Virus record (IMG/VR): IMGVR_UViG_3300027747_002221
Coordinates: 1-64,000 of that record
Direction: 5' to 3' (one strand)
Length of the DNA stretch: 64,000 nucleotides
The notes beneath the pieces were generated by a model. It made no database searches. It saw only the letters and a list, made by a program, of their open reading frames with translations, and was not told where the DNA came from. The translations under genes were made by a program, and so were the position numbers. Positions 1 through 64,000 of this stretch are shown here, piece by piece (position 1 is the first letter of the stretch; each line of letters begins with the position of its first letter).

Positions 1-579
1 TATGATTAGAATTTCAAACCATTTTATTATAAAATTTTCATAATCTTTAAAAGAAACATTTTTTTGATTTGCCTGGTTTGAACTATAAGGTTTTATTTCA
101 ACAGATTCTAATCTAGATAATAGATTAAAATTTAATATCATTTCATCTACGTCTTTTTTTATTAACTTATCCCCGGCCAACATTAGAACACAAAAAGGTT
201 TTTTAAGTAAAGCCATATTTTTCCATACTAATTCTGAATCTTGTCTACAATCAAAATCATAACTAACAGATGTATAGCATTCTTCATCCGTTGTTATATC
301 ATTTATCATTGATAAATTTGTAATAATATTAAATTTTACATTGGGGTTATATAATTTACATACTTGTTTTAAATCATAAAAGTATTTTTTAGGTAGTAAG
401 CCAACCTCACCCCCGTATAAATCTATTTGATCTATGGTTTCATATGTAGATATTTCTGATAATTTTTCATTCAATTTATCTAAATTTAATAATTTTTTAT
501 CTGATAATTGTTGATTATCTAAATAACAAAAATCACATCTAAAATTGCAATAGTACCACGGATTAATAGAAATATTCAT
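1..579 (-). CDS. Radical SAM protein (N-terminal part; runs off window edge)
   Basis: Not in ORF track. My translation from ATG at 579 (TAATG overlap with upstream stop): MNISINPWYYCNFRCDFCYL...IDLYGGEVGLLP, with CxxxCxxC and GGE motifs. Confidence 0.85.
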   Translation of the reverse strand, partial: MNISINPWYYCNFRCDFCYLDNQQLSDKKLLNLDKLNEKLSEISTYETIDQIDLYGGEVGLLPKKYFYDLKQVCKLYNPNVKFNIITNLSMINDITTDEECYTSVSYDFDCRQDSELVWKNMALLKKPFCVLMLAGDKLIKKDVDEMILNFNLLSRLESVEIKPYSSNQANQKNVSFKDYENFIIKWFEILII

Positions 580-1175
580 TAAATATCTAAATTTATAACT
601 ATTGCAAGTCGATCTTCATTACCAGTATAAGTATTAACTTCGTGCCAAATATAAGCAGGTGCTACAACCAATCTATTTTTTTTAGTTTCCACAGAAAATG
701 TTTCTGGGGGGTGAAAATGTAGATTAGAATGAAAAGCCGGATCTCTTAATATTAATTCCCCGCCGTATTGACTATTATCTATATCATTAAGATAAAAAAT
801 TCCAAATGCGGACGCACCAATATGATTATGTAAAGATTTATTTTCTCCAGTTTTCATGAAAGGTAACTTTCCTGAATTTTTAGATACCATAACTTTTAAC
901 ATATCTTTTGTCAAAATGTTTTCATCGTAAGATGATGCTAATTCATAAAAACCATCAAGAAATAAATTTTGCAACTCTCGCAAAATTGGAAACTTATTTA
1001 AATTATTTTCTGTAAATAGAGGTATCTCATCATCTATTAAAGATTTATTCGCATTATTTTGTGCCATATAATCTTTAAAAACAGTTAATGTTATTGTTTT
1101 TATTTTCTCATTCCAACTATCATCTAAAATATGATCCTTAATTACCACATTAACAGGGAATATCGTTTTTATCAC
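579..1175 (-). CDS. 2OG-Fe(II) oxygenase-like protein (TIGR02466-like)
   Basis: LHNH...GIFYL...GGELILRDP...PAYIWHEV...DRLAIVINL jelly-roll pattern; paralog of 1896..2534. Confidence 0.7.
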   Translation of the reverse strand: MIKTIFPVNVVIKDHILDDSWNEKIKTITLTVFKDYMAQNNANKSLIDDEIPLFTENNLNKFPILRELQNLFLDGFYELASSYDENILTKDMLKVMVSKNSGKLPFMKTGENKSLHNHIGASAFGIFYLNDIDNSQYGGELILRDPAFHSNLHFHPPETFSVETKKNRLVVAPAYIWHEVNTYTGNEDRLAIVINLDI

Positions 1176-1899
1176 AGGGTTCTCCTTTATAAACTTTTAT
1201 ATATTTATTATAGATTTCTTCAGCAATAAATTGTTGTCCAATCCCATTAGGATGATTATCTTTTTCTGATAATACAAATTTAGAATATTTGGATGAAAAA
1301 GTATATCCTCCAAGTTTTTTATCGGATGGCCAACCAATAATATTATTCATATTATCTATTTTATTGAAATATTTTGAGTTTAATAGTTGAGCAAAAAACT
1401 TAGTTTGATCTATATCTGTTCTAAAAATATTAACTAATGGAAAATGTATTATTGGAATTTGTTTCATCTGACAGAAATCATCAAGATAACAAATTAATCT
1501 AAGTGTTTGTTCTATACACTCCATATGCAATTCTTTTTTATCTATATGTTCCTTTAATTTTTTGGAAAAAGAATTCAATTCCTCTAAAAAATTCGGATCA
1601 TGATCTTCACAGTAAATGTTATTAATGTCATACTGGTCATACAATGATGTTTTTAATCCGTACGTCCATCCAACAACCACTAAATCTATTTTTTCAGGAT
1701 TTTCCAATATATTGGACATTAATTTGTCATACAAATAGATATTAGATGCACCTGTCTTTGAAATATTTTTAACAGGTAAATTTAATTTTTCGGATATTAA
1801 ATCTGGCCATTTTTTAAAATTAAAATCCACATCTAAATCATCATGGGGTTGCCATTTACCATCTGAATAACTAGTACCAGCAGTTAGAATATATTTCAT
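1150..1899 (-). CDS. SGNH/GDSL-like hydrolase or acyltransferase
   Basis: N-terminal AGTSYS, GASN block, C-terminal DNHPN (DxH) motif. Confidence 0.55.
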   Translation of the reverse strand: MKYILTAGTSYSDGKWQPHDDLDVDFNFKKWPDLISEKLNLPVKNISKTGASNIYLYDKLMSNILENPEKIDLVVVGWTYGLKTSLYDQYDINNIYCEDHDPNFLEELNSFSKKLKEHIDKKELHMECIEQTLRLICYLDDFCQMKQIPIIHFPLVNIFRTDIDQTKFFAQLLNSKYFNKIDNMNNIIGWPSDKKLGGYTFSSKYSKFVLSEKDNHPNGIGQQFIAEEIYNKYIKVYKGEPCDKNDIPC

Positions 1900-2534
1900 T
1901 TTCTATCTAAATCCACAACAGCACAAAATCGATCTTTTCCATAAAATTTACTAACTTCATGCCAAATATATGATGGCCCTATAATCATTCTATTTTTTTT
2001 AGTTTTAATTTTAATTTTTTGCTTAGGATGAAATCCTTTATTCGCATGAAATGCAGGATCATGTAAAATTAATTCACCGCCATATTGACTATTATCTACA
2101 TCTGACAAGTAAAATATAGCAAATGCTCTGGATGGGTGATTATGTAATCCCACTACCATATTCTTTTTTAATTCCGTAAAATTGCCGGAATCACTAAAAA
2201 ATATTTTTTTTATTTCATCTTTTGTTAGAATATTATTTTTAAAACTTGAAGCTAATTCATAAAAACAATCAATATACATATCTCGCAATTCTTTTATTAT
2301 AGGAAACATAGATGAGGTTTCCTCAGTAATAACATATGGTTTGGAAAGTTTGTGATAATCGTATGTCAATAAAAAAGTATTTTTATTATTTTTTAAATCT
2401 TTTCTCAAATCGCAATATTCACCATTTAACGATAGGGCCTTTAAAGTATTAATTAATTCGCAATTCCATTGTTCAGATTTTTCATAATCTTTTATTAGAA
2501 TATTAGTAAAAAATGGAGTTATTATATTATTCAT
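1896..2534 (-). CDS. 2OG-Fe(II) oxygenase-like protein (TIGR02466-like)
   Basis: LHNHP...FYL..DNSQYGGELILHDP...PSYIWHEV...DRF; near-identical C-terminal half to 579..1175. Confidence 0.7.
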   Translation of the reverse strand: MNNIITPFFTNILIKDYEKSEQWNCELINTLKALSLNGEYCDLRKDLKNNKNTFLLTYDYHKLSKPYVITEETSSMFPIIKELRDMYIDCFYELASSFKNNILTKDEIKKIFFSDSGNFTELKKNMVVGLHNHPSRAFAIFYLSDVDNSQYGGELILHDPAFHANKGFHPKQKIKIKTKKNRMIIGPSYIWHEVSKFYGKDRFCAVVDLDRK

Positions 2535-3627
2535 TTAATGTATAACATTTAAGATATTCTTTATTATGTCTATTTTCTAAAATAGATTGTATCAAATAGT
2601 GATTGACTGTACCCAAATCTATAGAGAAAAATGATCCTGCAGAATGCTCGAATGTGGCTTCTGTTTCAATTATTTTTTCTAAAAAATCATCCGTAAAATT
2701 TACAAAACAAGGCAAAAAATCTAGTTTATTAATATCAGATTTTACGTATGTATAAACGCTTTCCTCATTCCAACTGTTACCCGCAATATTGTTAAATTTT
2801 TTAAATAATTCTATATCATCTTTAGTTATATTACTAAAAGTAATCTCATTATTAAATGACGTATACATGAAAGGTTCCTGCCAAATTCTTTCACACGTAA
2901 AAAGTTTTGCATATTCCGAGTTATCTGTTATTATATCGTAAAAATTTTCAAAAGTATATTTCTTTGTTAAATTTAGTTTTTTAGTAAATCTTTCTGTAAG
3001 AATATGAACAAAAAATATTTCTTTTATTTCATACAAATATTTGATAAGATCTTTTTTAATTAGCGGCACTAAAGAATTTTTTAATTCTTTTTTATAACTG
3101 CCATCGTATAAATATGACGCAAGTAAATATTCCACACTAGCAAAAGAAAGAAATTCGTGAGTATTGAATTTATATTGTACAAGATTATTATATTTCTCAG
3201 AAAACTCGTTAAAACTAATATTATAGATATGATGACTTTTAGTAAAAACAGTTAGACGAAATAATAATGATTTATATATGTAATATATTTTATCTAAACT
3301 AGTTTTTTTTAAAATATTAACTAACCAAATAATTAATAGATCTAAAAATATATTTTCTTTGGCATATATAATAACTTTTGTATCCAAAGATTTTAAATAC
3401 AAAAACATTTTTTCAATAGTATCAAATGTTTTTTCTTTACCTATTATATCCTCTAAATCCATGCCCGCGGCAATTATTTTTCCATGATGATTTCCTGCAG
3501 CGGAAACTAACATATGTTCGGAAATTTTTTCAGAAATAACAATTCTATCTAAATTAACATCAATATGTGTATCATTAGAAATATATACATTATTAAATAA
3601 ATGAATTTTTTCTATCAAATGTAACAT
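2527..3627 (-). CDS. Hypothetical protein, paralog of 9113..10312
   Basis: 366-aa ORF; shares HLFxxVxxxxDxHID, RxVIS and SxExxLAxxxYD blocks with 9113..10312. Confidence 0.6.
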   Translation of the reverse strand: MLHLIEKIHLFNNVYISNDTHIDVNLDRIVISEKISEHMLVSAAGNHHGKIIAAGMDLEDIIGKEKTFDTIEKMFLYLKSLDTKVIIYAKENIFLDLLIIWLVNILKKTSLDKIYYIYKSLLFRLTVFTKSHHIYNISFNEFSEKYNNLVQYKFNTHEFLSFASVEYLLASYLYDGSYKKELKNSLVPLIKKDLIKYLYEIKEIFFVHILTERFTKKLNLTKKYTFENFYDIITDNSEYAKLFTCERIWQEPFMYTSFNNEITFSNITKDDIELFKKFNNIAGNSWNEESVYTYVKSDINKLDFLPCFVNFTDDFLEKIIETEATFEHSAGSFFSIDLGTVNHYLIQSILENRHNKEYLKCYTLNE

Positions 3628-4684
3628 CTTGTATTTTTATAACCTTTCTTATAAAATTTCCCTCATCTTCGTAAGGAGTAACCTCAATATCTAGTCCATT
3701 TGCTTCTATGATAGTTGCAGCAATTTGTTTCATAGATTTACAATGTTCCTCTACCAAACCAAACTTTTTCTGATCCTTCACAGTTTTTCGGCATCCATTA
3801 CATATTAAAAACATTGGGCAGGTATAACAGGCATTTTTCATAGTATTTAAATCGTAATCATTTGTCAAAGGAGTAAAAAAATCTCCAGACATTTCCGATT
3901 CAAAGTCTATTGGTTTTTCCTTGTCGTCTCCAAAGGATCCGCAAGAGTAATAATCTCCTTCAGGTTGCAATGCTCGTATGCTGGAATCGCAATTTCTAGA
4001 TTGAGGGCATGTAGTACCTTTGCCAGTCAATCTGCCCAACATTTGCGAAGTATTATGTTCCCAAGGATGCAGACCTGCTTTCCAAATATTTATATACTGT
4101 TTGTATATTTTAGAAAGTAGATACGGTTTTTCCTGATCTCCTGATGCCATTGCATAATTTATTTTACAAACCACATTCATTTTTTTCGCAAGTTCCACAG
4201 TCTTTAAAACAGTATCTTCATTTTCTTCCGTGATAACTGAAATAAATTGTGGTCTATACCCAATCTTATCCAACATCATATTAGAAACATCCCAAAAATC
4301 TTTTTCGGTAAATGGGGTATAGTCACCTTTTAATCGCCCATTACCATATTGAAAACTTGTAGAAACACCAACTCTAGGATTTAAAAATAAATCTGTCCAT
4401 TTTTTAGGTTGTTTATAAAATGGCCAAAGATTAGTAGTTAAAGATAGTGTGGTTGATAAATTATTTTTATCCAAATAATCTATTATATCCCAATAATATT
4501 TTGGTTTCATCATCAAAGGATCGCCACCATTAACAATAATAGTATTGGTATTCGGAAATCGTTTTAAAAATTTAAAAACATAGTCTAAATTTAAAACTGA
4601 AGTATGTTTTTCACTAATTTTAGTTGAAGAGCAGAAAGTACATTTGAAATTACATACCTCAGTTGGTTTTATAATTAAGTCCAT
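3593..4684 (-). CDS. Radical SAM/SPASM domain protein
   Basis: CNFKCTFC, NGGDP; C-terminal CPQSRNC...YYSCG...CYTCPMFLICNGC...HC auxiliary cluster motif. Confidence 0.88.
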   Translation of the reverse strand: MDLIIKPTEVCNFKCTFCSSTKISEKHTSVLNLDYVFKFLKRFPNTNTIIVNGGDPLMMKPKYYWDIIDYLDKNNLSTTLSLTTNLWPFYKQPKKWTDLFLNPRVGVSTSFQYGNGRLKGDYTPFTEKDFWDVSNMMLDKIGYRPQFISVITEENEDTVLKTVELAKKMNVVCKINYAMASGDQEKPYLLSKIYKQYINIWKAGLHPWEHNTSQMLGRLTGKGTTCPQSRNCDSSIRALQPEGDYYSCGSFGDDKEKPIDFESEMSGDFFTPLTNDYDLNTMKNACYTCPMFLICNGCRKTVKDQKKFGLVEEHCKSMKQIAATIIEANGLDIEVTPYEDEGNFIRKVIKIQDVTFDRKNSFI

Positions 4685-5187
4685 TACATTAATCCCGGAA
4701 TATACATTTCATAGCTTATTAGTCTTCTTGGGCCTGTAATATGTTTTGCTCTATGCTGAAAAATTTTATTTTGATTTAGCCACATAAAGTCTCCTCGTTT
4801 TGGATATATAACAAATTCTTCAGTTTGATTTTTAACTTGTATATTATTTCCATAGTTATCATCTAAATATAACAACAGATTAGAATTAAAATTTTTCTTT
4901 ACCATATAATCGGTGTGCCATTCTTTGGATTTAGTATCAACTCCCTGCCACATAGATTTTTCTAATAATTCTATGTTTGGAAATAATTTAGATAAGTGTC
5001 TATCAAATATTATATCATAAATTTCACTCAAATATTTTTGTGCTTTTTTATCTATGATAGGATTGTTATCTATAATGTCTTCATTCTCAGAACAATCTAA
5101 AAATACAAACTCAGAAAAATCATAATTATCTATTTCGGCAAAATGCCCTTGTATATACCCGTTAACAAAAAAATCATACGTATTCAT
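4684..5187 (-). CDS. 2OG-Fe(II) oxygenase
   Basis: WHTD (HxD)...FQHRA (H)...RRLISY (2OG-binding R). Confidence 0.72.
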   Translation of the reverse strand: MNTYDFFVNGYIQGHFAEIDNYDFSEFVFLDCSENEDIIDNNPIIDKKAQKYLSEIYDIIFDRHLSKLFPNIELLEKSMWQGVDTKSKEWHTDYMVKKNFNSNLLLYLDDNYGNNIQVKNQTEEFVIYPKRGDFMWLNQNKIFQHRAKHITGPRRLISYEMYIPGLM

Positions 5188-5726
5188 ATATTAAAATAGT
5201 AAGATGATACTATTCTTTTATTTTTAGACTTTTCTGCCCTATGTAAAAAATTATTTTTGCAATTTACCCCAATGAGCATTCCTTCTGTTGGATATATTTT
5301 AACTTCAGAATTTTTAGTTTTAAAATAAATTGCACCATCATCTTTCATATTGGAATGATATAATAAAAAGAAACAATTAGGTCCTTCGCGTAAATCATTA
5401 TGCCATACCGTTGCATCGGTGTTTACCCCTTCCCAAATGCGTCTTTTTTCTATAGTATAATCTTTAAAATATGGTTCCACAATATCTTTTGCAATCTGTA
5501 AATGTATTTGATGTAATATTATGTTATAAATTTTTATATCTTTTGGATGATAATCATTATTTTTACCTCCCTCATGTATCCAAATAATATCACTTAATAA
5601 AGGAGATATAATATCATGGTATTTTTTTCCGGTTGCTATAAAAAACCCATCGTGTGTAAATTTTTTAATTAGGTTTTTCGAATCCATATTTGTTATTACA
5701 TTCTCTGGTATATTCTGTTTCGCCAA
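5184..5726 (-). CDS. 2OG-Fe(II) oxygenase
   Basis: WEGVN...WHND...FLHRA...KRIVSSY; start may be Met at 5687. Confidence 0.72.
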   Translation of the reverse strand: MAKQNIPENVITNMDSKNLIKKFTHDGFFIATGKKYHDIISPLLSDIIWIHEGGKNNDYHPKDIKIYNIILHQIHLQIAKDIVEPYFKDYTIEKRRIWEGVNTDATVWHNDLREGPNCFFLLYHSNMKDDGAIYFKTKNSEVKIYPTEGMLIGVNCKNNFLHRAEKSKNKRIVSSYYFNI

Positions 5727-5958
5727 TAGATTCTACACCTTCAATCTCGCAAATTTTTCTATTAACTTCTCGTATTTCTTCTTTTAGTAAATTTGTATAT
5801 GGTTCCAAATTGAATATTAAATTTATATACATTTCATATTTTTCTTTATTATCTTGGCAATCGTATAAGCGAGTTATCCAAAGGTTATATAACTCTGCAC
5901 ATAAATCTCGTTCGTCACCTATTGTATTTTTTATTTTGAATAATTCTTCTGCTGTCAT
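5665..5958 (-). CDS. Hypothetical helical protein
   Basis: 97-aa ORF overlapping both neighbours in the operon. Confidence 0.5.
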   Translation of the reverse strand: MTAEELFKIKNTIGDERDLCAELYNLWITRLYDCQDNKEKYEMYINLIFNLEPYTNLLKEEIREVNRKICEIEGVESIGETEYTRECNNKYGFEKPN

Positions 5959-6458
5959 AATATATTAAAATCAAAAGATGCCACTCGGCGTTGTATACTA
6001 GATGGTGTTGCTTTATGCCAGAACTTTTTACCGTTATTTACTAGGAATAAATCTCCAGCAATTGGCTGAAAAGATTCTTCGCAATCCCCATATTTAAATT
6101 GGACTGCTCCGCCAGTTTCTAAATAAGTATTATCAAAATAATATAGAAAAAATAAATCGTACCCCTCAAACATATCAGTATGCCAACCTTGATTATCCTT
6201 ATCTACACCGTCCCACACGATAAATTTATTATATCTCGAATTATGCCAATTAGCATCTATATATTTTTCTTTTAAGTAATATGCAAATGTGTTTAATCTA
6301 TTAGTTAATTCCAAAGGAATATCTTTGATACCATTATCTCTAGATCTTTCTTCCACATTCAATAATTTAAAATCATTAATTTTTATTAATGATAGCGCAT
6401 CGGGTTCCAAAAATTTAAAAAATCCCTTTTCTTCTATATCTTTTACTATACTAGACAT
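5955..6458 (-). CDS. 2OG-Fe(II) oxygenase
   Basis: WDGVD...WHTD...GGAVQF...FWHKA...RRVASFDF. Confidence 0.72.
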   Translation of the reverse strand: MSSIVKDIEEKGFFKFLEPDALSLIKINDFKLLNVEERSRDNGIKDIPLELTNRLNTFAYYLKEKYIDANWHNSRYNKFIVWDGVDKDNQGWHTDMFEGYDLFFLYYFDNTYLETGGAVQFKYGDCEESFQPIAGDLFLVNNGKKFWHKATPSSIQRRVASFDFNIL

Positions 6459-8125
6459 GATGCCATTACCTCACTTTTAATAATCTCCAAATTATTTATT
6501 AATAATTCTTCAATAGTTTGTATTCTAAATTTGCCTAGTAACATTCTTATTGATCTAGGTTTAGAATTTTGGTCAAAAATATCATCAATTTCTTCTTGTA
6601 TAGGAATAAAATCATCTAGTTGCTTTATTATATTAAAACTAAGTTTGGCAAAATCTCCGGGTGTTATATATGTTTCAAATAAATGATAGCAATTTTTTAT
6701 TAAAAAATTACCTGCATTATTCATAAACCACATCTCTTTTATATCATCTTCAGTAAAAGAATAACAAGATTTTATCGTTTCAAAATAATTTACTTTATTT
6801 TTATACAATGTATTCCAACTATCAGACCCAGCTTCGTCTACTATATCGGAATAAACTTTTACAGTTTTAATGTTATACTTTTCTTTATAAACTTTATCGT
6901 TTAATCTAGAATCCGGAAGAAACATATAGTCATGTCTATAACTTCCCCATGCCTTAAAATTCCATATTATTTCCATTTCGTCGTAAAAATCTTGTATTGT
7001 TGAGCCTGGCATGCCCAATATTAATTCTAATGCAGGAACAGGAAAATTAAATTCTTCGCATCTATTTTTAATATGTTCACTTAATTTAATTTTATCTTTA
7101 AAAGAAAGATCAATCCTTTCTGCAACTTTCATTGCCTCATCTGATATACTTTGTATTGAAACTGTAGGCACTATAGAATTTCTAATTAGATCATTCCATT
7201 TATCATCTTTTTGGTTTTTTATTCTAATATCCGATCCAACTATATTAAACCAAGAATCAATTAATTTTTTTCTTCTATTTAAATCTTTGGATTTAACAGT
7301 CGAAATATCAGTCAGACTAAATTTATTATTCCATGCAAATTCAAATATTTCTAAATCTCTTTCTTCAAAAGCACCAAAATTTGCATCAGTTAAATATGCT
7401 CCAGTATACCCACATTTGATCATAGCTAAAATATCTCGTTTAACTATATCCAATGGCTTTTTGTAAATTTTTGTTCCTATTCCTCCACCCCATTCGCAGA
7501 ATACACATTTATAGGGACACCCCCGTGTTGTTTCCAAAACAATAAAAGGTTCCATTTGTTTTGTATAAGCATAATTTAAAATTTCAGTTAAATACTTTTC
7601 ATGTTCTTCATATACTGAATAGTTAATATCGAGTAAATATGTTTTATTTTTTTCAGATTGCAATTCCCACGATACATCTTTTTTATTAGGTTTGCCATTT
7701 GAGGTAAACCAGGAATCAATTAAATCTTCTACGAATACTTCTCCAGGTTTAGTGGGTTGGCATATAAAATCATAATCAATCCTTGATTCTAAAAATTTAT
7801 TGTCATTGGTACCAATATGCGGGCCACCTAATACTGTAATTTTATTTGAATTTTTATTTTTAATTGTTTTTGCTATATTATCTAATATATCGTAATTCCA
7901 GACATATGAAGAAAATAAAATTATATCTGCTGTTTGTATTTCTTCAATTACCTCATCTATAGTCTGATACATATCCCATTTATAAGGAGCTGGCAACCAT
8001 TCTACATTTTTAGAATATTTACCGTAACGTGTATAGTGACTTTGACATAGTAAATATGTCAAATTATTTACTAAAGACCAGTCAGCGTGAGGGGGATTAA
8101 TGAATGCTATTTTTAATTTCAACAT
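6446..8125 (-). CDS. Cobalamin-binding (B12-dependent) radical SAM protein
   Basis: N-terminal Rossmann-like FSSYVWN...VLGGPHI; ETTRGCPYKCVFC; LTDANFG. Likely start MLKLKIAFINPP at 8125 (ORF track extends to 8161). Confidence 0.82.
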   Translation of the reverse strand: MLKLKIAFINPPHADWSLVNNLTYLLCQSHYTRYGKYSKNVEWLPAPYKWDMYQTIDEVIEEIQTADIILFSSYVWNYDILDNIAKTIKNKNSNKITVLGGPHIGTNDNKFLESRIDYDFICQPTKPGEVFVEDLIDSWFTSNGKPNKKDVSWELQSEKNKTYLLDINYSVYEEHEKYLTEILNYAYTKQMEPFIVLETTRGCPYKCVFCEWGGGIGTKIYKKPLDIVKRDILAMIKCGYTGAYLTDANFGAFEERDLEIFEFAWNNKFSLTDISTVKSKDLNRRKKLIDSWFNIVGSDIRIKNQKDDKWNDLIRNSIVPTVSIQSISDEAMKVAERIDLSFKDKIKLSEHIKNRCEEFNFPVPALELILGMPGSTIQDFYDEMEIIWNFKAWGSYRHDYMFLPDSRLNDKVYKEKYNIKTVKVYSDIVDEAGSDSWNTLYKNKVNYFETIKSCYSFTEDDIKEMWFMNNAGNFLIKNCYHLFETYITPGDFAKLSFNIIKQLDDFIPIQEEIDDIFDQNSKPRSIRMLLGKFRIQTIEELLINNLEIIKSEVMASCLV

Positions 8126-9116
8126 ACTTAAAAGTCTCTTTAAAGACGCACTCACCCACATCTCTTACAATTTTTTTATAGTCATTTTTTATAAAACAAG
8201 TAAAAGGGCATTTTTTAAAATATTCACATTCGAAACAATTGTATTGATCAAAGAATTTTTGTATTATGATGGTAGAACCTAAATTTTTAGTGCTACTATC
8301 TCTTAATAAAACAGATCCTGAGCATCCGGCAGGATTAGTACCATCATACATAACTGTATAACTATTGCCTCTTGTACAGGACATTCTATTTTCTCTAGAA
8401 TTTTCTGTAAAATATGATATATTCAAACATAAAGGGTAATTATCAACCAAGTGTTTATAAAATTTTAATAGGTCTGATTCTTTTGGCATTAAGGTTTCAG
8501 AAATACTTATTGATGGTAGAAAAGAATCCCAATCGCATCTGAAATTATTATACAAATAATCAAAATATGAATCGCCCTTTATAACAGCTTCAATATTTTG
8601 TTTTGTCATTACCAAGGATATCATTTCAATTTTATCTTTAAAAATTTCTATATTATTTTTAAAGATATCAAACTGAGTATTAGTAAATCTACCATGGGGA
8701 TCGTATGATACTGATATTTTTAAATTATTTTTTTCAAGGAAATCTGAAACTTTTTTAGTTTCAAAAAAAACTAAATTTGTAACAAAATTAAAAACTAGTG
8801 TTTTTTCGGTATCCACCTTACTTTTTATTTTATCTATGAATCTTTGATATATACTTAAAAATTCTTCTTGAATCCAAATATCTTGAAATATTTCTCCACC
8901 CATTATATGTAATTTAAAATATGTAGATCTTTTATTATTATTGATCCATTCTACGATTCCTGGGACTTTGGAAAGTATTTCTTTTTCAGATGCACCTTGT
9001 GTATTGGTATGATCTTGAGGACAAAATACACACTTAAGATTGCAATGATCAAAAAGACAAATAACTAATTCTGCATAATCTATAATTTTTTTATCAATTA
9101 ATTCATAGGGTATCAT
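8097..9116 (-). CDS. Radical SAM protein with Cys-rich (SPASM-like) C-terminus
   Basis: CNLKCVFC, MGGE; C-terminal CTRG...GCSG...CFECEYFKKCPFTC...C. Confidence 0.82.
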   Translation of the reverse strand: MIPYELIDKKIIDYAELVICLFDHCNLKCVFCPQDHTNTQGASEKEILSKVPGIVEWINNNKRSTYFKLHIMGGEIFQDIWIQEEFLSIYQRFIDKIKSKVDTEKTLVFNFVTNLVFFETKKVSDFLEKNNLKISVSYDPHGRFTNTQFDIFKNNIEIFKDKIEMISLVMTKQNIEAVIKGDSYFDYLYNNFRCDWDSFLPSISISETLMPKESDLLKFYKHLVDNYPLCLNISYFTENSRENRMSCTRGNSYTVMYDGTNPAGCSGSVLLRDSSTKNLGSTIIIQKFFDQYNCFECEYFKKCPFTCFIKNDYKKIVRDVGECVFKETFKYVEIKNSIH

Positions 9117-10312
9117 TTTAGTGTAAATTTAAATAATTTTTCTCTCATTTTTTGCTGAGCTAAAGATTTAATATATGGTAAAAGTACAAAAAGTATTTGT
9201 TCTCTTAAATCAAGCGGAATATGAATCATTGCAATTTTTTCTTTAAGATTATCGTCTAAAACGTTATTATAATCTTCTTCCGACAAAATTTCTTTTCTTG
9301 CAGAATCCATATATTTAAAATTATAACTTGGATCACCATCATGGCCCGCATTTGTCAAATCTTTTATTATTAATGCTTTAGTGTCCTCAGACATCCACAC
9401 CGGCCAATTTCTAGAATCAGTCATCATTTTTGCAAAAGGAACGTTTGAAAAATCCACATCAGATGTCCCAGATGATCCTCCGGGATTACTATAACCCATA
9501 ATAGAAATAGCAAATTCATCGGTAACATTACATAAATCTTTTACATCTTTATCACTTATCAAAGATAAATCAAGCTTTGAATTCTTTCCAGGTTGATAAC
9601 TTTTAAAGTATGGCGCGCCGTCAAGATTTTTAAAATATGGGGCTTTATAAACTGACATTTTATCTAATTCTAAATAATTTTTAATTGTTTTAGAATGACC
9701 TCCCAATATTTTTTGTGCATCGTCATCCAATATATAGGTATCTATATGTTTTCTTACCTCTAAGATGTATAGTTCATATGTTCGTTTAATAAACCGTGCA
9801 AATAATTTTTTTAATTTTTCTTTTTTACTAAAGTTTCTATCATAGAATGCTGTTGCCAACATAAATTCTATAGAAGGCGAAAAATCTAAATCAGAAAAAT
9901 CAGACACCTCTGCAGTATCCCATAAGGATTTTATACGAGAAATTAAAGAATCGCACGGATTGCTATATACCTGCATTTTATGCCCATAGCAATCCGCAAA
10001 AGTTTCAAAAGAATCTTTATCCATATTCGTAGTGGATTTTAACCAAGATACTATTATCTTAGAAAAATTTTCTTCATCTGCAAATATAACAATTTTTTCT
10101 CCCTTTATAGCATAAAGGTTGCGTATAAAATCTGAAAAAGAAATGTCGCCCAACGCCTCATTCCAAGTTTTACCCGTGTTTAATGTTTTTGGATACACTG
10201 AAGCATCTTTAAGATCGTCCGTAGCATATTCTTTCGATATAACTACGCGATAATTAAAAGTGTCGATATGCTTATCTTGTTGTAAGAATACATCGTCAAA
10301 TAGGTGCAACAT
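9113..10312 (-). CDS. Hypothetical protein, paralog of 2527..3627
   Basis: 399-aa ORF; shared motifs as noted for 2527..3627. Confidence 0.6.
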   Translation of the reverse strand: MLHLFDDVFLQQDKHIDTFNYRVVISKEYATDDLKDASVYPKTLNTGKTWNEALGDISFSDFIRNLYAIKGEKIVIFADEENFSKIIVSWLKSTTNMDKDSFETFADCYGHKMQVYSNPCDSLISRIKSLWDTAEVSDFSDLDFSPSIEFMLATAFYDRNFSKKEKLKKLFARFIKRTYELYILEVRKHIDTYILDDDAQKILGGHSKTIKNYLELDKMSVYKAPYFKNLDGAPYFKSYQPGKNSKLDLSLISDKDVKDLCNVTDEFAISIMGYSNPGGSSGTSDVDFSNVPFAKMMTDSRNWPVWMSEDTKALIIKDLTNAGHDGDPSYNFKYMDSARKEILSEEDYNNVLDDNLKEKIAMIHIPLDLREQILFVLLPYIKSLAQQKMREKLFKFTLK

Positions 10313-11003
10313 TGGATTCCTCTTCTTTATTTTCTATTAATTGTAATCCTTCAGATATTCCAAAAGTTAACAAAAATAATGGGTTATTTTCGGTTGCCCA
10401 GTATGAGTATAAATTTTTTCCTCTAAACATATATTCACTGAAATATTTGGTATAAAACTTCAAATTTGATTCTTTAATCTTGCCATAGTAAATATAAAAA
10501 AGCTCATGCTTTAATAGAGATAAAAAATTTATGCCTGTTAGTTCTTCAGTTTCATCTACAGGAAATCCTTTTGCAAATTCTTGCATTTCCGGGGAATTCA
10601 CAATATACATATTAAATAGTGTTAAACTGTCTAGTTTACTTTCCCATTGTTTTATGATTTCCAAATTATCTTGTATAAAATTTTTATGGGGTATCAAATT
10701 TTCTATATCTATTTCTTTATATTCTAACAATAAATTTATTGTTAAAATTTCTAAACTTGGAATAGAACAAAGAACTGTAGAATTTAAATATTCCTTTAAA
10801 AGTTCTTCCTGTTCATTTTTATCATTAAAGCTAATATCGCATGGTATATCCAAATTAGAAATATACGTTAACAGTTTTGTGCCTTTAATTTTACTATTAG
10901 TATAATCTATTATAAATTCAACAGATTTATTTTCAAAATATTTTTTTAAATCTTCAATTGAAATAGGTGCAATAGTGTTAATTATAGTATTTGGTAAATT
11001 CAT
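10296..11003 (-). CDS. Hypothetical protein
   Basis: Likely start MNLPNTII at 11003 (TAATG coupling to stop of 11003..11638). Confidence 0.6.
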   Translation of the reverse strand: MNLPNTIINTIAPISIEDLKKYFENKSVEFIIDYTNSKIKGTKLLTYISNLDIPCDISFNDKNEQEELLKEYLNSTVLCSIPSLEILTINLLLEYKEIDIENLIPHKNFIQDNLEIIKQWESKLDSLTLFNMYIVNSPEMQEFAKGFPVDETEELTGINFLSLLKHELFYIYYGKIKESNLKFYTKYFSEYMFRGKNLYSYWATENNPLFLLTFGISEGLQLIENKEEESNVAPI

Positions 11004-11638
11004 TATCTTCTTCCTCTGGCAAAGTGGCATGCTGAATGGCATGATGCATGACAAACTGTGGCATCGTACACATAACTCTGATTTCTCGCATAATTTTGAT
11101 ACGCTGTTCTACATCTTTCCATAAAATTTTCCATTGAGTATGTAGATATTTGTAAATTTGTGTCTACTGCCCCGCGTGCAGGCGTTACATAATCACTCAA
11201 CCCCGTCTGCCCGGTAGAAAAGTTTAAATATGCTACAGCAATTACATCGTATACGAAACCCGCAGTAGGCTTAGTTCCGTTATTGCCACCAGTCCCATTA
11301 ACAAATAAACGAGCCTGGACACTTCTTATTTTGAGATACCGAGATGTAAAATAACTAAGATAAGTATGGATCCTCTCTGCAATAATTTGGTCACCGACAC
11401 CGGCAGGGTTGCCATCCATTTTCCCAATAAATGGGTCATTGGGTGGATAGTTAGGATTGTCATAATTATTGCCGCCCATATCACTAGTGGGTATAACTGC
11501 AGTCGCATATGCTGTTCCTGGGGCATATGTGGGCAAATTATTCGTACCCCAAGTCACACCCTGCCAATTGGTATACATATAGTCTTGGAATCTGCTTATT
11601 ATATTACGTTCGTTAACGGGATTGGTTAGTACCGCCAT
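11003..11638 (-). CDS. Gly/Asn/Thr-rich protein with C-terminal (CHxx)3 tail; candidate modification substrate
   Basis: Ends ...DATVCHASCHSACHFARGRR; lies immediately downstream of a rSAM/SPASM gene. Confidence 0.65.
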   Translation of the reverse strand: MAVLTNPVNERNIISRFQDYMYTNWQGVTWGTNNLPTYAPGTAYATAVIPTSDMGGNNYDNPNYPPNDPFIGKMDGNPAGVGDQIIAERIHTYLSYFTSRYLKIRSVQARLFVNGTGGNNGTKPTAGFVYDVIAVAYLNFSTGQTGLSDYVTPARGAVDTNLQISTYSMENFMERCRTAYQNYARNQSYVYDATVCHASCHSACHFARGRR

Positions 11639-12693
11639 GTTTCTTTCCTTATATTAATAATCTTATTTGATATAATATTTATACCTGCCAGAGATTTCAT
11701 TAAACTTTTTGGTGCACCACATACGTCATCTTGCCATGATAATTGGTGACAATCTCCACCACAATACTCAAAAACTTCGCAGGAATAACACCGGGTGTCC
11801 CCGCTTCTTTCACAGGCAATATTTTCTATGCGAGCAGGATTTGTTAAAAGCTGTTCTATACTATCAGTTATTTTTCCAAAATAGTTTTCTGGGGCGCTAT
11901 TTGGGCAACCTGCGATTGTCCCATCTGCATTAATTGTAAATAATTTTTCCTCACAATTTCTACAAAAAGTGCCAGATTTATTAAATCCGCTCTCAAACTT
12001 AATATATACATCTTCTAAAAAATCATTAGAAAACCATTTTCTTGCATCATACTGAACAGTTTGTTCATGCATTTTTAAAAACCATGCATCCTGTTCCAAA
12101 TTAGAAGGAAATATTTCCGGATGCAAATTTGCATTACCATTACCCGTCAATCTTTCAAATGATACTTCTTGTACTCCGAGTATTTTTATCCAGCTAAGTA
12201 AATGAATTGGGTCTATATTAATAGTATCTTTAGTTACACTAATAAAAAGCTTTACAGTTACGCTTTCATTGAGTAAAGTTTTTACATTTTTTAACCAAAG
12301 ATCAGATTGTTTAGTATTTGCAAATCTTATTTTTGGATCCCAACTTGTACCTACTCTATTTCCGAGTTGATTTTTTACAAAATTTATAATTTCAGAATCA
12401 AGTTTGTACGTCAAGTTTGTTGTTGCACACCAGGACATATTATTCCAAAGACCATTACAAGAATTATAAACCTTTTTCATTTCAGAAACAGGGACAAGAA
12501 AAGGTTCTCCGCCATGAAATTCAAAGTGTACGTTATCTAAATTTGGGGCGTAGGATTTTAGTCTGGTTATCCAATCTATAACTAAATCAGTATTCCAATA
12601 AACTTTGGCACCGTTAATACCATTAGTAAAACAATGTTTACAATTTAGGTTACAGGTTTCTGTTGTTTTTAAATAAACTAAAGCATTTTTCAT
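11626..12693 (-). CDS. Radical SAM/SPASM domain protein
   Basis: CNLNCKHC, FHGGEP; CRNC...IAGCP...CYSCEVFEYCGGDC...C SPASM pattern. Confidence 0.9.
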   Translation of the reverse strand: MKNALVYLKTTETCNLNCKHCFTNGINGAKVYWNTDLVIDWITRLKSYAPNLDNVHFEFHGGEPFLVPVSEMKKVYNSCNGLWNNMSWCATTNLTYKLDSEIINFVKNQLGNRVGTSWDPKIRFANTKQSDLWLKNVKTLLNESVTVKLFISVTKDTINIDPIHLLSWIKILGVQEVSFERLTGNGNANLHPEIFPSNLEQDAWFLKMHEQTVQYDARKWFSNDFLEDVYIKFESGFNKSGTFCRNCEEKLFTINADGTIAGCPNSAPENYFGKITDSIEQLLTNPARIENIACERSGDTRCYSCEVFEYCGGDCHQLSWQDDVCGAPKSLMKSLAGINIISNKIINIRKETWRY

Positions 12694-12705
12694 TAAACAA
12701 TTATA

Positions 12706-13176
12706 TTATATTTTAGGTAATTTGTCTATTAAAAATTTTTCCAAACCAAAACTTAGAATTAAAGATTCCTCATCATTAATTGCCTGATGTTTTGTATTTG
12801 CGGGTATGAATATTGTTTTGCCCTTATTAAGTATAATACTTTTACCACCAAGTATTAAATTTAGAGAACCATGTATGACCTCAACAAATACATCGTCGGG
12901 GTCGGTATGCTCTGGGAAACTTTTTGAATTTTTGAATGACCGAAAGGCATGGCAGGTCACTGGCCCATTGTGAGAAAATGATTTACAGTAATTAAAAATG
13001 TTTTCATTATATTTTTCCAAACCTTCAAGTTTTATACAATGATTATATACAGAATGTAAATGTCCTATATCATTAATAGTATTTTCTCTGCCTTCTGTAT
13101 CTATATAATACAATAAATGCTGTTGGTATATTAAATTATTTTCTATTATTTTTTCAAATTCTTGCAATGTTATCAT
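12706..13176 (-). CDS. JmjC/cupin-type 2OG oxygenase (YcfD/RoxA-like)
   Basis: FPEHTDPDDVF (HxD)...IFIPANTKHQA...LILSFG. Confidence 0.65.
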   Translation of the reverse strand: MITLQEFEKIIENNLIYQQHLLYYIDTEGRENTINDIGHLHSVYNHCIKLEGLEKYNENIFNYCKSFSHNGPVTCHAFRSFKNSKSFPEHTDPDDVFVEVIHGSLNLILGGKSIILNKGKTIFIPANTKHQAINDEESLILSFGLEKFLIDKLPKI

Positions 13177-13177
13177 A

Positions 13178-14848
13178 TTACATTAAGGCAATTTCAATTA
13201 TGCCTTCCTCATGTGTAGTTTTATCTTCCAATGCAATAAACCTAATCGGCAAATTATTAATATCTGTTCTTACCGCAATGCCGGGATTTGTAGATACGGT
13301 TAATAAATCGCCCTTACTACAAGTTCCGATTATTCTAATTGGAACGCGTCCTTTAAGTGCAACTGCTTGAGAATTTTCTAATTCCGAATTCATTAAGTAT
13401 GCAGGTTTATCAGAAATAACACCTATTATTCTATTGGGATAATGCATAGTTGCAATAGTTACTTCTTTTTCTCCACCTATCATAACTATGGTACCAACCG
13501 GATATTCTATATCGGTTAAATATTTTTCTGCCAAGTCAGCATAGTTTGCAGAAGTTGCTGTTCCTGAGAAGGTTGTGGCATATAAAGTATTAATTGCAGG
13601 ATTAAAGTAAAAATTTCCAAATCCGCTCACGCATGGAGTTTGTACACCAAATCCAGAAACAAAAACGGGATAGAAGTTTTGGTTGGCGCCAAGGCCAGTT
13701 ACAGAAATTGTGGTGCTAGATATCGATAATCCTGTTGCGCCAATCGGACCTGTTGCGCCAGTTAATCCCGTTGCGCCAGGTAGGCCCGGTGAACCAATTG
13801 ATCCTGTTGCGCCTGTTGAGCCTTTAGGACCCGTCGCTCCTGGGATAATGCTGGTTGCGCCAGTTGCGCCAATTCCTGTAGCACCTGTTGCGCCAATCGG
13901 ACCTGTTGCGCCAGTTAATCCCGTTGCGCCAGGTAGGCCAGTTGCACCCGTTGCACCCAATCCTGTTGCGCCCGTTGCACCCAATCCTGTTGCGCCTGTT
14001 GAGCCGTTCGCGCCGGTTGCACCGGTTGAACCTGTTGAGCCTTTCGCGCCGGTTGCCCCGGTGAATCCTGTAGCGCCAATCGGACCTGTTGCTCCTGTTC
14101 CGGTTGCGCCCGATGCACCCACTCCTGTTGCGCCAGTTAGACCCGTTGCGCCGGTTAAACCCGTTGCACCAGTTGGTCCTGTGCTCCCTGTTGAGCCAGT
14201 TGATCCCGTTGGTCCGGTTGTGCCGGTCGCACCCACAATGGCATTTCCCTGAGCACCAGTTGCACCCACGGGCCCTGTTGCGCCGGTTGGTCCTATAGAT
14301 CCTGTAGCACCGCGAAGACCTGTTGCGCCAGTGGGGCCTGTAACAATTACATTAGAACCCATAGGCCCAACTGGCCCAGTAGCACCAATAGGACCAGCTG
14401 GACCTTGCCCACCACCTAAAACGGGTAATATTGAAACAATATCGCCGGCTACTGTTGCAGTTGAAAGTATAACAGAATTAGATGTTACCGTATAGTCCGC
14501 TGCTTCTAAAGGACCACCTGGCGAAATTAAAACACCATTGACCCAGACTAAAACAGGATCAGTATTTGAATTAAATGTTAAATAAGTGCCCGCTAAACTA
14601 TTTGTTGTGTTATCAAATGTTGTTGTTGCATTTGCTGTTACATAATCATATCTAACTAAGGTTGAAGTATTTGCATCCAGCGGTGACCAATATCTTGTAC
14701 CATTTGGATCGCCCCGTAAATAATATCCAAGCGCACCCGGTAAACCTAAATTTGGTTCTGCCTGAGATAGCTGTAAGAAATTATATCTATCTAAAGATAT
14801 ATTGCCAGTTGCTGTGCGTACTTTGCCGCTTAAATTTTGTAGTGCCAT
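13178..14848 (-). CDS. Collagen-like tail fibre protein with C-terminal chaperone-like domain
   Basis: Long G-X-Y run ([10 protein letters not shown]); C-terminal [10 protein letters not shown]...GVIS..PAYLMN...ALKGRVP domain typical of large-phage fibres. Confidence 0.75.
13725..14410 (-). repeat. Collagen-like Gly-X-Y coding repeat (GATG[P/L/A/S]T)
   Basis: Degenerate 9/18-nt repeats (cctgttgcgcc, ccagttgcacc); locally GC-rich. Confidence 0.9.
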
Positions 14849-14849
14849 T

Positions 14850-15212
14850 TTACTGTAACGATGTCTCTAATAAACTTACAAGAATTTTTAAATGTGCGTT
14901 TGCGCCCGCTTTGGCAATAATAGATTGGGTTTCCTCTAATACAATTTTACCTACTATAACTGATGCTGCATCATTTTTATTAACCTCAAAACGTTTTACC
15001 AATTCTGTATCTGTAACTACTCTAAAACCATTTGTTAACACATTTGATCTATGAAATAATGTTACGTTAGCCGCTTGTTCAGCAATATTACTTACTTGGG
15101 CAGTCAATATAATTGTTGCAGTTTCTGAAGGTGTAGTATACAATATAGTATCATACGTATATAGGTTTGACGCAATCGTTTTAAATGTATTTAAGGGAAC
15201 TAGGGTAGCCAT
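14850..15212 (-). CDS. Small virion structural-type protein
   Basis: 120-aa beta-rich ORF between two fibre-like genes. Confidence 0.5.
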
Positions 15213-15221
15213 TTTTATCCT

Positions 15222-18128
15222 TTATTGTAATGCCAATATATATGGTGTCATAACTGCAAACAAACTCTTGTTAAATGTTCTACCATTAATAGTACCTGTT
15301 GCTCTATCTATTAGTAATTCATCACCAATTCTAAAATTACCTTTATGGTCTGTACTGGTATAATAAACAGAGCCACCATTTACGGAAACAACTTCGTATT
15401 CTTGTATTGGTTTTCCGCCATTAAATGGTAAAGCGGCTGTTAAAGAATTGCCTGCACCAACATATTCAAATGTGTGTGTACTTGTTTGTAAATAACTTGC
15501 TCTATGGAAATTGCCAGTACTGTTTGCAAGTGGTCTGTCAACAGCTAATATCTTTTCATCAAAAGTAATTATGCAACTATTTGCAATTAGATTAGTAGTT
15601 TCACCTACCGTATAGAAGTTACGAGTACCATTACTTATATCTGTCCAATTTAAATTAACATAAGCAATAACTTCTGCTCTAATAAAATCTCTATTTGCGA
15701 AAATTATTTTTGTAGCAAGATCAACATTGGAATTAGTATTTGCAGTCAACCCTATTGGCAGAATAGTGGTTTCTAATCCTTGCGGACCGTTTAAAATAAT
15801 ATCTGTAATATCATCTATTCTTGCACGAACTGTTGAAACTTCTGCAGCTGTTACGTTACCTGTGAAGTTTGTGTTTTGCACATATGCTGTTTGATAAGTA
15901 TTTGCTATTGTTTGTTTGTATAAAACTTCATCTATAAATGTTTTAATAAATGCAAATGCGCCAGCTGTCTGTGGTTTTTGGTTTTCAATCTGACTTAATT
16001 CGGAACTATATGCATAATTTAAAATTGCTTTAGTTACAGTTTGTCTATTAGTTTCGTACCCTAAATTACTAGACTTAATATCAAATGTAATTGAATCTAT
16101 AATTTGACCAACGTCCACAAATATAGATTTACCCGGCAAATATGTTGCATATGGATACAAATTACCAAAATACGCTGCAACCTCGGATTGCATGAAATTC
16201 TTGTTTTGCTGCAATAGATTCGCAGCATTTGTCCATGATGCCAATTGCGTATTACCATATCTATTTGGAATTATTTTATCGGTAACTGCAAATATCCCAT
16301 CAACAAATATGCTATTGTACGTACCAAATAGATTAGAAATTGCTCGAGCAGCTGTAGCATCGCCGGGTGCGCCACTAATAATTACCTGATTGTTTGCTGT
16401 TTGATATGGAACTAAAGCACTATTATCCCAAGAAGTACTATTAACAACAACATTCGTTGCTAAGTTCTTTAGATACGTCATTGCATTTTGTACTTCAACA
16501 GTTTGATCTATTAAATTATTTACACCTTGTGACCAATATTGTAGACCAGAAAATCTAGATTGAGTATTACCACCATATGCCAAATCCAAAGCAAAAGAAT
16601 CAACAATTAAACCGGTATCTCTAAAACACTTATCTTGATTATAATTTGCTATTAATATTTTATCATTTAATTTTGGTAAAGTATTACCTAGATATCTTAC
16701 AGTTCTACTTGTTAACTGTTCTAGAATTATACCGCCGTATACTCTAGTACCAACCCCGTCAGCATATAAACCATATGTACCAAACGATGAATTTGAATTT
16801 GTTATAGAGGCAAACCCGCCGGATTCCGCAAGTACAGCATATTGACAACAAATAGTAAATAATGAAACTAATTGCATATAGCCTTGATTCAATAAGTGTA
16901 TACCAATACCACCTTCATTGAATTGTGTAAACGCATCCAATACCATTGACTTTAAACCACCCACATATGCACCATTTACTCTAACGCCTGTGCCTGTAGT
17001 TGTAATTGATGAACAGTTCTGTATGTATGGACTAGTTGTAATATTGCCTGCTGAGCCATCTGGATTATAAGAAAATACTGCAGGACCAGCTTTAACGTTA
17101 TTTGGATTAGCTGCTTCGTGACCTCTAAATGTAAATCCATTTACATATGCGCCTGTGTTCATATAGAACATATCAGATGTTATATTCTGAGGAAATATAT
17201 CGCAAGTTCTTAAATCATTCCCTATTAGAGATACTCTTTTGGGAATAGTGACTGGGTTATTATATAGAGTATACTTACCTGGCATTACATGGACTGACCA
17301 TTTTTCAAAAGTCCTGGATAATGCAGTATGAATATTGGCAACAGCATTTGCCATTGATCTACCATCTAAAGCATCATTGCCACTTGTGGAAACATAAATT
17401 ATGTTTGCATTTTTTCTATTTAATTCTTTTACGATAGGTGAATTTGTTACTCTAGTATTAGTAAAGTATAAATTTGTGTTACCCTCGCGCAAATTATCTG
17501 TAGTTACATTAGCCAGATTAACATTGGATAATAGTTTAGTAATATCTCCAACAATTATAGTACCATTTGCCTGATTATAAACAATCGTTTCGTCGCCAGC
17601 ACTAATTGCTTGTCTAACTCGTTGAAAAGATACGTTAGCAGCTGCTAATGTTATACTAGTTTCTACGCCGGGAGACGTTCCAAGAATTAACCAACCATTT
17701 GAATAAGTGTTGCTACTGTACAGTAGCATTACACTATCGCCAGCACTCTTCAGTGATATCCAGGCATTAGGATATACATTTGAATTATCTGTAGATAGAT
17801 AGACAGAACCACCTGCTACATTTGCAAGTGTAAGTATTTTTACCAAACCATCCGTAGGGCTATTTGGTAAAATCGGTGTTACCGCATAAGGCCCTACATC
17901 AAATTCAGTTCTAGATTTAGTTAAACTAATAGTCTTATTAGTATCGGTGGCCTTAATTAATTGAACACCCTCTAACGTAAGGCCACCTTTTAAAATAGCA
18001 TCAACTATGTTTTTGAAGAAAATATTTGAACCTAACTTTTTGCTTATGCCCCCTTGAACTGCGTAAAAAAACGTGTCATCAGTTATATTGAGAGAGGAGG
18101 CTAAGTCGGATAACTTTAAATCTGCCAT
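15222..18128 (-). CDS. Large virion structural/fibre protein with pectin-lyase-like beta-helix
   Basis: 968 aa; IYVSTSGND, V.PGKY..NPVTIP, SPYIQNCSSI motifs; TDNLREGNTNLYFT motif. Confidence 0.65.
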   Translation of the reverse strand: MADLKLSDLASSLNITDDTFFYAVQGGISKKLGSNIFFKNIVDAILKGGLTLEGVQLIKATDTNKTISLTKSRTEFDVGPYAVTPILPNSPTDGLVKILTLANVAGGSVYLSTDNSNVYPNAWISLKSAGDSVMLLYSSNTYSNGWLILGTSPGVETSITLAAANVSFQRVRQAISAGDETIVYNQANGTIIVGDITKLLSNVNLANVTTDNLREGNTNLYFTNTRVTNSPIVKELNRKNANIIYVSTSGNDALDGRSMANAVANIHTALSRTFEKWSVHVMPGKYTLYNNPVTIPKRVSLIGNDLRTCDIFPQNITSDMFYMNTGAYVNGFTFRGHEAANPNNVKAGPAVFSYNPDGSAGNITTSPYIQNCSSITTTGTGVRVNGAYVGGLKSMVLDAFTQFNEGGIGIHLLNQGYMQLVSLFTICCQYAVLAESGGFASITNSNSSFGTYGLYADGVGTRVYGGIILEQLTSRTVRYLGNTLPKLNDKILIANYNQDKCFRDTGLIVDSFALDLAYGGNTQSRFSGLQYWSQGVNNLIDQTVEVQNAMTYLKNLATNVVVNSTSWDNSALVPYQTANNQVIISGAPGDATAARAISNLFGTYNSIFVDGIFAVTDKIIPNRYGNTQLASWTNAANLLQQNKNFMQSEVAAYFGNLYPYATYLPGKSIFVDVGQIIDSITFDIKSSNLGYETNRQTVTKAILNYAYSSELSQIENQKPQTAGAFAFIKTFIDEVLYKQTIANTYQTAYVQNTNFTGNVTAAEVSTVRARIDDITDIILNGPQGLETTILPIGLTANTNSNVDLATKIIFANRDFIRAEVIAYVNLNWTDISNGTRNFYTVGETTNLIANSCIITFDEKILAVDRPLANSTGNFHRASYLQTSTHTFEYVGAGNSLTAALPFNGGKPIQEYEVVSVNGGSVYYTSTDHKGNFRIGDELLIDRATGTINGRTFNKSLFAVMTPYILALQ

Positions 18129-18157
18129 TCTATATTTTCTTTAAATTAATCTATTGA

Positions 18158-18787
18158 TTAAGAGTTAGGAAGGATTCTATCTGCCGATGTGCCCATATCA
18201 AACGCATCAGTTTGATTCAATACACCTGTTGCATTAGCATTAAAGTTCTTTGACATTGCTACCAAGGGCTCTACTCTGTGACGAACGGAACCTTGACTTG
18301 TTGTCCATGTCTTATAGTGTACCCAACCTACAGAATTAAAACCATTTGCTTTATTGCCTGCGATATTAGCTTCATTTCTATCTATACCGTAAACATTACG
18401 AGCAGTGATAGTATTTTGTGATCTACCTGGAACTACTGTTGCATTGCCTTGTTTTGCGCCCAAACCAAATGTTCTAATCCATTTAGGTTGTTCTTGTATA
18501 GCAATATTAGCAACTGAGGTATTGCTACCAGAAAATACAGCGTCCAATGTTAAGGTATTGCTTGATATAATTGATGCAATAGTATATGTATTTTGATTAT
18601 ACGCAAGATTTATTACATTGGCATTTATCAGTAATTTATTACCAACAATAAAACCGTTTGCCGCAGTAAAAGGACTTGTGCTATTACCAACGTTTCCTGT
18701 ATTCAACGCTGTAATTACGTTTGAGTCGTTAAAGGCCTGAACTAGCACACCTACTTCTCTTCTATCTTTATTTCCCCATTGTGACAT
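18158..18787 (-). CDS. Putative virion structural protein
   Basis: 209-aa Asn/Thr/Gly-rich ORF; MSQWG start and GW..YKTW...RHRVEPLVAM end seen in T4-like structural proteins. Confidence 0.5.
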   Translation of the reverse strand: MSQWGNKDRREVGVLVQAFNDSNVITALNTGNVGNSTSPFTAANGFIVGNKLLINANVINLAYNQNTYTIASIISSNTLTLDAVFSGSNTSVANIAIQEQPKWIRTFGLGAKQGNATVVPGRSQNTITARNVYGIDRNEANIAGNKANGFNSVGWVHYKTWTTSQGSVRHRVEPLVAMSKNFNANATGVLNQTDAFDMGTSADRILPNS

Positions 18788-18843
18788 TGTATTCTCCTTT
18801 GAATGTCTTTGATCAAGCTATAGACCTTGAACTGTCTGTTAAA

Positions 18844-19890
18844 TTAAACTGTCTTAATTGTTCCTAAATGAACATACTGAATGGCCTTGCCATCTTTTTC
18901 TACAGTATACTCAACATAAGGCTCGCCAGAATCAACCATGTAATTTTCGCCTAAAACTTTTCCGCCAGACATACGAATATCTTCGAACTTGCTTTCAAAG
19001 ATTTTCTTGGTCTGTGATTCGATAATTACGTCTGTGTAATTTTCGTTGAATGCTTCTGTAGCAATTGTAACGATTTCTTGTTGGACGTCTTCGCTTGTTT
19101 GTCCAACCATAGATTGTAATGCTCTTAGATAGTCTCCGTATGTGGGATTATCTGTTACTTCTAAAACGAAATCATTATAATTGATAACAGTCTGAGAAAT
19201 ACCTTCCTTCATTGCTTTCTTTTTTGGAGAATGAGGAACACCGGTATCCTTGGGCTGCTTAGGTGGATTCTTAGTATATTCAACACCGGTTTTAGTTTTC
19301 TTAGCAGAATGGCCTGTCAATTCGCCAGGTGCCTTTGGAATTTGACTTGGCATGGACATATCAAATGCAGTACCTTTAGATCTAGATTCTTTTACAGATG
19401 AAGCATCCGATTTAACTTTTTTCTTACCACCCATTTGGTCTTTACCTAAACGACCAGCAATTACATCGCCTCTTGTAACTTTATCATATGGAGGATAGTT
19501 ATTTGCTAAATTACCATCATTACCTTCTTCTACGGTGTCTGCTTCTTCAATAGTTTCGCCATCTTTAATAGCATGCTCGTGCATTTTAGCTTTTTTAATT
19601 TTCATTGCTTCGGTTTGAATTCTGCGATTGCCATCAGGAAATTTAACGTTGTACCAGGAAATGTTTCCATTTTCATCCGGTGCAGCGTGATCTTCGGAGA
19701 TGCATTCACCTTCCCCATATAAAGAATGTTCTACATGAGTAGCGCAATAGTGTGCACCATCTACTCTGCCTTCTTCTACAGAAGCTTCTTCATTCTCAAC
19801 TAATTGTTGAGATTCTCCGCGTCTCACTTTATTAATAGCATCAAATAAGCTATTAGAGATTCTATGGTTTGTTGGATCTGGTAAATTCAT
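18844..19890 (-). CDS. Hypothetical (putative head-associated) protein
   Basis: 348 aa, charged, with repeated hydrophobic-x-E sites (LVE, VEE, IEE). Confidence 0.5.
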   Translation of the reverse strand: MNLPDPTNHRISNSLFDAINKVRRGESQQLVENEEASVEEGRVDGAHYCATHVEHSLYGEGECISEDHAAPDENGNISWYNVKFPDGNRRIQTEAMKIKKAKMHEHAIKDGETIEEADTVEEGNDGNLANNYPPYDKVTRGDVIAGRLGKDQMGGKKKVKSDASSVKESRSKGTAFDMSMPSQIPKAPGELTGHSAKKTKTGVEYTKNPPKQPKDTGVPHSPKKKAMKEGISQTVINYNDFVLEVTDNPTYGDYLRALQSMVGQTSEDVQQEIVTIATEAFNENYTDVIIESQTKKIFESKFEDIRMSGGKVLGENYMVDSGEPYVEYTVEKDGKAIQYVHLGTIKTV

Positions 19891-19914
19891 AATGGTTTCC
19901 TTCTATTGTTCTTT

Positions 19915-21387
19915 TTATTTATTAAGCCTAATATCGGCCTTTTGCTGGGGAGTGGGTTTGGTTGCAGTTACTTTTTTAATATTGTTAGATATTAAACTTG
20001 CAATACCTTCTTTAATTTTTTGTTCAGGTTGTGCAGTTTGCTGAGACATTTTTTTTGCAGATTCTCTTGCTGCCTGTGCTGCTTCGTGATCTTCACGTTT
20101 TTTCTTTTCATTGTTTAATGCCATTGCCAATCTATCTCTGGCACTATATGCTTCACCCATTTTTAAATTAAGCATTTTAGGTTTAGCCATTTTATTTCGT
20201 ATTCTTTTGGCTTGTGCTACTGCTGGATCTTGATTCTTATGACTATTGATGTAATATACTTGCCTCGATTCGTCGGTATGTTCTACTTCTTCAGGCACAC
20301 AATTCGGAACTTGTTTTCCACCTTTATTTTTTGTACCAATCATTTTATAATTATCCCAGCAAGGATCTTCGCCTTTCATTTTTTTGGCTTCATCTATTTC
20401 ACTCATCATATAATTAGCAACTGTACTAATATAATCTTCTGCAAGAGTAATTTTAGATTGAACCCATTCAGCAATATTAGTATTATCTTCCAACATATCA
20501 TGCACTCGTTGGGCATTGTTAATGATACTTTGTAGTTGACCGCGAGCCATGTCGCCCTCATAGTCATATTCTTCTTTGTCTTTGTCTTCAAAGAATAAAT
20601 CTATATCTTCTTTCATTTGTTGTTTCATAGCCTGACGAGCAAGATGTTTTACGCGACTCATTGGGGTGTGCACTGCACCAGACTTATCTTTTACGGTTCC
20701 ATCACCAGAAGTTTTCTTATATGGACCATCAAATGGAGTATCATTTTTCGTATGATCTTCATTAGCTGTCACGCCTTTCTTTCTGATGCTAAGTTTATCT
20801 GCAGGATTGCCTCCACCAAACATACCGCTAAAAGCATCGCGCGCCTGTTGTTTAGTATCTGTTTTCTGTTGCTTAGCTACTTCTTTTTTATTGGTAATAC
20901 CTTTAAGCATCTTATCAAATTTTACATCGCCGGTTGCTTCCGCCACACCATTCGAATATTCATCGAACTGCGTTGATTCCGCAGAAACTCTCAAAGCCTT
21001 GGCCGTAGGTGCGCCTTTGCTTCCAGGTTTACGCATACGTTCACCAGATCCAGCCTTAATTCTTTTTCTTTTAGCGTGTATATTATCCCATAATCCACGC
21101 TCACCCTCACCAATAACATTTGTATCTTCTGGGTATTCTACGGAGTCACCTGTATATTTTCTACCACCTTGGTAATCTTTACTTGCGCCTGACATTATAC
21201 GGTTAGCATCCTCGTCAGGATATTTGGCTTGTATTCTTTTGTTTTGTTTCATAGCCAAAGAATGCGCTTTGTGCATAGTAGGTAGGTCACCCTTTTTGTA
21301 TGCATCGTTAGAGCGATTGTGCAATTTTTCTTTTCTACTGAGCATATCTGCGTATGCTTCATTTCTTATTTTTGAAAATGTTTTCAT
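19915..21387 (-). CDS. Mosaic putative internal head protein
   Basis: N-terminal MKTFSKIRNEA; modules GLWDNIHAKRKR..., EYDYEGDMA..., DPCWDNYKMIG..VPNCVP. Confidence 0.55.
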   Translation of the reverse strand: MKTFSKIRNEAYADMLSRKEKLHNRSNDAYKKGDLPTMHKAHSLAMKQNKRIQAKYPDEDANRIMSGASKDYQGGRKYTGDSVEYPEDTNVIGEGERGLWDNIHAKRKRIKAGSGERMRKPGSKGAPTAKALRVSAESTQFDEYSNGVAEATGDVKFDKMLKGITNKKEVAKQQKTDTKQQARDAFSGMFGGGNPADKLSIRKKGVTANEDHTKNDTPFDGPYKKTSGDGTVKDKSGAVHTPMSRVKHLARQAMKQQMKEDIDLFFEDKDKEEYDYEGDMARGQLQSIINNAQRVHDMLEDNTNIAEWVQSKITLAEDYISTVANYMMSEIDEAKKMKGEDPCWDNYKMIGTKNKGGKQVPNCVPEEVEHTDESRQVYYINSHKNQDPAVAQAKRIRNKMAKPKMLNLKMGEAYSARDRLAMALNNEKKKREDHEAAQAARESAKKMSQQTAQPEQKIKEGIASLISNNIKKVTATKPTPQQKADIRLNK

Positions 21388-21827
21388 TTCTTACCTCTTA
21401 CTAATCTATCTCTTTGCAATTGCCTTACTTTAGGCAATAGTTTTGTTGGCAAATTATTCATCATAGTCATTACTTTAGATGTTCTTGCTTCAATTGAATT
21501 TTTCTCAGTAGCAGATAGACTTTTCTTGCTTCTACCCTTTAACATTTTTTTTATAATCATTCTTCTGGCATCTGTCTTAGTTCTATTTTTTAGTGTGCCA
21601 AGAGTTGCAGATCTTTTTAATTTGACTTTTCTGGCTAATGCCATTAAAACTTTTCTTGACTTTAATTTCTGACTCTTTTTAATTCGTTCCTTAGCAGAAA
21701 TATCTTCAATAATCATATCTTCTTCATCAAATAAATGTATCACATCTTCCCATTCGAGACTTTCAATCAAAGCATCGATTTCTTCTTCGGTTACTTCTTC
21801 TTTGATAAACTCTTTGAAGGATATCAT
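21384..21827 (-). CDS. Hypothetical basic protein with capsid-targeting-like N-terminus
   Basis: MISFKEFIKEE, then acidic and very basic halves. Confidence 0.55.
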   Translation of the reverse strand: MISFKEFIKEEVTEEEIDALIESLEWEDVIHLFDEEDMIIEDISAKERIKKSQKLKSRKVLMALARKVKLKRSATLGTLKNRTKTDARRMIIKKMLKGRSKKSLSATEKNSIEARTSKVMTMMNNLPTKLLPKVRQLQRDRLVRGKK

Positions 21828-22264
21828 TTTAATGTTGCTTTTAACATCCAGCCGTGTTTTTCGTGAGCAATAATTCTATCCTGTAAGAAATTAGATACAC
21901 CTAACGACGTTGCTTTATCTGCAGCATCGTATGCTCTGTGTAATGATAATAAAACCACATTGTTTGCATCAAGTAAATTTTGCATCATTGTTCTTGCATC
22001 AATTTCAGGATTTTCGTCTTTTGATACTATGGACAAATTATAAATTTTTAATAGATCATATGGAGCATATGCATCCAATGCTCTGAGATGCTCTGCAATG
22101 GTATCTATTACTGCATAAACCTCTGTATAAACCATTTCTAAAAAATGATGATATTGAGGATGATTGGGGCCTTCGACATTCCAATGATACGAATGCGTTT
22201 TAAAATACATTAAATAGGTATCGGCAAATACCCTGTTCATTGCATCAATTAAATCCTGATTCAT
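21824..22264 (-). CDS. dps: Dps/ferritin-like DNA protection protein
   Basis: KTHSYHWNVEGP...HHFLE..Y...DTIAEHLRAL...HEKHGWML ferroxidase signature. Confidence 0.9.
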   Translation of the reverse strand: MNQDLIDAMNRVFADTYLMYFKTHSYHWNVEGPNHPQYHHFLEMVYTEVYAVIDTIAEHLRALDAYAPYDLLKIYNLSIVSKDENPEIDARTMMQNLLDANNVVLLSLHRAYDAADKATSLGVSNFLQDRIIAHEKHGWMLKATLK

Positions 22265-23598
22265 ATATGATCCATTGCCTTGTGTTTTTTCATCTGATTA
22301 TAGGCTGATGTGTGTTGCTGTAATTTTGCCTTAGCTAATTGTGCTTCTGCTTCTTGCTCCATCTTATCTAATTCCGCTGCCTGCACTTCGGGATTGTTTA
22401 TAAATGTTTTGAAGGATACCAACCCCAATGGCTTATCAGGGTAACCCTGGTCGTCTATCGTTTTATCAATACCATTATAAACATTTTTATCAGATGTTAT
22501 ATTAATATCCCTGTGCGCAGTCCTTGGATCAGGAAGACCTCTGGCTACGTCAACAGAATTATCTGAAGATGTGTGCACACCTGTCAAATGATTTTCTGTA
22601 ATTTCAGCAATTCTTTTTCTTAAATTAGACATTGTAATGGTCTCCTTGCCATCGGTACTCTGTACCTCTTTTGAATTATCAGTTTCGTTATTTAAAATCT
22701 GTTCTACTTTTTGCTTAGGCAAAAATAAAACGGGTATTTGTTTTTCCATAATTTTTCTAACAGGTTTAATAATAACGGGAGTTGTCTTAGATGATTCTTT
22801 AATATCTTTGATCCAATGCTTAACGGTTTTTCCTTCTGCTATTTTGATAGTAACATAGGATGACCCTCTAAATACAATAGGCCCCTTGTCACCATTCATT
22901 GCCTCAACAACATCATCTATTTTGTAAATTTGATTGTTTATGTATGTTTCTCTAATAGGATCAATCTCTTCTTTTAAAGGAGCAGCTTTAATATGGCCCA
23001 TGATTTCATTAGCGCTTGCCTTCAACGCATCGGGCAATGCTGATCTAAACTTGGCAGTATTACCTTTACGAGCATATTCTCTAATTTTTGTGCCAGACAT
23101 TCCTGCAACACCTTCCGCATCTGGATCTCGACTACCTGCAGAAACAACTTTTATTGATTTAAATTTATAACTACCATGTGGATATTTTTTACCGTCATTA
23201 TATTGATTGAGCAAATCCTGGTAATCTTTTACTCTATCGCTACCAGCAACCACTACCAAATGCTTGTGGCCTTGTCTGTGCAATCTTGCTGCAGCATGTA
23301 GTATTGTTGGTTCTTCTTTGGAAGAACCCGAAAGTTCTGTACTTGGTTTAACTATATTATGTAAGTAACCAAGTTTTGCTTTTTGAGGTACAGGATTTTT
23401 TGCAGTTCCCTCACTATGGGATGCTACAATATGGGCGGTGCCGCCATGTTGTTGTGCGACTTCCTCAGTCTTATGGATCAATTTCTCATGACCAATCGTA
23501 GGTGGGTTGAAGCGACCAAACGACATTACTGCCGTTGATTCTTCTTCCTTTTCCTTGGCCTTTTTAGCGGCCTCATTTAGGTATTGTTTAAAATCCAT
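22261..23598 (-). CDS. HIGH-type (cytidylyltransferase-like) nucleotidyltransferase domain protein
   Basis: FGRFNPPTIGHEKL, VVAGSDR, MSGTKIR; likely start MDFKQYLNEAA at 23598. Confidence 0.75.
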   Translation of the reverse strand: MDFKQYLNEAAKKAKEKEEESTAVMSFGRFNPPTIGHEKLIHKTEEVAQQHGGTAHIVASHSEGTAKNPVPQKAKLGYLHNIVKPSTELSGSSKEEPTILHAAARLHRQGHKHLVVVAGSDRVKDYQDLLNQYNDGKKYPHGSYKFKSIKVVSAGSRDPDAEGVAGMSGTKIREYARKGNTAKFRSALPDALKASANEIMGHIKAAPLKEEIDPIRETYINNQIYKIDDVVEAMNGDKGPIVFRGSSYVTIKIAEGKTVKHWIKDIKESSKTTPVIIKPVRKIMEKQIPVLFLPKQKVEQILNNETDNSKEVQSTDGKETITMSNLRKRIAEITENHLTGVHTSSDNSVDVARGLPDPRTAHRDINITSDKNVYNGIDKTIDDQGYPDKPLGLVSFKTFINNPEVQAAELDKMEQEAEAQLAKAKLQQHTSAYNQMKKHKAMDHI

Positions 23599-23624
23599 TT
23601 GAATATAATGTTGATGCAACCTAT

Positions 23625-23632
23625 TATTTATA
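23625..23632 (-). promoter_or_regulatory. T4-type late promoter TATAAATA
   Basis: Exact TATAAATA on minus strand upstream of 22261..23598. Confidence 0.6.
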
Positions 23633-23647
23633 TGTTTAGGTATTTGG

Positions 23648-23764
23648 TTATTCCGTGTCTTTGGGTGATTGCTGTTGAGGTTTTGGATTACTAGGTAGCG
23701 GGGGGATAGGGTATGTTTTTTTAGTAGGAAATTTCCTGCCTGGGCGGTGCCTAAACCAACTCAT
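23648..23764 (-). CDS. Small Pro-rich basic ORF (38 aa)
   Basis: MSWFRHRPGRKFPTKKTYPIPPLPSNPKPQQQSPKDTE; GGAG upstream; not in ORF track. Confidence 0.4.
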   Translation of the reverse strand: MSWFRHRPGRKFPTKKTYPIPPLPSNPKPQQQSPKDTE

Positions 23765-23792
23765 ATACTACTCCAAAGTTATCCAAAATGTG

Positions 23793-23821
23793 TTGACTAT
23801 CTATTGACTCGATGTTATACT
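23793..23821 (+). promoter_or_regulatory. Sigma70-type promoter, plus strand (antisense to the region)
   Basis: TTGACT-17 nt-TATACT with TG extended -10. Confidence 0.5.
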
Positions 23822-23847
23822 TGCTATGTACCCTGTTAATACGAGCA

Positions 23848-24282
23848 TTAGCAATTCCACTTGCGTAGCGCTTTATTTATTCTTGAATCTGGGTCATGTG
23901 CAGTCTTCGCAGATGTTAATCTCTTCTTCATACCGCCCATGCGAGCACAAAAGGACTTGCGACGATTTGCTGCTTTACTTCCCTTCTTCAATTTAGATGG
24001 TTTAGTTGTAACAGCAGTTTGCAGATGCGATCCGGGATGTTCTCTTCTGTAGGCCATCACACCTGACTTGGTTAAGCCACCCGCTGGGTTTTTATATTTA
24101 GAATCTTGCCAATCCTCGGCTAAACCAAAAAGAATATCGTCATCCATATCTTTGTAGTGTTCCCAAAGAGCTTCGGAGTCAATACCTTGTTCTGCGGATA
24201 AAGTCTCTATATAGTCTTCTACTACATCAAACAATTCATCTAGTATTGTTTTTTCTTTAAGGTAAGATTTGAAATTTATCAT
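23848..24282 (-). CDS. Conserved phage protein (DUF6321-like) with capsid-targeting-like N-terminus
   Basis: MINFKSYLKEK; KNPAGGLT..G...RRKSFCARM...DPDSRINKALRKWNC. Confidence 0.6.
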   Translation of the reverse strand: MINFKSYLKEKTILDELFDVVEDYIETLSAEQGIDSEALWEHYKDMDDDILFGLAEDWQDSKYKNPAGGLTKSGVMAYRREHPGSHLQTAVTTKPSKLKKGSKAANRRKSFCARMGGMKKRLTSAKTAHDPDSRINKALRKWNC

Positions 24283-25457
24283 TTGTTTAGATTCTGACCA
24301 GAGAATCCCTCTTTGCTTCGGTTAACAACTTTAGATACAGAGCCATCTTTGTATCCAACGACAAACCCTTCTGGTTTAGCTTGTTTGCCGTTAATAGTAT
24401 GTTCCTGATTTTGACCGCTCATTTCTAATCTATCGAGTAATACATTCTTTGCCTTATCTAAACTCTTATGAGCATTAAATAGGTGTTGGAATTGATCCTT
24501 GTTCTCTTCTACTTCATGAACCATGCTATCATGGTGTGTTAGTTTCTTTTGCTTGGCAGCTGCAGTCTTTACCTTGTCAACGTCTTTTTGAAGTTTTTCC
24601 GATAGGTGTTTCTTATATCCTGCAGGATTTGGTTGTGTACCTTCTCTTACAGTTTTATTTATGTATGTCTGTAAATGCTCAGAGTGTCCTTCAACCAAGC
24701 CATCGTGGTCTCTTATTTTTGCAAAGGATTCTTTTGCATTATTAAAATGTTTTTTAAATTCTGCTTGATGTTCTGGGGTATAATTAATATTTCCTCTGTT
24801 TAACTTATTATTAAATACGTGCACATCAGGGCTAGCATGTTCAAATTTACTAGTATCAATATTGTATTCTCTTTGATCACCGTGTAGTCTAGTATGCAGA
24901 GCAACACTAATCTTAGCATTCTTTAATTTTTTCCCCTCGTCTGAATCTGCAGGAATAGAATATTTAATTAGTTGTTCTTTAGTGGACATTCTATTTCCTT
25001 TTTCTGGAAATATAGTCTTGTCTTTTTTACTGCCCATGAAGTCGCCTTGCACAACTCCATCTAACGGTGACATTATCTTTTTACCGTGCTCTAATAGTTG
25101 AGCCATTTTACCATGGAGACCGGGTTTGTCTCCAAACTTTTCTTTTAAATCTTTTTCATTAAAAGAATATCCTTTGGATGCACCTTTATATGCCACACCA
25201 AATTCTTTTTTGCCTGTATGAGAATTTATTACATGTCCCATTTCAAAAGAGGGGGAACCGTCTGCTTTAATACCTACTCTTGATACGTTGGATGGTTCAC
25301 CTTTGGCAAATTTATGTAGTTGTTCTAATCTATCTAAATCTGTATTTGATCTTGCTTTACCGTAGAAATGCTCTTCGCCTGCTAGATGTGTTAGATGTTT
25401 AATTGCGCCTGTTGTTGCTGCCGCGGCTTCAGCTAAAAATTCTGAAAATTCTATCAT
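24279..25457 (-). CDS. RNA-ligase-like covalent nucleotidyltransferase-fold protein (DUF6267-like)
   Basis: IKADG (KxDG motif I), VVQGDF (III), EGFVV (IV), KVVNR (V); N-terminal MIEFSEFLAEAA. Confidence 0.6.
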   Translation of the reverse strand: MIEFSEFLAEAAAATTGAIKHLTHLAGEEHFYGKARSNTDLDRLEQLHKFAKGEPSNVSRVGIKADGSPSFEMGHVINSHTGKKEFGVAYKGASKGYSFNEKDLKEKFGDKPGLHGKMAQLLEHGKKIMSPLDGVVQGDFMGSKKDKTIFPEKGNRMSTKEQLIKYSIPADSDEGKKLKNAKISVALHTRLHGDQREYNIDTSKFEHASPDVHVFNNKLNRGNINYTPEHQAEFKKHFNNAKESFAKIRDHDGLVEGHSEHLQTYINKTVREGTQPNPAGYKKHLSEKLQKDVDKVKTAAAKQKKLTHHDSMVHEVEENKDQFQHLFNAHKSLDKAKNVLLDRLEMSGQNQEHTINGKQAKPEGFVVGYKDGSVSKVVNRSKEGFSGQNLNK

Positions 25458-26644
25458 TGTGCTAGCTCTTTATTATGTTTGTCTAACAACTTCTTAACTT
25501 CTTGAGCATGATCTGCCTGAGATACATCTCTATGAAGATCTGGTAAAGTTGTAGATAGATTGGAATATTCTTTCATAACACTATGCTTTGGTCTGTGAAT
25601 AACTTGTGTCTTTCCGCTTTGTGTAGCAGCTATATTTATTTTACCATCCAATCTATCTAAATCTTTATTATCTAGATGTCCTAATGTTGTTACGCCTTTT
25701 AGATCATTATTATCACCGATAGTAAAAGTAGTTCCTTTATCTTTGTCTTTATTATGAATGTGTAGTGCATTAACTTTACTACTTTCAAGATATGCTCTTG
25801 TTGTTCCCTTAGGTGCATCTGTACTAAAACCATTTTCAATTACACCATTGGAATGATTTTCGTTTAGGTATTGTAGTATAGGTTTCCCGCCAACTTTAAC
25901 CTTAGATAAAGATTTTGCTAATGTTGGGTGCGTAAATTTCCATGTACGAGTCTTTTGATCAAAGTTTGCTGCCGATTGACCCATCTTTCCTCTATCTAAT
26001 TTTGATTCACCTTCAATTCTTGAGAACGGAGTCTTTATTTGTTCTTTCGGTGCTTCTTCTGAAACTTGTTTAACAACTCCTGAAAGTTTCTTTTTAGCTT
26101 TCTGACCTTTACCTTCATCGTGAGAAACGAAATCAATAGCAGTACCTGTAGAACCAGCAGATGCTGTTCCAAAGTTCTTTGCAATTCTTCCCTCAACATC
26201 AAAGCCACCTTTGGTGATTGGTGCTTTCTTTAATTCTTTAGGTGGTGCTAATTTTGATTGAGGTATTTCGCCGTGTTGTTCTGTAGATAATAATATTCTA
26301 CCTTGGTCATCGTGTCTCGCACCAGTAACTCGTACAGCAGTTCCTGCTTCGTGTGCGCCATGCGCACTTGCTAAAGTATGTGTAGTTGATTTTTTATCTT
26401 CATTATAATTTTCCCCGTGTTCGTTTTTGAACTCATCAGGTTTCATATATCTGGCAAAATTCGCAGTTACCTTCTTTCGTTGCTCTTTACTAAGAGTCGG
26501 CATTACGTAATTTCTGAGATGCCGAAGGCCTTTCTTTTCACTATCATTAATATTACCCGACATATTCTCGCGCTGGGCTTCTGATAGTAATGAATTTACT
26601 ATAATAGGAGATTCTTTAAGAAAAGCTTTGAAAGAATTGATCAT
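25454..26644 (-). CDS. Hypothetical protein, possible PD-(D/E)xK nuclease-like fold
   Basis: GFDVE...AIDF...EGESK..KMGQ; N-terminal MINSFKAFLKES. Confidence 0.45.
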   Translation of the reverse strand: MINSFKAFLKESPIIVNSLLSEAQRENMSGNINDSEKKGLRHLRNYVMPTLSKEQRKKVTANFARYMKPDEFKNEHGENYNEDKKSTTHTLASAHGAHEAGTAVRVTGARHDDQGRILLSTEQHGEIPQSKLAPPKELKKAPITKGGFDVEGRIAKNFGTASAGSTGTAIDFVSHDEGKGQKAKKKLSGVVKQVSEEAPKEQIKTPFSRIEGESKLDRGKMGQSAANFDQKTRTWKFTHPTLAKSLSKVKVGGKPILQYLNENHSNGVIENGFSTDAPKGTTRAYLESSKVNALHIHNKDKDKGTTFTIGDNNDLKGVTTLGHLDNKDLDRLDGKINIAATQSGKTQVIHRPKHSVMKEYSNLSTTLPDLHRDVSQADHAQEVKKLLDKHNKELAQ

Positions 26645-26673
26645 GGGTGTTCCATTCGAATTAAATTATATAA

Positions 26674-26681
26674 TATTTATA
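26674..26681 (-). promoter_or_regulatory. T4-type late promoter TATAAATA
   Basis: Exact match upstream of 25454..26644. Confidence 0.65.
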
Positions 26682-26698
26682 CCTACGTATACCGAGAC

Positions 26699-26724
26699 AA
26701 AAAAAGGGCGACCGAAGTCGCCCT
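26699..26724 (-). terminator. Intrinsic terminator with UUCG loop
   Basis: AGGGCGAC-TTCG-GTCGCCCT followed by T7 on minus strand. Confidence 0.85.
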
Positions 26725-26745
26725 GAAGTTACTTTTGGGGGAATA

Positions 26746-27309
26746 CTAAATTTTTTGTGCCCAGGCCTTAATAACCGGATGCAAAATATCGTCAGTGTAG
26801 TCCATTTTCATAGTATTCACAATTGCTAGAACAATTTGAATATTGCCTTTAACATACCCCTTACTTGAACTGATGCGATCTACGCTAGGGCGGAATGGAT
26901 TACGTTTCTTTTTGGTACCTAATTCCATACTGAAATCAATACCTGTTAGTGTACACTTGCTTTTACATTCATCAAATACCTTTTGAATATATTCAGGAGT
27001 AAGATTAAATCCCATTACTCGCCCATCTTTAGCTTTTGCTTTAACTCGATTCTTTAAGGCAGTAAATTCAAGCTTACCAAAGTTTTCAGGTAATGCTTTT
27101 TTTGCTCTTGCAACTTCTCGTACTTTTTTACGAATAGCTTCTTTTTGTGCAGGAGTAATTTTCTCTTTATTCTTTTGGTAGTTCCATTTACCAAATGCTG
27201 TTGCCATCTCAGCTTCTTTGTCGGTTAATGGACGTGCATCTAATGCTCTGATTTGATGAAAACGCTTTGCTTCTTTACGGATTGCTGGATCTTCAAAATT
27301 ATATGTCAT
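26746..27309 (-). CDS. Free-standing HNH-like (His-Me finger) endonuclease
   Basis: CTLTGIDF...PSVDRISSSKGYVKGNIQIV..IVNTMK. Confidence 0.6.
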   Translation of the reverse strand: MTYNFEDPAIRKEAKRFHQIRALDARPLTDKEAEMATAFGKWNYQKNKEKITPAQKEAIRKKVREVARAKKALPENFGKLEFTALKNRVKAKAKDGRVMGFNLTPEYIQKVFDECKSKCTLTGIDFSMELGTKKKRNPFRPSVDRISSSKGYVKGNIQIVLAIVNTMKMDYTDDILHPVIKAWAQKI

Positions 27310-27413
27310 AATGTTTTCAAAATCAAATAATATAAAAATTCCGCTTACGCCTTACGGAAACACTTTATTATCGTTGCGATAAAAGGTAGGGGGAAGTGTT
27401 CGTCAATCTTGCA

Positions 27414-27665
27414 TTAAGCGCGGCTAAATGCGTCTCCGCCCATCATTGCGTAGGCGGCAGCTACCATTTTGCGGTTAGGTGTACCGAGACGGTAAGCAGT
27501 TTTACCGTTCTTAGTTTGGTTAGTGTAAACAGCATAACCGTCTGCACGGAGTTCGCTGATACGGGGACGGATGCTGTCTTCAGACGATCCGGTTAAACCT
27601 GCCAATTGAGCAGGCGTAAAATTACGACCAGACTCAAGTACTTTCAAAACACGTTGTTTCAACAT
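27414..27665 (-). CDS. Winged helix-turn-helix protein
   Basis: FTPAQLAGL...SIRPRISELRADGYAVY; follows a perfect sigma70 promoter. Confidence 0.65.
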   Translation of the reverse strand: MLKQRVLKVLESGRNFTPAQLAGLTGSSEDSIRPRISELRADGYAVYTNQTKNGKTAYRLGTPNRKMVAAAYAMMGGDAFSRA

Positions 27666-27724
27666 TGTGTATCTCCATTCAAATTAAATTAAAAAAACAT
27701 AGTAATATTAATTACTATACACAT

Positions 27725-27753
27725 ATTATAATATAAAATTACAATCTTGTCAA
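27725..27753 (-). promoter_or_regulatory. Sigma70 early promoter
   Basis: TTGACA-17-TATAAT. Confidence 0.75.
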
Positions 27754-27761
27754 GGACTTAG

Positions 27762-28004
27762 TTATCCATTTCTATGATGTCTGCTCTGGCGGTTGCCTTT
27801 TGCATAGGTCTTCAAATACTCAATACCTACTGTACCGTCTTCAATTTCTTCCAACGCTCGCAGAATATTGCTTCTTGCATCACTATGCTTTTCCTTTTTT
27901 AGTTCTCGTGCTCTTGCAGTAGCAACCAAAACCATATCATACCGATTGCCTATTTTACGTACGGCATCTTCTGATGTATACCTACCCCGATCTAGATCTT
28001 TCAT
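27762..28004 (-). CDS. rpoZ: RNA polymerase omega subunit homolog
   Basis: TSEDAVRKIGNRYDMVLVATARAREL...ALEEIEDG vs E. coli [26 protein letters not shown]...ALREIEEG. Confidence 0.85.
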   Translation of the reverse strand: MKDLDRGRYTSEDAVRKIGNRYDMVLVATARARELKKEKHSDARSNILRALEEIEDGTVGIEYLKTYAKGNRQSRHHRNG

Positions 28005-28017
28005 AACTACCTTTATA

Positions 28018-28094
<77 letters not shown>

Positions 28095-28265
28095 AATTTA
28101 TTTAATTGTTTTCGTTACTATTAGTTTGTTGTTCGTTATATTGTTGAAGACGCATTTCAAATTGTTCTTCAGTCAAATTATGCCAACCTATACAAACTCC
28201 TGTTGGGCTACGACCACACCCGCATTGGGTATTTACTTCTGTCAAAGTATCTCTTGGATTAACTA

Positions 28266-28511
28266 TCATTCCATCTCCTTCTTTTTAATTTTCATTCCAA
28301 CAAATGTTCCAAAAAATGCACCTAGAATAGCAGGAATCATTAACCAATGATTCGTTGTATAATTTATAATAGCTATACTACCTAGCACATAGCAAGCCAC
28401 TGCCCATATACTAGCTTTTAATACTTGATTATGCTGTACATATCTTAAGTAATATGTATAAACTATATCGAGTAAAAAAATAGCTATAAATGTTGTTACA
28501 TAATCTATCAT
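28266..28511 (-). CDS. Small membrane protein
   Basis: Real start MIDYVTT at 28511 (the longer ORF overlaps tRNA-Leu); three hydrophobic segments. Confidence 0.6.
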   Translation of the reverse strand: MIDYVTTFIAIFLLDIVYTYYLRYVQHNQVLKASIWAVACYVLGSIAIINYTTNHWLMIPAILGAFFGTFVGMKIKKKEME

Positions 28512-28516
28512 ATTTT

Positions 28517-28602
28517 TGGTACCAGAGACGGGACTCGAACCCGTATGCCCTTGCGAGCGGCAGATTTTAAGTCTGCTGTGTATACCATTCCACCACTCTG
28601 GC
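28517..28602 (-). tRNA. tRNA-Leu(TAA)
   Basis: GCAGA-CTTAAAA-TCTGC, long variable arm, CCA. Confidence 0.92.
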
Positions 28603-28642
28603 ATTTGCTTATTATAAACTCTTTAGCTAAAAAGAACAATCT

Positions 28643-28933
28643 TTAGTCATCCAAAACATGATCCGCAACAGGCGAAACCTTATCCAAATAATTCTCTTTA
28701 TATCTTTTCTTTGATTCTTCCATATCAATGGAAATGCCAACTGAATCTTTTACTACAGTATAAACGGAATGCATAATCTTTTGTACCATTCTTTTTGCCA
28801 TGTCATCTATTACTTTATACGGATCGTCACCTGTTGCAATTCTTTGGAGAGCAAATCCATATTCATATTTACGAACTCGATCTACCCATTCTTCGAAAGT
28901 TTCATCTGGTTTTATTCTGATTACGTTGGACAT
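28643..28933 (-). CDS. Stand-alone glutamyl-tRNA reductase (HemA) dimerization-domain-like protein
   Basis: RVRKYEYGFALQRIATGDDPYKVIDDMAKRMVQKIMH fits the HemA C-terminal pattern RxxExxxAxxxLAxGxDPxxVLxxLxxxLxxKLxH. Confidence 0.6.
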   Translation of the reverse strand: MSNVIRIKPDETFEEWVDRVRKYEYGFALQRIATGDDPYKVIDDMAKRMVQKIMHSVYTVVKDSVGISIDMEESKKRYKENYLDKVSPVADHVLDD

Positions 28934-28939
28934 TCATTT

Positions 28940-29302
28940 TTAATCTTTAATTTGGCTATCGCCTGGCATTACTCTATAGTTATCTTCCACAGAATCTGGC
29001 GTGGAGACTTCTATAACTGTACCTGCTTCAATACACTCTAATTGGTGTGGCATACAAGGAACATTGTGCCATACCGCACCTTCATGCAATTCTTTTTCGA
29101 GAACTTCTGCTGTCATAGTATCAATCCAACGAACAATAAACTTGCCACTTTGTATGTACCAGGTTTCTTCTTTGTCTTTATGGAAGTGCATACTAAACTT
29201 AGCGCCCGCGTTGAAGTTCATAAACTTTCCGCAATATTTGTCATTGGTAGCCCAGATTAATTCTGAACCCCAACCTTTTGTAACCAAACCTGTTAATCTC
29301 AT
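28940..29302 (-). CDS. Cupin domain protein
   Basis: KGWGSELIW...FSMHFHKDKEETW...PHQL...EVST. Confidence 0.75.
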   Translation of the reverse strand: MRLTGLVTKGWGSELIWATNDKYCGKFMNFNAGAKFSMHFHKDKEETWYIQSGKFIVRWIDTMTAEVLEKELHEGAVWHNVPCMPHQLECIEAGTVIEVSTPDSVEDNYRVMPGDSQIKD

Positions 29303-29317
29303 TAAACTTCCTAACTA

Positions 29318-29391
29318 TGGAGCGGGATAGGAGAATCGAACTCCTGACTTGAACTTGGAAGGATCTCGTTTTACCACTAAACTAACCCCGC
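29318..29391 (-). tRNA. tRNA-Gly(TCC)
   Basis: Cloverleaf, CTTCCAA loop, CCA. Confidence 0.9.
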
Positions 29392-29883
29392 TTATGCTGC
29401 TAGCGCCGCCATAGCCATGACCTCTTTTAATCGGTCCGCGGCATAACTTGCGGCAAACGCATTTGGTTTAACCATAGGTACTACGTTACACATACCTTTG
29501 ATATAACCAACTGCTTGTTGAATAACTATAGAACTATTATAACATTCTTTAGGATTAATGTCAAGATGAATTTGAACTTCCTTGTCACCTATAACATCTG
29601 CTTCTAAAAGTTTGTGATATAATTCTGCAACTTTGTAAACTTCTGTCATTAGACGCATAGATGGTTTCCCCGCTTTTGCATCAAAGTCTATTTCAGTTTG
29701 TATTTCTCCAAAAATCTTACAACCATGGCATCCATCGATATGGACTACAATCGCAAGGGTATAATCTGCATACCATTTTCCATTGCGTCTATAGCGTTCG
29801 GAGTCTGCTCCTAAATATATTTTAGTTTCAGGACTTTGTTCTGCAATAAATCTTGTTACTTCAGCTATATCAATTTTTTTCAT
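29392..29883 (-). CDS. RNase H-like YkuK/DUF458 family protein
   Basis: IYLGADS...E..K...IHLDIN...KPNAFAASYAAD. Confidence 0.7.
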   Translation of the reverse strand: MKKIDIAEVTRFIAEQSPETKIYLGADSERYRRNGKWYADYTLAIVVHIDGCHGCKIFGEIQTEIDFDAKAGKPSMRLMTEVYKVAELYHKLLEADVIGDKEVQIHLDINPKECYNSSIVIQQAVGYIKGMCNVVPMVKPNAFAASYAADRLKEVMAMAALAA

Positions 29884-29897
29884 AGTAGCACCTTTTG

Positions 29898-29971
29898 TGG
29901 AGCGGGTAGCGAGAATCGAACTCGCGAATAAACCTTGGCAAGGTTTCAGGTTACCATTACATCATACCCGC
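29898..29971 (-). tRNA. tRNA-Gly(GCC)
   Basis: AAACC-TTGCCAA-GGTTT, CCA. Confidence 0.92.
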
Positions 29972-29979
29972 ATATTTAA

Positions 29980-30008
29980 ATTATAACACCAAACAAACAT
30001 TTTGTCAA
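29980..30008 (-). promoter_or_regulatory. Sigma70 early promoter
   Basis: TTGACA-17-TATAAT. Confidence 0.75.
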
Positions 30009-30016
30009 GCATTATT

Positions 30017-30090
30017 TGGTACCCCGTCACGGAGTCGAACCGCGGCCCTCAGTTTTGGAGACTGATGTGCTACCGTAACACTTACGAGAT
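30017..30090 (-). tRNA. tRNA-Trp(CCA)
   Basis: TCAGT-CTCCAAA-ACTGA, CCA. Confidence 0.88.
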
Positions 30091-30327
30091 ATTATTTTTA
30101 TACATAGCCATTAAGGCATCTTCTGTGGTCAAAATATCGTAGAACTCATCTTTGTCAGTTCCCGTATTATCAATTACGGATTTTTTTGATATGGATTTAA
30201 ACGCTTCATCTTCATTCTGTTGATCTTCAATTTCTCTTAGATCTCTGCCAAAAATAGCGTCCCATCTATTTTTGTATTCCTCATTGGTAACACTAAATGG
30301 TCTTGGGATAGAACCTTTTCCTGTCAT
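30082..30327 (-). CDS. Small hypothetical phage protein
   Basis: MTGKGSIPRPFSV...WDAIFG; TATAAATA at 30360-30367 upstream. Confidence 0.55.
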   Translation of the reverse strand: MTGKGSIPRPFSVTNEEYKNRWDAIFGRDLREIEDQQNEDEAFKSISKKSVIDNTGTDKDEFYDILTTEDALMAMYKNNIS

Positions 30328-30373
30328 TGCAATCTCCTAATAAATAAATGATAATAACATATTTATATCTACC

Positions 30374-30949
30374 ATGGATCCATACCTCGAGTTAGAAGTT
30401 TCTATCGACGCAACCGACGAAGAAATAAAAATACAATATAGAGCTATGGCTATGATTCATCATCCCGACAAAGGTGGAGATGAAGAAAAATTTAAACGTA
30501 TAAAAGAAGCGTATGAGATTTTATCTGATCCTATACGTCGTAAGGCATATGAAATATCTGGCGATGCAGAAACTAATTTACAAATTAGGAATGCTGCACT
30601 TGATCATATTGCTCAAATGATGGGACAAATTGTTCCCCAATTTAATTCTGAAGCTGATGATTTGTTTGCTATAATGAGACACGAAGTAAATAATATACGC
30701 CAGGGTATGATTGAAAATACAAACGTATGTGTTGGATATATGGCAAATCTACAAAAGGTTATGGTCAGAGTAAATGCCAAACATGATAAACATAATATCA
30801 TAATGGATATACTGCAAAAACAAATAGATTTTAGAAATCGAGAACACGCGGAATTTGCGCAACGTATTAAGGTTTGTGATCTTGAAATTGAAATTCTCAA
30901 AGACTACGAATATGGTTTAATAGAACGTATTCAATTGCCTGAGAATTAA
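30374..30949 (+). CDS. J-domain (DnaJ-like) protein
   Basis: MDPYLELEV...HHPDKGGDEEKFKRIKEAYEILSD (HPD motif), then helical C-terminus. Confidence 0.85.
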   Translation: MDPYLELEVSIDATDEEIKIQYRAMAMIHHPDKGGDEEKFKRIKEAYEILSDPIRRKAYEISGDAETNLQIRNAALDHIAQMMGQIVPQFNSEADDLFAIMRHEVNNIRQGMIENTNVCVGYMANLQKVMVRVNAKHDKHNIIMDILQKQIDFRNREHAEFAQRIKVCDLEIEILKDYEYGLIERIQLPEN

Positions 30950-30950
30950 A

Positions 30951-31024
30951 TGGATGCGGGAGATGGATTCGCACCACCCTCGAGAGAGCTTATGAGACTC
31001 TTCGGGTCACTAGACCTTCCCGCG
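30951..31024 (-). tRNA. Atypical tRNA-Met(CAT), initiator-like (C1:A72)
   Basis: CGCGGGA/TCCCGCA acceptor, 4-bp D-stem with 4-nt loop, CTCATAA loop, T-loop TGCGAAT, CCA. Confidence 0.7.
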
Positions 31025-31029
31025 CAATC

Positions 31030-31105
31030 TGGTGGTAATGAGTGGACTCGAACCACTAACACTCTGCTTATGAAGCAGGAAGACTAACCATTGTCCTACA
31101 TTACC
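31030..31105 (-). tRNA. tRNA-Met(CAT), elongator
   Basis: Cloverleaf, CTGC-TTCATAA-GCAG, CCA. Confidence 0.85.
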
Positions 31106-31124
31106 TATTACATAAAAATATAAA

Positions 31125-31214
31125 TGGCGGAGCGTCAGGGAGTCGAACCCTGTGAACCATTTTACCTGTTCTACGGTTTAGCAAACCGCTGCCTTACCAC
31201 CCGGCCCACGCTCC
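31125..31214 (-). tRNA. tRNA-Ser(GCT)
   Basis: GCGGT-TTGCTAA-ACCGT, long variable arm, GCCA. Confidence 0.92.
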
Positions 31215-31218
31215 ATTT

Positions 31219-31310
31219 TGGCGGAAGACGGAGGAGTCGAACCCCATCCCTGTTAAGAGAACCTGGTTTTCAAGGCCAGTCGCAGGACCAACCCCGCTGC
31301 ATCATCTTCC
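31219..31310 (-). tRNA. tRNA-Ser(TGA)
   Basis: CTGGC-CTTGAAA-ACCAG, long variable arm, GCCA. Confidence 0.88.
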
Positions 31311-31424
31311 AAATTTGTGTTAGGTATTTTTGTGTCAGGAACCTAACAAACCCCGTGAGCACAGCCCATCCTGTTTTCGTGTCAGCGGAGGCGGAATATG
31401 GTTACAGGTCCGCCCTGTTATTTA
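31311..31424 (-). ncRNA. Candidate structured ncRNA between tRNA-Phe and tRNA-Ser
   Basis: GC-rich non-coding spacer with several helices (see findings). Confidence 0.4.
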
Positions 31425-31500
31425 TGGTACCAAGAGACGGGATCGAACCGCCCACACCCGGATTTTCAATCCGGTGCTCTACCAACTGAGCTATCTTGGC
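31425..31500 (-). tRNA. tRNA-Phe(GAA)
   Basis: CCGGA-TTGAAAA-TCCGG, CCA. Confidence 0.93.
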
Positions 31501-31502
31501 AT

Positions 31503-31577
31503 TGGGTCGAGGTACGAGGATCGAACTCGTGATAGCGGAATCACAACCCGCGGTTTTACCACTAAACTAACCTCAAC
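31503..31577 (-). tRNA. tRNA-His(GTG)
   Basis: Encoded G-1:C73, GCGGG-TTGTGAT-TCCGC. Confidence 0.92.
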
Positions 31578-31583
31578 ATAGAT

Positions 31584-31660
31584 TGGCCGGCCCTGAGAGA
31601 CTCGAACTCCCAACCTCTAGTTTCGAAGACTAGCACTCTAATCCATTGAGTTAAGGGCCG
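31584..31660 (-). tRNA. tRNA-Arg(TCG)
   Basis: CTAGT-CTTCGAA-ACTAG, GCCA. Confidence 0.92.
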
Positions 31661-31664
31661 TTAT

Positions 31665-31756
31665 TGGTACCAGCGGTGAGACTCGAACTCACTCAAGAAC
31701 GCTAATCTGGCGCTAAAAGGTGTATAAGACCTCTCTGACTACCCAGTCTCGCTGGC
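31665..31756 (-). tRNA. Atypical tRNA with TAT anticodon and long variable arm
   Basis: GCCAGCG/CGCTGGT acceptor, GACT-GGGT-AGTC mini D-arm, GAGGT-CTTATAC-ACCTT, variable hairpin AGCGC/GCGTT, GTGAG-TTCGAGT-CTCAC, ACCA. Confidence 0.75.
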
Positions 31757-31847
31757 AATTAATACTGACTACCATATAGAAACACACTTGATATAGTAGC
31801 ATTTGCTATCACGGATGAACCCGAGTTTAATCAAATATGTTTTTATA
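31757..31847 (-). ncRNA. Candidate three-way-junction ncRNA
   Basis: 13-bp closing stem AAACATATTTGAT/ATCAAGTGTGTTT enclosing two hairpins. Confidence 0.45.
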
Positions 31848-31923
31848 TGGTACGGGCAGAGGGATTCGAACCCACGACCAATAGATTAAAAGTCTACTGC
31901 TCTACCGACTGAGCTATACCCGC
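31848..31923 (-). tRNA. tRNA-Lys(TTT)
   Basis: GTAGA-CTTTTAA-TCTAT, CCA. Confidence 0.93.
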
Positions 31924-32034
31924 GTTTATTGCTCTTCGTAATGCTTTGTTAGGCTTACGATGGCTACCCGCTTTTCTTTTTAAAGCCAAAACAACGAAGG
32001 GGTTACGTTGCCTGACGATTATCTTATGCTTCAT
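31894..32034 (-). CDS. Small very basic ORF (46 aa) running into tRNA-Lys
   Basis: AGGAG RBS; MKHKIIVRQRNPFVVLALKRKAGSHRKPNKALRRAINAGIAQSVEQ; not in ORF track. Confidence 0.55.
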   Translation of the reverse strand: MKHKIIVRQRNPFVVLALKRKAGSHRKPNKALRRAINAGIAQSVEQ

Positions 32035-32053
32035 TTTTATCTCCTAAAACACT

Positions 32054-32082
32054 ATTATAACATCTTTTTTAAAACTTGTCAA
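32054..32082 (-). promoter_or_regulatory. Sigma70 early promoter
   Basis: TTGACA-17-TATAAT. Confidence 0.75.
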
Positions 32083-32085
32083 ATT

Positions 32086-32159
32086 TGGCAGAGGGTACTG
32101 GGATCGAACCAGTGATGACAGAGTCAAAGTCTGTAGTGTTGCCTCTACACTAACCCCCA
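32086..32159 (-). tRNA. tRNA-Gln(TTG)
   Basis: ACAGA-CTTTGAC-TCTGT, GCCA. Confidence 0.9.
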
Positions 32160-32160
32160 A

Positions 32161-32250
32161 CAAAAAAATTATGGCAGGTGAGGTATCCACTACTCAGGGT
32201 CTAGCCCCCTTTCGTTGCCCATTCTCCTTTTACTTTCCTTACCATAAACT
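32161..32250 (-). ncRNA. Candidate structured ncRNA between tRNA-Arg and tRNA-Gln
   Basis: Closing stem TATGGTA/TGCCATA followed by a T-run. Confidence 0.3.
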
Positions 32251-32325
32251 TGGTCCGCCGAAGAGGAATCGAACCTCTATTAATAGCTTAGAAGGCTACT
32301 GTTCTATCCGTTGAACTATCGGCAG
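32251..32325 (-). tRNA. tRNA-Arg(TCT)
   Basis: GTAGC-CTTCTAA-GCTAT, CCA. Confidence 0.92.
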
Positions 32326-32330
32326 GTATT

Positions 32331-32594
32331 TTATTCTGCGACTGCCAATACATTATCCTCAGAAACTACACCGAGATACATATCGCCTTCTTTTACTGTC
32401 TTGATATTTTGCCATTGCAAATATACAATATCTCCAACTTTGACTTCTTCAACATCTGGTCCAATTGCAAGTACAGTTCCTGTCTTTGCTCTAGGATCAG
32501 CTAAAGTCTTGCCTACATAGATACCGCTTTCAGTTTCTTCTTGACGTTCCGTATCTTTAACTAGTATATTGTTTCTAAGTGGTTGATATTTCAT
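32331..32594 (-). CDS. groES: Co-chaperonin GroES (Cpn10)
   Basis: YQPLRNNILVK...TESGIYV...GTVLAIGP...VKVGDIV...EDNVLAV. Confidence 0.88.
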   Translation of the reverse strand: MKYQPLRNNILVKDTERQEETESGIYVGKTLADPRAKTGTVLAIGPDVEEVKVGDIVYLQWQNIKTVKEGDMYLGVVSEDNVLAVAE

Positions 32595-32614
32595 AGTTTT
32601 CTTTCAAGTTAATA

Positions 32615-32688
32615 TGGTGCCCCATGACAGAATCGAACTGCCGTAACCTGATTACAAAACAGGTGTAATACCATTATACTAATAGGGC
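32615..32688 (-). tRNA. tRNA-Thr(TGT)
   Basis: Cloverleaf, TTTGTAA loop, CCA. Confidence 0.9.
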
Positions 32689-32690
32689 AT

Positions 32691-32765
32691 TGGTACCTGG
32701 TGACAGTTTCGAACTGCCGACCCTCTCGGTGTAAACGAGACGCTCTACCACTGAGCTAACCAGGC
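32691..32765 (-). tRNA. tRNA-Val(TAC)
   Basis: TCTCG-TTTACAC-CGAGA, CCA. Confidence 0.93.
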
Positions 32766-32769
32766 AATT

Positions 32770-32854
32770 TGGTGGAGGTAGTTAGATTCGAACCAACTCA
32801 CCCGAAAGAACAGATTTACAGTCTGCCGCGCCTCTCCAACTGCGCCGTACCTCC
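32770..32854 (-). tRNA. tRNA-Tyr(GTA)
   Basis: GCAGA-CTGTAAA-TCTGT, long variable arm, CCA. Confidence 0.93.
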
Positions 32855-32858
32855 AATT

Positions 32859-32933
32859 TGGCTCCCCTGCGTGGGCTCGAACCACGGACCAAATGATTAA
32901 CAGTCATCTACTCTACCACTGAGCTACAAGGGA
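32859..32933 (-). tRNA. tRNA-Asn(GTT)
   Basis: ATGA-CTGTTAA-TCAT, GCCA. Confidence 0.92.
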
Positions 32934-32940
32934 ATATACA

Positions 32941-33017
32941 TGGTCCGTGTGACACGATTCGAACATGCGACCACCTGGTCCCAAACCAGGAGCTCTACCA
33001 GGCTGAGCTACACACGG
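32941..33017 (-). tRNA. tRNA-Pro(TGG)
   Basis: CCTGG-TTTGGGA-CCAGG, CCA. Confidence 0.93.
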
Positions 33018-33024
33018 ATAAATT

Positions 33025-33099
33025 TGGTGGAGGATAGGAGATTCGAACTCCTGACTGAAGCTTGCAAAGCTACTGCGTTCCCAATTACGCCAATCCCCC
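33025..33099 (-). tRNA. tRNA-Ala(TGC)
   Basis: G3:U70 pair, TTTGCAA loop, CCA. Confidence 0.9.
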
Positions 33100-33110
33100 G
33101 AATATTTTTT

Positions 33111-33187
33111 TGGTGCCCCAGGCGAGACTCGAACTCGCAAAATTTGGCTTCTAAGACCAACACGTATACCAATTCCGTCACCGAGGC
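33111..33187 (-). tRNA. tRNA-Leu(TAG) with short variable loop
   Basis: TTGGT-CTTAGAA-GCCAA, 5-nt variable region, ACCA. Confidence 0.85.
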
Positions 33188-33193
33188 AAATAC

Positions 33194-33269
33194 TGGCGGT
33201 CTTAGGGGGTAACGATCCCCACTCTTACGGCGTGACAAGCCGTCGTGCGTCCATGAACACTTTAAGACC
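33194..33269 (-). tRNA. tRNA-Asp(GTC)
   Basis: ACGGC-TTGTCAC-GCCGT, GCCA. Confidence 0.9.
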
Positions 33270-33270
33270 A

Positions 33271-33470
33271 TATTAGGATAAGCTACTGGTTTTCCGGGCC
33301 AGCCCTTAATTGAGCAGTTACTCTGTCCATCCCATTTATTCTGTCGTCTGTGTGCAGTTGGGATTCTGCCTATCAGAGCCTGAGTATTTCTCTCGCTAAC
33401 GGTTTTCTGCCACCGGATCTCTATCGCTAATCAAGCGCTATTTTAACGAAAATAGTAACGGGATCTTTTT
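33271..33470 (-). ncRNA. Candidate ~200-nt multi-hairpin ncRNA
   Basis: No ORF; at least 5 hairpins; directly downstream of a sigma70 promoter. Confidence 0.5.
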
Positions 33471-33480
33471 ACTTGTTTCT

Positions 33481-33508
33481 ATTATAACATCATTACAATA
33501 ATTGTCAA
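33481..33508 (-). promoter_or_regulatory. Sigma70 early promoter
   Basis: TTGACA-16-TATAAT. Confidence 0.7.
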
Positions 33509-33518
33509 GCATTAATTT

Positions 33519-33596
33519 TGGAACCTAGGGTCAGATTTGAACTGACGATTTTACGGATTTGCAATCCGGTGCATTTGACCGCTCTGCCACCTAGGC
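33519..33596 (-). tRNA. tRNA-Cys(GCA)
   Basis: CCGGA-TTGCAAA-TCCGT, TCCA. Confidence 0.9.
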
Positions 33597-33631
33597 ATAA
33601 ACCATTATTTTGTAGCCTGTACACAAAATAA

Positions 33632-33707
33632 TGGCGTCCCGTACCGGATTCGAACCGGTGTGAATAGCGTGAAAGGCTACTATCCTAGGCCTCTAGATGA
33701 ACGGGAC
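33632..33707 (-). tRNA. tRNA-Glu(TTC)
   Basis: GTAGC-CTTTCAC-GCTAT, GCCA. Confidence 0.92.
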
Positions 33708-33710
33708 ATT

Positions 33711-33784
33711 TGGTCCTCTCGGATGGTAACGATCCAACGTCTATCGATTATCAATCGATTGCTCTACCTTTGAGCTACAAGAGG
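33711..33784 (-). tRNA. tRNA-Ile(GAT)
   Basis: ATCGA-TTGATAA-TCGAT, CCA. Confidence 0.9.
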
Positions 33785-33846
33785 AAATGGCATGCAAATT
33801 TTAAATGAACTTTATTTAAATAGCGATCTATTTAAATTATGTGCTA

Positions 33847-33875
33847 ATTATAACACCTTTTAGTAACCTTGTCAA
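33847..33875 (-). promoter_or_regulatory. Sigma70 early promoter heading the tRNA array
   Basis: TTGACA-17-TATAAT. Confidence 0.75.
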
Positions 33876-33899
33876 GCACAGGGTTATTAAAAAATCTAT

Positions 33900-33940
33900 A
33901 AAAAGGAAAACCTCGGACTTTAGGGGTACCGAGGTTTGCT
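33900..33940 (-). terminator. Intrinsic terminator
   Basis: AAACCTCGG...CCGAGGTTT hairpin followed by a T-rich run on the minus strand. Confidence 0.7.
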
Positions 33941-33963
33941 AGATATTTAGTATAAACTATTAA

Positions 33964-34062
33964 CTAACGCGTCTCATATCTCTCCCATGAATTACGTGCA
34001 AAGGCATCTACCGGTTGATAACCGATACTGTGTCTGCATATAATCGTTTTGAGTGTTTGCAC
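33964..34062 (-). CDS. Small ORF (32 aa, GTG start)
   Basis: TATAAATA at 34086-34093, AAAGGA RBS, MQTLKTIICRHSIGYQPVDAFARNSWERYETR, then terminator. Confidence 0.35.
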   Translation of the reverse strand: MQTLKTIICRHSIGYQPVDAFARNSWERYETR

Positions 34063-34112
34063 TTTAGTCCTTTAGTCTATAAAAATATTTATACATCTCG
34101 GTACATCTGTAC

Positions 34113-34334
34113 TCAATTTTTAGAACTTTTTTTATCTAAAAAATCTAGCTTAACCTTAGTAACAACAATCTCATCACGACCAATGGCTTCAAGCCAAGTG
34201 TTTAGTCGATGGATAAGAACATCATCACTCTTAGGATTTTCAAAACTAACAGTACAATCCAAGATTGTATCGCTAGTATTTTGTTCTCTTGAACTGTAAA
34301 TTAGATTAAAGTTCTCATTGATCTTCGCTGTCAT
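34113..34334 (-). CDS. Hypothetical protein
   Basis: Likely start MTAKINENF at 34334. Confidence 0.5.
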   Translation of the reverse strand: MTAKINENFNLIYSSREQNTSDTILDCTVSFENPKSDDVLIHRLNTWLEAIGRDEIVVTKVKLDFLDKKSSKN

Positions 34335-34896
34335 ATGCTTCCTCTTCTTCTGAAATTTTTCGATTTTCTGAAATACAAAACATATCATCTAATTCCGCAG
34401 GAATCTTTTCCAAAATTTCTTCAACAGAATTAGGTATTTGGTATTCCTCTTCTGCACCCTCGGTTTCCCACTTACCGCAGAATCCAACACCTTCTTCGCA
34501 GTAATATGCTTCAACTTTGAAACCAATTAGGTCACTTAGTTTTTCATATGCTGCGATTGGAGGAGACCAGGCAGAGTCAAAATAAACGCATAACGAATTT
34601 TCGGACACTTCGTTGATTCCATGACTGTCACCCACATCCCATTTAGTACCCCATTCAGTAATACAAAAGTCATACCAACTATTATAACCATATTTGTCTA
34701 ATAGTTGCTCGCGTAACTTATCGTACTTTTCACGGTCATCACCACCATGGGTTGTGGTATCAGGATTAGTTAGTTCTTCAGGAACTGGGATAAACTCATT
34801 TAAGAATTTACCCTCAATAAAAGCAGACTCTGCCCTTTTGATAAACTCAGGATTCTCATGTGTAAGAGTCAATACATTATTACACCAATTAGGCAT
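34315..34896 (-). CDS. Conserved phage protein (DUF1281/ferredoxin-like fold family)
   Basis: MPNWCNN...WYDFCITEWGTKWDV...FDSAWSPP...YYCEEG. Confidence 0.6.
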   Translation of the reverse strand: MPNWCNNVLTLTHENPEFIKRAESAFIEGKFLNEFIPVPEELTNPDTTTHGGDDREKYDKLREQLLDKYGYNSWYDFCITEWGTKWDVGDSHGINEVSENSLCVYFDSAWSPPIAAYEKLSDLIGFKVEAYYCEEGVGFCGKWETEGAEEEYQIPNSVEEILEKIPAELDDMFCISENRKISEEEEAYDSEDQ

Positions 34897-34908
34897 GCTG
34901 CTCTCCTA

Positions 34909-35340
34909 TTAAACTAATGCTGGTTCTGCCATTACTTCGGCAAGAGTTTTGATCTCTGTAATCTCAAGATCATCTTCTGCTTTTACGGGCTTAGCAATTT
35001 TTGGTTGCTTTGCTGGAGCTTTTACTGGAGCCTTGGCGGGTGCCTTAGCTGGAGTTTTTGCTGGGGCTTTCTTAGCAGGCTTTGTTGCTGCTACAGTGTT
35101 GCCTTCTTTCTTACCCTGAGTCTCAATAATGAGTTCTGCCCATTGATTAAAAACACCGCCTACATCGAGAAGATGCTGACATGCTTCAGCCTTGGTCATT
35201 AGCTTGGGCAATTCGATAAGCTCAAGTGGGGAATGTCCACCTTTTGCTAAGATTTTAGTACGGGACACGATATCATTCGCGAAACGAACTTTGGTGATAC
35301 CGTGCTGAGTCGACACACCTGCTACTGTAAAATTTGACAT
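34909..35340 (-). CDS. Hypothetical protein with histone-H1-like K/A/P tail
   Basis: KPAKKAPAKTPAKAPAKAPVKAPAK repeat. Confidence 0.6.
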   Translation of the reverse strand: MSNFTVAGVSTQHGITKVRFANDIVSRTKILAKGGHSPLELIELPKLMTKAEACQHLLDVGGVFNQWAELIIETQGKKEGNTVAATKPAKKAPAKTPAKAPAKAPVKAPAKQPKIAKPVKAEDDLEITEIKTLAEVMAEPALV

Positions 35341-35397
35341 ACTTACTCCTTAATAATAAAAAATTAACTTCACCGAAAACTTCTGTTCTCAAACTCT

Positions 35398-35426
35398 ATT
35401 ATAACACCGATTCGATCCGGTGTCAA
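35398..35426 (-). promoter_or_regulatory. Sigma70 early promoter
   Basis: TTGACA-17-TATAAT. Confidence 0.75.
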
Positions 35427-35452
35427 GCATAAAGTTTGGCGTTGTTGTTCTT

Positions 35453-35821
35453 TCACAACACCGACTTAACTTTAGCAGAATGTTTACACATTCTGCGGAA
35501 TTGGAAGCCAACGCAATCGCAAGACACCTCACCATTTTCGGAAATGACATTATATGTCTTACCCGAAGATTTTGATTTGACTGCAAATATGCGCGCTATG
35601 CTTCTTGTTTCTGTAAAAGTATGCCCAACTATAAACTTCTTATGGATATAGGATATGGGATATTCCGGATTGCCTGTATGAAGAGACAAATAGTCTCTAT
35701 CTAACCATTTTGGATTAGGAACGACTTTGCCCTTGAAGGACTTAATGTCAAACTCCTGTCCTAGAATGTTGGACTTCCACTTAGTCGTCAATTCGATATT
35801 TGCACCTACAGAAAAGTTCAT
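35453..35821 (-). CDS. SWIM zinc-finger protein
   Basis: SCDCVGFQFRRMCKH (CxC...CKH). Confidence 0.7.
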   Translation of the reverse strand: MNFSVGANIELTTKWKSNILGQEFDIKSFKGKVVPNPKWLDRDYLSLHTGNPEYPISYIHKKFIVGHTFTETRSIARIFAVKSKSSGKTYNVISENGEVSCDCVGFQFRRMCKHSAKVKSVL

Positions 35822-35842
35822 AACCGTTTCTCCATTTTCTTA

Positions 35843-35871
35843 ATTATAACACCTTTTGATTTCGGAGTCAA
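35843..35871 (-). promoter_or_regulatory. Sigma70 early promoter
   Basis: TTGACT-17-TATAAT. Confidence 0.7.
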
Positions 35872-35884
35872 GCATTTTTTAGTC

Positions 35885-35913
35885 AAAAAAATACCCCAGT
35901 CCTTGCTGGGGTA
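35885..35913 (-). terminator. Intrinsic terminator
   Basis: TACCCCAG/CTGGGGTA hairpin plus T-run on the minus strand. Confidence 0.8.
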
Positions 35914-35924
35914 ATAATTTATTA

Positions 35925-36104
35925 TTAATCTTTCTTCTTGACTATTTCCATATCGTCTGTAAGTTCTATAATTCCTTTATCCTCAAAAAATCCTATTGTG
36001 TCTGATATTCCCTTTTGATATCCCAAAGCCTTACAAGCCCAACACGCTGCCAACAATAAAACAATCTGCACTATATCATAAAATGTAAATGTTAAATTTT
36101 CCAT
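35925..36104 (-). CDS. Small membrane protein (59 aa)
   Basis: MENLTFTFYDIVQIVLLLAACWACKALGYQKG...; AGGAG RBS; not in ORF track. Confidence 0.55.
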   Translation of the reverse strand: MENLTFTFYDIVQIVLLLAACWACKALGYQKGISDTIGFFEDKGIIELTDDMEIVKKKD

Positions 36105-36147
36105 TTCTTCTCCTTATAATTAAGTTTGAACTACATGATATATCCTA

Positions 36148-36660
36148 TCACTCATCTAAAACATTATCTTCTTCATACACAAACCAATTCTCCTGCTTCT
36201 GACGAAGATTCTTGAATTGATTATGCTCAATTAAAAACTTAGCAACTAAACTATTTTCTAAACCATACGCTTCTATTTCCCAAGGTTGATCCCAATAGTT
36301 AACATCGTCCTCGTATCTATCTCCCATCCAAACAGTAATGTATCTAGATTTAACATACTTGTCTTTCATTTCACCTTTTGCTATTTGTTTAAGATGAACC
36401 ATTTCATGTGCAAGTACTGAGAACATATGTATCTTCTTTTTCGTTCTGCAAATATCTATTTTAAAACTTCTAGGATTTGGCAACCCCTCTTCTTCAAAAT
36501 CGCAGAAACCGCCAGCTCCCAAATGATCATGTATTTTGATCTTTAATTGGATGTTCTTTTCTAGTTGCGGGGAAAGTAATTTATCAGCGAATGATTGTGC
36601 TGCTAATTTAAGTAACTTAGTTAATTCTCTATTTCTAGCTCCGTTTACACTTACTATCAT
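36148..36660 (-). CDS. HExxH metallopeptidase-like phage protein
   Basis: LAHEMVHLKQ...PWEIEA. Confidence 0.6.
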   Translation of the reverse strand: MIVSVNGARNRELTKLLKLAAQSFADKLLSPQLEKNIQLKIKIHDHLGAGGFCDFEEEGLPNPRSFKIDICRTKKKIHMFSVLAHEMVHLKQIAKGEMKDKYVKSRYITVWMGDRYEDDVNYWDQPWEIEAYGLENSLVAKFLIEHNQFKNLRQKQENWFVYEEDNVLDE

Positions 36661-36676
36661 AGGATCTCCCTTGTTT

Positions 36677-36865
36677 CTATAAATTATTTATATGTTTAAT
36701 ATAAGTTAAATCTACACCTTCAATGATTTGATGGGATTCAAGTTTACTTATGTCCTTCAATTCTTTAATGTTCATTGGAATAGGGCTATCTATTTCTTTC
36801 AAAACGACATTCGCTTTTAGTCTTAAATTTGTTTCGGACAATTTGGTATTCTTTAGTGATTGCAT
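36677..36865 (-). CDS. Hypothetical protein
   Basis: 62-aa ORF directly downstream of gp41; contains TATAAATA at 36685-36692. Confidence 0.4.
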   Translation of the reverse strand: MQSLKNTKLSETNLRLKANVVLKEIDSPIPMNIKELKDISKLESHQIIEGVDLTYIKHINNL

Positions 36866-36866
36866 A

Positions 36867-38270
36867 CTACACCCTTATTTTTGAGAAGTCTCGTTTGTTA
36901 TCTCCGAAGATGCCTTTTTGTCTATCAGTTTCTTTTGGTGGATCATATTTTATGTTGGAATCACTCAATCCCTTTTGTGCAGATTGTTCGAGATCATATA
37001 ATTTCATCTTCGCTCTATCTACACCTATCACGAATCTCTTATTCGTTGTAGGATCGTTATATCTATTCTTCAACTGTTTAACCATTAGTTGATTCATCTT
37101 TTCCATATCCTCTGTGGATATCAAGGCAAACATAAAGTCTACTGTCGCGGGCAAACCAAACGATTCAGAAGTATCTGTTAGTTCCACGTCTGTGTTACCA
37201 TACCCTCCTCTAGTAGTCTGAGTAGCAGAAAGAATAGGAACATTCTCTTCTACCGCCAGGCCCCTAAGTTCCTCAGCAATCGACTTAATTAACGTATAGG
37301 AATTAATATTAGAGCCACCCTTAAATCTAGATGATGCGCAAATATTCAAATAATCAATTACAATAAGATCAGGTTTAAACTGTTTCTTTAGTTGCAATTC
37401 ATTTAGTAATGCTTTAAAGTGCCCTGTATGTGCACCAGTAGTAGGATATTCTTTAATGATTAAGGTTCCCTCTGTCTTTGCTCTAATCTTTTCAATACGA
37501 TTATCGAAAATAGATTTAGGAAGATCCTTAAGCTGATCCATAGTAATGTTCATTAAATTTGCATCAATACGCTCTGCAATTCTTTCTTCAGCCATCTCTA
37601 AAGTAATATACAAAACATTCTTGCCTTGTGCTAGTACCGAGGCTGCAACGTGACACATAAACAAAGATTTACCAACACCCGTTCCTGCCAAACAAACATT
37701 CAACGTCTTATTAGGCATTCCGCCATTAGTAATTTTGTTAAAATATTCCAAGTCAAACGGAACTCTCGACTCTACACGGTGATAGAATTCATAACGCTTG
37801 TCTGCGCTCTCAATGTAATCATGCCCAACATTATTGTCGAAGCACACTCCTAGAGCATCCTGCAAAAGCTGAGGAATACCATCCTCAGACCTTGCTTTGT
37901 CTCTACCATCTATAATTGAAATAGATTGTAGAATAGCATTGTATATTGCTTTGTCCTTACAGAACTTTTCTGTTTCTTTATACAGCCAATCTTTATTATG
38001 GTCTGTAGGTTCAAGGTCATGTATAAGTTCTACAATTTCCTTATACTGATCTTCGTTTAAGCTTTTATCATTTTGAGCTGCAATAACCAAGGCATCCTTT
38101 GTCGGTATTACATTATACTCATCTATAAAATTCTTAATCTTATCATAAACTATCTTTTCGTTGTTGTCAATAAAGTAATCCCGCTTTAAGAACGGGATTA
38201 CTTTTCTCATAAAAACATCATCATTCGCCAGGTTCTGTAGGATTACCTTCTCGATTTTCGTATGCATCAA
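36867..38270 (-). CDS. 41: T4 gp41-like replicative DNA helicase
   Basis: LAGTGVGKS Walker A, ITLEMAEERIAERID, IVIDYLN, SESFGLPAT. Confidence 0.95.
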   Translation of the reverse strand: MMHTKIEKVILQNLANDDVFMRKVIPFLKRDYFIDNNEKIVYDKIKNFIDEYNVIPTKDALVIAAQNDKSLNEDQYKEIVELIHDLEPTDHNKDWLYKETEKFCKDKAIYNAILQSISIIDGRDKARSEDGIPQLLQDALGVCFDNNVGHDYIESADKRYEFYHRVESRVPFDLEYFNKITNGGMPNKTLNVCLAGTGVGKSLFMCHVAASVLAQGKNVLYITLEMAEERIAERIDANLMNITMDQLKDLPKSIFDNRIEKIRAKTEGTLIIKEYPTTGAHTGHFKALLNELQLKKQFKPDLIVIDYLNICASSRFKGGSNINSYTLIKSIAEELRGLAVEENVPILSATQTTRGGYGNTDVELTDTSESFGLPATVDFMFALISTEDMEKMNQLMVKQLKNRYNDPTTNKRFVIGVDRAKMKLYDLEQSAQKGLSDSNIKYDPPKETDRQKGIFGDNKRDFSKIRV

Positions 38271-38523
38271 TTGCCTTTTGTAAAATGTCTTGAATAATAA
38301 AATTTAGTGCTGCGTCAAAATTAGGTCCGCTAGCGTCTTCAACAGATTTATTTTCTGGAGGCTGGACTACATTATAGTCTAATATCAATTCTTTAGAACC
38401 TTCTTTTTCATCCAGTTCATTAATAGCAAATGCGCAACCTGCGAACTCACCATCTAAAATTTTCACGCCCCAGACTTCATTGTCCTCTGTTTTTAAAACC
38501 CATGGTTCATACTTCACTTGCAT
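38221..38523 (-). CDS. Hypothetical protein (positional gp40-like)
   Basis: Acidic 100-aa ORF between uvsX and 41, where T4 gene 40 lies. Confidence 0.45.
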   Translation of the reverse strand: MQVKYEPWVLKTEDNEVWGVKILDGEFAGCAFAINELDEKEGSKELILDYNVVQPPENKSVEDASGPNFDAALNFIIQDILQKAIDAYENREGNPTEPGE

Positions 38524-39586
38524 GTTCGAACTCCTCGCTTATGTCTATGTTTGTCATTTCTTTCCCAACCATATCAATAGATGCTACTTTATAGCGGCCT
38601 TCAATATAATCCCGGAATGCTTTTGATTGAAGAACAGGCATCCAGAATTCTTTTGTATATGTGTCTTTGACACGATACTTTTTATCTTCCACTTCGCCAG
38701 TCTTCATATCAACTTTAGAATACCAGCCATTGGATGGCTTGACAATAAATTTGCCTTCAATTGCTACATCTAATAGACCAGACCAAGTACTAATACCGCC
38801 TTCGAATGTTACTTCAACTGGGATCTTAGATTTTTCTCTTACGAATCTAGATTTCTCTACATTCACAATAAAATTATAACCTACAACCTCAGTACCATCT
38901 TTTTCCTGTTGGCGACCAATAATAAAGATGTTGTCCGCAGAATAATAAATGCCTGTTCCGCCAGATACAATCTGTTTAGGGAACAAACCAATTTCTGAAT
39001 AGGTATGATTAACAACAACCATTGGAATATCTTTGATCGTCAAATGCGGTGTTACCATTCTAAATAAAGACTTCATCTGTTTAGCACGGGTCATATCCGC
39101 AACAGACTTACCTTCAAGTGCATCATCAACTTCTTTCTTGGATGCAAGGTTACCTACAGAGTCAATACAAATAAGAACATGATCGCCGCGCTCAATATTA
39201 TTGATCTGACTCATAATATCAAACTTTAATTGTTCGATATCTGTTATAGGGGTATGTAGTACCCTGTTCGTATCAATCCCAAAACTATCGAAATAAGACT
39301 GAGGGCTACCAAACTCAGAATCATAAAACAATAAAATAGCATCTTCATATTTTTCCAGATAAGCTTTCGCAAGTAATAATGAAAAGGCGGTCTTAAAATG
39401 TTTAGAAGGTCCAGCAAAAACTGTTAAACCAGGTGTTAGTCCACCTTCTAAACTTCCCGACAGCGCCACATTGATCATAGGAACAGATGTTTGAATCATA
39501 TCTTTCTTTTGAAAGAATTTTGATTTATTTAAAACCTCTGTTTCCTTGATCGTCGAATTTTTCTTCAATTTGTCAAGTAAAGACAT
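38507..39586 (-). CDS. uvsX: UvsX RecA-like recombinase
   Basis: AGPSKHFKT, YDSEFG, DSVGNLASKKE, SGGTGIYYSAD. Confidence 0.95.
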   Translation of the reverse strand: MSLLDKLKKNSTIKETEVLNKSKFFQKKDMIQTSVPMINVALSGSLEGGLTPGLTVFAGPSKHFKTAFSLLLAKAYLEKYEDAILLFYDSEFGSPQSYFDSFGIDTNRVLHTPITDIEQLKFDIMSQINNIERGDHVLICIDSVGNLASKKEVDDALEGKSVADMTRAKQMKSLFRMVTPHLTIKDIPMVVVNHTYSEIGLFPKQIVSGGTGIYYSADNIFIIGRQQEKDGTEVVGYNFIVNVEKSRFVREKSKIPVEVTFEGGISTWSGLLDVAIEGKFIVKPSNGWYSKVDMKTGEVEDKKYRVKDTYTKEFWMPVLQSKAFRDYIEGRYKVASIDMVGKEMTNIDISEEFEHASEV

Positions 39587-39637
39587 AATAACTCCTTAAG
39601 TATGTTTTAATATTATATAGCATAATGTATTTTTTGT

Positions 39638-40453
39638 CTATTCATCTTTGCCGCACTTTGTCCTTTTAGCATTAGTCAATTTGCCAAAATCAACAGGCCA
39701 TTCTTTTCCTGGCTGCAATTCTTTACCATTTGGTGGCACAAGAAATCCGATCTTTGCTTCTTTTACAATAGCAGAAACTTGTGTTCTATATTTTGTTAAA
39801 TCATTTCCTAAATTTGGATATGGTGCAGTATGAGGAAACATCCATGCAGCATATTCATTTGTTTTTCTATTAATAACAATTTTATAATACGCGTGCGGGA
39901 CAACTACTCCGCTACCAATTTTTTTATTAGTATCATTATAGATACCACCGCCGTAAATAGTAAATGGCGAATCTAATTGGACTGCCCATCCGCGTACAGA
40001 TGTTTCTAACAATTTCCAAATTCCACGATTCAAAGATCCCGCTTGAGGTAACATATTTGTCATCAAGAAACTTTCAAATTCAACCTGAGTATCCCAGGAT
40101 AAATCCCCATCGGGTGATACGTGACCTTTGTCATATCCTGTTCCTGCATAGTCTGCAGGAACAGCGCCACCTTTAACAGATTGATCTGTTGCAAAAGCAT
40201 TTGTTCTTGCAACACACCCAAGAGCATTCTTTGGCTCCAATGTATATGCCACATATGCGGGAATTTTTGCAGGTGCATCATATGCCACAAAATATGCTTG
40301 TCGACAAATAGGCGAATATTTTTTAGCGCTATCAGCAAATCCGAATGGGCTATGTATTTTACATTGCTCTGTCGGCAATGGTTGACGTTGATCCCATGCT
40401 TGAGATCCTGTAGCAACTAATGCTACAAATAATGTTACTAATAATTTTTTCAT
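39638..40453 (-). CDS. DNA/RNA non-specific endonuclease (NucA-like) with signal peptide
   Basis: YDKGH motif, MTNMLPQ..LNRGIW..LE; hydrophobic N-terminus ending ..SQA. Confidence 0.85.
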   Translation of the reverse strand: MKKLLVTLFVALVATGSQAWDQRQPLPTEQCKIHSPFGFADSAKKYSPICRQAYFVAYDAPAKIPAYVAYTLEPKNALGCVARTNAFATDQSVKGGAVPADYAGTGYDKGHVSPDGDLSWDTQVEFESFLMTNMLPQAGSLNRGIWKLLETSVRGWAVQLDSPFTIYGGGIYNDTNKKIGSGVVVPHAYYKIVINRKTNEYAAWMFPHTAPYPNLGNDLTKYRTQVSAIVKEAKIGFLVPPNGKELQPGKEWPVDFGKLTNAKRTKCGKDE

Positions 40454-42942
40454 CCGAATAATCCTTCTAGGGTTGCTTGAGGTTTAGCCGACCATCCTAT
40501 TCCGTTTAATATTGTATTCATAGGTTCTAAGAATGACTTCTCGAACATAATATCATAATCTGCGAATTTTAGCAGATCAAATTCAGGCGGTATAATAGTA
40601 TTGAAAGCTATACAATTTTCACCGATAGTATTAGGTTCCTTAAGATATATGAACTTAATCTTATCGCCTTCTTTAATCTTTTCATATTTTTTACCAAGAT
40701 CATATTTGTCCAAGTAAAAATTATATAATAGTGCACCTCTGACATGCATTGGTGTAGCCTGTTTATATATGGCTGCTCTATCTGTATATTTACCTATTCC
40801 ATTAACTCCTCGAGGAAAGGAAATTAATTCAGGTTTCATTTTTCTATATTCTGATTCAAATACTCGTATATAATCTTGTAGTGTTTGCTCATCAGATGTT
40901 AGTGCAAGTTTAACTGCTTTACGCAATCCATCTCTAATTGGTTCGGGTGTAGAAGATCTAACAATTTCTAATCCCATAACCTTTAACTTAGGTTCTGAAT
41001 ATTTAACCCCTTCGTTATTATAGACATTTAAAGCATATCTTTTCTTAGCTACCCATACACCTGTTTCTGCGATTGCTTCTCTTTTAAAATAAATCTTTTT
41101 ATCAAAAGCATTAGTATAATCTGCAATTTGATTACAACTCTTATTTAGAATCTCCTGAATCTTACCCTCGCATATTTCATCAAGAATATCTACAATCTTT
41201 TCTGGATCTTTATCTTTATAGAATTTTTCTACAAGAGGAGCGAAGGTAACATAACAAGAATCAGTATCAGAATAGAATGAATAGCTGTGATCCTTTGTTC
41301 CGCAAATCTTATTTAGATATGCGTCAAGATCCCTGCCTACTTTCTGAATAATATACTGACCTGTTAGTGTGATGCCTTCGGCAATGTTCGAATCATAAAA
41401 TCTAAAATACTCATTTGCCCAAGCTCCGAATAACGAATTCATCTGAATCTTTCGAGCCATCTGAAAATTGTTATACTTCGATATCTCTTTTTGCCAAATA
41501 GGATTTTTAGTTTTCTCATATTCGGCTTGTGCATCAAGCATCAGCTTCTTATATTGTTTTCTATCGTCAAATAACTTTTGAACAATCTCGGGGAAGATGC
41601 CTTGTTTATCTCTTGTGAAACATCTACCGTTTGATGCCATACAATAATCCGCTTCTTGTAAATCAGATAAATCATCTTCACCTTTAAGAAGATCTTTAAT
41701 TTGTATATCAAAGTGTTTCGGATTATTGACAAGTGTTTCTGGAGACATATTATATTGCATAATAATACTTGGATACAGACTTGTTGCATCAAATGACACT
41801 ACCCAATTATACTTTCCAGGAATAGGTTCCTGCACATACGCACCTGCAATTTGTCTACCAGGTTTATCCTCACGCTGATGTACAATGATATTTTTCTTTA
41901 GTAGTTGATTATATAGAATACAATCCCAGGTTCTTACTGCAGAGAAAATATCAATATAGTTACATTTCGCATCATATGCCATTGTTAAGATAAGTTCAAT
42001 TAACTTCATCTTATCTTCAAGTTGGTCAACAAGTTCTACGTCTCGAATATTATACTCGACGAACTTCTGCCAATCCTTTTTATAGAAATCTGAAAATGAA
42101 CCATATTCCTCATAGGATAATTTTTCTTTACCTAATTCTACTTTAGCAATATGATCTAACTTATAAGATTCCTGTGCATTATAAGTAAACTTTTTATACA
42201 AGTCCAAATAGTCTAGAATAGCAATACCTAATACTTCAAAAGAAATATTTTCTTTCTTTAATTTTAGAATACGCTTTTCGTTTACAACCTTCCAAGGTGA
42301 TAATTTCTTTAAAGCATCTTCCCCTAAAATTTTAGTAATACGATTACACAGATAAGGAATATCGAAGAACTCCACATTCCAACCTGTAATGATGTGAGGA
42401 TGATCTTCTGAAATATATTCTAAAAACTCTTTTAATAAATCCGTTTCGTCTTCGCAATAAACATAAGTATGATTTTCTGCTACAGGATTTGCTTTATTTA
42501 ATCCAAATGTTACAAGTTGCTTTGTAACATAATCTTGTGTCGTAATTAATAAGACTTTCTCATTAGGATTCGCAACATCAGGAAAACCTAAGTCCGCAGT
42601 TGTCTCAATATCCAATGACCATATCTTCATTTGAAACATATCAAATTCTATATCATCTTTAAATGCAGATGATATGTATTGATATCCATAGTTTGTGTTT
42701 CCATATACAGGAAAGTTCTCAACTTCTTTGTACTGTTGGACATATTCTTTGGCTTCATTTATACTGCCAAACTCTATAGGAGCAAGATCCTGCCCATAAA
42801 CAGATTTAAATTTGGACTCCTTTGGGGAATTGACATAAAGAGTGGGCTTGAAAGGAATCCTATCCTGTACTTTATGCCCGTTATTTATCCCACGAACAAG
42901 GATACTGTTGCCATATTGATTTACGCTAGTATAAAACTTCAT
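40450..42942 (-). CDS. 43: T4 gp43-like family B DNA polymerase
   Basis: DIETT exonuclease I, SFDATSLYPSII, KIQMNSLFG, YSDTDS, KKRYAL. Confidence 0.97.
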   Translation of the reverse strand: MKFYTSVNQYGNSILVRGINNGHKVQDRIPFKPTLYVNSPKESKFKSVYGQDLAPIEFGSINEAKEYVQQYKEVENFPVYGNTNYGYQYISSAFKDDIEFDMFQMKIWSLDIETTADLGFPDVANPNEKVLLITTQDYVTKQLVTFGLNKANPVAENHTYVYCEDETDLLKEFLEYISEDHPHIITGWNVEFFDIPYLCNRITKILGEDALKKLSPWKVVNEKRILKLKKENISFEVLGIAILDYLDLYKKFTYNAQESYKLDHIAKVELGKEKLSYEEYGSFSDFYKKDWQKFVEYNIRDVELVDQLEDKMKLIELILTMAYDAKCNYIDIFSAVRTWDCILYNQLLKKNIIVHQREDKPGRQIAGAYVQEPIPGKYNWVVSFDATSLYPSIIMQYNMSPETLVNNPKHFDIQIKDLLKGEDDLSDLQEADYCMASNGRCFTRDKQGIFPEIVQKLFDDRKQYKKLMLDAQAEYEKTKNPIWQKEISKYNNFQMARKIQMNSLFGAWANEYFRFYDSNIAEGITLTGQYIIQKVGRDLDAYLNKICGTKDHSYSFYSDTDSCYVTFAPLVEKFYKDKDPEKIVDILDEICEGKIQEILNKSCNQIADYTNAFDKKIYFKREAIAETGVWVAKKRYALNVYNNEGVKYSEPKLKVMGLEIVRSSTPEPIRDGLRKAVKLALTSDEQTLQDYIRVFESEYRKMKPELISFPRGVNGIGKYTDRAAIYKQATPMHVRGALLYNFYLDKYDLGKKYEKIKEGDKIKFIYLKEPNTIGENCIAFNTIIPPEFDLLKFADYDIMFEKSFLEPMNTILNGIGWSAKPQATLEGLFG

Positions 42943-42975
42943 TAGAAAACCCTTAGATCATAAATATTAAGTAAC

Positions 42976-43004
42976 ATTATATTATAAAAACAAAGTTGTG
43001 TCAA
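42976..43004 (-). promoter_or_regulatory. Sigma70 promoter upstream of gene 43
   Basis: TTGACA-17-TATAAT. Confidence 0.7.
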
Positions 43005-43022
43005 TATAATAAGGAGAATAAA

Positions 43023-43571
43023 ATGGCCGAGACAATCAAACCGTTATCCAGAAGCGAAAAAGAAGCTCTAATAAAGGATAAAGCAGGGTGGGTAATTACT
43101 GTACTTGCAGCATTACTGGCAATCAATACTTTAATGGGCGGAAGTAATTCAAGTAAAGTTTTGAATAATACGATAGATGCGAATAATACATGGGCATTTT
43201 ATCAAGCAAAAAGTATTAAAGGTACATTAGCCGAAATGGCATATGAAGATGCTGAAAGAATACACGATAAAAAGAAAACCGAAGCTTTAAAATCAAAAAT
43301 ACAAAGATATGAATCCGATCCCGTAACAGGAGAAGGTAAAAAAGAATTAATGGCCAAAGCACGTAAGCTGGAAGCAGATCGTGCTGTAGCAAAAAGTCGT
43401 AGTCCATGGTATACTTATGCAGGGTCATTGTTACAAATTGCGATTGTTCTATTAACAGCAAGTATATTAGCTGTTAATAATAGATTATACTGGGCAAGCC
43501 TAGGAGTAGGCGCTTTTGCTATGTTATTGATGAGCCAAGCTGTATGGTTATGGATTCCTTTAATGCTATAA
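43023..43571 (+). CDS. DUF4337-like membrane protein
   Basis: AGWVITVLAALLAI...WAFYQAKSIK...LLQIAIVLLTASIL; two TM regions flanking a coiled coil. Confidence 0.6.
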   Translation: MAETIKPLSRSEKEALIKDKAGWVITVLAALLAINTLMGGSNSSKVLNNTIDANNTWAFYQAKSIKGTLAEMAYEDAERIHDKKKTEALKSKIQRYESDPVTGEGKKELMAKARKLEADRAVAKSRSPWYTYAGSLLQIAIVLLTASILAVNNRLYWASLGVGAFAMLLMSQAVWLWIPLML

Positions 43572-44393
43572 ATGGATCCATTAACACTATTTGCTCTTTG
43601 CAATGGTGCGGTAGCAGCGGTAAAAAAAGGATGTCAATTATATAAAGACATCAAAAGTGCTGCTGGTGATGTGAAAGGCGTACTTAAAGATCTTGATGAT
43701 CAGTTCCATAAAAAGTATGAGGGGAAAGCCGCGCCCCCTGAAGCTAAAAAACAATTGGCAGAAGAAAAAGCTCGTGTTACTGAACTAAATAAACGCAGCG
43801 AAGAAACATCAAATCTTTATGCAGAAATCGGCGACTATCTTGGACAATACTATGACAACTATTTTAAATGTCTAGCAGTACTGGAAGACGAGGAAACACG
43901 CAGTGCAACTGAAGTTTATACTGGCGGAGATAGTTTAGCAAAGCGCGCATTAAAAAGAGTTCTAATGCAAAAACAATTAGAACAAATGGGTAAAGAATTG
44001 CGCGAGCTAATGATATACCAAAGTCCTCCAGAACTAGGCGCTCTCTTTACTGAAGTAGAGGGTATGACTAGAAAATTAGGCGCACAACAAAAAATTCTAG
44101 TAACAAAAGAAATAGAAAAATCTAGACTTCGTAAACAAAGAATGACAATATATCAGTTTGAAATAGCAATTGGTGTTTTTAGTATAATATTTGTATTTTT
44201 TACGATGATGATGTTTATGTATATTGCCCATGATGCAAAACGGAGATGGGACAATCTAGATGATAAACCCTATCAAAAAAGATTAGAAGCAGTTAGACGA
44301 CAAGAATGGTACGACCATAAGCGCAAATTACAAGAATATGAGGATTACCTATATTTAAAAAATTCTCAAAAGGAAAATGAAACCAACAACTAA
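43572..44393 (+). CDS. Helical protein with C-terminal TM segment
   Basis: MDPLTLFAL.. amphipathic N-terminus, coiled coil, TM near residue 200. Confidence 0.55.
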   Translation: MDPLTLFALCNGAVAAVKKGCQLYKDIKSAAGDVKGVLKDLDDQFHKKYEGKAAPPEAKKQLAEEKARVTELNKRSEETSNLYAEIGDYLGQYYDNYFKCLAVLEDEETRSATEVYTGGDSLAKRALKRVLMQKQLEQMGKELRELMIYQSPPELGALFTEVEGMTRKLGAQQKILVTKEIEKSRLRKQRMTIYQFEIAIGVFSIIFVFFTMMMFMYIAHDAKRRWDNLDDKPYQKRLEAVRRQEWYDHKRKLQEYEDYLYLKNSQKENETNN

Positions 44394-44721
44394 AACCTTT
44401 TTAATAGTTGTGAGTTGTTTTGCAGGAATATTCATAGTCCCAGGAATTTTAGTATTATTACATAATTATATAAGTGCAATAATTTTTGCATCTGCAACTA
44501 TTGCATGCTTTGCTTTGGTTGGTTATTATGCATATCACGATTTATTACCAGTAATTAGACAACATGAAATAGAAGAAGAACAAATGCTACATAGATTTCA
44601 TAGTAACAAACAAATACTTGCAAGGTACAAAGCATTTAGAAGGTATTTTGACGGCGACATTAATTTAAAAGAATTAGAAAACTCGATTGAAAAACATAGT
44701 ATATTCAACAGTAAAAATTAA
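44377..44721 (+). CDS. Membrane protein
   Basis: Two N-terminal TM segments. Confidence 0.5.
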   Translation: MKPTTKTFLIVVSCFAGIFIVPGILVLLHNYISAIIFASATIACFALVGYYAYHDLLPVIRQHEIEEEQMLHRFHSNKQILARYKAFRRYFDGDINLKELENSIEKHSIFNSKN

Positions 44722-44738
44722 TTTTAAAGAAGGGCATC

Positions 44739-44888
44739 ATGCCAATAAAAAGCGCATCAAAATTATGGGTGTGGCTTGAAAAAGTAAATACAGTAAAATT
44801 TATGATCGGATCTGTACTTATTGCTACAATGGCAGCAGTAATAGCATTGACAATAGTTTGGTTTGTAACTGATCCAACTCGTTACTAA
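44739..44888 (+). CDS. Small single-TM protein (49 aa)
   Basis: MPIKSASKLWVWLEKVNTVKFMIGSVLIATMAAVIALTIVWFVTDPTRY; not in ORF track. Confidence 0.45.
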   Translation: MPIKSASKLWVWLEKVNTVKFMIGSVLIATMAAVIALTIVWFVTDPTRY

Positions 44889-44891
44889 ATT

Positions 44892-45185
44892 ATGATTAGT
44901 AAAAAAACACTTATGGGCATTGCTGCAGTTTCTACGGCAGTTGCTCCTTTGGTTTCAAATTTTGATTTTGATCTTAGAATGGCAGTAACATCTAAAGAAA
45001 GATCGTATGTAGTTGTGGAAACTGCATGCGATCTTACAAGTAAAAAATCCTCAGGCGGTCTTTTAGTATGCGATTATAAATGCAGGGATGGGGATAAAAG
45101 TCATGTAAATAGAACTTACTATAATAATTCTAGTTTTTGCCCTGCAACTATAACTGAACGAATAAAATTAACTAAAAGAAATTAA
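44892..45185 (+). CDS. Hypothetical Cys-containing protein
   Basis: 97 aa, hydrophobic N-terminus, 4 Cys. Confidence 0.45.
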   Translation: MISKKTLMGIAAVSTAVAPLVSNFDFDLRMAVTSKERSYVVVETACDLTSKKSSGGLLVCDYKCRDGDKSHVNRTYYNNSSFCPATITERIKLTKRN

Positions 45186-45514
45186 TTCTGTACAATATTT
45201 AGTGATGCATGATTCGGAGACATTGCAGATTGCTCCGAAACTATTTGAATACCTGATCCGAAAATAGATTGGTATTGATTGTAAACAGAATCTTCTAATT
45301 CCGCTTCCCAAATAACTGCTCTTTCATCTATTGTAATAGTATGATCTTTAGCGTAACCTGCGTATGGGATCAATGCCATGGAATGTTGATCAGGCGTAGA
45401 CTTAGATGAAATTAACATAACAGCACACGGGCGTGTTACTTCAATCTTTGTTTCTGAGTATTTTAATTGTCCGATGATTTCTTCACCAGTAACAAGTTTG
45501 AGTATTTTAATCAT
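45182..45514 (-). CDS. Conserved T4-like hypothetical protein (Sm-like fold)
   Basis: MIKILKLVTGEEIIG...MALIPYAGY...YNQYQSIFGSGI. Confidence 0.6.
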   Translation of the reverse strand: MIKILKLVTGEEIIGQLKYSETKIEVTRPCAVMLISSKSTPDQHSMALIPYAGYAKDHTITIDERAVIWEAELEDSVYNQYQSIFGSGIQIVSEQSAMSPNHASLNIVQN

Positions 45515-45515
45515 T

Positions 45516-45794
45516 TTATTTCCTATTATTTTGTTGGTAGGCATCCCAACCAGCCTGAAACCAATCTATACCAAAAGGATTATATAACTTTTCTAATTTG
45601 GTATCCATAAATGTTTTAGTCAATTCGGACGTCACTTCTAATTGCGTTTCTAGTGCACTATGTAAAAATGCACCTTGTGTATCTACATATTTTGTCCAAG
45701 ACTTTTTAAGATTTGGATTCTTTATGTATTTTTCAATAAACTGTTTCTTGCCATTTTGTATTGAGTCTATAGTTAGATTTACTGGATCTAGCAT
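45516..45794 (-). CDS. Hypothetical helical protein
   Basis: 92-aa ORF. Confidence 0.5.
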   Translation of the reverse strand: MLDPVNLTIDSIQNGKKQFIEKYIKNPNLKKSWTKYVDTQGAFLHSALETQLEVTSELTKTFMDTKLEKLYNPFGIDWFQAGWDAYQQNNRK

Positions 45795-45804
45795 TTTATT
45801 TCCT

Positions 45805-45832
45805 TTATTTTAAATGGGGCCGAAGCCCCATG
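45805..45832 (-). terminator. Intrinsic terminator with cUUCGg loop after hsp20
   Basis: ATGGGGC-TTCG-GCCCCAT then TTAAAAA/T-rich sequence. Confidence 0.65.
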
Positions 45833-45834
45833 GA

Positions 45835-46338
45835 TTATAGTACCCTAGATTCAGGATCTTCTGAAAGTAATTGTCTTTTAGCCTTAGTTTTTACTTCAGC
45901 TTCAGAATCTTTTACTTCAATTTTTTTTGGCTTCTTATGTTCAGGAATAATACGCTCCAAGAAAACTTTTAGCATGCCATTCATTATAGCTGCATCTTTT
46001 ACTTCAACGGTGTCTTCTAAAGCAAAAGTTCTTGTGAATGCGCGATTAGCAATTCCTTTAAATAAGAATGAGTCATCAGCGTCTTCATTATGTACATTAC
46101 CTTTGACAATCATCTTGCCATCAGCTAATTCAATTTCAATATCCTGTTTAGCAAAACCAGCAACAGCCAATTCGATAACGTAAGTGTTATCGCCTGTTTT
46201 CTTGATATTGTATGGAGGATAGTTTGGGATTGCCTTTGTTAGATCATCATGGATCTTTGATAGGCGATTGAATTGATCATCAAACCCTACAAAAAATCTA
46301 TCAAAATCTTTAGGCAGGTTATTTAAAAAATATGTCAT
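45835..46338 (-). CDS. Small heat-shock protein Hsp20 (IbpA-like)
   Basis: YPPYNIKK...IELAVAGF...GIANRAFTRTF...NGML...IPEHKKP; start MTYFL at 46338 after AAGGAG. Confidence 0.92.
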   Translation of the reverse strand: MTYFLNNLPKDFDRFFVGFDDQFNRLSKIHDDLTKAIPNYPPYNIKKTGDNTYVIELAVAGFAKQDIEIELADGKMIVKGNVHNEDADDSFLFKGIANRAFTRTFALEDTVEVKDAAIMNGMLKVFLERIIPEHKKPKKIEVKDSEAEVKTKAKRQLLSEDPESRVL

Positions 46339-46344
46339 TGTGTG

Positions 46345-46430
46345 CTCCTTAATTAAGCGAGTTAATAATGCTACCCCGAAGGCGTAGCGTTTAGTGACGG
46401 TTTTATTGGGATCCGTCAACCCTATCCCAT
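46345..46430 (-). promoter_or_regulatory. ROSE-like RNA thermometer in hsp20 5' UTR
   Basis: CTCGCT-TAATTA-AGGAG hairpin masking the SD, preceded by two hairpins (TGACGG/CCGTCA; GCTAC..TTCG..GTAGC). Confidence 0.55.
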
Positions 46431-46443
46431 CCCTGAGATATAA

Positions 46444-46887
46444 TTATTTATTGCCAGATGATAACTTTTTCTTACCAATGTTATACTTTGTTTCAAGCAT
46501 CCACTCATTTTTCTCTTTGTGAGAAATCACTTTGATTTGTGAAAGTGGTGCATAATCAGTAAAATAATCTGGGTCGTTAATTTTAATTAATCCCCAATCC
46601 ACTAGCAACTTAGCAATCGTGTTTCTTCTCTGTAAGTCATTATCTGATAGATCAGCGGTCTTCCCATCTAAGGCAAAGAGCTCTTTGAAATGAACTATAA
46701 AATAATGTCCTTGTTTGTGTAGTATATGGCAAGATTGAAATAGTGTTTTATCTTTTCTGGATGCCACACCGATTCGTGTTAGAGTTTCTCTTACCTTTAA
46801 AAAATCGTCGGGTTCTGTTAGTATTACTTCCAAGGGTTTATACCCCGGATAGTTTATACTTATCATTTCAGTACTCATTCCTGCCAC
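46444..46887 (-). CDS. regA: RegA translational repressor
   Basis: PDDFLKVRETLTRIGVAS...LFQSCHILHKQG.YFIVHFKELFALDG...RRNTIAKLL.DWGL. Confidence 0.95.
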   Translation of the reverse strand: MAGMSTEMISINYPGYKPLEVILTEPDDFLKVRETLTRIGVASRKDKTLFQSCHILHKQGHYFIVHFKELFALDGKTADLSDNDLQRRNTIAKLLVDWGLIKINDPDYFTDYAPLSQIKVISHKEKNEWMLETKYNIGKKKLSSGNK

Positions 46888-47311
46888 CTTTTGTTATTTT
46901 TCTTTTCATATCGTCAATAATCTTATCATCTAGAAGTGGGAGTACTTGCTTAGCTTTTTCTGTGCTGTAGCCATAGTATTCTTTTATAACTTCCAAATCA
47001 TTGATTTTCTCAGCCTTGATCCATTTATTGAATCTCTTCTTAGGCCTAATAATATTTATAAGAAAGTGAAATTGAAGGATCTTATCCAAATGGGGACGAG
47101 AGTTCATTTCATTGGCGGGGATTATTGTATCTGGCCCATAGGATAAACCCTTATTAATAATATAGGGGTTATATTGTTTCTCAGACCAATCATCTACTAT
47201 TAAATTTTCCTTACTGTGATGGATTGCATTAATAAAATCAAAGGGCGAAATCGCAGGAGCCTTATAAGGAACTTCCTCTATTTTTTCTACAGGTGTTCCA
47301 AACAAATTCAT
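46868..47311 (-). CDS. 62: gp62 clamp loader small subunit
   Basis: SPFDFINAI...YNPYIINKGLS...ANEMN...IKEYYGYSTEKA. Confidence 0.9.
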   Translation of the reverse strand: MNLFGTPVEKIEEVPYKAPAISPFDFINAIHHSKENLIVDDWSEKQYNPYIINKGLSYGPDTIIPANEMNSRPHLDKILQFHFLINIIRPKKRFNKWIKAEKINDLEVIKEYYGYSTEKAKQVLPLLDDKIIDDMKRKITKGGRNEY

Positions 47312-47595
47312 AGTACCATCCTTAATAAGCCTATGGTATCTATTGCAACTAACAATAAGTAGTTAGCCAACATTCCAAATGATTTCCTAGTATAAGCAGC
47401 CCAAGAATAGATAGCACAACCACAAATCCATATAGGATATAATATAAGCAAAGGAGGATTGGGAACCGTGAATGCCATTGTGATAGAGCACCCAATAGAT
47501 ATACCCCAAGCAAGACACTCCAGCATAAACCTATTAGAATTAGTCCGCCAGTCATCTCTTATCCATTCTAAAGTTGGTCTAAATAGTTCAATCAT
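47308..47595 (-). CDS. Small membrane protein inserted between genes 44 and 62
   Basis: Three hydrophobic segments; ATGA overlaps at both ends. Confidence 0.6.
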   Translation of the reverse strand: MIELFRPTLEWIRDDWRTNSNRFMLECLAWGISIGCSITMAFTVPNPPLLILYPIWICGCAIYSWAAYTRKSFGMLANYLLLVAIDTIGLLRMVL

Positions 47596-48533
47596 TTAAA
47601 TTCCACCGCTGCCATAATCTCAGTTAGACATGCTACAAGATTAATTTCTTGATCTGCACAAAATGCTGCCTTATACTGATAATCTGCAAGTAATAAGATT
47701 AACTGTGGAACTTGTTTAACTTGATCCGTCAATGTGTCGTACAACTTTCTAAAGATAGTTCCAGAATCATTGTCAATATTATTAACAACCCATGTACGCA
47801 TCTTTTTCCAATCTCCATCTTTTAAAGAAGAGACAAGTTCCTGCATATTGGATTCGCCTAAATTAACAAAGATACCTTCGTCAATTTTACCCGAGGCTGA
47901 GTATCTCTGCAATTCATTTAAGACACGTCTGTAATCAGGGAAATGCTTTTCAATTACCTTTGCGATTACTTTACCATCTGCCTCAATTTTTTCGATAGAC
48001 ATAATCTCAGTAACACGCTTAAAGAATGCTGCCGCAATCTTAGGCTTATCTGCTTTAGGTAATTTAAATTCAATAACCGCAGTACGAGAATGAAGCGGAG
48101 GAATTATTCTATTCTTAAAGTTACAAGTAAGAATAAATCTACAATTAGATGAGAACTCTTCTATAAATGCTCTTAATGCAGGTTGTGTGGAGTTAGGATT
48201 AAGATAGTCCGCCTCATCTAAAATTACAACCTTTGGCTTACCGCTGAATGATACGGTAGATGCAAACTGTTTAATCTTTGTACGAAGAACATCAATACCA
48301 GATTCTTCCGATCCGTTAATAATAAGATAATCTGTTTCTAATTCTTCGCATAATGCTCGAGCAACTGTGGTCTTGCCCATGCCCGCACCACCACATAATA
48401 GCATGTTCTGAATCTCACCCTTAGACAACATCTCTTGAAAGATGTTCTTTTGATCTGCGGGTAAGATGCAGTCATCTAGTTTGCGAGGGCGATATTTCTC
48501 AACCCATAAAAATTCATTTTCACGATATTCCAT
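47592..48533 (-). CDS. 44: gp44 clamp loader AAA+ subunit
   Basis: LWVEKYRP, GGAGMGKTT, ILDEAD, PLHSR. Confidence 0.95.
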   Translation of the reverse strand: MEYRENEFLWVEKYRPRKLDDCILPADQKNIFQEMLSKGEIQNMLLCGGAGMGKTTVARALCEELETDYLIINGSEESGIDVLRTKIKQFASTVSFSGKPKVVILDEADYLNPNSTQPALRAFIEEFSSNCRFILTCNFKNRIIPPLHSRTAVIEFKLPKADKPKIAAAFFKRVTEIMSIEKIEADGKVIAKVIEKHFPDYRRVLNELQRYSASGKIDEGIFVNLGESNMQELVSSLKDGDWKKMRTWVVNNIDNDSGTIFRKLYDTLTDQVKQVPQLILLLADYQYKAAFCADQEINLVACLTEIMAAVEFK

Positions 48534-48548
48534 AATAACCTCATAATA

Positions 48549-48848
48549 TTAATTTTTTTTCCACTTCATACCCAAAGACCAATAAATTAATCTTTTAATA
48601 ATATTTGGTCTGTTCTTAGATCGAATAGTTATTGGAGCTTGATCTAGATCAATAATAAAAGATGAAGTAGCAGCACTACCAATAGTATAAAATGCATTCG
48701 TACCATTAGCCCAACAATCAATTCGATTACCTACGTAAAGTGATTCTTTTCTCTTATTTTCTTCGTAATCTAAACAGGGTTTAAAATCTAACCCTAACAA
48801 AATTTGTTCCGTTAGGGGATAGAAATAGTCAATCTCAAACTGTTGCAT
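48549..48848 (-). CDS. Hypothetical protein
   Basis: Likely start MQQFEIDY at 48848. Confidence 0.45.
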   Translation of the reverse strand: MQQFEIDYFYPLTEQILLGLDFKPCLDYEENKRKESLYVGNRIDCWANGTNAFYTIGSAATSSFIIDLDQAPITIRSKNRPNIIKRLIYWSLGMKWKKN

Positions 48849-49011
48849 CTGGGACAGTAGTAATTTCTTTAATACGTTGTTCCAATACGTTAATTGCAGT
48901 ATTAAAATGTCCCGTGCCTTCTTCAGAGGGTTTGTAATACCGTCGAAGAGTTTCAATTTCATTCATTAAAACTGCAACATATTCTTCTCTAGATGTTTGA
49001 AAAGTGTTCAT
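48835..49011 (-). CDS. Small hypothetical protein (58 aa)
   Basis: MNTFQTSREEYVAVLMNEIETLRRYYKPSEEGTGHFNTAINVLEQRIKEITTVPDATV; not in ORF track. Confidence 0.55.
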   Translation of the reverse strand: MNTFQTSREEYVAVLMNEIETLRRYYKPSEEGTGHFNTAINVLEQRIKEITTVPDATV

Positions 49012-49013
49012 AA

Positions 49014-49670
49014 TTATACCACCGAATCAGGTTCCATTGCAATAAAATAACCCAATGGCTTTGTTGCGTGTTTAAATTGGAATGCTTTCTTTTTCGAGAT
49101 TGTAACATTATATGCATCAGGAACAATCTTAAAGTTTTCAACTGCCATGTGGCAATCAAATGAATGTTCGCTTTTACCAATAATTTTCTTATAGGTATTT
49201 GCGGTATCATTCTTTTTATCACCGATAGTCAATGTAACATTCTCGCCTTTGCTGGAGATTGTGATTGTCGGTGCACCTGTAATAGCAGCTGCCTTCATAA
49301 TCATATTAACATCTTCTGCTGTCAATTTAAATTCATAGTGTGAATCTATTTCGATTTCCTTTGCAGGTGCTGCTACAATTACGTTTGGTGCAGAATAGAA
49401 GTATTCAAACTTGCCGTTGTCCTTCGACATGGTTAAGCTTTTCTCACCAAATTCTACAGTCTGATTTTCCATTAGTGTTAGCAAAGCTAACAAAGAATTT
49501 AAATCGTATACTGCGACTTCCTCTGGAAAGTCTTCAGCAACTTCTGCTCTCGCATAAATGTTTTTTGCTGTGCTGATTGTGGATAATACCTTACCTTTTC
49601 GGATAAGAATGTTGCTGTTGATACTAGCAAAATTCTTTAGGATATCAATTGTTTCTTTACTGATTTGCAT
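49014..49670 (-). CDS. 45: gp45 sliding clamp
   Basis: ISKETIDILKNFASINSNIL...AVYDLNSLL...YFIAME. Confidence 0.93.
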   Translation of the reverse strand: MQISKETIDILKNFASINSNILIRKGKVLSTISTAKNIYARAEVAEDFPEEVAVYDLNSLLALLTLMENQTVEFGEKSLTMSKDNGKFEYFYSAPNVIVAAPAKEIEIDSHYEFKLTAEDVNMIMKAAAITGAPTITISSKGENVTLTIGDKKNDTANTYKKIIGKSEHSFDCHMAVENFKIVPDAYNVTISKKKAFQFKHATKPLGYFIAMEPDSVV

Positions 49671-49956
49671 TATTTAACTCCTTGGTTTCAATGTCATGTA
49701 CATATAATAACATCATGCTATAGTGTAACACCTTTAGTATGTCTTGTCTATTCCTTCCGGCTTTCTTTCCGTATCTTTGAACATATTTCATTACGTTCCC
49801 TGCGGTAAATCCGACACCGTGTCCATTATCAATAATAAATTCAGTTGCCTGAAATTTATTCATTGAATAATGTTGGCCGTAAGTGGCGTCGATATATTCT
49901 TTCAACTCGTTTAAAAGTTGATCTTCATTATATTTGTAGTTTATTTCTTTCTCCAT
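49657..49956 (-). CDS. DUF3310-like protein
   Basis: YIDATYGQHYS...GFTAGNVMKYVQRYGKK...DILKVLHY. Confidence 0.7.
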   Translation of the reverse strand: MEKEINYKYNEDQLLNELKEYIDATYGQHYSMNKFQATEFIIDNGHGVGFTAGNVMKYVQRYGKKAGRNRQDILKVLHYSMMLLYVHDIETKELNNANQ

Positions 49957-50672
49957 GGGTATCCATCCTTAAATTTCTTTTCCATCACACTATTGCCCCA
50001 TAAAAAGAAGTCAGCCTTGACCGAATCTTCTCTATTACCAACTCTATAATTCAATGAATATATTCCATTAGTATCATACGTAAACTCATGTTCGCGTAAT
50101 ACTTGCATTATGATACGATCTACTTCGGGTTGGTCGTCTGGATGCCTGGCCCTACGATACCATAAAGGAGATATTTGTATTGCGATAGATGTAGGTAAAA
50201 AGTATGCGCCCACATCCACAAAGAATTCTTGTTCGCTTAAACACGTATGCCATTTACCTAAGTTTTCACAATCGTCAAGACAAACATACTTACTATCTTT
50301 ATCAACAATTTTTCTTAATGAGAATGCCCAGTCATTAGTTTCACAAACTTTAACTAATGTTTCAATATGAGCAGGGTCAATGTAATTATCTTCGTCGAGA
50401 AACATCACATAATCAGAATCAACTAGATAAGGAAATGAACCATATATTCTATGACCATTATATTGGCTGTGCCCCGTATTGTGGGGCAAGGTAACTACCG
50501 TCGCGGAAGTTTCTAAATCTAATTGTTTAACCGCTTTTTCCTGAAACTCAGGCCCATCTATTACTATAAGATGTTCCACATTTTCATATGTCTGTTTTAC
50601 TACAGAATCTGCATTTTGTTTTAGGTAATCAGATCCTGTTGTAGGAGTGATTACCGTCACCTTTTTACTCAT
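49941..50672 (-). CDS. Glycosyltransferase family 2 (GT-A)
   Basis: VTVITPT...IVIDG...FLDEDN. Confidence 0.85.
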   Translation of the reverse strand: MSKKVTVITPTTGSDYLKQNADSVVKQTYENVEHLIVIDGPEFQEKAVKQLDLETSATVVTLPHNTGHSQYNGHRIYGSFPYLVDSDYVMFLDEDNYIDPAHIETLVKVCETNDWAFSLRKIVDKDSKYVCLDDCENLGKWHTCLSEQEFFVDVGAYFLPTSIAIQISPLWYRRARHPDDQPEVDRIIMQVLREHEFTYDTNGIYSLNYRVGNREDSVKADFFLWGNSVMEKKFKDGYPWRKK

Positions 50673-50674
50673 AA

Positions 50675-52048
50675 TTAAACCTTGTAATTTTGTAAGAAAT
50701 AATTTAAATCTTCTGGAGTACCAATGCCCCACATATTTTTAATCTCTTTTACACGAATCTTCTTTTCATCTAAAATTGCTTCATTGTATACCGGACAAAC
50801 ATAAAACTCATTATTTGTTCTAATATTCTTTTCTATCATTTGACTAGTATACTTAACATAGTCGCTTCCTCGTTTCCAATAATAAACACCGACGGTGGCG
50901 TTATTACTAATAACTTTTTTCTCCGCAACTTCTTTTACAAATCCATCCTCGCCGATTGAGGCATAACTCCATTTAGGATGACTTGCTTCAAATGTTAAAA
51001 TGCCACCTTCAATCGAATCTGCACTAAAAGCATACATACATGAATTAGAATCCCATTCCATATATTGATCGCTATTAGCAATTAACAATGGGTTATCATT
51101 ATCTATAAATTCTTTTGCCAATAGCGTTGTGCATGCCGCACCTTCAGTTACTCCCTCGACTTGTACTATTTTACAGTCTGGAGCTATTAAGTTCAATAGA
51201 TATTTTAAATTATATTTGTCATAATGTTCTTTTTGTACTATGAAGATATAATTGGCATCTATATTCAAATTATTAACAACAACCTGAATCATTGGTTTAC
51301 CATTAACCTCAATTAAAGGTTTAGGAAATGTGTATCCCGCAGTGGCAAATCTTGATCCTGCACCTGCCATTGGAATCAATACATTCAATTTATTATCACG
51401 CCAAGGTACCTTTGGACTGTTAGCTAATCCGTTTAGTAACATTAATTCTTTTCTTATTTTCTCCATAGATAAATCTTCGCAATTTTCTACAGGTAATAAA
51501 TGTGCTCCGCTAGCAATTGCTCCTGTCCTTCCGATATGACTATCCTCAATTATTAAAGTTTCTTTTGCAGTATATCCCATGGCAGTCATACATTTCCAAT
51601 ACATTTCCGGAAATGGTTTCGGTCTTTTAACATCCTCATTACTAACATAGTAATCTATGTATTCCAATATACCAATTTTTAATAAAGATAATTTTACTGT
51701 TTCTCTAATACTATTACTTGCAACAACTATTTTATATCCTATTTGCTTTAGTTCTGTGAATATGGATATTAATTTTTGGTCATGTGTAAAATGTTTAAAT
51801 GCATCTATGGTTGCAGATTGTTTATTTTGCCATACAGAATTAAATTCCGCTTTTGGTAATCCTTTTTCTGAATGTAGTAATTCTAATTTGGCAGTGGTAT
51901 TTAATCCATCATACTTACTTAGATGTTCCTCTCTGGTAATTACATACTTAGGATCAATTTTATTTAAAGCAGAATTCAATGCATCGTAATGAAGTTCTCT
52001 ACTATCAATTAGAACTCCATCCAAATCAAAAATTATTAATTTAATCAT
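50675..52048 (-). CDS. HAD phosphatase fused to sugar-nucleotidyltransferase
   Basis: N-terminal IFDLDGVL...IEDS; C-terminal IPMAGAGSRF..GY.FPKPLI. Confidence 0.85.
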   Translation of the reverse strand: MIKLIIFDLDGVLIDSRELHYDALNSALNKIDPKYVITREEHLSKYDGLNTTAKLELLHSEKGLPKAEFNSVWQNKQSATIDAFKHFTHDQKLISIFTELKQIGYKIVVASNSIRETVKLSLLKIGILEYIDYYVSNEDVKRPKPFPEMYWKCMTAMGYTAKETLIIEDSHIGRTGAIASGAHLLPVENCEDLSMEKIRKELMLLNGLANSPKVPWRDNKLNVLIPMAGAGSRFATAGYTFPKPLIEVNGKPMIQVVVNNLNIDANYIFIVQKEHYDKYNLKYLLNLIAPDCKIVQVEGVTEGAACTTLLAKEFIDNDNPLLIANSDQYMEWDSNSCMYAFSADSIEGGILTFEASHPKWSYASIGEDGFVKEVAEKKVISNNATVGVYYWKRGSDYVKYTSQMIEKNIRTNNEFYVCPVYNEAILDEKKIRVKEIKNMWGIGTPEDLNYFLQNYKV

Positions 52049-52971
52049 ACTCGGTTAGGTTTAAAAATTTCAAAAGGATTTACAGGAATAGGTGCCAGTC
52101 TTTGTAACGGCACATGTCTAATAATATTATTATAGTATTGTACAAAACAATCTTCGGGCGTGTGGTATGTTTCGTAGGAATTTAAACTTCTACTTCCCCA
52201 CTCCCTCCATCGTTCTTCTTCTAAAAGCCACACTATTTTATCTTTTAGATCAGAACAATCCATATTGTATTCTACATATTCATCAAAGAACATATGTCCT
52301 TTTGATATACTATCTAAAGGTAACTTAGGTTGTAAAATTGCTGCACCTGCACTTGCCGCTTCCCAAATTCTCCAGCTATCGTAACTGTTACCTGGATAAT
52401 TTACCACAATCTTAGATCTATTTAAAATATCTAAAGTTTTAGGAATATTTCTTTCATGCGAATACTTTATTGCCCAATTGATATTTAACTGTGGTTGTAT
52501 TTGAACTAATTTATCTACAAAAAAGTTTCGTCTTTGATTTGTAGGTGCTCCAATAAAACAAACATCCACATCTCTTTCCCTATTTAAATAATCGTTCACC
52601 GATGGAATAGGAAAGTGCATTGGATATATAGGACAATTATAATGTCTATTGGTGTTACTTGTCAATTCTCTATGCATAATTAAATCGGGTGATCTCGAGA
52701 ACCATCTACTAACATCTTCCGAATCTGTATCATCATGCTGAATAAAGAAACTATTCTTTAAAGAAGTTTCTAGCAATCTACTAATTATAGGTAAATGATG
52801 CGGGTCATGTAGATATGCAATTACAACTTTATACTCACAGTTAGGAACGAATGATTCTAGTTCAGGCTCTCCTATAAAATCACAGTCGTACCCAGTATTT
52901 TCTAATGATTTAAAAATAAAAGTACTATTAGGTACCCAATGGTAATTTAAAAATAAAATATCTTTTATCAT
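52045..52971 (-). CDS. GT-B-like glycosyltransferase
   Basis: DVCFIGA...RR...LNRSKIVVN..G...RIWEA. Confidence 0.65.
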   Translation of the reverse strand: MIKDILFLNYHWVPNSTFIFKSLENTGYDCDFIGEPELESFVPNCEYKVVIAYLHDPHHLPIISRLLETSLKNSFFIQHDDTDSEDVSRWFSRSPDLIMHRELTSNTNRHYNCPIYPMHFPIPSVNDYLNRERDVDVCFIGAPTNQRRNFFVDKLVQIQPQLNINWAIKYSHERNIPKTLDILNRSKIVVNYPGNSYDSWRIWEAASAGAAILQPKLPLDSISKGHMFFDEYVEYNMDCSDLKDKIVWLLEEERWREWGSRSLNSYETYHTPEDCFVQYYNNIIRHVPLQRLAPIPVNPFEIFKPNRV

Positions 52972-52973
52972 AG

Positions 52974-53615
52974 TTATTCCACTTCCATAAATTCATATGA
53001 TATTGCAACTTTGTCTCCGGCACCGTGTTTGCATTGAAAGACTTTAAATCCACGATCTATAAGCATATTGTCTAATACATCAGGATCCTTAACGTGTGGA
53101 AATTCGTATCTTATAAAAGATATTGGTATGTTTATAGTCCTAAAAATGTTATCAAGAACATCATATTCTAATCCTTCAATATCTATAAACAATCCATGTA
53201 TTTTAGTTAAGTTATATTTTTCAACCAAATACTTAAATTCTTCAACTTTAACAAGGTCAAAAATTTCAGAAGCTTCATATCTAACAAGACTACTTTGTAC
53301 ACCCGGTTCGCGGACATGATCCTCGTTATGGTAAATCTTTTCATACTCATTTGTTTTTGTCGGAACAACGGCAATATTTTCAAAGTATAGTGTACTATTT
53401 GCATCCTTATAATTTTCTTTACACCGCTCAAATACTTCAGGCAATGGTTCTACTAGTATAGCGTTGTGTTTTTGTTCTAGGAGAATAGATCGTAACCCAT
53501 ACCCCTCACACATTATTCCGTCATTTGCTCCTAGTTGAATAAACCATTGCGTTTCCCCTGGTTTTAATTGTTCCTGATTTATTCGAATTAGATTTTGAAA
53601 GTCTATAGTTTTCAT
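52974..53615 (-). CDS. FkbM-family methyltransferase
   Basis: IQLGANDG...LVEP...FIDIEGLEYDVL. Confidence 0.8.
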   Translation of the reverse strand: MKTIDFQNLIRINQEQLKPGETQWFIQLGANDGIMCEGYGLRSILLEQKHNAILVEPLPEVFERCKENYKDANSTLYFENIAVVPTKTNEYEKIYHNEDHVREPGVQSSLVRYEASEIFDLVKVEEFKYLVEKYNLTKIHGLFIDIEGLEYDVLDNIFRTINIPISFIRYEFPHVKDPDVLDNMLIDRGFKVFQCKHGAGDKVAISYEFMEVE

Positions 53616-54289
53616 ATTATTTTGTATGTTATGTTATTATCTATTTTATGTTCCGAAGGAGTACCATAATTTGAAATATAAAATTTAAGGAAGTTTACTG
53701 CGTGCGTTGGATCAACATTGTGTTTGTCGTATATGTCTTGCATATGTTTATAAAAGGTACAATACTTTTCCATTACAGTATGATTACCAAATGCTAAATG
53801 ATCTGAAAAATCCCAGCCACCTATATCGGCAGGTATAATGAGTTCATCACTTTTATATAATTCTATATTCTTATAAGCAATATCTAATCGGGTTCTTAAT
53901 ATTATATCGTATTCACTAATAATAGATTTGAATCCCTCATTAACAAGATACCATTGGTCTCGGCATCTGTTAGCCCAAAATGTTCCATGTTCTATTGCTC
54001 TTGGATCAGTAACCATTACGTCATCCGATCTGTCGTTTTGTATAAAAGGTATTTTATTTTTATTGTAATGCTCAAGGTCAAAAATAGAACATGACATTAG
54101 ATTAGGAACATCCTTGAATATATCTCTTGTTACCTCAGAAGATATTATTTCTTTAGTTAATCTATTGTCACTAACATCCCAAGTTGCTATATACACGTCA
54201 GCATTATATTTGCGTATAAGTTCTTCTATAGTAAAAAATACTTTTTCAAATGTTCTAGAAAATCCTGTTAATAAAATTGCTACTCGCAT
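53612..54289 (-). CDS. Putative glycan biosynthesis protein (GT-like)
   Basis: RVAILLTGFSR...YDIILRTRLD...SDHLAFG. Confidence 0.55.
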   Translation of the reverse strand: MRVAILLTGFSRTFEKVFFTIEELIRKYNADVYIATWDVSDNRLTKEIISSEVTRDIFKDVPNLMSCSIFDLEHYNKNKIPFIQNDRSDDVMVTDPRAIEHGTFWANRCRDQWYLVNEGFKSIISEYDIILRTRLDIAYKNIELYKSDELIIPADIGGWDFSDHLAFGNHTVMEKYCTFYKHMQDIYDKHNVDPTHAVNFLKFYISNYGTPSEHKIDNNITYKII

Positions 54290-55068
54290 AAGGCATTATA
54301 CTCATGTAAATATTGTTCTTCAGTTAAATAGCATCCGAGCCGTTGTGGTTGAAAAGCCCAATTTAAATTTATAGCTCTTGCAGTAGTTATAGTATTCATA
54401 ACCTCAAAATTGTCAATTAGTGCGTGCATTGCTAAATCGTCTGGCCACTCTGTTATATCCAACTCAGGATTAACATATCTTTTAAGTAACATTTTGAACC
54501 AAAGATTCTCAGTACAAATAGAACCATTATTTCTTAACTCGGTTATTCTATTTATATCTAATTTTGGTATGTCCTCAAATACACGACCCCATTTTAAAAT
54601 ATCTTCTCTGGTACCAACTTGAAACCAATCGTTTGCCCTATATGTAGATATATCGATATCCGACCCTGGCCTAATAGTCATCATATTACCTATTAGTAAT
54701 TTCTCATCAAATGCACTAATGTTTGTTTTTGTTTTTTTTGGATAAGTATTTCTTAATTCGAATAGGTCTCTAAAATGTAATATGTCTGTTCTAGTAACCA
54801 TTACTTCAGACCCTGTACTAACAGATACGCCTACATAATAACTTTGTGCTTGTCTAAGAAACTGTTGCACAGGCCCTTCGCCTGGATCATCCGAACAAAC
54901 AATTTTATCCACACCAACTAACCCTTGTGTAGCATGTTGTTGACTATTCCATGTACTTAAGATAAGTTCTCCAGTATGCCAACTACGAATACTATCAATG
55001 ACCTGTTGTATATACACACTAGGTCTCTTATCAAATGCAATACTACCTCTTATAACTACAGATCTCAT
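54280..55068 (-). CDS. WavE-like lipopolysaccharide synthesis protein
   Basis: SVVIRG...ELILSTW...DPG...RTD...NDWFQVG. Confidence 0.55.
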   Translation of the reverse strand: MRSVVIRGSIAFDKRPSVYIQQVIDSIRSWHTGELILSTWNSQQHATQGLVGVDKIVCSDDPGEGPVQQFLRQAQSYYVGVSVSTGSEVMVTRTDILHFRDLFELRNTYPKKTKTNISAFDEKLLIGNMMTIRPGSDIDISTYRANDWFQVGTREDILKWGRVFEDIPKLDINRITELRNNGSICTENLWFKMLLKRYVNPELDITEWPDDLAMHALIDNFEVMNTITTARAINLNWAFQPQRLGCYLTEEQYLHEYNALCE

Positions 55069-55505
55069 TTTAGTTTTCCTACAAAATCGCTACATACTCC
55101 GTAACAGTTTAAATCTTTTATTCCGTCAAGGGTAGGATTCTTCCACTCAGGCATAACACATACACTACGAGTGGTTAGATCTTTGCCGGGATATGTCCAT
55201 ATCCATTTATGACTAGTAATAACATAATCGTCATTCTGATGCCAAAAATAATTAAGTTGAGTATTTGTCAACCATCTTAGTGCTGATAAATTTTTGGCAT
55301 GTATCCAAAGACCAAACTGATTAAGAAAATCTTCTCTGATATGATAATCGGGCCTATCATGACCTAACCACAATTCACTATTCTCAACCCATAGATCAAT
55401 TTCACAATCAAAGCCTTCCTTGAGAGCAACTTTAATTTGTTCTGGTCTATTTTCTAAATTTACATTTGGCCCATCGAATAGGCCTCTATGAGCAATTAAT
55501 TTCAT
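55065..55505 (-). CDS. Short GDPD/PLC-like phosphodiesterase
   Basis: LIAHRG...EN...EIDLW...GHD...WIHAKN. Confidence 0.65.
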   Translation of the reverse strand: MKLIAHRGLFDGPNVNLENRPEQIKVALKEGFDCEIDLWVENSELWLGHDRPDYHIREDFLNQFGLWIHAKNLSALRWLTNTQLNYFWHQNDDYVITSHKWIWTYPGKDLTTRSVCVMPEWKNPTLDGIKDLNCYGVCSDFVGKLK

Positions 55506-56239
55506 TTTCTAATATAGATGTTGTTGCCTTCATATTCGAAACCATTAATTTCAAATCCTCCAGGCAGTTCTTCAAAGCCAAGCTTAAATAAAAATTCTTC
55601 TATTTCAGGTTTTAAACTTTGGCCTTCGTAATATTCCTTTAGCCCAACTTCTGTAAAAATAACCTTTACATTTTTTAGTGTTTGAGAACCACCCTTAAAT
55701 ACATCTAGTTCTCCACCCTGCACATCTACCCATAAGGCATCAACAGATTTGATACCATTAGTCATTGCCCAGTGATCTAAGGTAAGTGCTTCCACCATAA
55801 TTTCTTTTTGTATCCAATTCTGATTAAAGAAAGTACCATTCATACCGTCAATAAATTTATACTTACTAGCAGCACCTGGATTATATCCTACGCCCTGAGA
55901 TGTATCAATATCATAAAATGTTAGTGGTCCATTTTTATTGGACAAGGCTACATTATAAATTTGTATTCTATCTTGTACGTCCTTTGGAACGCTACTCTTC
56001 ATCTGAATACATTCTCTTAAATTTTGAGGGCTAGGTTCAAATGCATGAATTGTTGCTGTAGGAAAAGCATAAGCAAATTCAATACTTTGTTTTAAATGCC
56101 AACTACCTATATCCAATACTGTTTCTATTGTATCAAAATCAATATAGTCAGCAATCTGTAATATTTTAGGTGAAGCAATATTTTCTCTGCCCGAGTTTGC
56201 CCAGCCTTTTAGTCTTTCTATGTAGTGATCATTCGCCAT
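55502..56239 (-). CDS. FkbM-family methyltransferase
   Basis: VLDIGS...HAFEP...WVDVQGGELDVF. Confidence 0.85.
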   Translation of the reverse strand: MANDHYIERLKGWANSGRENIASPKILQIADYIDFDTIETVLDIGSWHLKQSIEFAYAFPTATIHAFEPSPQNLRECIQMKSSVPKDVQDRIQIYNVALSNKNGPLTFYDIDTSQGVGYNPGAASKYKFIDGMNGTFFNQNWIQKEIMVEALTLDHWAMTNGIKSVDALWVDVQGGELDVFKGGSQTLKNVKVIFTEVGLKEYYEGQSLKPEIEEFLFKLGFEELPGGFEINGFEYEGNNIYIRK

Positions 56240-56558
56240 GTTGTATTACCTTTTTATCATTGCCGCTAGGCGTCTTTACACAAACAACCGTAGTATCTTC
56301 CAAAAATACAGGATCAGAAATTTCCCAGGGTTCGACTATAAAGATATCGCCAGTTTTTAATTCCTTATCCTGCATTATCATTCTACCACTAACTAATAAA
56401 TTAATCTCTGTGGTTGTGGTGTGATAATGCATATCCCATTTTTGACCTGCAGGATGTGTTCTATAATTAACTTCAAAATCTTTAGTATGATATGCAGTTG
56501 GTTCAAAGCCTCCGACAAACCAACCATCATGCATATCTTTTATGTTTAGTATTTTCAT
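56229..56558 (-). CDS. Cupin-fold protein
   Basis: GWFVGGF...HYH...TEINLL..GDIFIVEP. Confidence 0.65.
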   Translation of the reverse strand: MKILNIKDMHDGWFVGGFEPTAYHTKDFEVNYRTHPAGQKWDMHYHTTTTEINLLVSGRMIMQDKELKTGDIFIVEPWEISDPVFLEDTTVVCVKTPSGNDKKVIQHGE

Positions 56559-57652
56559 AATCCGTAATCTGTCCAATTTATAGTATTAAATCCAGAGTTT
56601 GTAATTGCACTTATACCTACTGCTCTATCCATATCATCAATATTCATTTTATCATTAATGATGTATCTGGATCCGCCACCCACTCCCATTACTAACTGAT
56701 CCCAAGCTAACCCAAAAGAAGTTAATTGTTCTTCGGTTATTTTGCGTGTGCTTTCTTTTCTTGCGGTGACAAAGATAATCTTATGACCTTTGCTATCCCA
56801 TTCATTAATTTTGTCAACTACACCCGGTAATATTGTAGGGGCATTCTTATAGACACCGCTTATAGTATGTTCATGTTTTAATACCGTACCATCTATATCT
56901 ATGAATAATGTCTTAGGTTTATTAGTATCAAATTCACCAACCTTGCCTAAATATTTTGCGACATCTTCAGGTGTACCTAACGGAATATATGCATTATTAA
57001 TTATATGAAAAGGTAAAATTTTAGCGTCACGCAAATAATTGAATGTCTCACTAATATAGCATTCTGGTCTTCCGGATATTCTAAAAGTATCTAGTAATTT
57101 TTTTGCGCTGGTGACAAAGTCTTTCCCTCTTTTCCAATAATGGAATCCAATCAGGGCATTATCAGAAATAGGATCCTTCTCCACAACCTTAAAAATTCTA
57201 TTTAACTTTATTTCAGCAAAACTATTTTTTGGATCTTTACTCTTATATAAAACAAGAGCAGCATCGGGGTCTTTATCTTTGACCCAAGATAAAAATGACA
57301 TAGGATCCCATTTAATTATTTGATCGCAATTATAAACAACCAATGGATTATCGTTATCAATAAGATCCTTTGCAAACAATACTGTATCTGCTGCACCATC
57401 TGTAGTATTACTTATTCTTATTTCTGTATAGTCTATATTTTTGTATTCAAAGATATCTGTCAATTCTTTATTATGCTCGGGATCATCAAAATCTCTAGTA
57501 ATAAAAATGAACTTACCCTTAACATTAAAACTATCTATAGAATGTTCTATTAAAGTTTTACCATTAACAACAATTAACGGTTTCGGTTTATCTATTCCGA
57601 TTTTTTGAAATCTAGTTCCCAGTCCTGCCATAGGGATAACAATGTTTATCAT
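56555..57652 (-). CDS. Sugar-nucleotidyltransferase fused to HAD-like phosphatase
   Basis: N-terminal IPMAGLGTRF...KPLI; C-terminal FIDIDGTV...TAR. Confidence 0.8.
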   Translation of the reverse strand: MINIVIPMAGLGTRFQKIGIDKPKPLIVVNGKTLIEHSIDSFNVKGKFIFITRDFDDPEHNKELTDIFEYKNIDYTEIRISNTTDGAADTVLFAKDLIDNDNPLVVYNCDQIIKWDPMSFLSWVKDKDPDAALVLYKSKDPKNSFAEIKLNRIFKVVEKDPISDNALIGFHYWKRGKDFVTSAKKLLDTFRISGRPECYISETFNYLRDAKILPFHIINNAYIPLGTPEDVAKYLGKVGEFDTNKPKTLFIDIDGTVLKHEHTISGVYKNAPTILPGVVDKINEWDSKGHKIIFVTARKESTRKITEEQLTSFGLAWDQLVMGVGGGSRYIINDKMNIDDMDRAVGISAITNSGFNTINWTDYGL

Positions 57653-58344
57653 ACCCTTACCCAATCATTAATAAGATGAAATTGGCTGCCTCGACCAACA
57701 TCATGATAGTATAATTTCTCAGCAGTTAAGTCTAAACTATCTGCTAGATGAATTATGCTACTATCTATACAATGTATTTCTTTGGCGTTTTTAATTACGT
57801 CTGTCCAATCTAATATAGTATCGGTCAATCCTGATTCAACATAGTATATAGGCAAATCTGTTGTTATGTCTAAATTGTAAGAACCAGGACTACCTTGACA
57901 ATGTACTAAGCAATAGTCTTTATCTTTTATAAACTTATTAAAGAATTCTTTACTAGAAGAATCATCTTTCGGCATTTGAAATTTATCCCATCTATCCTGA
58001 AATTCAATACCCGACATACCATAGAATTCAATATCGAAAAATTCAGATCCGCCACCCGTATAAATTATATCTAAGTGCGGTATATCTGTACGATACTCGG
58101 CAACAAATTGTTGTTCTTTTTCATATGTCTCATAAGGAATAGATACAGGAATTACTATATCAGAGTCTTCGTATAGTTTATTTACTGTAGGCAAATTAAT
58201 ATCTTTAACCATAAGATATAATCGCTCTACATCATATTTTTCTATAAGTCCATAAACCATACCATTACATATGATGTGGTCACCTAAACCTAAGTGGTGG
58301 TGTAATACTAATTCTTTAAATTTTTCCATCGTATACAGGCTCAT
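57649..58344 (-). CDS. Putative glycosyltransferase-like protein
   Basis: HHHLGLGDHIICNG...IHCIDSS..HL. Confidence 0.45.
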   Translation of the reverse strand: MSLYTMEKFKELVLHHHLGLGDHIICNGMVYGLIEKYDVERLYLMVKDINLPTVNKLYEDSDIVIPVSIPYETYEKEQQFVAEYRTDIPHLDIIYTGGGSEFFDIEFYGMSGIEFQDRWDKFQMPKDDSSSKEFFNKFIKDKDYCLVHCQGSPGSYNLDITTDLPIYYVESGLTDTILDWTDVIKNAKEIHCIDSSIIHLADSLDLTAEKLYYHDVGRGSQFHLINDWVRV

Positions 58345-58957
58345 CGTTTTCTGTGTATGTTTGACCTATGAAATTGTTATTTTCAAAATCATATGTCTCT
58401 CTCATCCAATCTACTTCTTTAACTCCATATATTGCAGTATCGTTCATTATGTTTGGCCAAACTTTATCTCTCAAATAAAATTGATCTACCAAATATTGTT
58501 TAACGGAAATATATTCTTGCATAGCATCCTTAAGTGTACTATCCATTATTATATTCTTCTTACCCCACATACCTGCTAATATAGGAAATTCGTAGTGTGC
58601 GTCGTGGTCTCGAATAACCATATAATTATATTCGGATTCGAGCCAGTTGTCAATAAGTTCTTTTTCTCTTAAACTTAATCTTGAATCTGTGTCCCTAGAT
58701 AATATCACACCTGGATTATTGAACATCATTTCAAATCTCCAGAATGCACCAAAACTATCATCTGTTACTTCTTTAACTATTGTATTTTTAAATGCAGATA
58801 GTTTATCTATTGTTTCTTTTGGTACGGTTGCATCGTAGTAAAATACGCATTTCCATTCAGGAAATATTTCTTCTGCAAGTTCTGCATTTCTAATTGCGCC
58901 CTGAAGATATTTAGGATTATCGCCCCAAATACTAAATGTGAAGTATTTGTCTACCAT
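58316..58957 (-). CDS. Putative glycosyltransferase-like protein
   Basis: FSIWGDNPKY...WRF...SRDTDSR...RDH...ILAGMWG. Confidence 0.5.
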   Translation of the reverse strand: MVDKYFTFSIWGDNPKYLQGAIRNAELAEEIFPEWKCVFYYDATVPKETIDKLSAFKNTIVKEVTDDSFGAFWRFEMMFNNPGVILSRDTDSRLSLREKELIDNWLESEYNYMVIRDHDAHYEFPILAGMWGKKNIIMDSTLKDAMQEYISVKQYLVDQFYLRDKVWPNIMNDTAIYGVKEVDWMRETYDFENNNFIGQTYTENDEPVYDGKI

Positions 58958-59895
58958 ACAAAATTTGACTTGTGCCAATCCACAACTTCTTCCAAACAAG
59001 TATCAAAATCTGCTTCGCATGACCAACCTATACTTTTTAACTTACTATCATCTATAGCATAACGTACATCTTGACCCTGGCGCTTTTCCGAAAAATCCAT
59101 ATACTTGTCGTAGTCTGTTCCGGTGCCAAAATAATTATCTATAATTTTTCTTGCAACAACGATATTCTTTTCTTCATAGTTACCCGAGATATTATAAATC
59201 TCATTGGTAACATTTTGAGAAACAATTAAAGAAACTGCATTTGCCGTATCTGAAACATGAAGCCATGTTCTAATAGGTTCACCGTTATCGTGCATAACGA
59301 TTGGTCTATTTAAAGTTAAATTCTTGCATGCTCGTGGAATAAATTTTTCTACATATTGTCCTATGCCATAATTATTAGTTGGTCTAACAATTACGTAAGG
59401 AATATCATATGTTCTTGCCCAGGCAATAACTAACATATCTGCGGCAGCTTTAGTTGCGGAATATGGATTGCTTGGTTTTAATAAATCTGTTTCAGTATGA
59501 AACCCTGAGACTAAGTCACCATACACTTCATCTGTACTAAAGTGTAGCAGTGTCGGTCTTCGTGATTTTGGTTTTTGTTTGATGAGTTCTAATATCTTAT
59601 GAACTCCGTTGATGTTACTTCGCAGGAAAACATCTGAGCTGACAATACTATTGTCCACATGAGTTTCTGCGGCAGTATTAATAAAGTAATCACAATCAAC
59701 TAATCGTTCGATATTGTTTATATCGCAACCATCAAATTTAAAATTTTTATATTCTAGTAATTCATAAAGAAAGTCTCTATTACTAGCGTATGTTTTACTA
59801 TCTATACCATAAACATAATGACCTTCATCTAGGAATTTTTTGGTTACATGGTAACCTATAAATCCTAAACATCCTGTGACATAAAGTATTTTCAT
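58951..59895 (-). CDS. NDP-glucose 4,6-dehydratase (RmlB-like SDR)
   Basis: TGCLGFIG, AAETHVD, STDEVYG, PSNPYSATKA, TNNYG. Confidence 0.9.
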   Translation of the reverse strand: MKILYVTGCLGFIGYHVTKKFLDEGHYVYGIDSKTYASNRDFLYELLEYKNFKFDGCDINNIERLVDCDYFINTAAETHVDNSIVSSDVFLRSNINGVHKILELIKQKPKSRRPTLLHFSTDEVYGDLVSGFHTETDLLKPSNPYSATKAAADMLVIAWARTYDIPYVIVRPTNNYGIGQYVEKFIPRACKNLTLNRPIVMHDNGEPIRTWLHVSDTANAVSLIVSQNVTNEIYNISGNYEEKNIVVARKIIDNYFGTGTDYDKYMDFSEKRQGQDVRYAIDDSKLKSIGWSCEADFDTCLEEVVDWHKSNFVW

Positions 59896-60656
59896 TTCAT
59901 ATATTCTTTCATTCCGTACATAACACCATATAGATCAAAATCTGATAAAAGATCTAGCATAGTGGAATCGCCAATATATGGTTTATCACTTGTGGATTCA
60001 ACTATTATTTCTTTATCTATATTATTTATATCGCAGAATAGTTGTAAAAATTCACTCAATGTTCTTTTCTTTTTATACACGCAATCTATTTGCCTGTGAT
60101 GATAGTTGTTGTTTATAACATATTCTATAATTTTATAAAAATCGCCAATGTAGATATAATCAAATTTTCTATCATTAGTTAAAACGAAAGGACCATCCGA
60201 TGCTAAAAATTTTTTTAATAATCTACTTTCCTTTTCTTCGGAACCAAAACATCCAAACAATTTAAGATTGGTAAATTTACTGGGATCTAAATCCCTAGAA
60301 ATCATTCTTTTAGAAAAAGCATATGCGCTGTTATTGGAATAATCTTGTTCAATACCGGATCCTATATTAATGTATCTTCCAAATAAATCAGAATTGGATT
60401 TGAAATTATAATACATTGCTAAGTTTTTAGCAACTATACTTGGATCATTACTGTTAACATTTTCGTTGCCACCAAAAGTAAGACAATTTATAACGAAATC
60501 GGGTTGAGATAGTTCTAATACATTTCTTACAGCGGCAGCGTCAGTTACATCTATACCCGGTTTGGAGATAGACATTACTGCATTATTCTTTGCTAATCGA
60601 GGAGCTATGTATGAACCTATAAATCCTCCAGCACCTAAAATAAGAATATTCTTCAT
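59892..60656 (-). CDS. NAD-dependent sugar epimerase/reductase (SDR)
   Basis: GAGGFIG...YAFSK (YxxxK). Confidence 0.75.
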   Translation of the reverse strand: MKNILILGAGGFIGSYIAPRLAKNNAVMSISKPGIDVTDAAAVRNVLELSQPDFVINCLTFGGNENVNSNDPSIVAKNLAMYYNFKSNSDLFGRYINIGSGIEQDYSNNSAYAFSKRMISRDLDPSKFTNLKLFGCFGSEEKESRLLKKFLASDGPFVLTNDRKFDYIYIGDFYKIIEYVINNNYHHRQIDCVYKKKRTLSEFLQLFCDINNIDKEIIVESTSDKPYIGDSTMLDLLSDFDLYGVMYGMKEYMK

Positions 60657-61396
60657 TTTATTTTCACTATCATTTCTTTGGTTAATTCCTCATCTGAAAG
60701 GAACGGAGTCATATCATGCAGACCAGCTTGCTTGCCATTCTTCAATGCTTGCGCTGGTAAGATCTCCTGGTCTTCTAAACATTTACAATCTATAATCATA
60801 GGACCAACTGTTTCTAATAATCTAGGTAAATTATCAAGACTAGTTTTATTTTTAATAGGAGCATATTTCATACCAAAGGATGCAGCAATGTTTCTAAAAT
60901 CAGGAAACCATAATCCTGATTCAGAACTTGTACCGAATACTCGCCCATCAAAGTATTTAGATTGAGTATTTTTAATACTTAAGTAGCCATTGTTATTCAA
61001 TATAATAAACTTAATATTAAGATCATGGAGTTTTACCACAGCCAGTTCTTGAAGATTGCTCATAAAACTACCATCACCCATAATAGATACAACAGGTTGA
61101 TTACTAGCCATGCTTACACCGATTGCCGCCGGTAATGCCCAGCCCATATCTGCTTGTGCTGGGCTCGATATAAATCGTTGTCCCTGTTTAACATTTAATG
61201 CAACAGGACCAGCATAACTAATACTACCAGCATCCCCCATTAAAATGTCTTCGGGTCTACTGTGTTTATTAATAGCATCTAATACTGCGTATAAATTTAA
61301 TGCGTTATTTTCATTAGTTGCTTCCCACTCGGGTTGCATTACCGGCCAAATATTTTTCCAATGGTTACATTTATCTATCCAATGTTGATGCTTCAT
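60653..61396 (-). CDS. TPP-dependent enzyme, C-terminal (TPP-binding) half
   Basis: QADMGWALPAAIG...GDGSF..N...NN (GDG-x24-NN). Confidence 0.88.
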   Translation of the reverse strand: MKHQHWIDKCNHWKNIWPVMQPEWEATNENNALNLYAVLDAINKHSRPEDILMGDAGSISYAGPVALNVKQGQRFISSPAQADMGWALPAAIGVSMASNQPVVSIMGDGSFMSNLQELAVVKLHDLNIKFIILNNNGYLSIKNTQSKYFDGRVFGTSSESGLWFPDFRNIAASFGMKYAPIKNKTSLDNLPRLLETVGPMIIDCKCLEDQEILPAQALKNGKQAGLHDMTPFLSDEELTKEMIVKIK

Positions 61397-62403
61397 ATCA
61401 TTTCCTTAAAAAAGTCAGATAGCGACATACAAATCTTTTCATTGATAAATAGTACATCTTTCTTTAGTTCATTATCATCTATGTCAATTAGTATTTTATA
61501 ACTCTCAGGGCTAAACTGGGTTGGGTCATATCCAACAACACTAGAATTTAAACTACTACCCAATACTAATAAACAATCCGCATTCTGCATAGCAAAATTC
61601 CCTGCTCTGCTACCCTTAATACCTACCGCACCAATATTCAAAGGATGTGACCCAGGAAAGTAATCTCTTGCACCATATGTACTAACAAAAGGTAAATCAT
61701 ATGTTTCAATAAAATTTACAAATTCTTTAACTGTGTTACTTTGTCTGATACCGTAACCTGCCAAGACAACTGGTCTTTGTGCTGTATCTAGTATAGTCTT
61801 TATTCTAGATAAATTATTTCTCGTATAGGATGGGGCTGGGTCTACATATAAAGTATAATCCTCTGGCATTTGTGCTGTTTGTACATCTCCCGGAATATCT
61901 ATCCAAACAGGACCTCGACGACCTTCTTTAGCTAGGTGTATAGCATAACTTAATTGATATGCTACATCTTCGGGGCTAGTAATAAACTTACTATATTTAG
62001 TCATCCCGGCATATGTACTAACAATATCGTGTTCTTGGACACCATATTTTCTAAGACTAATACCCTTTTGCATATTGATCCAACTACTACAAGTATTTAA
62101 TCTAACATTGCCTGATAAAAATAAAACAGGGACACCATCTTGCCAGGCATTTAATACAGATGTAGCACAGTTAGTTCCCGCACATCCTGTTGTAGGATTG
62201 ACTACTGAGAGTTCACCTGTAAATTTACTCTCACCAATAGCAGCATGACCGGCACCTTGTTCATGATGATAACAGATATAACCTATCTTACCGTGCTTAA
62301 TAAAACCATCGTTTAATCCGCTAGCACCCCCGCCCATTAACCCATGGACTTTAGTAATACCTTGCTGGTATAAGTAATTAGCAATCCAATCGCATACTCT
62401 CAT
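61393..62403 (-). CDS. TPP-dependent enzyme, N-terminal and middle domains (acetolactate-synthase/YerE-like)
   Basis: HHEQGAGHAA...TTGCAGTN...GPVWIDIPGD...RPVVLAG. Confidence 0.88.
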   Translation of the reverse strand: MRVCDWIANYLYQQGITKVHGLMGGGASGLNDGFIKHGKIGYICYHHEQGAGHAAIGESKFTGELSVVNPTTGCAGTNCATSVLNAWQDGVPVLFLSGNVRLNTCSSWINMQKGISLRKYGVQEHDIVSTYAGMTKYSKFITSPEDVAYQLSYAIHLAKEGRRGPVWIDIPGDVQTAQMPEDYTLYVDPAPSYTRNNLSRIKTILDTAQRPVVLAGYGIRQSNTVKEFVNFIETYDLPFVSTYGARDYFPGSHPLNIGAVGIKGSRAGNFAMQNADCLLVLGSSLNSSVVGYDPTQFSPESYKILIDIDDNELKKDVLFINEKICMSLSDFFKEMI

Positions 62404-62410
62404 ATTTTTC

Positions 62411-63733
62411 CTAAGTAAATAAACCCATAAATCCATCTACAACTTCACCAATATATTCAATTTGTTCGGGTGTAATAACTGGACTTGTTCCATGGAAGAA
62501 TGTGTTTGTCATAACCATTGTTGCAATAGGGAAATTTGCTTTAGCATCTGCAGGATCCATAATATGAGAATACGCAGGTTGTAGCATAATATTACCAGCA
62601 AAATATGGCCTTGTCTGAATAAGTTTCTCTTCTAAGTATTCCACAATATCACTTCGTGTAAAAGGAGAACCTTTACGAATAGTTAAGGGGAATGCAAACC
62701 AACTGGGATCAGAATGTTCTTGTGGTCTAGGCAAATGGAAATACTCTTCATACTTACTATAGATATCAAATAACAATTTATAGTTACGTCTGCGTAGGAA
62801 ATGAATCTGATCTAATTTTTCTAGTTGAACTAATCCCATTGCTCCCTGCATTTCAATTGGTTTTAAATTATAACCAATTTCATCATACACATACTTGTGG
62901 TCAAATATTTCACCCGGCATTGTAGGAATCCATTCTTGGAATCGTTTACCGCAAGTACCACACTTTAGTTTGTTGGCTTCAGGACCTACACAATAACAAC
63001 CTCTGCCCCATTCTCTAAATGATCTAGCAATAACTTCTGTCTCATAAGTTTTACATGCTACAAATCCGCCCTCACCCATAGTCATATGATGTGCAGGATA
63101 AAAAGAACAAGATGCCATTTCACCAAATGATCCTAATGGCTTGCCGTCATAAGTACTACCTAAAGCATCACAACAATCTTCCAATAAGATTAAATCATAC
63201 TTATTAACTAATTCCATAACCCATCTCATATTAGGAGGATTGCCTAATACGTGAGCAAATGTAATTACCTTAATATTATGTTGCTTAATTAATTCTTCTG
63301 CTTTGGTTAAATCTAGATTAAGTGTGTCTAATTCAATGTCTAAAAATACAGGTTCAAACCCTAGTTGTAATGTAGGGTTTAGCGTTGTAGGAAATCCTGC
63401 GATTGGCATTAATACTTTAGTACCTTTAGGTAAATTATAACCTCTTTTAGAAGTCAATGTAGCCATCATAAGTAGATTGGAACTTGATCCTGAGTTTGTT
63501 AAGATACCGCGTTCTTTACCAAACTGTTTAGGGAATTCCTTCTCAAACTTTAATGACTTGTCCCCCATAACTAACCAACCATCGAGTAAAGTATCTATGA
63601 CAGACAAATACTCGTGTTCGTCAAAATAGGGGCCTGCGTAATTTACGAAATCTTTACCCGCAGTCCATGTCTTATTTGCTGCCTTATTCTGAAAATAAGC
63701 AGCTACACCATTAATGATATCTTGTTTATTCAT
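62411..63733 (-). CDS. rfbH: CDP-4-keto-6-deoxyglucose 3-dehydratase E1 (RfbH/DdhC)
   Basis: NSGSSSNL, EDCCDALG, SFYPAHH (His in place of the PLP Lys), GRGCYC...C.C iron-sulfur motif. Confidence 0.88.
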   Translation of the reverse strand: MNKQDIINGVAAYFQNKAANKTWTAGKDFVNYAGPYFDEHEYLSVIDTLLDGWLVMGDKSLKFEKEFPKQFGKERGILTNSGSSSNLLMMATLTSKRGYNLPKGTKVLMPIAGFPTTLNPTLQLGFEPVFLDIELDTLNLDLTKAEELIKQHNIKVITFAHVLGNPPNMRWVMELVNKYDLILLEDCCDALGSTYDGKPLGSFGEMASCSFYPAHHMTMGEGGFVACKTYETEVIARSFREWGRGCYCVGPEANKLKCGTCGKRFQEWIPTMPGEIFDHKYVYDEIGYNLKPIEMQGAMGLVQLEKLDQIHFLRRRNYKLLFDIYSKYEEYFHLPRPQEHSDPSWFAFPLTIRKGSPFTRSDIVEYLEEKLIQTRPYFAGNIMLQPAYSHIMDPADAKANFPIATMVMTNTFFHGTSPVITPEQIEYIGEVVDGFMGLFT

Positions 63734-63734
63734 A

Positions 63735-64000
63735 TTACCAGTATGCAAAATTAGTTTCTAAAAATTTATAATCCTCGCGCTTCTGCGCACTATCTATGGG
63801 CATAGGATACATCCAATGGTCATTGTACATATTATACCAACCTTTGTAACCATCAACCTTTGTCCATCTATATCCTAGTATACCAAAGAATATTTGTATA
63901 GCTCCACCCGTTTGAATACCTATTTTACCTTGTTGTTTAGCATAGTCTACATAAAAAGGAGACGATGTTGTTGCGCCAGAAAGTAAAACATCATAGTCAT
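63735..64000 (-). CDS. Glycan-related protein, C-terminal part (truncated by window edge)
   Basis: My translation ...GKIGIQTGGAIQIFFGILGYRW...HWMYP...ETNFAYW*; pattern seen in glycan-cluster hypotheticals. Confidence 0.5.
   Translation of the reverse strand, partial: DYDVLLSGATTSSPFYVDYAKQQGKIGIQTGGAIQIFFGILGYRWTKVDGYKGWYNMYNDHWMYPMPIDSAQKREDYKFLETNFAYW

What the first reader, a model, noticed from the sequence alone, without database searches (positions are those of the whole stretch)
1..13176. Phage operon of 5 radical SAM enzymes and 6 Fe/2OG oxygenases fused to the tail-fibre operon: candidate RiPP-like virion-protein modification system
Seen: 17 consecutive minus-strand genes, nearly all overlapping at their start and stop codons, continuing directly from the collagen-like fibre gene. 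They encode three rSAM enzymes with SPASM-like C-termini (3593, 8097, 11626), a fourth rSAM cut by the window edge (1..579, missed by the ORF track), one B12-dependent rSAM, five 2OG-Fe(II) oxygenases, a JmjC/cupin and an SGNH protein. There are no nucleotide-handling genes (kinases, deaminases, DNA transferases). Established: rSAM/SPASM enzymes are typical peptide and protein maturases (thioethers, cyclophanes, epimerization), B12-rSAMs methylate unactivated carbons, and JmjC/2OG enzymes hydroxylate protein residues. Inference: this is a multi-enzyme pathway that chemically decorates a phage structural protein rather than DNA or a small metabolite. I know of no characterised system of this kind in phages.
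Basis: partly seen in the sequence, partly recalled or inferred. Interest (0 to 1): 0.93.

Follow-up and report, generated by a model that had tools for sequence, protein, structure and literature searches.

The report
Radical-SAM maturation cassette for a virion protein
A T4-like phage carries a widely shared but uncharacterised set of radical-SAM and oxygenase enzymes. They most likely modify the invariant Cys/His-rich C-terminal tail of a small fibre-linked virion protein, and the same system also sits in the chromosomes of predatory Bdellovibrio-type bacteria.

Summary
There are 17 tightly packed minus-strand genes downstream of a collagen-like fibre gene: five radical-SAM enzymes, five 2OG oxygenases and a JmjC-type cupin.

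The cassette is not private to this phage. Its core is cupin, rSAM_1, a "CH-tail" protein, a phrog_20767 protein, a ~370-aa protein, and rSAM_2, rSAM_3 and rSAM_4. That core recurs in the same order in four unrelated cultured jumbo-phage groups (pPa_SNUABM_DT01, RSL2/RSF1/FLC6/S13, Atu_ph07, Phosso). It also occurs in more than 200 IMG/VR contigs and in Bdellovibrionota chromosomes.

The gene after rSAM_1 always ends in a near-invariant 16-residue tail, (C-H-x-S)x3-R-G-R-R-stop. The rest of that protein is only about 30% conserved.

Its Atu_ph07 homologue, gp170, is a published virion protein. It is most abundant in the top gel band although it is only 32 kDa. The enzymes were not found in virions.

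CH-tail genes also stay next to a conserved fibre C-terminal domain, even in loci where the rSAM genes lie about 10 kb away.

Best reading: a RiPP-like protein-maturation system acting on this tail. The chemistry is unknown and no modification has been shown. No published description was found in the searched libraries or paper collection.

The parts
1..579 (-). rSAM_4, N-terminal 193 aa. It is cut by the contig end. The full protein is 308 aa in the identical contig L006.
   Evidence: CX3CX2C present, PF04055 30.5 bits in L006. Orthologues of 42-53% identity sit next to rSAM_3 in four cultured phages. Found in 81 of 84 loci.
579..1175 (-). 2OG-Fe(II) oxygenase (2OG_a), accessory
   Evidence: PF13759, 31.4 bits against a cut-off of 27.
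1150..1899 (-). 249-aa protein of unknown function. It is specific to this phage lineage.
   Evidence: No hit. Present only in L005 and L006 among 84 loci.
1896..2534 (-). 2OG-Fe(II) oxygenase (2OG_b), a frequent accessory gene
   Evidence: PF13640, 28.6 bits. Present in 51 of 84 loci.
2527..3627 (-). 366-aa conserved protein of unknown function, a paralogue of the protein at 9113-10312
   Evidence: No PDB or Pfam hit. Not related to the rSAM fold by hhalign.
3593..4684 (-). rSAM_3, a SPASM-type radical-SAM enzyme and the most conserved gene of the cassette
   Evidence: PF04055, 36.9 bits. Identity is 56-60% to jumbo-phage orthologues and 52-61% in Bdellovibrionota. Conserved Cys: C11, C15, C18, C226, C232, C248, C286, C289, C295, C298 and C315. 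The family profile aligns over its full length with anSME, E 8e-6. Best NCBIfam match is DynA, far below the cut-off.
4684..5187 (-). 2OG-Fe(II) oxygenase (2OG_c), accessory
   Evidence: PF13640, 23.2 bits, below the cut-off. A W-H-T-D...H motif is present.
5184..5726 (-). 2OG-oxygenase-like 180-aa protein with weak support
   Evidence: PF13640, E 0.17. A W-H-N-D...H motif is present. Matches phrog_19592.
5665..5958 (-). 97-aa protein that travels with the B12-rSAM and 2OG_d
   Evidence: found in 19 loci, always after 2OG_d.
5955..6458 (-). 2OG-Fe(II) oxygenase (2OG_d), part of the B12-rSAM sub-module
   Evidence: PF13640, 28.8 bits. Present in 30 loci.
6446..8161 (-). B12-binding-domain radical-SAM enzyme, a candidate C-methyltransferase and an accessory sub-module
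   Evidence: PF02310 30.3 bits and PF04055 26.1 bits, both just under their cut-offs. KedN5-family match, 94.5 bits against a cut-off of 700. Present in 29 of 84 loci.
8097..9116 (-). rSAM_2, a radical-SAM enzyme with a partial SPASM/Twitch-like Cys set
   Evidence: C25, C29, C32, C247, C294, C297, C303, C307 and C323 are invariant in 53 sequences. Present in 72 of 84 loci.
9113..10312 (-). 399-aa conserved protein of unknown function (core family A4)
10296..11054 (-). 252-aa phrog_20767 protein, a core component with a confident but unmatched fold
   Evidence: E 3e-68. AF2 model has pLDDT 85.5 and pTM 0.81. The best PDB fold hit has E 0.2. Present in 88 of 120 motif-anchored loci.
11003..11638 (-). 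CH-tail protein (211 aa), the candidate substrate. Its body is variable. The invariant C-terminal tail C-H-A-S-C-H-S-A-C-H-F-A-R-G-R-R is encoded at 11006-11053.
   Evidence: invariant residues are C196, H197, S199, C200, H201, C204, H205, R208, R210 and R211. Mean column identity is 25-28%. The Atu_ph07 homologue gp170 is a virion protein. There are 581 homologue clusters and no Pfam family.
11626..12693 (-). rSAM_1, a full SPASM radical-SAM enzyme that always lies directly upstream of the CH-tail gene in the main cassette form
   Evidence: TIGR04085 SPASM domain, 32.7 bits against a cut-off of 27. The best families are PapB, anSME and DynA, all below their cut-offs. CX3CX2C plus eight conserved C-terminal Cys; best PDB matches are anSME, CteB and ChlB.
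12706..13176 (-). JmjC-type cupin, a probable Fe(II)/2OG protein hydroxylase and the first gene of the cassette
   Evidence: PF08007 29.2 bits (cut-off 22) and PF07883 37.8 bits. H76, H90, D92 and H130 are invariant. 22 of 28 family members hit JmjC_2.
13178..14848 (-). Collagen-like fibre protein (556 aa). Its C-terminal domain (aa ~415-556, nt 13181-13606) is co-inherited with the cassette.
   Evidence: PF01391 79.7 bits; Peptidase_G2/IMC 24.3 bits against a cut-off of 25; tail-fibre PHROGs. The C-terminal domain lies directly upstream of the cupin in 32 of 65 loci. It lies directly upstream of CH-tail genes in the split variant.
15222..18128 (-). 968-aa tail-fibre protein, given as context
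   Evidence: phrog_17885 tail fiber, E 6e-86.

Best explanation
This is a horizontally mobile protein-maturation cassette of the RiPP type.

Core components:
- Four radical-SAM enzymes with SPASM-type auxiliary clusters (rSAM_1 to rSAM_4).
- One JmjC-type Fe(II)/2OG cupin.
- Two conserved proteins of unknown fold.

The window adds accessory tailoring enzymes: one B12-dependent rSAM and five 2OG oxygenases.

The substrate is most likely the invariant 16-residue C-terminal tail, (C-H-x-S)x3-R-G-R-R, of the small protein encoded directly after rSAM_1. The body of that protein evolves fast. It takes domain insertions and is kept in the virion, so it is a structural protein rather than a discarded leader. 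It is genetically tied to a fibre protein with a conserved C-terminal domain.

Inferred mechanism:
- The rSAM enzymes abstract hydrogen atoms and build cross-links or oxidised residues on the Cys and His of the tail. Candidates are Cys-derived thioethers or formylglycine, and His-to-C-beta cyclophanes.
- The cupin and 2OG enzymes hydroxylate His or Arg, and the B12-rSAM methylates.
- The result would be a rigid, reactive or metal-binding C-terminal module for assembly of, or adhesion by, the fibre apparatus.

Shown: gene content, synteny, motif invariance, and virion location of one homologue. Inferred: that the tail is the substrate, which chemistry occurs, and what it is for.
For: 1. Enzyme type.
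- rSAM_1 has a full SPASM domain above the curated cut-off.
- The conserved Cys sets are present across homologues.
- Family profiles match anSME, CteB, ChlB and YydG, all of which act on protein or peptide substrates.

2. Conserved order.
- The gene order is the same in four unrelated cultured phage groups.
- It is also the same in 80 IMG/VR loci.

3. The tail.
- The ORF after rSAM_1 ends in the near-invariant tail in about 50 distinct proteins, while the body is 25-28% conserved.
- Starting from rSAM_3, 62 of 84 loci show the tail. The misses are loci that do not cover the region or belong to the split variant.
- Starting from the tail, 96 of 120 loci show a core rSAM, 88 show phrog_20767 and 84 show rSAM_1.

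4. Atu_ph07 gp170, Table S5 of PMC6102473.
- It is 31.89 kDa and its mass matches the CH-tail homologue.
- It gave 8 unique peptides and 35% coverage from virions. It is most abundant in gel band 1, where proteins of 87-127 kDa peak, after heating in SDS.
- None of the cassette enzymes was detected.

5. Link to the fibre. The fibre C-terminal domain stays adjacent to CH-tail genes even when the rSAM genes are about 10 kb away.

6. Residue match. The invariant residues are Cys, His and Arg. These are the residues targeted by the nearest enzyme relatives:
- Cys by PapB, CteB, QhpD and anSME.
- His by DynA and by the triceptide synthases HaaB and HtkB (PMC11499958).
- His or Arg by the ribosomal oxygenases that Pfam JmjC_2 covers (established knowledge).
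Against: - No mass-spectrometric or structural evidence for any modification exists here.
- All matches to named maturase families are far below their curated cut-offs, so the chemistry cannot be assigned.
- The Atu_ph07 virions were PEG-purified, and that proteome also lists non-structural proteins such as RecA-like, SSB and RNR. Virion association and the band-1 signal are therefore suggestive, not proof.
- A Cys/His stripe could simply bind metal without being modified.
- Bdellovibrionota carry the system without an adjacent fibre gene, and their CH-tail proteins have no signal peptide. The function is therefore not strictly a phage tail-fibre one.
- No protease or RRE domain was identified.
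- The two conserved unknown proteins could be the real substrates or could perform unexpected chemistry.
Confidence: 0.55

Rival explanations
1. The Cys/His tail is a metal or Fe-S binding site rather than a substrate. On this reading the CH-tail protein is a metalloprotein: a trimer-stabilising metal stripe as in phage fibres, or an electron-carrier or scaffold partner of the rSAM enzymes. The enzymes would then act on something else, such as the fibre, the phrog_20767 protein or the ~370-aa protein.
For: The tail has Cys at i, i+4 and i+8, each followed by His. AF2 predicts it as a short helix, which would line up the ligands on one face. His-based metal sites in phage fibre trimers are established knowledge. 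Two conserved proteins of unknown function are also always present.
Against: Such strict invariance of spacing, of the Ser and of the R-x-R-R end, together with obligatory adjacency to a SPASM enzyme, is typical of maturase core peptides. The copy number of the repeat varies (3, 4 or 6), as in repeat-type RiPP cores. If it were an electron carrier, it should not be in virions while the enzymes are absent.
Confidence: 0.15
2. The tail is the core of a free RiPP. It would be cut off and released as a small cross-linked peptide, for example an envelope-targeting compound of the darobactin/dynobactin type. The N-terminal 110-290 residues would then be a long leader.
For: The core is C-terminal, as in several known rSAM peptide precursors (my recollection for the darobactin and dynobactin precursors; not checked here). 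The best NCBIfam match of rSAM_3 is DynA. The system occurs in organisms that attack Gram-negative cells: large phages and Bdellovibrionota.
Against: No protease or exporter is conserved in the cassette. The 'leader' is poorly conserved and takes whole-domain insertions, the opposite of the usual RiPP pattern. The Atu_ph07 homologue is found in virions with 35% coverage. The DynA score is 50 bits against a cut-off of 450.
Confidence: 0.1
3. The 2OG oxygenases, and the glycosyltransferase-methyltransferase just beyond the window, act on the collagen-like fibre. They would work as prolyl or lysyl hydroxylases followed by glycosylation, as in giant-virus collagen. This would be independent of the rSAM core.
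For: Four of the 2OG enzymes hit PF13640 at E <= 1e-3, and the 180-aa protein hits it weakly. That family includes prolyl 4-hydroxylases, which is established knowledge. They sit next to a protein with strong collagen repeats. A GT1 plus SAM-methyltransferase fusion follows in L006.
Against: 2OG genes accompany the cassette in loci whose fibre gene has no collagen repeats, and in Bdellovibrionota. Only the non-collagen C-terminal domain of the fibre is co-conserved. This reading is compatible with the main explanation, as an add-on for some of the accessory enzymes.
Confidence: 0.1
4. The cassette makes a small molecule or a modified nucleotide, cofactor or sugar rather than modifying a protein.
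For: Two genes annotated as dihydrofolate reductase are inserted in the S13/FLC6 version. MoaA, QueE and viperin appear among the weak rSAM hits. A sugar-biosynthesis region lies elsewhere in the window.
Against: No nucleotide-, sugar- or lipid-handling gene belongs to the conserved core. The hits to MoaA, QueE and viperin cover only the generic N-terminal cluster-binding region. The full-length matches are to SPASM protein and peptide maturases. The invariant-tail protein is left unexplained.
Confidence: 0.05

Closest known systems
Anaerobic sulfatase-maturating enzyme (anSME), the archetypal SPASM radical-SAM enzyme
   Same: It is the best solved-structure match for both the rSAM_1 and rSAM_3 family profiles, over the full length for rSAM_3. 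It acts on a Cys or Ser in a short motif of a whole protein, not on a small peptide. The third repeat, C-H-x-x-R, has the same Cys-to-Arg spacing as the sulfatase C-x-P-x-R motif.
   Different: The NCBIfam anSME model scores 46 bits against a cut-off of 349. No sulfatase is present. The motif lacks the Pro/Ala position. Four paralogous enzymes are present rather than one.
Thioether-forming rSAM-SPASM maturases: PapB (ranthipeptides), CteB (SCIFF), QhpD (quinohemoprotein amine dehydrogenase gamma subunit) and the CXXX-repeat target family TIGR04115
   Same: rSAM_1 gives full-length, low-scoring matches to all of them. The substrates are Cys-rich repeats next to the enzyme gene. QhpD cross-links a protein subunit that stays in the final complex.
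   Different: All scores are far below the family cut-offs. The acceptor residues of those systems (Asp, Glu and others at fixed spacing) are not evident here. The partner residue here is an invariant His.
Triceptide (three-residue cyclophane) synthases acting on His-x-x motifs (HaaB, HtkB, YhhB), and the uncharacterised His-Xaa-Ser (Hxs) system of NCBIfam
   Same: Each repeat contains an H-x-S or H-x-x tripeptide. HaaB and HtkB join His-C2 to the C-beta of the third residue on HAA and HTK motifs, and some precursors carry 2-3 Hxx motifs (PMC11499958). rSAM_1 matches YhhB, FxsB and HxsB weakly.
   Different: Scores are far below the cut-offs. The Hxs precursor family does not match, since the CH-tail protein has no NCBIfam hit at all. 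The invariant Cys has no role in triceptide chemistry. The carrier here is a 130-300-aa virion protein.
Proteusin/polytheonamide-type heavily tailored RiPP pathways
   Same: They combine several rSAM enzymes, B12-dependent rSAM C-methyltransferases and Fe/2OG hydroxylases acting on one ribosomal precursor (established knowledge).
   Different: There the leader is conserved and the core is long and variable. Here the core is short and invariant, and the body is variable and retained in a particle.
Distal adhesin encoded just after the long-tail-fibre gene in T-even phages (gp37 followed by gp38)
   Same: A small, fast-evolving protein with variable inserts is encoded just after a fibre gene whose C-terminal part resembles a chaperone or cleavage domain. 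The gp37/gp38 arrangement itself is from my own knowledge and was not checked here.
   Different: There is no sequence or fold similarity. No enzymatic maturation is known for gp38.

Membership tests
Radical SAM superfamily | CX3CX2C cluster motif and the PF04055 core | tested here: met
   The motif is present in all five enzymes and is invariant in the families. PF04055 scores above the cut-off for rSAM_3 (36.9) and for full-length rSAM_4 (30.5). It scores below the cut-off for rSAM_1, rSAM_2 and the B12 enzyme.
SPASM subfamily | C-terminal 7-8 Cys set including CX2CX5CX3C, able to hold two auxiliary [4Fe-4S] clusters | tested here: met
   rSAM_1: TIGR04085 scores 32.7 bits against a cut-off of 27. 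C244, C247, C263, C302, C305, C311, C315 and C325 are conserved in 59 of 59 sequences. rSAM_3: eight conserved Cys, but TIGR04085 scores 22.7, below the cut-off. rSAM_2 and rSAM_4 have partial sets.
RiPP biosynthetic system | Ribosomal precursor encoded beside its maturase, with a conserved site of modification | tested here: met
   The CH-tail gene follows rSAM_1 in the main form of the cassette. The tail is invariant. Co-occurrence holds in both directions.
RiPP biosynthetic system | Leader peptide removed by a protease to release a small product | tested here: not met
   No protease is found in the conserved core. The body of the Atu_ph07 homologue is present in virions.
RiPP biosynthetic system | Demonstrated post-translational modification of the core | not testable with these tools
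   This needs mass spectrometry of the tail.
PapB / ranthipeptide maturase (NF047865) | Score at or above the curated cut-off of 340 bits | tested here: not met
   rSAM_1 scores 52.1 bits and rSAM_2 scores 30.5 bits.
Anaerobic sulfatase maturase (TIGR03942) | Score at or above 349 bits and a sulfatase C/S-x-P/A-x-R substrate | tested here: not met
   rSAM_1 scores 46.3 bits. No sulfatase gene is present. Only the Cys-to-Arg spacing of the third repeat resembles the motif.
Dynobactin/darobactin maturases (DynA, DarE) | Score at or above 450 or 650 bits, with a Trp-containing core peptide | tested here: not met
   rSAM_3 scores 50.6 bits to DynA. The tail contains no Trp.
His-Xaa-Ser system (HxsA/B/C/D) | HxsB and HxsC above their cut-offs, and an HxsA-type repeat protein | tested here: not met
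   HxsB scores 26 bits and HxsC 31 bits, against cut-offs of 370 and 268. The CH-tail proteins have no NCBIfam hit.
Class B (B12-dependent) radical-SAM methyltransferase | N-terminal cobalamin-binding domain plus an rSAM core | tested here: inconclusive
   PF02310 scores 30.3 against a cut-off of 32.1. PF04055 scores 26.1 against 29.5. KedN5 scores 94.5 against 700. The architecture fits, but every score is just under or far under its cut-off.
JmjC / cupin Fe(II)-2OG oxygenase | Double-stranded beta-helix with an H-x-D/E...H facial triad | tested here: met
   PF08007 scores 29.2 against a cut-off of 22. H90, D92 and H130 are invariant in 51 of 51 sequences. 22 of 28 members hit JmjC_2.
   No hit in Pfam at E <= 1, NCBIfam, PHROGs or PDB sequences. 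The conserved catalytic blocks were not examined directly.
Collagen-like phage tail fibre | G-X-Y repeats plus matches to tail-fibre families | tested here: met
   PF01391 scores 79.7 bits. Several tail-fibre PHROGs match.

The most novel reading that the evidence does not exclude
Large phages and predatory Bdellovibrionota share a previously unrecognised class of post-translational modification. A set of radical-SAM enzymes would convert an invariant (Cys-His-x-Ser)n C-terminal tail of a surface or virion protein into a cross-linked, reactive or metal-binding 'warhead'. That module would be used to assemble or anchor the apparatus that grips Gram-negative prey. This would be the first enzyme-built, RiPP-like chemistry in a virus particle.
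Probability: 0.25. Interest if true: 0.92.

Novelty: new variant of a known kind. Interest (0 to 1): 0.8.

Why it matters
To my knowledge, phage virion proteins are known to be cleaved, glycosylated or self-cross-linked, but not rebuilt by dedicated radical enzymes. If the reading is right, this cassette would do several things.

- It would extend RiPP-type chemistry from small secreted peptides to structural proteins of virus particles.
- It would explain a block of up to 17 genes that recurs in more than 200 viral contigs and in several biocontrol-candidate jumbo phages, where it is currently listed as accessory with unknown function.
- It would give a defined 16-residue substrate and four enzymes for discovering new radical chemistry on Cys/His motifs.
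- Its presence in Bdellovibrionota chromosomes points to a shared molecular tool among agents that attack Gram-negative cells.

It is directly testable, because cultured phages (Atu_ph07, S13/FLC6/RSL2, pPa_SNUABM_DT01) carry it.

Tried and rejected
- Nucleotide search of the region against 50,697 phage records found no match. Close relatives exist only in metagenomes.
- Fold searches found nothing usable. The CH-tail protein (AF2 pLDDT 74) has no PDB fold match (best E 2.4), and in BFVD it matches only its own family. The phrog_20767 protein (pLDDT 85.5) has no PDB fold match.
- Profile searches against PDB sequences found nothing for the CH-tail, phrog_20767, ~370-aa and rSAM_2 families.
- I tested whether the 366/399-aa proteins are degenerate rSAM enzymes, following a weak YhhB hit. 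This is rejected by hhalign (probability 1.2%).
- The SGNH assignment is rejected for lack of any support.
- The fibre C-terminal domain has no PDB sequence match. Only a near-threshold Pfam Peptidase_G2/IMC hit exists.
- Exact-protein look-ups of two Bdellovibrionota CH-tail proteins found nothing on record. A third worked.
- Literature searches for radical SAM with tail fibre, virion, SPASM, phage or Bdellovibrio found no description of the system. The jumbo-phage comparative review PMC7824862 does not mention radical SAM.
- The virion proteome of phiRP31, which has a more distant rSAM cluster, was not followed up, because I could not identify its CH-tail gene.

Full report
**What is in the window**

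The window is the first 64 kb of a 222,055-bp IMG/VR contig. It belongs to a T4-like phage: it encodes gp43-type DNA polymerase, gp41 helicase, UvsX and a clamp loader. It also carries 25 tRNA genes and has only faint nucleotide similarity to cyanomyoviruses.

From position 13176 down to position 1, the minus strand carries 17 tightly packed ORFs. They lie directly after a collagen-like fibre gene (13178-14848) and a 968-aa tail-fibre gene. In order of transcription they are:

1. JmjC-type cupin
2. rSAM_1
3. 211-aa protein ending in C-H-A-S-C-H-S-A-C-H-F-A-R-G-R-R (the "CH-tail protein")
4. 252-aa phrog_20767 protein
5. 399-aa unknown protein
6. rSAM_2
7. B12-domain rSAM
8. 2OG oxygenase
9. 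97-aa protein
10. Weak 2OG-like protein
11. 2OG oxygenase
12. rSAM_3
13. 366-aa paralogue of the 399-aa protein
14. 2OG oxygenase
15. 249-aa unknown protein
16. 2OG oxygenase
17. rSAM_4, cut by the contig end

An identical contig (L006) shows that the operon continues with the rest of rSAM_4, two more 2OG oxygenases, and a glycosyltransferase-methyltransferase fusion.

**The cassette is a conserved, mobile module**

- rSAM_3 is 56-60% identical to proteins of Ralstonia/Burkholderia jumbo phages (RSL2, RSF1, FLC6, S13), Agrobacterium phage Atu_ph07, Sinorhizobium phage Phosso and Pseudomonas phage pPa_SNUABM_DT01.
- In all four phage groups the neighbours are orthologous and in the same order: cupin, rSAM_1, a small protein, phrog_20767, (unknown protein), rSAM_2, rSAM_3, rSAM_4, plus variable 2OG genes.
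- IMG/VR holds 246 relatives of rSAM_3. In the 80 loci fetched the same order recurs. Counts over all 84 loci (80 IMG/VR plus the four cultured-phage loci): rSAM_4 in 81, rSAM_2 in 72, rSAM_1 in 71, cupin in 65, phrog_20767 in 56.
- The B12-rSAM, 2OG_d and the 97-aa gene form an optional sub-module present in about 30 loci.
- Papers on FLC6, S13 and phiRP12/31 merely list these genes as accessory.

**The candidate substrate**

The ORF that follows rSAM_1 ends, in about 50 distinct proteins, with C-H-[AST]-S-C-H-x-[SN]-C-H-x-[SN]-R-[GS]-R-R-stop.

- In a 34-sequence alignment the only invariant columns are C196, H197, S199, C200, H201, C204, H205, R208, R210 and R211. Mean column identity is 25%, and whole domains are inserted in some members.
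- The DNA pattern for the tail occurs once in the window against 0 expected by chance.
- The link holds in both directions. Starting from rSAM_3, 62 of 84 loci contain the tail; the misses are loci that do not reach that region or belong to a split variant. Starting from the tail, 96 of 120 short loci contain a core rSAM, 88 contain phrog_20767 and 84 contain rSAM_1.
- The family has 581 clusters in the protein collection. All are annotated as hypothetical, and none has a Pfam domain. NCBIfam has no model for it.
- Its predicted alpha/beta fold (pLDDT 74) matches nothing in the PDB. In BFVD it matches only its own family, including Atu_ph07 gp170.

**It is a virion protein in a cultured phage**

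Table S5 of Attai et al. 2018 (PMC6102473) lists gp170 at 31.89 kDa. This is exactly the mass I compute for the CH-tail homologue.

- It gave 8 unique peptides and 35% coverage from purified virions. It was found in gel bands 1-9 and was most abundant in band 1.
- Neighbouring ~30-kDa proteins peak in bands 7-8. Band 1 otherwise peaks for proteins of 87-127 kDa.
- The fibre-like gp176 upstream of the cupin is also in the virion.
- None of the cassette enzymes, the cupin or the phrog_20767 homologue is listed.

This fits a structural protein that ends up in an SDS- and heat-stable high-mass form. The caveat is that the preparation was PEG-purified and also contained some non-structural proteins.

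**Link to fibres**

The last ~140 residues of the window's collagen-like fibre give a near-threshold Peptidase_G2/IMC hit.

- This domain is encoded directly upstream of the cupin in 32 of 65 loci. That includes Atu_ph07 gp176 and its Phosso counterpart. The collagen repeats themselves are not conserved.
- In a split variant of the system the rSAM genes lie about 10 kb away. There, two tandem short CH-tail genes (126-140 aa) follow within 3-5 nt of a fibre gene ending in this same domain.
- Overall, 61 of 120 tail-anchored loci have that domain no more than 2.6 kb upstream on the same strand.

The CH-tail protein is thus tied genetically both to rSAM_1 and to a particular fibre C-terminal domain.

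**Not only phages**

The tail pattern also hits 32 loci in GTDB species genomes.

- About 20 are Bdellovibrionota, and some lie on contigs of 1.3-2.8 Mb.
- These loci carry rSAM_1, CH-tail, phrog_20767, rSAM_2, rSAM_3 (52-61% identity), rSAM_4 and 2OG genes.
- The clusters sit next to lspA or between fatty-acid genes.
- No fibre gene was seen nearby, and the CH-tail proteins have no signal peptide.
- In a midpoint-rooted FastTree tree of rSAM_3, read without support values, the Bdellovibrionota sequences form one clade (which also holds a 223-kb contig binned as Flavobacteriaceae) apart from the other phage sequences. That argues for resident genes rather than mis-binned phage DNA.
- Tails with 4 or 6 repeats, and tandem paralogues, also occur.

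**What the enzymes look like**

- rSAM_1 has CX3CX2C plus eight conserved C-terminal Cys. It passes the SPASM domain cut-off.
- rSAM_3 has eight conserved C-terminal Cys, and rSAM_2 has six.
- Against solved structures, the rSAM_1 profile best matches anSME, CteB, 8VPO, ChlB and YydG. The rSAM_3 profile aligns over its full length with anSME.
- In NCBIfam the best matches are PapB, anSME, DynA, DarW, DarE and QhpD for rSAM_1, and DynA for rSAM_3. All are 10-fold or more below their family cut-offs.
- So these are new families within the peptide/protein-modifying SPASM class.
- The cupin passes the JmjC_2 cut-off and keeps an invariant H-x-D...H triad. From established knowledge, Pfam JmjC_2 covers the ribosomal oxygenases, which hydroxylate His or Arg in proteins.
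- The invariant tail residues (Cys, His, Arg) are therefore the residue types that the nearest relatives of the core enzymes act on.
- His-x-x tripeptides are proven substrates of triceptide synthases, which join His-C2 to the C-beta of residue 3 (PMC11499958).

**Most likely mechanism (inference)**

The CH-tail protein is made as a fibre-associated virion component. Before or during assembly, its C-terminal tail is threaded into the SPASM enzymes.

The enzymes would use 5'-deoxyadenosyl radicals to abstract hydrogen and form one or more of the following:
- Cys-derived thioethers or formylglycine
- His cyclophanes

The cupin and 2OG enzymes would add hydroxyl groups, and the B12-rSAM would add methyl groups, in the phages that carry them.

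The product would be a compact, rigid, possibly reactive or metal-binding end-piece. It could lock the protein covalently into the fibre or whisker apparatus, which would fit the top-band behaviour of gp170. Alternatively, it could contact the prey envelope. Which of these applies cannot be decided with the tools at hand.

**Rivals**

- Metal-binding tail without modification
- Released free RiPP
- 2OG enzymes acting on the collagen-like fibre
- Small-molecule or nucleotide pathway

These are set out with their evidence in the Rival explanations section. None explains the reciprocal rSAM/tail linkage and the virion data as well as the main reading does.

**Novelty and verdict**

Radical-SAM/SPASM maturation of ribosomal peptides and of a few proteins is well known. 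A multi-rSAM cassette devoted to an invariant Cys/His tail of a virion protein, shared between large phages and predatory bacteria, is not described in the libraries and papers I could search. I rate it a new variant of a known kind and of high interest. The main open risk is that no modification has yet been observed.

Noticed in passing
window 1-10000 against the rest of the window: The enzyme-coding part of the cassette has 26-28% G+C, against 32-43% in the remainder of the window. The CH-tail, rSAM_1, cupin and fibre genes are at 33-39%. This suggests that the enzyme block was acquired from a lower-GC source, or more recently than the structural genes.
   Followed up: no
L085-L119, for example L098 2958-3644 and L117 10001-10609: The same cassette, with the same invariant tail, sits in Bdellovibrionota chromosomes among cellular genes (lspA, fatty-acid genes). 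rSAM_3 from these genomes forms its own clade.
   Followed up: partly
L120, L147, L152, L165, L186, L197, L230, L235; also L095, L101 and L114: There is a split variant of the system. Two tandem short (126-140 aa) CH-tail genes directly follow a fibre gene with the conserved C-terminal domain, and the rSAM cluster lies about 10 kb away.
   Followed up: partly
L006 14106-18184, just beyond the window's left edge: The operon continues past rSAM_4 with two more 2OG oxygenases, a 135-aa protein and a 557-aa fusion of a GT1 glycosyltransferase with a SAM methyltransferase.
   Followed up: partly
L002 6855-8032 (Burkholderia phage S13, genes 077 and 078): Two genes annotated as dihydrofolate reductase are inserted between rSAM_2 and rSAM_3 in the S13/FLC6/RSL2-type cassette. 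Their role is unexplained.
   Followed up: no
L003 15089-15631 (Atu_ph07): A clear rSAM_4 homologue (53% identity) lies right after gp165. The annotated gene there (gp164, 15281-15994) starts later and is called hypothetical. The annotation may be truncated, or the gene may be disrupted.
   Followed up: no
window 28018-33784: 25 tRNA genes, all on the minus strand, lie in a 5.8-kb block.
   Followed up: no
window 50675-63748 and 22261-23619: This is a run of sugar-type biosynthesis genes: HAD hydrolase fusions, a phosphoheptose-isomerase-like domain, an aminotransferase and a cytidylyltransferase. It suggests a phage-encoded sugar or nonulosonic-acid pathway.
   Followed up: no
window 13683-14252 (+): The 189-aa plus-strand ORF rich in P, V and A is the antisense shadow of the collagen G-X-Y repeats. 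It is not a gene.
   Followed up: yes
L102 3910-4266; L103 864-1430; L108 156-761: Some tails carry four or six C-H-x-S repeats instead of three. Variable repeat number is what one expects of a repeat-type maturase core.
   Followed up: no

What the first reader, a model, noticed from the sequence alone, without database searches (positions are those of the whole stretch)
11003..11638. Candidate precursor: 211-aa protein ending in VCHASCHSACHFARGRR
Seen: a Gly/Asn/Thr/Pro-rich body, compositionally like a structural protein, carrying only one other Cys. It ends abruptly in three CHxx units (CxxxCxxxC, with His-X-Ser/Ala triplets) and a basic RGRR terminus. It overlaps the rSAM/SPASM gene upstream and is TAATG-coupled to the next gene. 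Established: Cys at i/i+4 spacing is a ranthipeptide/sactipeptide substrate pattern, aromatic-X-X triplets including His are triceptide cyclophane substrates, and the His-Xaa-Ser (HxsA/B/C/D) system pairs HxS repeats with two rSAMs. Inference: this is a protein-sized RiPP-like substrate whose C-terminal core is cross-linked or hydroxylated. An alternative is a metal-binding Cys/His tail.
Basis: partly seen in the sequence, partly recalled or inferred. Interest (0 to 1): 0.88.

Follow-up and report, generated by a model that had tools for sequence, protein, structure and literature searches.

The report
Phage fibre-linked protein with radical-SAM-targeted tail
The 211-aa protein belongs to a large, unnamed family of phage particle proteins whose invariant Cys-His-x-Ser x3 + RGRR tail is always encoded beside radical-SAM enzymes and a tail-fibre gene, pointing to an undescribed enzymatic modification of a virus particle protein.

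Summary
The ORF 11003..11638 (-) has 211 aa and ends in VCHASCHSACHFARGRR. It overlaps the upstream rSAM/SPASM gene by 13 nt and is TAATG-coupled to the next gene.

The tail is not a chance feature. It defines a family of at least 875 clusters at 50% identity. In 253 regular tails from a profile search, all three Cys, all three His and the three Arg are invariant. 258 of 263 members have exactly three CHxx units. Synonymous codons vary freely, so selection acts on the protein.

All 34 loci with at least 3 kb on both sides carry a radical SAM gene and a homolog of the next gene (phrog_20767). The usual order is tail fibre with a self-cleaving chaperone end, cupin, rSAM, this protein, phrog_20767 protein, an unknown ~370-400 aa protein in many loci, then rSAM.

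The body is a folded domain (pTM 0.76) with no PDB fold match. The Agrobacterium phage Atu_ph07 homolog gp170 was found in purified virions, peaking in the top gel band. The enzymes were not found there.

Best reading: a fibre-associated virion protein whose tail the SPASM enzymes modify, rather than a released RiPP. The chemistry is unknown, and every curated family cut-off is missed. No paper describing the family was found. Copies also occur in Bdellovibrionota chromosomes.

The parts
11003..11638 (-). T* protein, 211 aa: a folded alpha/beta body plus a C-terminal (CHxx)3-RGRR tail. It belongs to an unnamed family; only PHROG 35144 (function unknown) matches it.
11006..11053 (-). The 16 codons of the invariant tail, C196-R211 (CHAS CHSA CHFA RGRR). 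The window copy carries rare variants: Ala at the fourth position of units 2 and 3, and Phe at the third position of unit 3.
11626..12693 (-). rSAM1: a radical SAM/SPASM enzyme with CX3CX2C at residue 14, no N-terminal RRE domain, and a C-terminal SPASM Cys motif. Its gene overlaps the T* start.
12706..13176 (-). Small cupin (Cupin_2, weak JmjC_2 match) with an HxD...H triad. It lies directly upstream of rSAM1 in class A loci.
13178..14848 (-). Collagen-repeat tail fibre with a C-terminal domain like an intramolecular chaperone with autoproteolytic cleavage (IMC). This is the conserved upstream neighbour of the cassette.
10296..11003 (-). phrog_20767 protein (235 aa from the ATG at 11003), the invariable partner of T*. 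Its model is confident (pLDDT 93) but has no PDB fold match.
9113..10312 (-). 'unk399': a conserved 399-aa partner of unknown family, unrelated to rSAM in profile comparison.
8097..9116 (-). rSAM2: a paralog of rSAM1 (hhalign E 1e-25) with a SPASM-type C-terminal Cys motif.
6446..8161 (-). B12-binding radical SAM enzyme (KedN5-like C-methyltransferase type), present in a subset of the cassettes.
579..6458 (-). Downstream extension of the cluster. It holds 2OG-Fe(II) oxygenases with Pfam matches (5955-6458, 4684-5187, 1896-2534, 579-1175) and a paralog of the first two without a Pfam match (5184-5726). It also holds a third rSAM (3593-4684), a paralog of unk399 (2527-3627) and an unknown ORF (1150-1899).

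Best explanation
The ORF encodes a structural protein of the phage particle, here called T*, not a small-peptide precursor. Its folded alpha/beta body carries a strictly C-terminal 16-residue tail, C-H-x-S three times followed by R-G-R-R.

The gene is translationally coupled within a conserved module: tail fibre with a self-cleaving chaperone end, cupin oxygenase, SPASM radical SAM enzyme, T*, phrog_20767 protein, an unknown ~370-400 aa protein in many loci, then a second SPASM radical SAM enzyme.

Proposed mechanism (inferred):
- In the infected cell, rSAM1 engages the exposed basic tail directly. rSAM1 has no RRE domain and resembles the anaerobic sulfatase-maturating enzyme (anSME) in architecture. 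Alternatively the tail is delivered by the phrog_20767 or unk399 partners.
- Together with its paralog rSAM2, rSAM1 installs one radical modification per CHxS unit. The most likely products are intramolecular cross-links: a Cys thioether and/or a His-to-Ser/Asn cyclophane.
- The cupin, and in some phages a B12-rSAM and 2OG oxygenases, add hydroxyl or methyl groups.
- The modified, rigid tail stays on the protein, which is built into the virion, probably at or near the neighbouring fibre. The enzymes stay behind.

Shown:
- Motif invariance under protein-level selection.
- Universal co-location with rSAM, phrog_20767 and fibre genes.
- A folded body.
- Virion presence of one homolog, with the enzymes absent.

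Inferred:
- That the tail is the rSAM substrate.
- The kind of chemistry.
- Attachment to the fibre.
For: Motif.
- In 253 regular tails from a profile search that did not use the motif pattern, C, H and R are invariant (253 of 253). Ser at the fourth position of the units is 97%, 86% and 91%.
- 258 of 263 members have exactly three units, and the body has no Cys in 164 of 245 members.
- In 149 distinct tail DNAs, TGT/TGC and CAT/CAC are used about equally. Ser uses both AGY and TCN codons, and Arg uses both AGR and CGN.

Context.
- The same gene order occurs in Pseudomonas, Ralstonia, Agrobacterium and Sinorhizobium jumbo phages.
- It also occurs in about 90 IMG/VR loci.
- The short tandem class B also sits next to 3-7 CX3CX2C proteins and a phrog_20767 homolog.
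- 34 of 34 loci with at least 3 kb on both sides have both an rSAM and a phrog_20767 homolog within 3 kb.
- In 49 of 72 loci a fibre ORF matching the C-terminal 140 aa of the window's fibre ends either 0-10 nt upstream of T* or about 1.5 kb upstream. The latter distance equals cupin plus rSAM1.

Gene coupling in the window: a 13-nt overlap upstream and TAATG downstream.

Enzyme.
- The SPASM domain is above its cut-off, at 32.7 against 27 bits.
- The closest solved relatives of the rSAM1 profile are anSME 4K37 (E 2e-8), 8VPO, and CteB 5WGG.
- The CX3CX2C motif sits at residue 14, so there is no RRE domain.

Protein.
- The AF2 model has pTM 0.76, with a low-confidence tail protruding after strand 188-196.
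- Fusions to the Gly_rich_2 domain exist.

Virion evidence, from PMC6102473 Suppl. Table S5.
- Atu_ph07 gp170 is listed at 31.89 kDa; the mass was recomputed as 31,894 Da.
- It gave 8 peptides and 35% coverage, in bands 1-9, and was most abundant in band 1. Normal 30-34 kDa proteins peak in bands 7-8.
- gp165, 168, 169, 171 and 172 (the rSAMs, phrog_20767 homolog and cupin) are absent from the list.
Against: - There are no biochemical data, so no modification has been observed.
- All rSAM scores are far below every curated functional family cut-off, so the reaction type cannot be assigned.
- Three Cys plus three His could simply bind metal, with the rSAMs acting on the fibre or on the partner proteins.
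- Class B loci mostly lack the cupin.
- The anomalous gel position of gp170 could reflect an SDS-resistant trimer rather than covalent links. Several other Atu_ph07 proteins also smear over many bands.
- Virion presence is shown for one homolog only. RSL2 ORF068 is annotated only as hypothetical.
- The fibre link is absent or undetected in 23 of 72 loci, and some of the fibre matches lie in the middle of the ORF rather than at its C-terminal end.
Confidence: 0.6

Rival explanations
1. The tail is an unmodified metal-binding motif. Three Cys-His dyads would bind Zn, Fe or Cu, perhaps along a trimer axis as His motifs do in T4 fibre tips. The neighbouring radical SAM enzymes would then act on another substrate: the fibre, phrog_20767, unk399 or a small molecule.
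For: Cys and His are the classic metal ligands, and all six are invariant. The body carries no other conserved ligand, since only P36 and R105 are nearly invariant. The number of units is fixed at three. T* is structural. Metal-binding fibre tips are established knowledge for T4 gp37 and gp12.
Against: This reading does not explain why a SPASM rSAM gene is translationally coupled to T* in essentially every locus. It does not explain the near-invariant Ser/Asn at the fourth position of each unit, or the invariant RGRR. Variants that lose the middle Cys keep three H-x-S/N units. Modification and metal binding could also coexist.
Confidence: 0.2
2. This is a classical RiPP. The ~195-aa body is a large leader, as in NHLP or Nif11-type precursors, and the 16-residue tail is cross-linked, cut off and released as a bioactive peptide.
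For: The core-like motif is C-terminal and lies next to SPASM maturases. Protein-sized leaders are known. The best NCBIfam matches are peptide maturases: PapB, DynA, DarW/DarE.
Against: No protease or transporter was seen in the cassette genes that were searched. There is no conserved GG-type cleavage site; positions -6 to -1 are hydrophobic or polar, ending in V or I. The body is a conserved folded domain that is sometimes fused to structural Gly-rich domains. The homolog gp170 is found in virions. The gene sits in the fibre module.
Confidence: 0.08
3. rSAM1 works like anSME and oxidises one or more tail Cys to C-alpha-formylglycine. The resulting aldehydes would covalently link T* to Lys residues of fibre or virion partners.
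For: anSME is the closest solved relative of the rSAM1 profile. It has the same RRE-less architecture and a similar size, and it is the second-best NCBIfam match. The third unit, C-H-x-S-R, shares Cys(0) and Arg(+4) with the sulfatase C-x-P/A-x-R motif; the sulfatase motif is established knowledge, and the tail consensus is. gp170 runs mostly at the top of the gel.
Against: The score is 46 bits against a cut-off of 349. Position +2 is mostly Gly or Ser, not Pro or Ala. This reading does not explain the invariant His or the need for three units. All SPASM enzymes cross-hit each other at this level.
Confidence: 0.1

Closest known systems
Anaerobic sulfatase-maturating enzyme (anSME, PDB 4K36-4K39) acting on sulfatase proteins
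   Same: It is a SPASM radical SAM enzyme of about 360 aa without an RRE domain, and it modifies a Cys in a short motif of a full-size protein. It is the best solved-structure match to the rSAM1 family profile. Both motifs have Cys and an Arg at +4.
   Different: The score is far below the family cut-off, 46 against 349 bits. The substrate here has three Cys-His units at the extreme C-terminus and is not a sulfatase. Position +2 is not Pro or Ala.
QhpD/QhpC (quinohemoprotein amine dehydrogenase gamma subunit maturation)
   Same: A SPASM rSAM installs exactly three Cys thioether cross-links in a protein that stays part of a larger assembly (established knowledge). QhpD is among the NCBIfam matches.
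   Different: The score is 35.5 against 453 bits. The acceptors in QhpC are Asp or Glu, which the tail lacks. There is no CTQ cofactor context, and the setting here is a phage virion.
Triceptides and the His-Xaa-Ser (HxsABCD) system
   Same: The tail holds three aromatic-x-Ser/Asn units (H-x-S), the motif type cross-linked by 3-residue cyclophane synthases. His-based cross-links are documented (PMC11499958). Two paired rSAMs are present, as in Hxs.
   Different: YhhB, FxsB, AmcB, HxsB and HxsC models score 20-28 bits against cut-offs of 268-445. No HxsA or HxsD match was found. An invariant Cys precedes every His. The substrate is a 130-300 aa virion protein.
Ranthipeptide and sactipeptide maturases (PapB, CteB) and the CXXX-repeat system (TIGR04115)
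   Same: PapB is the best NCBIfam match (E 6e-14), and CteB is among the solved relatives. Cys residues sit at i/i+4 spacing.
   Different: The scores are 52 against 340 bits for PapB and 27 against 350 for TIGR04115. The tail has no Asp or Glu acceptor. The enzyme has no RRE, and the substrate has no short leader peptide.
Phage fibre tip proteins and adhesins encoded next to fibres (T2-type gp38 class), and fibres with intramolecular chaperone domains (K1F endosialidase S74, Peptidase_G2)
   Same: The gene lies directly downstream of a fibre with an IMC-type C-terminus. Some members are fused to a glycine-rich domain. A homolog is present in virions.
   Different: No sequence or fold similarity to any known adhesin was found. 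Attachment to the fibre has not been shown.

Membership tests
Radical SAM / SPASM superfamily (for rSAM1, the neighbour that defines the system) | CX3CX2C cluster motif plus a C-terminal SPASM domain (TIGR04085 above cut-off) | tested here: met
   CNLNCKHC lies at residue 14. TIGR04085 scores 32.7 bits against a cut-off of 27. The conserved C-terminal Cys are C302, C305, C311, C315 and C325.
Ranthipeptide (PapB family) | Enzyme reaches the NF047865 cut-off; substrate has Cys-X3-Asp/Glu units | tested here: not met
   The score is 52.1 bits against 340. The tail consensus has no Asp or Glu.
Triceptide (3-residue cyclophane) systems | Aromatic-X-X motifs in the substrate | tested here: met
   Three H-x-S/N units are present. 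One variant has F-T-S in unit 2, and variants without the middle Cys keep three H-x-S/N units.
Triceptide (3-residue cyclophane) systems | Maturase belongs to the YhhB/XyeB, FxsB or AmcB families | tested here: not met
   NF041707 scores 26.4 against 445, TIGR04269 27.6 against 370, and NF041718 26.9 against 425.
His-Xaa-Ser system (HxsABCD) | HxsA repeat protein, HxsD, and the HxsB and HxsC maturases above cut-off | tested here: not met
   T* and the phrog_20767 protein match no NCBIfam family. HxsB scores 26.1 against 370, and HxsC 19.8 against 267.9.
anSME / formylglycine system | Enzyme reaches TIGR03942; substrate motif is C/S-x-P/A-x-R | tested here: not met
   The score is 46.3 against 349.45. 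The third unit is C-H-[G/S/N]-[S/A/N]-R, so Cys and Arg(+4) are present but P/A at +2 is mostly absent.
RiPP precursor in the strict sense | Leader plus core with proteolytic release; a protease and/or exporter in the cluster; RRE-mediated recognition | tested here: not met
   No protease, exporter or RRE was detected in the cassette genes searched. The body is folded. The homolog is retained in virions. Actual cleavage cannot be tested with these tools.
Virion structural protein | Physically detected in purified particles | tested here: inconclusive
   This is met for the homolog Atu_ph07 gp170 through published proteomics. It was not tested for the window's own protein or for other members.
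Post-translationally cross-linked protein | Observed mass shift or loss of free thiols on the tail | not testable with these tools
   This requires mass spectrometry of the C-terminal peptide.

The most novel reading that the evidence does not exclude
T* is the distal cap or adhesin of a self-cleaving (IMC-type) fibre. Its (CHxS)3-RGRR tail is converted by two SPASM radical SAM enzymes and a cupin into a polycyclic, possibly metal-binding or covalently stapling knob. That would be the first enzyme-installed radical cross-link in a virus particle, made by a module of proteins with no known fold or named family (T*, phrog_20767, unk399). The module is shared by T4-like and jumbo phages and by the fibre-bearing predatory Bdellovibrionota.
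Probability: 0.3. Interest if true: 0.92.

Novelty: new variant of a known kind. Interest (0 to 1): 0.8.

Why it matters
- Radical SAM/SPASM maturases are known for small peptides (RiPPs), sulfatases and a few cofactor proteins. To my knowledge none has been tied to a structural protein of a virus particle; five of the nine literature searches run here were aimed at such a link and found no paper on it.
- The family is large: at least 875 clusters at 50% identity. It spans cultured jumbo phages of Pseudomonas, Ralstonia, Burkholderia, Agrobacterium and Sinorhizobium, so it can be tested directly.
- If the tail is modified, this gives enzymologists a new substrate motif and probably new chemistry.
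- It would give phage biologists a new principle of virion or fibre maturation, which may bear on particle stability or receptor binding.
- It would explain why many large phages carry clusters of radical SAM, cupin and 2OG-oxygenase genes. Genome papers so far list these only as accessory genes of unknown function (PMC11898562, PMC8066314).
- The chromosomal copies in Bdellovibrionota suggest the same module serves phage-like fibres in bacterial predators.

Tried and rejected
- Pfam and NCBIfam on T*: no family. PHROGs gave only phrog_35144, of unknown function.
- PDB sequence searches: the T* profile gave only noise (best E 0.01, a homeodomain), and the phrog_20767 profile gave nothing.
- Foldseek of both AF2 models against PDB: no match. 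The best E-values were 2.7 and 0.42. In BFVD, T* found only its own family.
- Megablast of 14 kb of the window against isolated phages: no match.
- tblastn of a class B protein against isolated phages: no match.
- phmmer of rSAM1 alone against PDB: no match. Only the family profile reached anSME.
- unk399 as a degenerate rSAM, suggested by a weak YhhB hit: rejected by hhalign.
- The motif as a DNA- or RNA-level repeat: rejected, because synonymous codons vary freely.
- A heme-c-like CX3CH reading: considered, because the tail contains two overlapping CX3CH strings. I judge it unlikely: nothing resembling a heme-attachment gene was seen in the cassettes, assembly is cytoplasmic, and the third unit would be left over. 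It is not formally excluded.
- Thiazole/oxazole formation: no YcaO-like match among the window's cassette genes.
- Literature: nine searches were run. Five were aimed at phages and radical SAM enzymes. None of the nine, nor the genome papers I read, describes this family.
- One look-up of encoding contigs failed because of the start-codon choice, and succeeded with a shorter start.
Full report
**1. Observation**

The ORF at 11003..11638 (- strand) is real. It has 211 aa and ends ...DATVCHASCHSACHFARGRR. It contains four Cys, three of them in the tail.

The upstream rSAM gene (11626..12693) ends in GAA ACA TGG CGG TAC TAA. The ATG of the ORF lies inside that string, giving a 13-nt overlap, and an AAGGA Shine-Dalgarno sequence precedes it. 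The ORF's TAA shares its last A with an ATG (TAATG) at 11003. The next gene therefore most likely starts there and is 235 aa.

**2. The tail defines a large family**

tblastn found the same C-terminus in these jumbo phages:
- Pseudomonas pPa_SNUABM_DT01
- Ralstonia RSL2, RSF1, the FLC4 phages and RsoM3USA
- Burkholderia FLC6, FLC8 and SURPRISE13
- Agrobacterium Atu_ph07

The Sinorhizobium phage Phosso homolog came from its neighbour gene.

In a five-way alignment the bodies are only 18-28% identical. Even so, C196, H197, S199, C200, H201, C204, H205, R208, R210 and R211 are invariant.

A word-seeded profile search of 5.8 billion proteins gave 442 hits. None has a Pfam domain or a name other than 'hypothetical'. 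An exhaustive HMM search of 1.84 billion representatives gave 875 clusters at E<=1e-3 and 620 at E<=1e-10.

Among the 266 retrieved members:
- 245 end in the strict motif.
- 258 of 263 have exactly three CHxx units.
- The body has no Cys at all in 164 of 245.

In 253 regular tails from these searches, which did not use the motif pattern, the consensus is V-C-H-[ASt]-S-C-H-[Satn]-[Sn]-C-H-[Gsn]-[San]-R-[Gs]-R-R. Cys, His and the three Arg are present in 253 of 253.

L056 is the window's own 222,055-bp contig.

In 149 distinct tail DNAs, TGT/TGC and CAT/CAC are used about equally. Ser uses both AGY and TCN codons, and Arg uses both AGR and CGN. Conservation is therefore at the protein level.

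**3. Context**

Two architectures exist.

Class A is the window's type, with T* of about 170-310 aa. The order is cupin, rSAM1, T*, phrog_20767 protein, [unk399], rSAM2, [B12-rSAM].

Class B has two tandem T* genes of about 126-140 aa. They are followed by a ~400-aa CX3CX2C protein, a ~367-aa protein, a phrog_20767 homolog and 3-6 more CX3CX2C proteins. Class B bodies align with the C-terminal two thirds of class A bodies (hhalign probability 99.6%).

All 34 loci with at least 3 kb on both sides have an rSAM-like gene and a phrog_20767 homolog within 3 kb.

A further conserved neighbour is a tail fibre resembling the window's fibre. The C-terminal region of that fibre (13178..14848) matches:
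- Pfam Peptidase_G2, the intramolecular-chaperone (IMC) autoproteolytic cleavage domain: 24.3 bits, just below the cut-off of 25.
- phrog_19602, phrog_22593 and phrog_6427.

In 49 of 72 loci with at least 4 kb upstream, an ORF matching the last 140 aa of that fibre lies on the same strand. It ends 0-10 nt before T* in class B, or about 1.5 kb before T* in class A. The latter distance is exactly cupin plus rSAM1. Most matches sit at the extreme C-terminus of the ORF, though some lie mid-protein.

In the window the cluster continues downstream with:
- a B12-rSAM
- four 2OG-Fe(II) oxygenases and a paralog of two of them
- a third rSAM
- a paralog of unk399

**4. The proteins**

*T\**. The AF2 model has pLDDT 79 and pTM 0.76. 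It is an alpha/beta domain (H10-25, H87-101, E104-114, E127-138, H166-185, E188-196). The tail protrudes after the last strand at low confidence. There is no PDB fold match (best E 2.7), and BFVD returns only family members. Some members carry a Gly_rich_2 (PF21722) domain, either fused or inserted.

*rSAM1*. CX3CX2C lies at residue 14, so there is no N-terminal RRE domain. The SPASM domain is above its cut-off.

All functional NCBIfam models are hit weakly and far below their cut-offs:

| Model | Bits | Cut-off |
|---|---|---|
| PapB | 52 | 340 |
| anSME | 46 | 349 |
| DynA | 46 | 450 |
| QhpD | 35.5 | 453 |
| CXXX-repeat | 27 | 350 |
| HxsB | 26 | 370 |

The family profile's best solved relatives are anSME 4K37 (E 2e-8), 8VPO, and CteB 5WGG.

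*rSAM2* is a paralog of rSAM1 (hhalign E 1e-25).

*Cupin*. It has an HTD...H triad and a weak JmjC_2 match.

*phrog_20767 protein*. It models very confidently (pLDDT 93, pTM 0.87) but has no PDB fold or sequence relative.

*unk399* is unrelated to rSAMs in profile comparison.

**5. Experimental evidence from the literature**

The Atu_ph07 paper (PMC6102473, Suppl. Table S5) lists gp170 among the proteins of purified virions. Its listed mass is 31.89 kDa, and I recomputed 31,894 Da for L003 8161-9051.

- gp170 gave 8 unique peptides and 35% coverage.
- It was found in gel bands 1-9 and was most abundant in band 1. That is the top band, where 87-127 kDa proteins run; ordinary 30-34 kDa proteins peak in bands 7-8.
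- The neighbouring fibre gp176 is also virion-associated.
- gp165, 168, 169, 171 and 172 (the rSAMs, phrog_20767 homolog and cupin) are not listed.

The high-mass migration is consistent with covalent linkage or an SDS-resistant oligomer. It does not prove either.

Genome papers on the Burkholderia phages merely list the cupin, rSAM and 2OG genes as accessory genes of unknown function. Nine literature searches were run, five of them aimed at phages and radical SAM enzymes. None found a description of this family or of rSAM modification of virion proteins.

**6. Interpretation**

The most economical reading is that T* is a fibre-module virion protein. Its exposed, strictly C-terminal tail would be the substrate of the co-translated SPASM enzyme or enzymes, and the modified tail would stay on the protein.

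The classical RiPP reading, with a leader and a released core, is disfavoured for four reasons:
- The body is folded.
- No protease, exporter or RRE is present.
- The protein is found in virions.
- The gene sits in the fibre module.

A pure metal-binding tail remains the main rival. However, it does not explain the universal coupling to an rSAM, the conserved Ser/Asn, or the RGRR end.

The chemistry is open. Three observations bear on it:
- Rare variants that lose the middle Cys still keep three H-x-S/N units, and one variant has F-T-S in unit 2. This leans towards an aromatic-x-Ser/Asn (triceptide-like) unit.
- Against that, Cys is invariant in regular tails.
- The anSME-like enzyme architecture and the C-x-x-x-R of unit 3 keep formylglycine possible.

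**7. Beyond phages**

The same pattern occurs in 32 stretches of GTDB species genomes. About 20 are from Bdellovibrionota, with the same partner genes. Two copies on contigs of 1.3 and 2.4 Mb, for which wider flanks were fetched, lie among housekeeping genes. In one of them (L157) the cassette lies about 6 kb from a Peptidase_S74 fibre-type protein. Bdellovibrio is known to use phage-like S74 fibres for prey recognition (PMC10769870). That paper does not mention radical SAM enzymes.

**8. Verdict**

This is a new, widespread variant of the 'SPASM maturase plus Cys-rich C-terminal substrate' theme, in which the substrate is a phage particle protein linked to a tail fibre. Interest is high because the family is large and unnamed, and it can be tested in cultured phages.

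Noticed in passing
L125-L158 (genome contigs), e.g. L157 10001-10549 and L158 10001-10699: The CHxS-tail protein and its partners (phrog_20767-like protein, ~364-aa protein, rSAMs, 2OG oxygenases, JmjC-like cupin) also occur in cellular genomes. About 20 of 32 hits are Bdellovibrionota MAGs. Two copies on contigs of 1.3 and 2.4 Mb lie among housekeeping genes. L157 has a Peptidase_S74 fibre-type protein about 6 kb away.
   Followed up: partly
window 579-6458 (- strand): The cluster continues downstream. It holds four 2OG-Fe(II) oxygenases (5955-6458, 4684-5187, 1896-2534, 579-1175) and a paralog of the first two without a Pfam match (5184-5726). It also holds a third radical SAM enzyme (3593-4684) and a paralog of the unknown 399-aa protein (2527-3627). 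Altogether the block has four rSAMs, five oxygenase-like genes and a cupin.
   Followed up: partly
window 13178-14848 and 15222-18128 (- strand): A collagen-repeat tail fibre with an IMC-like self-cleaving C-terminal domain, and a 968-aa tail-fibre protein, lie directly upstream of the cassette. The IMC-type fibre is a conserved neighbour of the cassette in 49 of 72 loci.
   Followed up: yes
L005, L025, L033, L082, L120 and others (IMG/VR): A short 'class B' form occurs as two tandem 126-140 aa CHxS-tail genes directly after a giant (up to 2,800 aa) fibre ORF, followed by up to seven CX3CX2C proteins. It was found only in metagenomic contigs, with no match in 50,697 isolated phage records.
   Followed up: partly
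Atu_ph07 gp170 = L003 8161-9051 (PMC6102473 Suppl. Table S5): This 31.9-kDa homolog is most abundant in the top SDS-PAGE band of purified virions, far above its expected position. The cause (covalent adduct or SDS-resistant oligomer) is unexplained.
   Followed up: partly
P0179, P0225, P0239, P0248, P0257, P0206 (family members): Rare tail variants exist. In two, the middle Cys is lost but three H-x-S/N units are kept. One has Phe in place of the second His. Two have four CH units followed by a Gly/Pro-rich end instead of RGRR. One has two units followed by GGGG.
   Followed up: no
P0166, P0117: The T* body occurs fused to, or interrupted by, a Gly_rich_2 (PF21722) domain.
   Followed up: no
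window 22261-23619, 36867-42942, 50675-52048, 56555-57664, 62411-63748: The phage is T4-like, with a gp43-type DNA polymerase, UvsX recombinase and DnaB-like helicase. It also carries sugar-nucleotide-type genes: a cytidylyltransferase, an aminotransferase, and two phrog_3980 paralogs fused to HAD- or kinase-like domains.
   Followed up: no
L001 11266-16078 (Pseudomonas phage pPa_SNUABM_DT01): In this jumbo phage the cassette is followed by five more annotated radical SAM genes and a 2OG-Fe(II) oxygenase, an unusually dense run of radical enzymes.
   Followed up: no

What the first reader, a model, noticed from the sequence alone, without database searches (positions are those of the whole stretch)
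19915..26644. Six clustered proteins share a T4 capsid-targeting-like N-terminus: a predicted injected-protein cargo locus
Seen: the N-termini are MKTFSKIRNEA, MISFKEFIKEE, MDFKQYLNEAA, MINFKSYLKEK, MIEFSEFLAEAA and MINSFKAFLKES. Exact TATAAATA late promoters lie at 26674 and 23625. Established: T4 internal proteins carry a ~10-aa capsid-targeting sequence (IPIII-type MKTYQEFIAE) that is cleaved after Glu by gp21, and they are ejected into the host. Inference: these otherwise unrelated proteins, several of them enzyme-like, are packaged and delivered with the genome, probably for host takeover or anti-defence.
Basis: partly seen in the sequence, partly recalled or inferred. Interest (0 to 1): 0.8.

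Follow-up and report, generated by a model that had tools for sequence, protein, structure and literature searches.

The report
T4-type capsid-targeting leaders on enzymes
A freshwater T4-like phage puts nearly the same ten-residue "pack me into the head" tag that phage T4 uses on six otherwise unrelated basic proteins, two of them enzymes, which probably explains why such enzymes turn up inside virions of related aquatic phages.

Summary
Six of the seven minus-strand genes in 19915-26644 start with M-x(1-3)-F-x-x-[F/Y/I]-[L/I/R]-x-E. This matches the T4 IPII/IPIII capsid-targeting sequence at the four positions mapped in T4: 4 and 7 for targeting, 8 and 10 for processing.

- **Not chance:** a scoring matrix trained only on leaders of one protein family ranks five of the six genes first among 1540 candidate starts. 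It also ranks T4 ipII/ipIII first in T4 DNA.
- **A separable module:** it is kept at peptide level, not nucleotide level, on orthologues down to 35% identity. Some homologues lack it, and shuffled domains follow it in relatives.
- **Assembly machinery:** the same 222-kb contig encodes a T4 portal, an S77 prohead protease, a gp22-type scaffold and gp23.
- **Promoters and charge:** TATAAATA boxes lie 26-30 nt upstream of both operons and are conserved in 14 of 16 related loci. All six proteins are basic; their leaderless neighbours are acidic.
- **Virion evidence from relatives:** leader-bearing homologues of the cytidylyltransferase/NMNAT-like protein were detected by mass spectrometry in cyanophage virions.

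Cleavage, ejection and the proteins' function are inferred, not shown. One leader, on the 490-aa protein, is atypical. I class this as a new member of a known kind.

The parts
26699..26723 (-). G+C-rich hairpin plus T-run. Likely the terminator of the upstream HNH-like gene (26746-27309); it marks the upstream boundary of the locus.
   Evidence: Read directly from the sequence.
26674..26681 (-). T4-type late promoter box TATAAATA, 29 nt upstream of the ATG of the first operon.
   Evidence: A box lies 28-30 nt upstream of the orthologous first gene where that gene is found in the related loci.
25454..26644 (-). Cargo 1: 396-aa basic protein (mature pI 9.5). No known family; function unknown. 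Leader MINSFKAFLKE is encoded at 26612-26644.
   Evidence: 39 homologues keep the leader, followed by a variable linker and then a conserved core. The AF2 model has pLDDT 82 and no significant PDB fold match.
24279..25457 (-). Cargo 2: 392-aa DUF6267 protein, probably a ligase/capping-type nucleotidyltransferase. Leader MIEFSEFLAE is encoded at 25428-25457.
   Evidence: PF19782, E=1.7e-45. K64-x-D66-G67, E363-G364 and K376 are invariant. In the AF2 model (pLDDT 90.6) the leader is a separate low-confidence helix followed by a disordered linker.
23848..24282 (-). Cargo 3: 144-aa basic protein with a C-terminal DUF6321 domain. Leader MINFKSYLKE is encoded at 24253-24282.
   Evidence: PF19846, E=2.4e-19. 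In relatives the same domain follows the leader directly (98 aa) or follows other inserted modules (175 and 191 aa).
23625..23632 (-). Second TATAAATA late promoter box, 26 nt upstream of ATG 23598.
   Evidence: A box lies 26-30 nt upstream of the orthologous gene in 14 of the 16 related loci.
22261..23598 (-). Cargo 4: 445-aa cytidylyl/adenylyl-transferase-like (NMNAT-like) enzyme. Leader MDFKQYLNE is encoded at 23572-23598.
   Evidence: PF01467 at 21.7 bits (cutoff 21); phrog_395 and phrog_3041 'cytidyltransferase', E=1e-44 to 1e-53. Catalytic motifs are invariant across 14 homologues. Homologues S-CREM2 gp154 and S-SCSM1 ORF91 carry the leader and were found in virions by mass spectrometry.
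21824..22264 (-). Dps/ferritin-like gene inside the second operon. It has NO leader and is acidic (pI 5.6). Listed as a member of the locus, not as CTS cargo.
   Evidence: PF00210, E=2.6e-22. Conserved at the same position in relatives. pI.
21384..21827 (-). Cargo 5: 147-aa protein with an acidic N-terminal half and a very basic C-terminal half (mature pI 10.2, 25% K+R). The most T4-IP-like of the set. Leader MISFKEFIKE is encoded at 21798-21827.
   Evidence: Most orthologues in ten related loci keep the leader.
19915..21387 (-). Cargo 6: 490-aa K-rich mosaic protein (mature pI 9.35). Atypical leader MKTFSKIRNE is encoded at 21358-21387.
   Evidence: PSSM score is only 0.6. Relatives carry MK[T/S]F[K/S]x[L/I]RE in front of different module combinations. 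Small shared phage modules are seen in phrog hits.

Best explanation
The locus is a two-operon cassette, transcribed late, of capsid-internal cargo proteins in a freshwater T4-like myovirus.

**Proposed mechanism.**
1. Each of six proteins is made with a roughly 10-residue N-terminal leader that is the functional equivalent of the T4 capsid-targeting sequence (CTS).
2. The leader's aromatic and hydrophobic face (positions 4 and 7) docks the protein onto the gp22-type scaffolding core while the prohead assembles.
3. The S77 (gp21-type) prohead protease then cuts after the conserved Glu of the [L/I]-x-E motif.
4. This releases 15-54 kDa basic mature proteins, which stay inside the head with the DNA and leave with it at infection.

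**The cargo.** It includes a functionally coupled enzyme pair that is fused into one protein in many phages: a DUF6267 ligase-like nucleotidyltransferase and an NMNAT-like adenylyl/cytidylyl-transferase. These would be active in the host before any phage gene is expressed.

**What is shown.** The motif and its non-random occurrence; its match to T4 at the mapped positions; its modular presence or absence; the protease, scaffold and portal genes in the same genome; the promoter placement; the basic charge; and virion detection of leader-bearing homologues in cultured cyanophages.

**What is inferred.** Scaffold docking, cleavage at the Glu, ejection, and what the enzymes do in the host.
For: 1. 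**Match to T4.** T4 IPII/IPIII begin MKTYQEFIAEA and IPI begins MKTFKEF, against the window leaders. From 42 distinct leaders in relatives the consensus is M-x(1-3)-F-K-x-[F/Y]-[L/I]-x-E-[A/E/D]. T4 mutagenesis assigns positions 4 and 7 to targeting and 8 and 10 to processing (PMC9026906).
2. **Statistics.** Regex; PSSM top five of 1540 starts; T4 ipII/ipIII rank first with the same PSSM; low background in 660 kb.
3. **Selection at peptide level.** Phe is coded by TTT/TTC, Leu by CTT/TTA/CTA and Glu by GAA/GAG; the upstream DNA is unrelated.
4. **Modularity.**
   - 88 of 120 close DUF6267 homologues and 78 of 149 diverse ones carry the leader. Others, including cyanophage S-CAM1, begin directly at the core.
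   - The linker between leader and core varies from about 3 to 90 aa.
   - The DUF6321 and other modules are shuffled behind a constant leader.
   - hhalign between the 396-aa family and the unrelated first gene of phage Melnitz aligns only the 11-aa leader.
   - The AF2 model shows the leader as a detached low-confidence helix plus a disordered linker.
5. **Machinery in the same contig.** Portal_T4, Peptidase_S77, T4_CASP and Gp23, with L-F-E|T where T4 gp23 has L-T-E|A.
6. **Late promoters.** Boxes are conserved 26-30 nt upstream of both operons.
7. **Charge.** All six are basic (pI 9.0-10.2), against 9 of 63 other window proteins with pI above 9; Mann-Whitney p=8e-5.
8. **Virions.** S-CREM2 gp154 (MKNFSSFLTEA..., TATAAATA upstream) and S-SCSM1 ORF91 (MKSFLQFLKEA...) are homologues of the window enzyme (E=3e-27 and 4e-39) and were detected in purified virions. 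In S-SCSM1, ORFs 89-93, 95 and 97 of the syntenic locus are annotated as virion proteins.
Against: - There is no direct evidence for this phage: no virion proteome and no N-terminal peptide showing cleavage.
- The authors of the published cyanophage proteomes caution that abundant non-structural proteins might co-purify with virions.
- Four of the six proteins are 42-54 kDa, much larger than T4 IPI-III. It is not shown that proteins of this size pass through this phage's tail.
- The 490-aa protein's leader departs from the consensus (I7, R8, Glu one residue later) and scores near background.
- TATAAATA is not enriched in the window as a whole.
- I did not locate the late sigma factor gene in the parts of the contig I read.
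- The Dps gene in the same operon lacks the leader, so membership of the operon does not by itself mean packaging.
Confidence: 0.8

Rival explanations
1. The leader does target the proteins into the prohead, but they act as internal structural, DNA-condensing or assembly components (like a scaffold or inner body). They are not effectors that act in the next host; the enzyme domains are incidental or work inside the head.
For: All six are basic, and one (147 aa) has a histone-like K/R-rich half. A 209-aa basic protein with a leader-like start lies between the portal and protease genes in the head module. No function in the host has been shown.
Against: The catalytic motifs of the nucleotidyltransferase are invariant, as is K-x-D-G in DUF6267, across distant homologues. 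This argues that enzyme activity is under selection. The same enzymes exist without the leader in other phages, so they have a role outside the head. From established knowledge of T4: its CTS-bearing IPs and the packaged Alt enzyme are ejected and act in the host.
Confidence: 0.12
2. The shared N-terminus is not a packaging signal. It could be a common recognition tag for another process, such as a degron, a chaperone or protease-regulated activation, membrane association, or a translation-initiation feature of late mRNAs.
For: Nothing in the sequence proves scaffold binding. The motif is short and forms an amphipathic helix, a shape used for many purposes.
Against: Synonymous codon variation and unrelated upstream DNA rule out a nucleotide-level signal. 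There is no hydrophobic stretch typical of secretion or membrane signals. The match to the T4 CTS falls at exactly the four experimentally mapped positions. Leader-bearing homologues are found in virions. The motif is restricted to T4-like phages that encode the S77 protease and gp22 scaffold.
Confidence: 0.06
3. The similarity is an accident of descent. The six genes would be diverged paralogues, or recent 5'-end gene-conversion products that merely retain a common start, with no selected function.
For: The genes are adjacent. From my own knowledge of the T-even literature: recombination at CTS-coding 5' ends has been proposed for T-even IP loci.
Against: There is no detectable similarity among the mature parts. 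The 21-nt cores average only 58% nucleotide identity, with different codons for the conserved residues. The leader is conserved on each orthologue family separately, down to 27-35% protein identity and across marine, estuarine and freshwater phages.
Confidence: 0.02

Closest known systems
T4 internal proteins IPI, IPII, IPIII and their capsid-targeting sequence (CTS)
   Same: - An N-terminal leader of about 10 residues with the same key residues: aromatic at 4, aromatic/hydrophobic at 7, L/I at 8, Glu at 10.
- Several leaders in relatives even begin MKTF/MKTY-like.
- Otherwise unrelated basic proteins.
- A late promoter.
- A gp21-type S77 protease and a gp22 scaffold in the same genome.
- Gene content that varies between relatives behind a constant leader.

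   Different: - The host phage belongs to a distant aquatic lineage; its nearest cultured relatives are classified in Kyanoviridae, not Straboviridae.
- The six genes are clustered in two operons between gp41 and the tail-fibre genes. In the T4 record ipI lies about 7 kb from ipII and ipIII.
- Four cargo proteins are 42-54 kDa and two are enzymes, whereas T4 IPI-III are 10-21 kDa non-enzymes.
- Cleavage and ejection are not demonstrated here.
T4 Alt (packaged ADP-ribosyltransferase) and engineered CTS-fusion enzymes (CTS-nuclease, CTS-GFP, IPIII-beta-galactosidase)
   Same: A large enzyme carried in a T4-type head, processed by gp21 and delivered with the DNA. The engineered fusions show that the 10-residue CTS alone is enough to package foreign enzymes (PMC9026906).
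   Different: As I recall the T4 literature, Alt does not use the IPIII-type CTS. The CTS-enzyme fusions are man-made. Here, natural enzymes appear to carry the tag.
Virion-associated NMNAT/cytidylyltransferase-like proteins of cyanomyoviruses (S-CBWM1, S-SZBM1, S-SCSM1, S-CREM2)
   Same: Homologous to the window's 445-aa protein (E=3e-27 and 4e-39). For the two I read, S-CREM2 gp154 and S-SCSM1 ORF91, the leader is the same. In S-SCSM1 the gene sits in the syntenic position after gp41 and MazG. Both were detected by mass spectrometry in purified virions.
   Different: Those papers report the presence of the proteins but give no targeting mechanism, and they leave open co-purification. They interpret the protein as an NAD-synthesis enzyme. 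The window protein's substrate is not established: its PF01467 score is marginal and its NCBIfam NadR hit is far below threshold.
Ejection/inner-body proteins of giant phages (phiKZ, 201phi2-1, SPN3US)
   Same: Many head-internal proteins are processed after Glu by a gp21-related protease and ejected (PMC9026906).
   Different: They use a different cleavage motif (S/A-x-E), have no T4-type CTS at the extreme N-terminus, and form an inner body or bolus.

Membership tests
T4-type CTS-bearing capsid-internal proteins | An extreme N-terminal leader of about 10 residues that matches the T4 IPIII CTS at the mapped positions: 4 and 7 (targeting), 8 and 10 (processing). | tested here: met
   Five of six match fully. 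The 490-aa protein matches at F4, I7 and the Glu but has R8 and one extra residue.
T4-type CTS-bearing capsid-internal proteins | The genome encodes the gp21-type (Peptidase_S77) prohead protease and the gp22-type scaffolding core that the CTS binds. | tested here: met
   On the same contig, L116 carries PF03420 Peptidase_S77, PF25623 T4_CASP, PF07230 Portal_T4 and PF07068 Gp23.
T4-type CTS-bearing capsid-internal proteins | The leader is removed by cleavage after the Glu during head maturation. | not testable with these tools
   Only the [L/I]-x-E motif and a variable, disordered linker after it are seen. The supplements of the published proteomes hold no peptide-level data.
T4-type CTS-bearing capsid-internal proteins | The protein is present in mature virions. 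| not testable with these tools
   Not testable for this uncultured phage. Leader-bearing homologues of one cargo family were detected by mass spectrometry in S-CREM2 and S-SCSM1 virions.
T4-type CTS-bearing capsid-internal proteins | The protein is ejected into the host with the DNA. | not testable with these tools
   No data.
T4-type CTS-bearing capsid-internal proteins | Late expression from a T4-type late promoter. | tested here: inconclusive
   TATAAATA lies 26-30 nt upstream of both operons and is conserved in relatives. Timing was not measured. RNA-library contigs show presence only. I did not find the late sigma gene in the regions I read.
T4-type CTS-bearing capsid-internal proteins | Small, basic, DNA-associated proteins, as T4 IPI-III are. 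| tested here: inconclusive
   Basic: met for 6 of 6 (pI 9.0-10.2). Small: met for only two (15-16 kDa); four are 42-54 kDa.
Pfam DUF6267 (PF19782) | Score above the Pfam gathering threshold over the full domain. | tested here: met
   156.4 bits against a cutoff of 27, covering residues 20-391. The family has 2778 clusters at 50% identity.
Covalent nucleotidyltransferases (ATP/NAD-dependent RNA/DNA ligases, capping enzymes), considered for DUF6267 | Motif I K-x-D-G with the catalytic Lys, plus downstream acidic, EG and Lys motifs. | tested here: met
   K64, D66, G67, E363, G364 and K376 are invariant in 32 sequences down to 36% identity.
Covalent nucleotidyltransferases (ATP/NAD-dependent RNA/DNA ligases, capping enzymes), considered for DUF6267 | Significant sequence-profile or fold similarity to a known ligase. 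| tested here: inconclusive
   - The Foldseek top PDB hit is T. brucei RNA-editing ligase 1, but at E=0.3.
- BFVD RNA ligase 2 hits have E about 0.02.
- ESM-Atlas named neighbours are mostly PF09414 RNA_ligase, at scores of 0.71-0.76.
- hhalign against T4 Rnl2 was negative.
- A PDB profile search found nothing.
Cytidylyltransferase-like / NMNAT-type nucleotidyltransferases (PF01467), for the 445-aa protein | A Pfam hit, plus the (H/T)-x-G-H motif and the second S-x-T/x-x-x-R motif. | tested here: met
   PF01467 scores 21.7 bits against a cutoff of 21 (marginal). PHROG 'cytidyltransferase' families hit at E=1e-44 to 1e-53. G28, R29, N31, P32, G36, H37, S168 and R173 are invariant in 14 homologues. 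Substrate (NMN or other) was not tested; the NCBIfam NadR hit is far below its cutoff.
PD-(D/E)xK nucleases, considered for the 396-aa protein | A conserved E...D...E-x-K on the characteristic alpha/beta core. | tested here: inconclusive
   E151, D171, E213 and K215 are conserved. However, E213 and K215 lie in a segment with pLDDT below 50, and Foldseek finds no nuclease (best E=0.19 to unrelated folds). I do not file it as a nuclease.

The most novel reading that the evidence does not exclude
The tag pre-loads the capsid with a coupled enzyme pair, often fused into one protein in other phages: a ligase-like nucleotidyltransferase (DUF6267) and an NMNAT-like adenylyltransferase. The pair would be injected with the DNA and act before any phage transcription, for example by rebuilding NAD+ or resealing RNA or DNA damaged by host abortive-infection systems (NAD+-depleting defences, anticodon nucleases). 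If so, counter-defence enzymes delivered by the virion would be a widespread trait of aquatic T4-like phages. The conserved tag would also let injected proteins be predicted from sequence alone across thousands of uncultured phage genomes.
Probability: 0.2. Interest if true: 0.8.

Novelty: new member of a known kind. Interest (0 to 1): 0.6.

Why it matters
- **It offers a mechanism for an open observation.** Several cyanophage virion proteomes contain NMNAT/cytidylyltransferase-like enzymes. Their authors could not say whether these are really packaged or how. A conserved T4-type targeting tag on exactly those proteins gives a concrete, testable answer.
- **The T4 CTS appears conserved far beyond the T-even phages.** It is near-identical in freshwater, estuarine and marine T4-like phages that share only about 25-40% identity in the cargo proteins compared here. 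This suggests the scaffold-tag interaction is ancient.
- **It gives a sequence-only predictor of virion-delivered proteins in uncultured aquatic phages.** In relatives, leader-bearing proteins include a putative ligase, nucleotidyltransferases, an ATP-grasp enzyme and many unknowns.
- **It gives function-unknown families a starting hypothesis.** DUF6267 (2778 clusters), DUF6321 and the 396-aa family all gain one.
- **It suggests a natural protein-delivery tag for engineering non-model phages.**

Tried and rejected
- **Megablast** of the locus against 50,697 phage records found no match. The phage is known only from metagenomes.
- **PDB sequence and profile searches** with DUF6267, the 445-aa protein and the 396-aa family found nothing meaningful.
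- **hhalign of the DUF6267 profile against T4 Rnl2** was negative, so the ligase assignment stays a lead.
- **The PD-(D/E)xK idea for the 396-aa protein** is not supported by the model or by Foldseek. The ESM-Atlas search gave only weak leads.
- **Retrieving this contig's head module with Melnitz gp21** through the search for related loci failed: the 80 returned loci were other phages. I got it instead by walking the contig with four look-ups.
- **The 159-aa gene upstream of gp47** was tested as a possible gp55 late sigma factor. It has no similarity to the S-CREM2 sigma factor.
- **The exhaustive profile search** listed only the 150 strongest hits, so it could not show whether annotated ligases sit in the weak tail.
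- **Supplements of the two proteome papers** hold no peptide lists, so N-terminal processing could not be read from published data.
- **Metatranscriptome contigs** show the locus in RNA libraries but give no transcript ends or strand.
- **A strict regex in Melnitz** missed degenerate leaders (MKKFSEIIEA, MKNFKNHIAEE). A single fixed pattern undercounts cargo.
- **One repeated tblastn** added nothing beyond.

Full report
**What the window is.** The window is the first 64 kb of a 222,055-bp contig from a freshwater lake metagenome (JGI 3300027747; IMG/VR UViG_3300027747_002221). It belongs to a T4-like myovirus. It carries gp43 DNA polymerase (40450-42942), UvsX (38507-39586), gp41 helicase (36867-38270), a clamp loader (47592-48533) and tail-fibre genes (13178-18128). 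No cultured phage matches it at nucleotide level. The nearest cultured relatives at protein level are the Methylophilales phages Melnitz and the T4-like cyanophages, which NCBI places in Kyanoviridae.

**The observation.** The span holds seven genes in two translationally coupled blocks.
- Block 1: 26644 to 23848, encoding the 396-aa protein, the 392-aa DUF6267 protein and the 144-aa DUF6321 protein.
- Block 2: 23598 to 19915, encoding the 445-aa cytidylyltransferase-like protein, a 146-aa Dps/ferritin, a 147-aa protein and a 490-aa protein.

Only the Dps gene lacks the leader. TATAAATA lies at 26674-26681 and 23625-23632 (minus strand), 29 and 26 nt upstream of the first ATG of each block. 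The first box follows a terminator-like hairpin. The mechanical ORF list starts the 445-aa gene at an upstream TTG. The promoter box lies inside that extension and all orthologues start at MDF/MNF, so ATG 23598 is the real start.

**Is it more than chance?** Four tests say yes.
- A loose pattern applied to every possible start in six frames of the window gives nine hits. Six are these genes and three are non-ATG, non-genic ORFs.
- A still looser pattern gives only eight hits, none credible, in 660 kb of other T4-like phage loci.
- A position-specific matrix trained only on the leaders of DUF6267-family proteins from elsewhere ranks five of the six genes as the top five of 1540 candidate starts in 99.7 kb of this contig.
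- The same matrix, applied to 31 kb of T4 DNA, ranks ipIII and ipII first of 424 starts.

The sixth leader (MKTFSKIRNEA, 490 aa) scores near background. Relatives of that protein carry a recognisable variant, MK[T/S]F[K/S]x[L/I]RE. A 209-aa basic protein between the portal and protease genes of the same contig carries the same variant.

**Comparison with T4.** I read the T4 sequences from the T4 record rather than from memory. IPII and IPIII begin MKTYQEFIAEA and IPI begins MKTFKEF. A review of the T4 work states that only the first ten residues of IPIII are needed for encapsidation. It also states that residues 4 and 7 matter most for targeting and residues 8 and 10 for processing, and that Asp at position 10 blocks processing but not targeting (PMC9026906). 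The consensus of 42 distinct leaders from this phage group is M-x(1-3)-F-K-x-[F/Y]-[L/I]-x-E-[A/E/D]. The conserved positions are therefore exactly those four.

**The leader is a separable module under peptide-level selection.**
- The conserved residues use different codons in the six genes, and the upstream DNA is unrelated. The constraint is on the peptide.
- The six mature proteins have no BLAST similarity to each other.
- Within DUF6267, 88 of 120 close homologues and 78 of 149 diverse homologues carry the leader at residue 1. Many others, including the cyanophage S-CAM1 homologue, begin directly at the conserved core.
- The spacer between leader and core varies from about 3 to about 90 residues. 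It is predicted to be disordered, and the leader forms a detached low-confidence helix.
- In related contigs the DUF6321 domain follows the leader directly (98 aa) or after different inserted modules (144, 175 and 191 aa). Other unrelated proteins of 200-257 aa carry the same leader.
- A profile comparison between the 396-aa family and the unrelated first gene of the Melnitz locus aligns the 11-residue leader and nothing else.

**The machinery the tag needs.** I walked along the contig with four look-ups. At 91-97 kb I found Portal_T4, three small genes, Peptidase_S77 (gp21), a T4_CASP scaffold (gp22) and Gp23. Gp23 has L-F-E|T where T4 gp23 has L-T-E|A, and the protease itself has L-V-E|A near its N-terminus. 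That T4 gp21 prefers [L/I]-x-E is my own recollection of the T4 literature. The held review confirms only that it cleaves C-terminal to Glu.

**Other correlates.**
- All six leader proteins are basic (mature pI 9.0-10.2, net charge +4 to +17). The leaderless Dps and the adjacent 348-aa protein are acidic.
- Across 69 window proteins, 6 of 6 leader proteins have pI above 9, against 9 of 63 others (Mann-Whitney p=8e-5).
- The TATAAATA boxes keep their position 26-30 nt upstream in 14 of 16 related loci of 52-94% identity.
- Two lake metatranscriptome libraries hold short contigs identical to parts of the locus. This shows presence in RNA libraries only.

**Experimental support from relatives.** Cyanophage papers report NMNAT/cytidylyltransferase-like proteins in CsCl-purified virions of S-CBWM1, S-SZBM1, S-SCSM1 and S-CREM2. 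They note that the mechanism is unknown and that co-purification is not excluded (PMC10665884, PMC9602691).
- S-CREM2 gp154 begins MKNFSSFLTEA, has TATAAATA upstream, and matches the window's 445-aa protein at E=3e-27.
- S-SCSM1 ORF91 begins MKSFLQFLKEA and matches at E=4e-39. It sits in the syntenic locus after gp41 and MazG, and ORFs 89-93, 95 and 97 there are annotated as virion proteins.
- S-RIM8 gp184 and the P-SSM3 cytidyltransferase also carry the leader.
- Phage Melnitz carries it on at least four locus proteins and on a RimK-like ATP-grasp enzyme.

I found no paper in the held library that links the CTS to cyanophages or other aquatic T4-like phages, and none that mentions DUF6267. 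Subscription literature could not be searched.

**What the cargo is.**
- *445-aa protein.* It is a PF01467-type nucleotidyltransferase. The Pfam score is marginal but the PHROG hits are strong. The GR-NP...GH and S...R motifs are invariant. Its substrate is not established.
- *DUF6267 protein.* It is modelled with high confidence (pLDDT 90.6). It has an invariant K-x-D-G plus E-G and Lys motifs. Its weak but concordant neighbours are RNA ligases. A direct profile comparison with T4 Rnl2 was negative. I therefore call it a probable ligase/capping-type nucleotidyltransferase, at moderate confidence only.
- *The two enzymes are a pair.* They are adjacent here and fused, in either order, in many phages.
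- *396-aa protein.* It has a well-conserved His-rich core but no detectable relatives of known function. A PD-(D/E)xK idea was not borne out.
- *147-aa protein.* It has an acidic half and a very basic half, and most resembles a classical internal protein.
- *490-aa protein.* It is a K-rich mosaic of small phage modules.

**Mechanism, with status of each step.**
1. Late transcription from two TATAAATA promoters. The sequence is shown; the timing is inferred.
2. Translation with an N-terminal amphipathic leader. Shown.
3. Docking of the leader on the gp22-type core during prohead assembly. Inferred by analogy with T4.
4. Cleavage after the Glu by the S77 protease. Inferred: the motif and the protease are present.
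5. Retention of the basic mature proteins with the DNA. Inferred: homologues are found in virions.
6. Ejection and early action in the host. Inferred from T4 IPs and Alt.

**Verdict.** Cleavage, ejection and function remain open, and one leader is atypical. I class this as a new member of a known kind: T4-type CTS-directed capsid cargo. It extends that kind to aquatic T4-like phages and to natural enzyme cargo, and it offers a mechanism for published virion-proteome observations.

Noticed in passing
window 28018-33784 (-): A block of 25 tRNA genes sits directly upstream of the cargo locus. They cover most amino acids.
   Followed up: no
window 27762-28004 (-): An 80-aa gene matches the RNA polymerase omega/Rpb6 family (PF01192, E=4e-11). 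A phage-encoded omega-like subunit is unusual.
   Followed up: no
window 21824-22264 (-): A Dps/ferritin-like gene is embedded in the second cargo operon. It lacks the leader, is acidic, and is conserved at the same position in seven related contigs. Why a DNA-protecting, iron-binding protein is co-transcribed with capsid cargo is unexplained.
   Followed up: partly
window 18844-19890 (-): The 348-aa acidic protein just downstream has its own conserved N-terminal motif in relatives (...SLF[D/E]xIxK[V/I]..GE). It is different from the CTS and may be another kind of N-terminal signal.
   Followed up: partly
L116:4149-4778 (+) = contig 94903-95532, outside the window: A 209-aa basic protein lies between the portal and S77 protease genes and begins MKKFKELRES. 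This is the same variant leader class as the 490-aa protein's relatives. A loose leader-pattern scan of 80 head-module loci from other T4-like phages found no leader-bearing gene there.
   Followed up: partly
L028:82-1131 (+) (Methylophilales phage Melnitz-3, MZ577098): A RimK-like ATP-grasp enzyme, annotated with a TTG start, begins MTQKFSQFITEE and scores 16.4 with the leader matrix. It is a further candidate enzyme cargo, located away from the main locus.
   Followed up: partly
window 2527-12693 (-): Four radical-SAM-domain genes lie in a stretch of 26-28% G+C rising to about 33%, below the 32-43% of the rest of the window.
   Followed up: no
window 48549-64000 and on to about 81 kb of the contig (L111, L114, L115): An island of about 30 kb encodes sugar-nucleotide epimerases, glycosyltransferases, methyltransferases, an aminotransferase, TPP-enzyme halves and NTP-transferases, inserted between the replication genes and gp46/gp47. 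It may serve DNA or surface glycan modification.
   Followed up: no
window 21300-26800: Two lake metatranscriptome libraries hold short contigs 100% identical to parts of the locus. Two others hold 90-97% identical relatives. This shows presence in RNA libraries only; there is no strand or end information.
   Followed up: partly
window 23620-23848 (-): A Pro-rich ORF of about 38 aa sits in the gap between the two operons, upstream of the second promoter box.
   Followed up: no
DUF6267 family (P0112, P0113, P0124, P0261 and alignment A3): DUF6267 is fused to the cytidylyltransferase-like domain in many phages, in either order. This links the two adjacent cargo enzymes functionally.
   Followed up: partly
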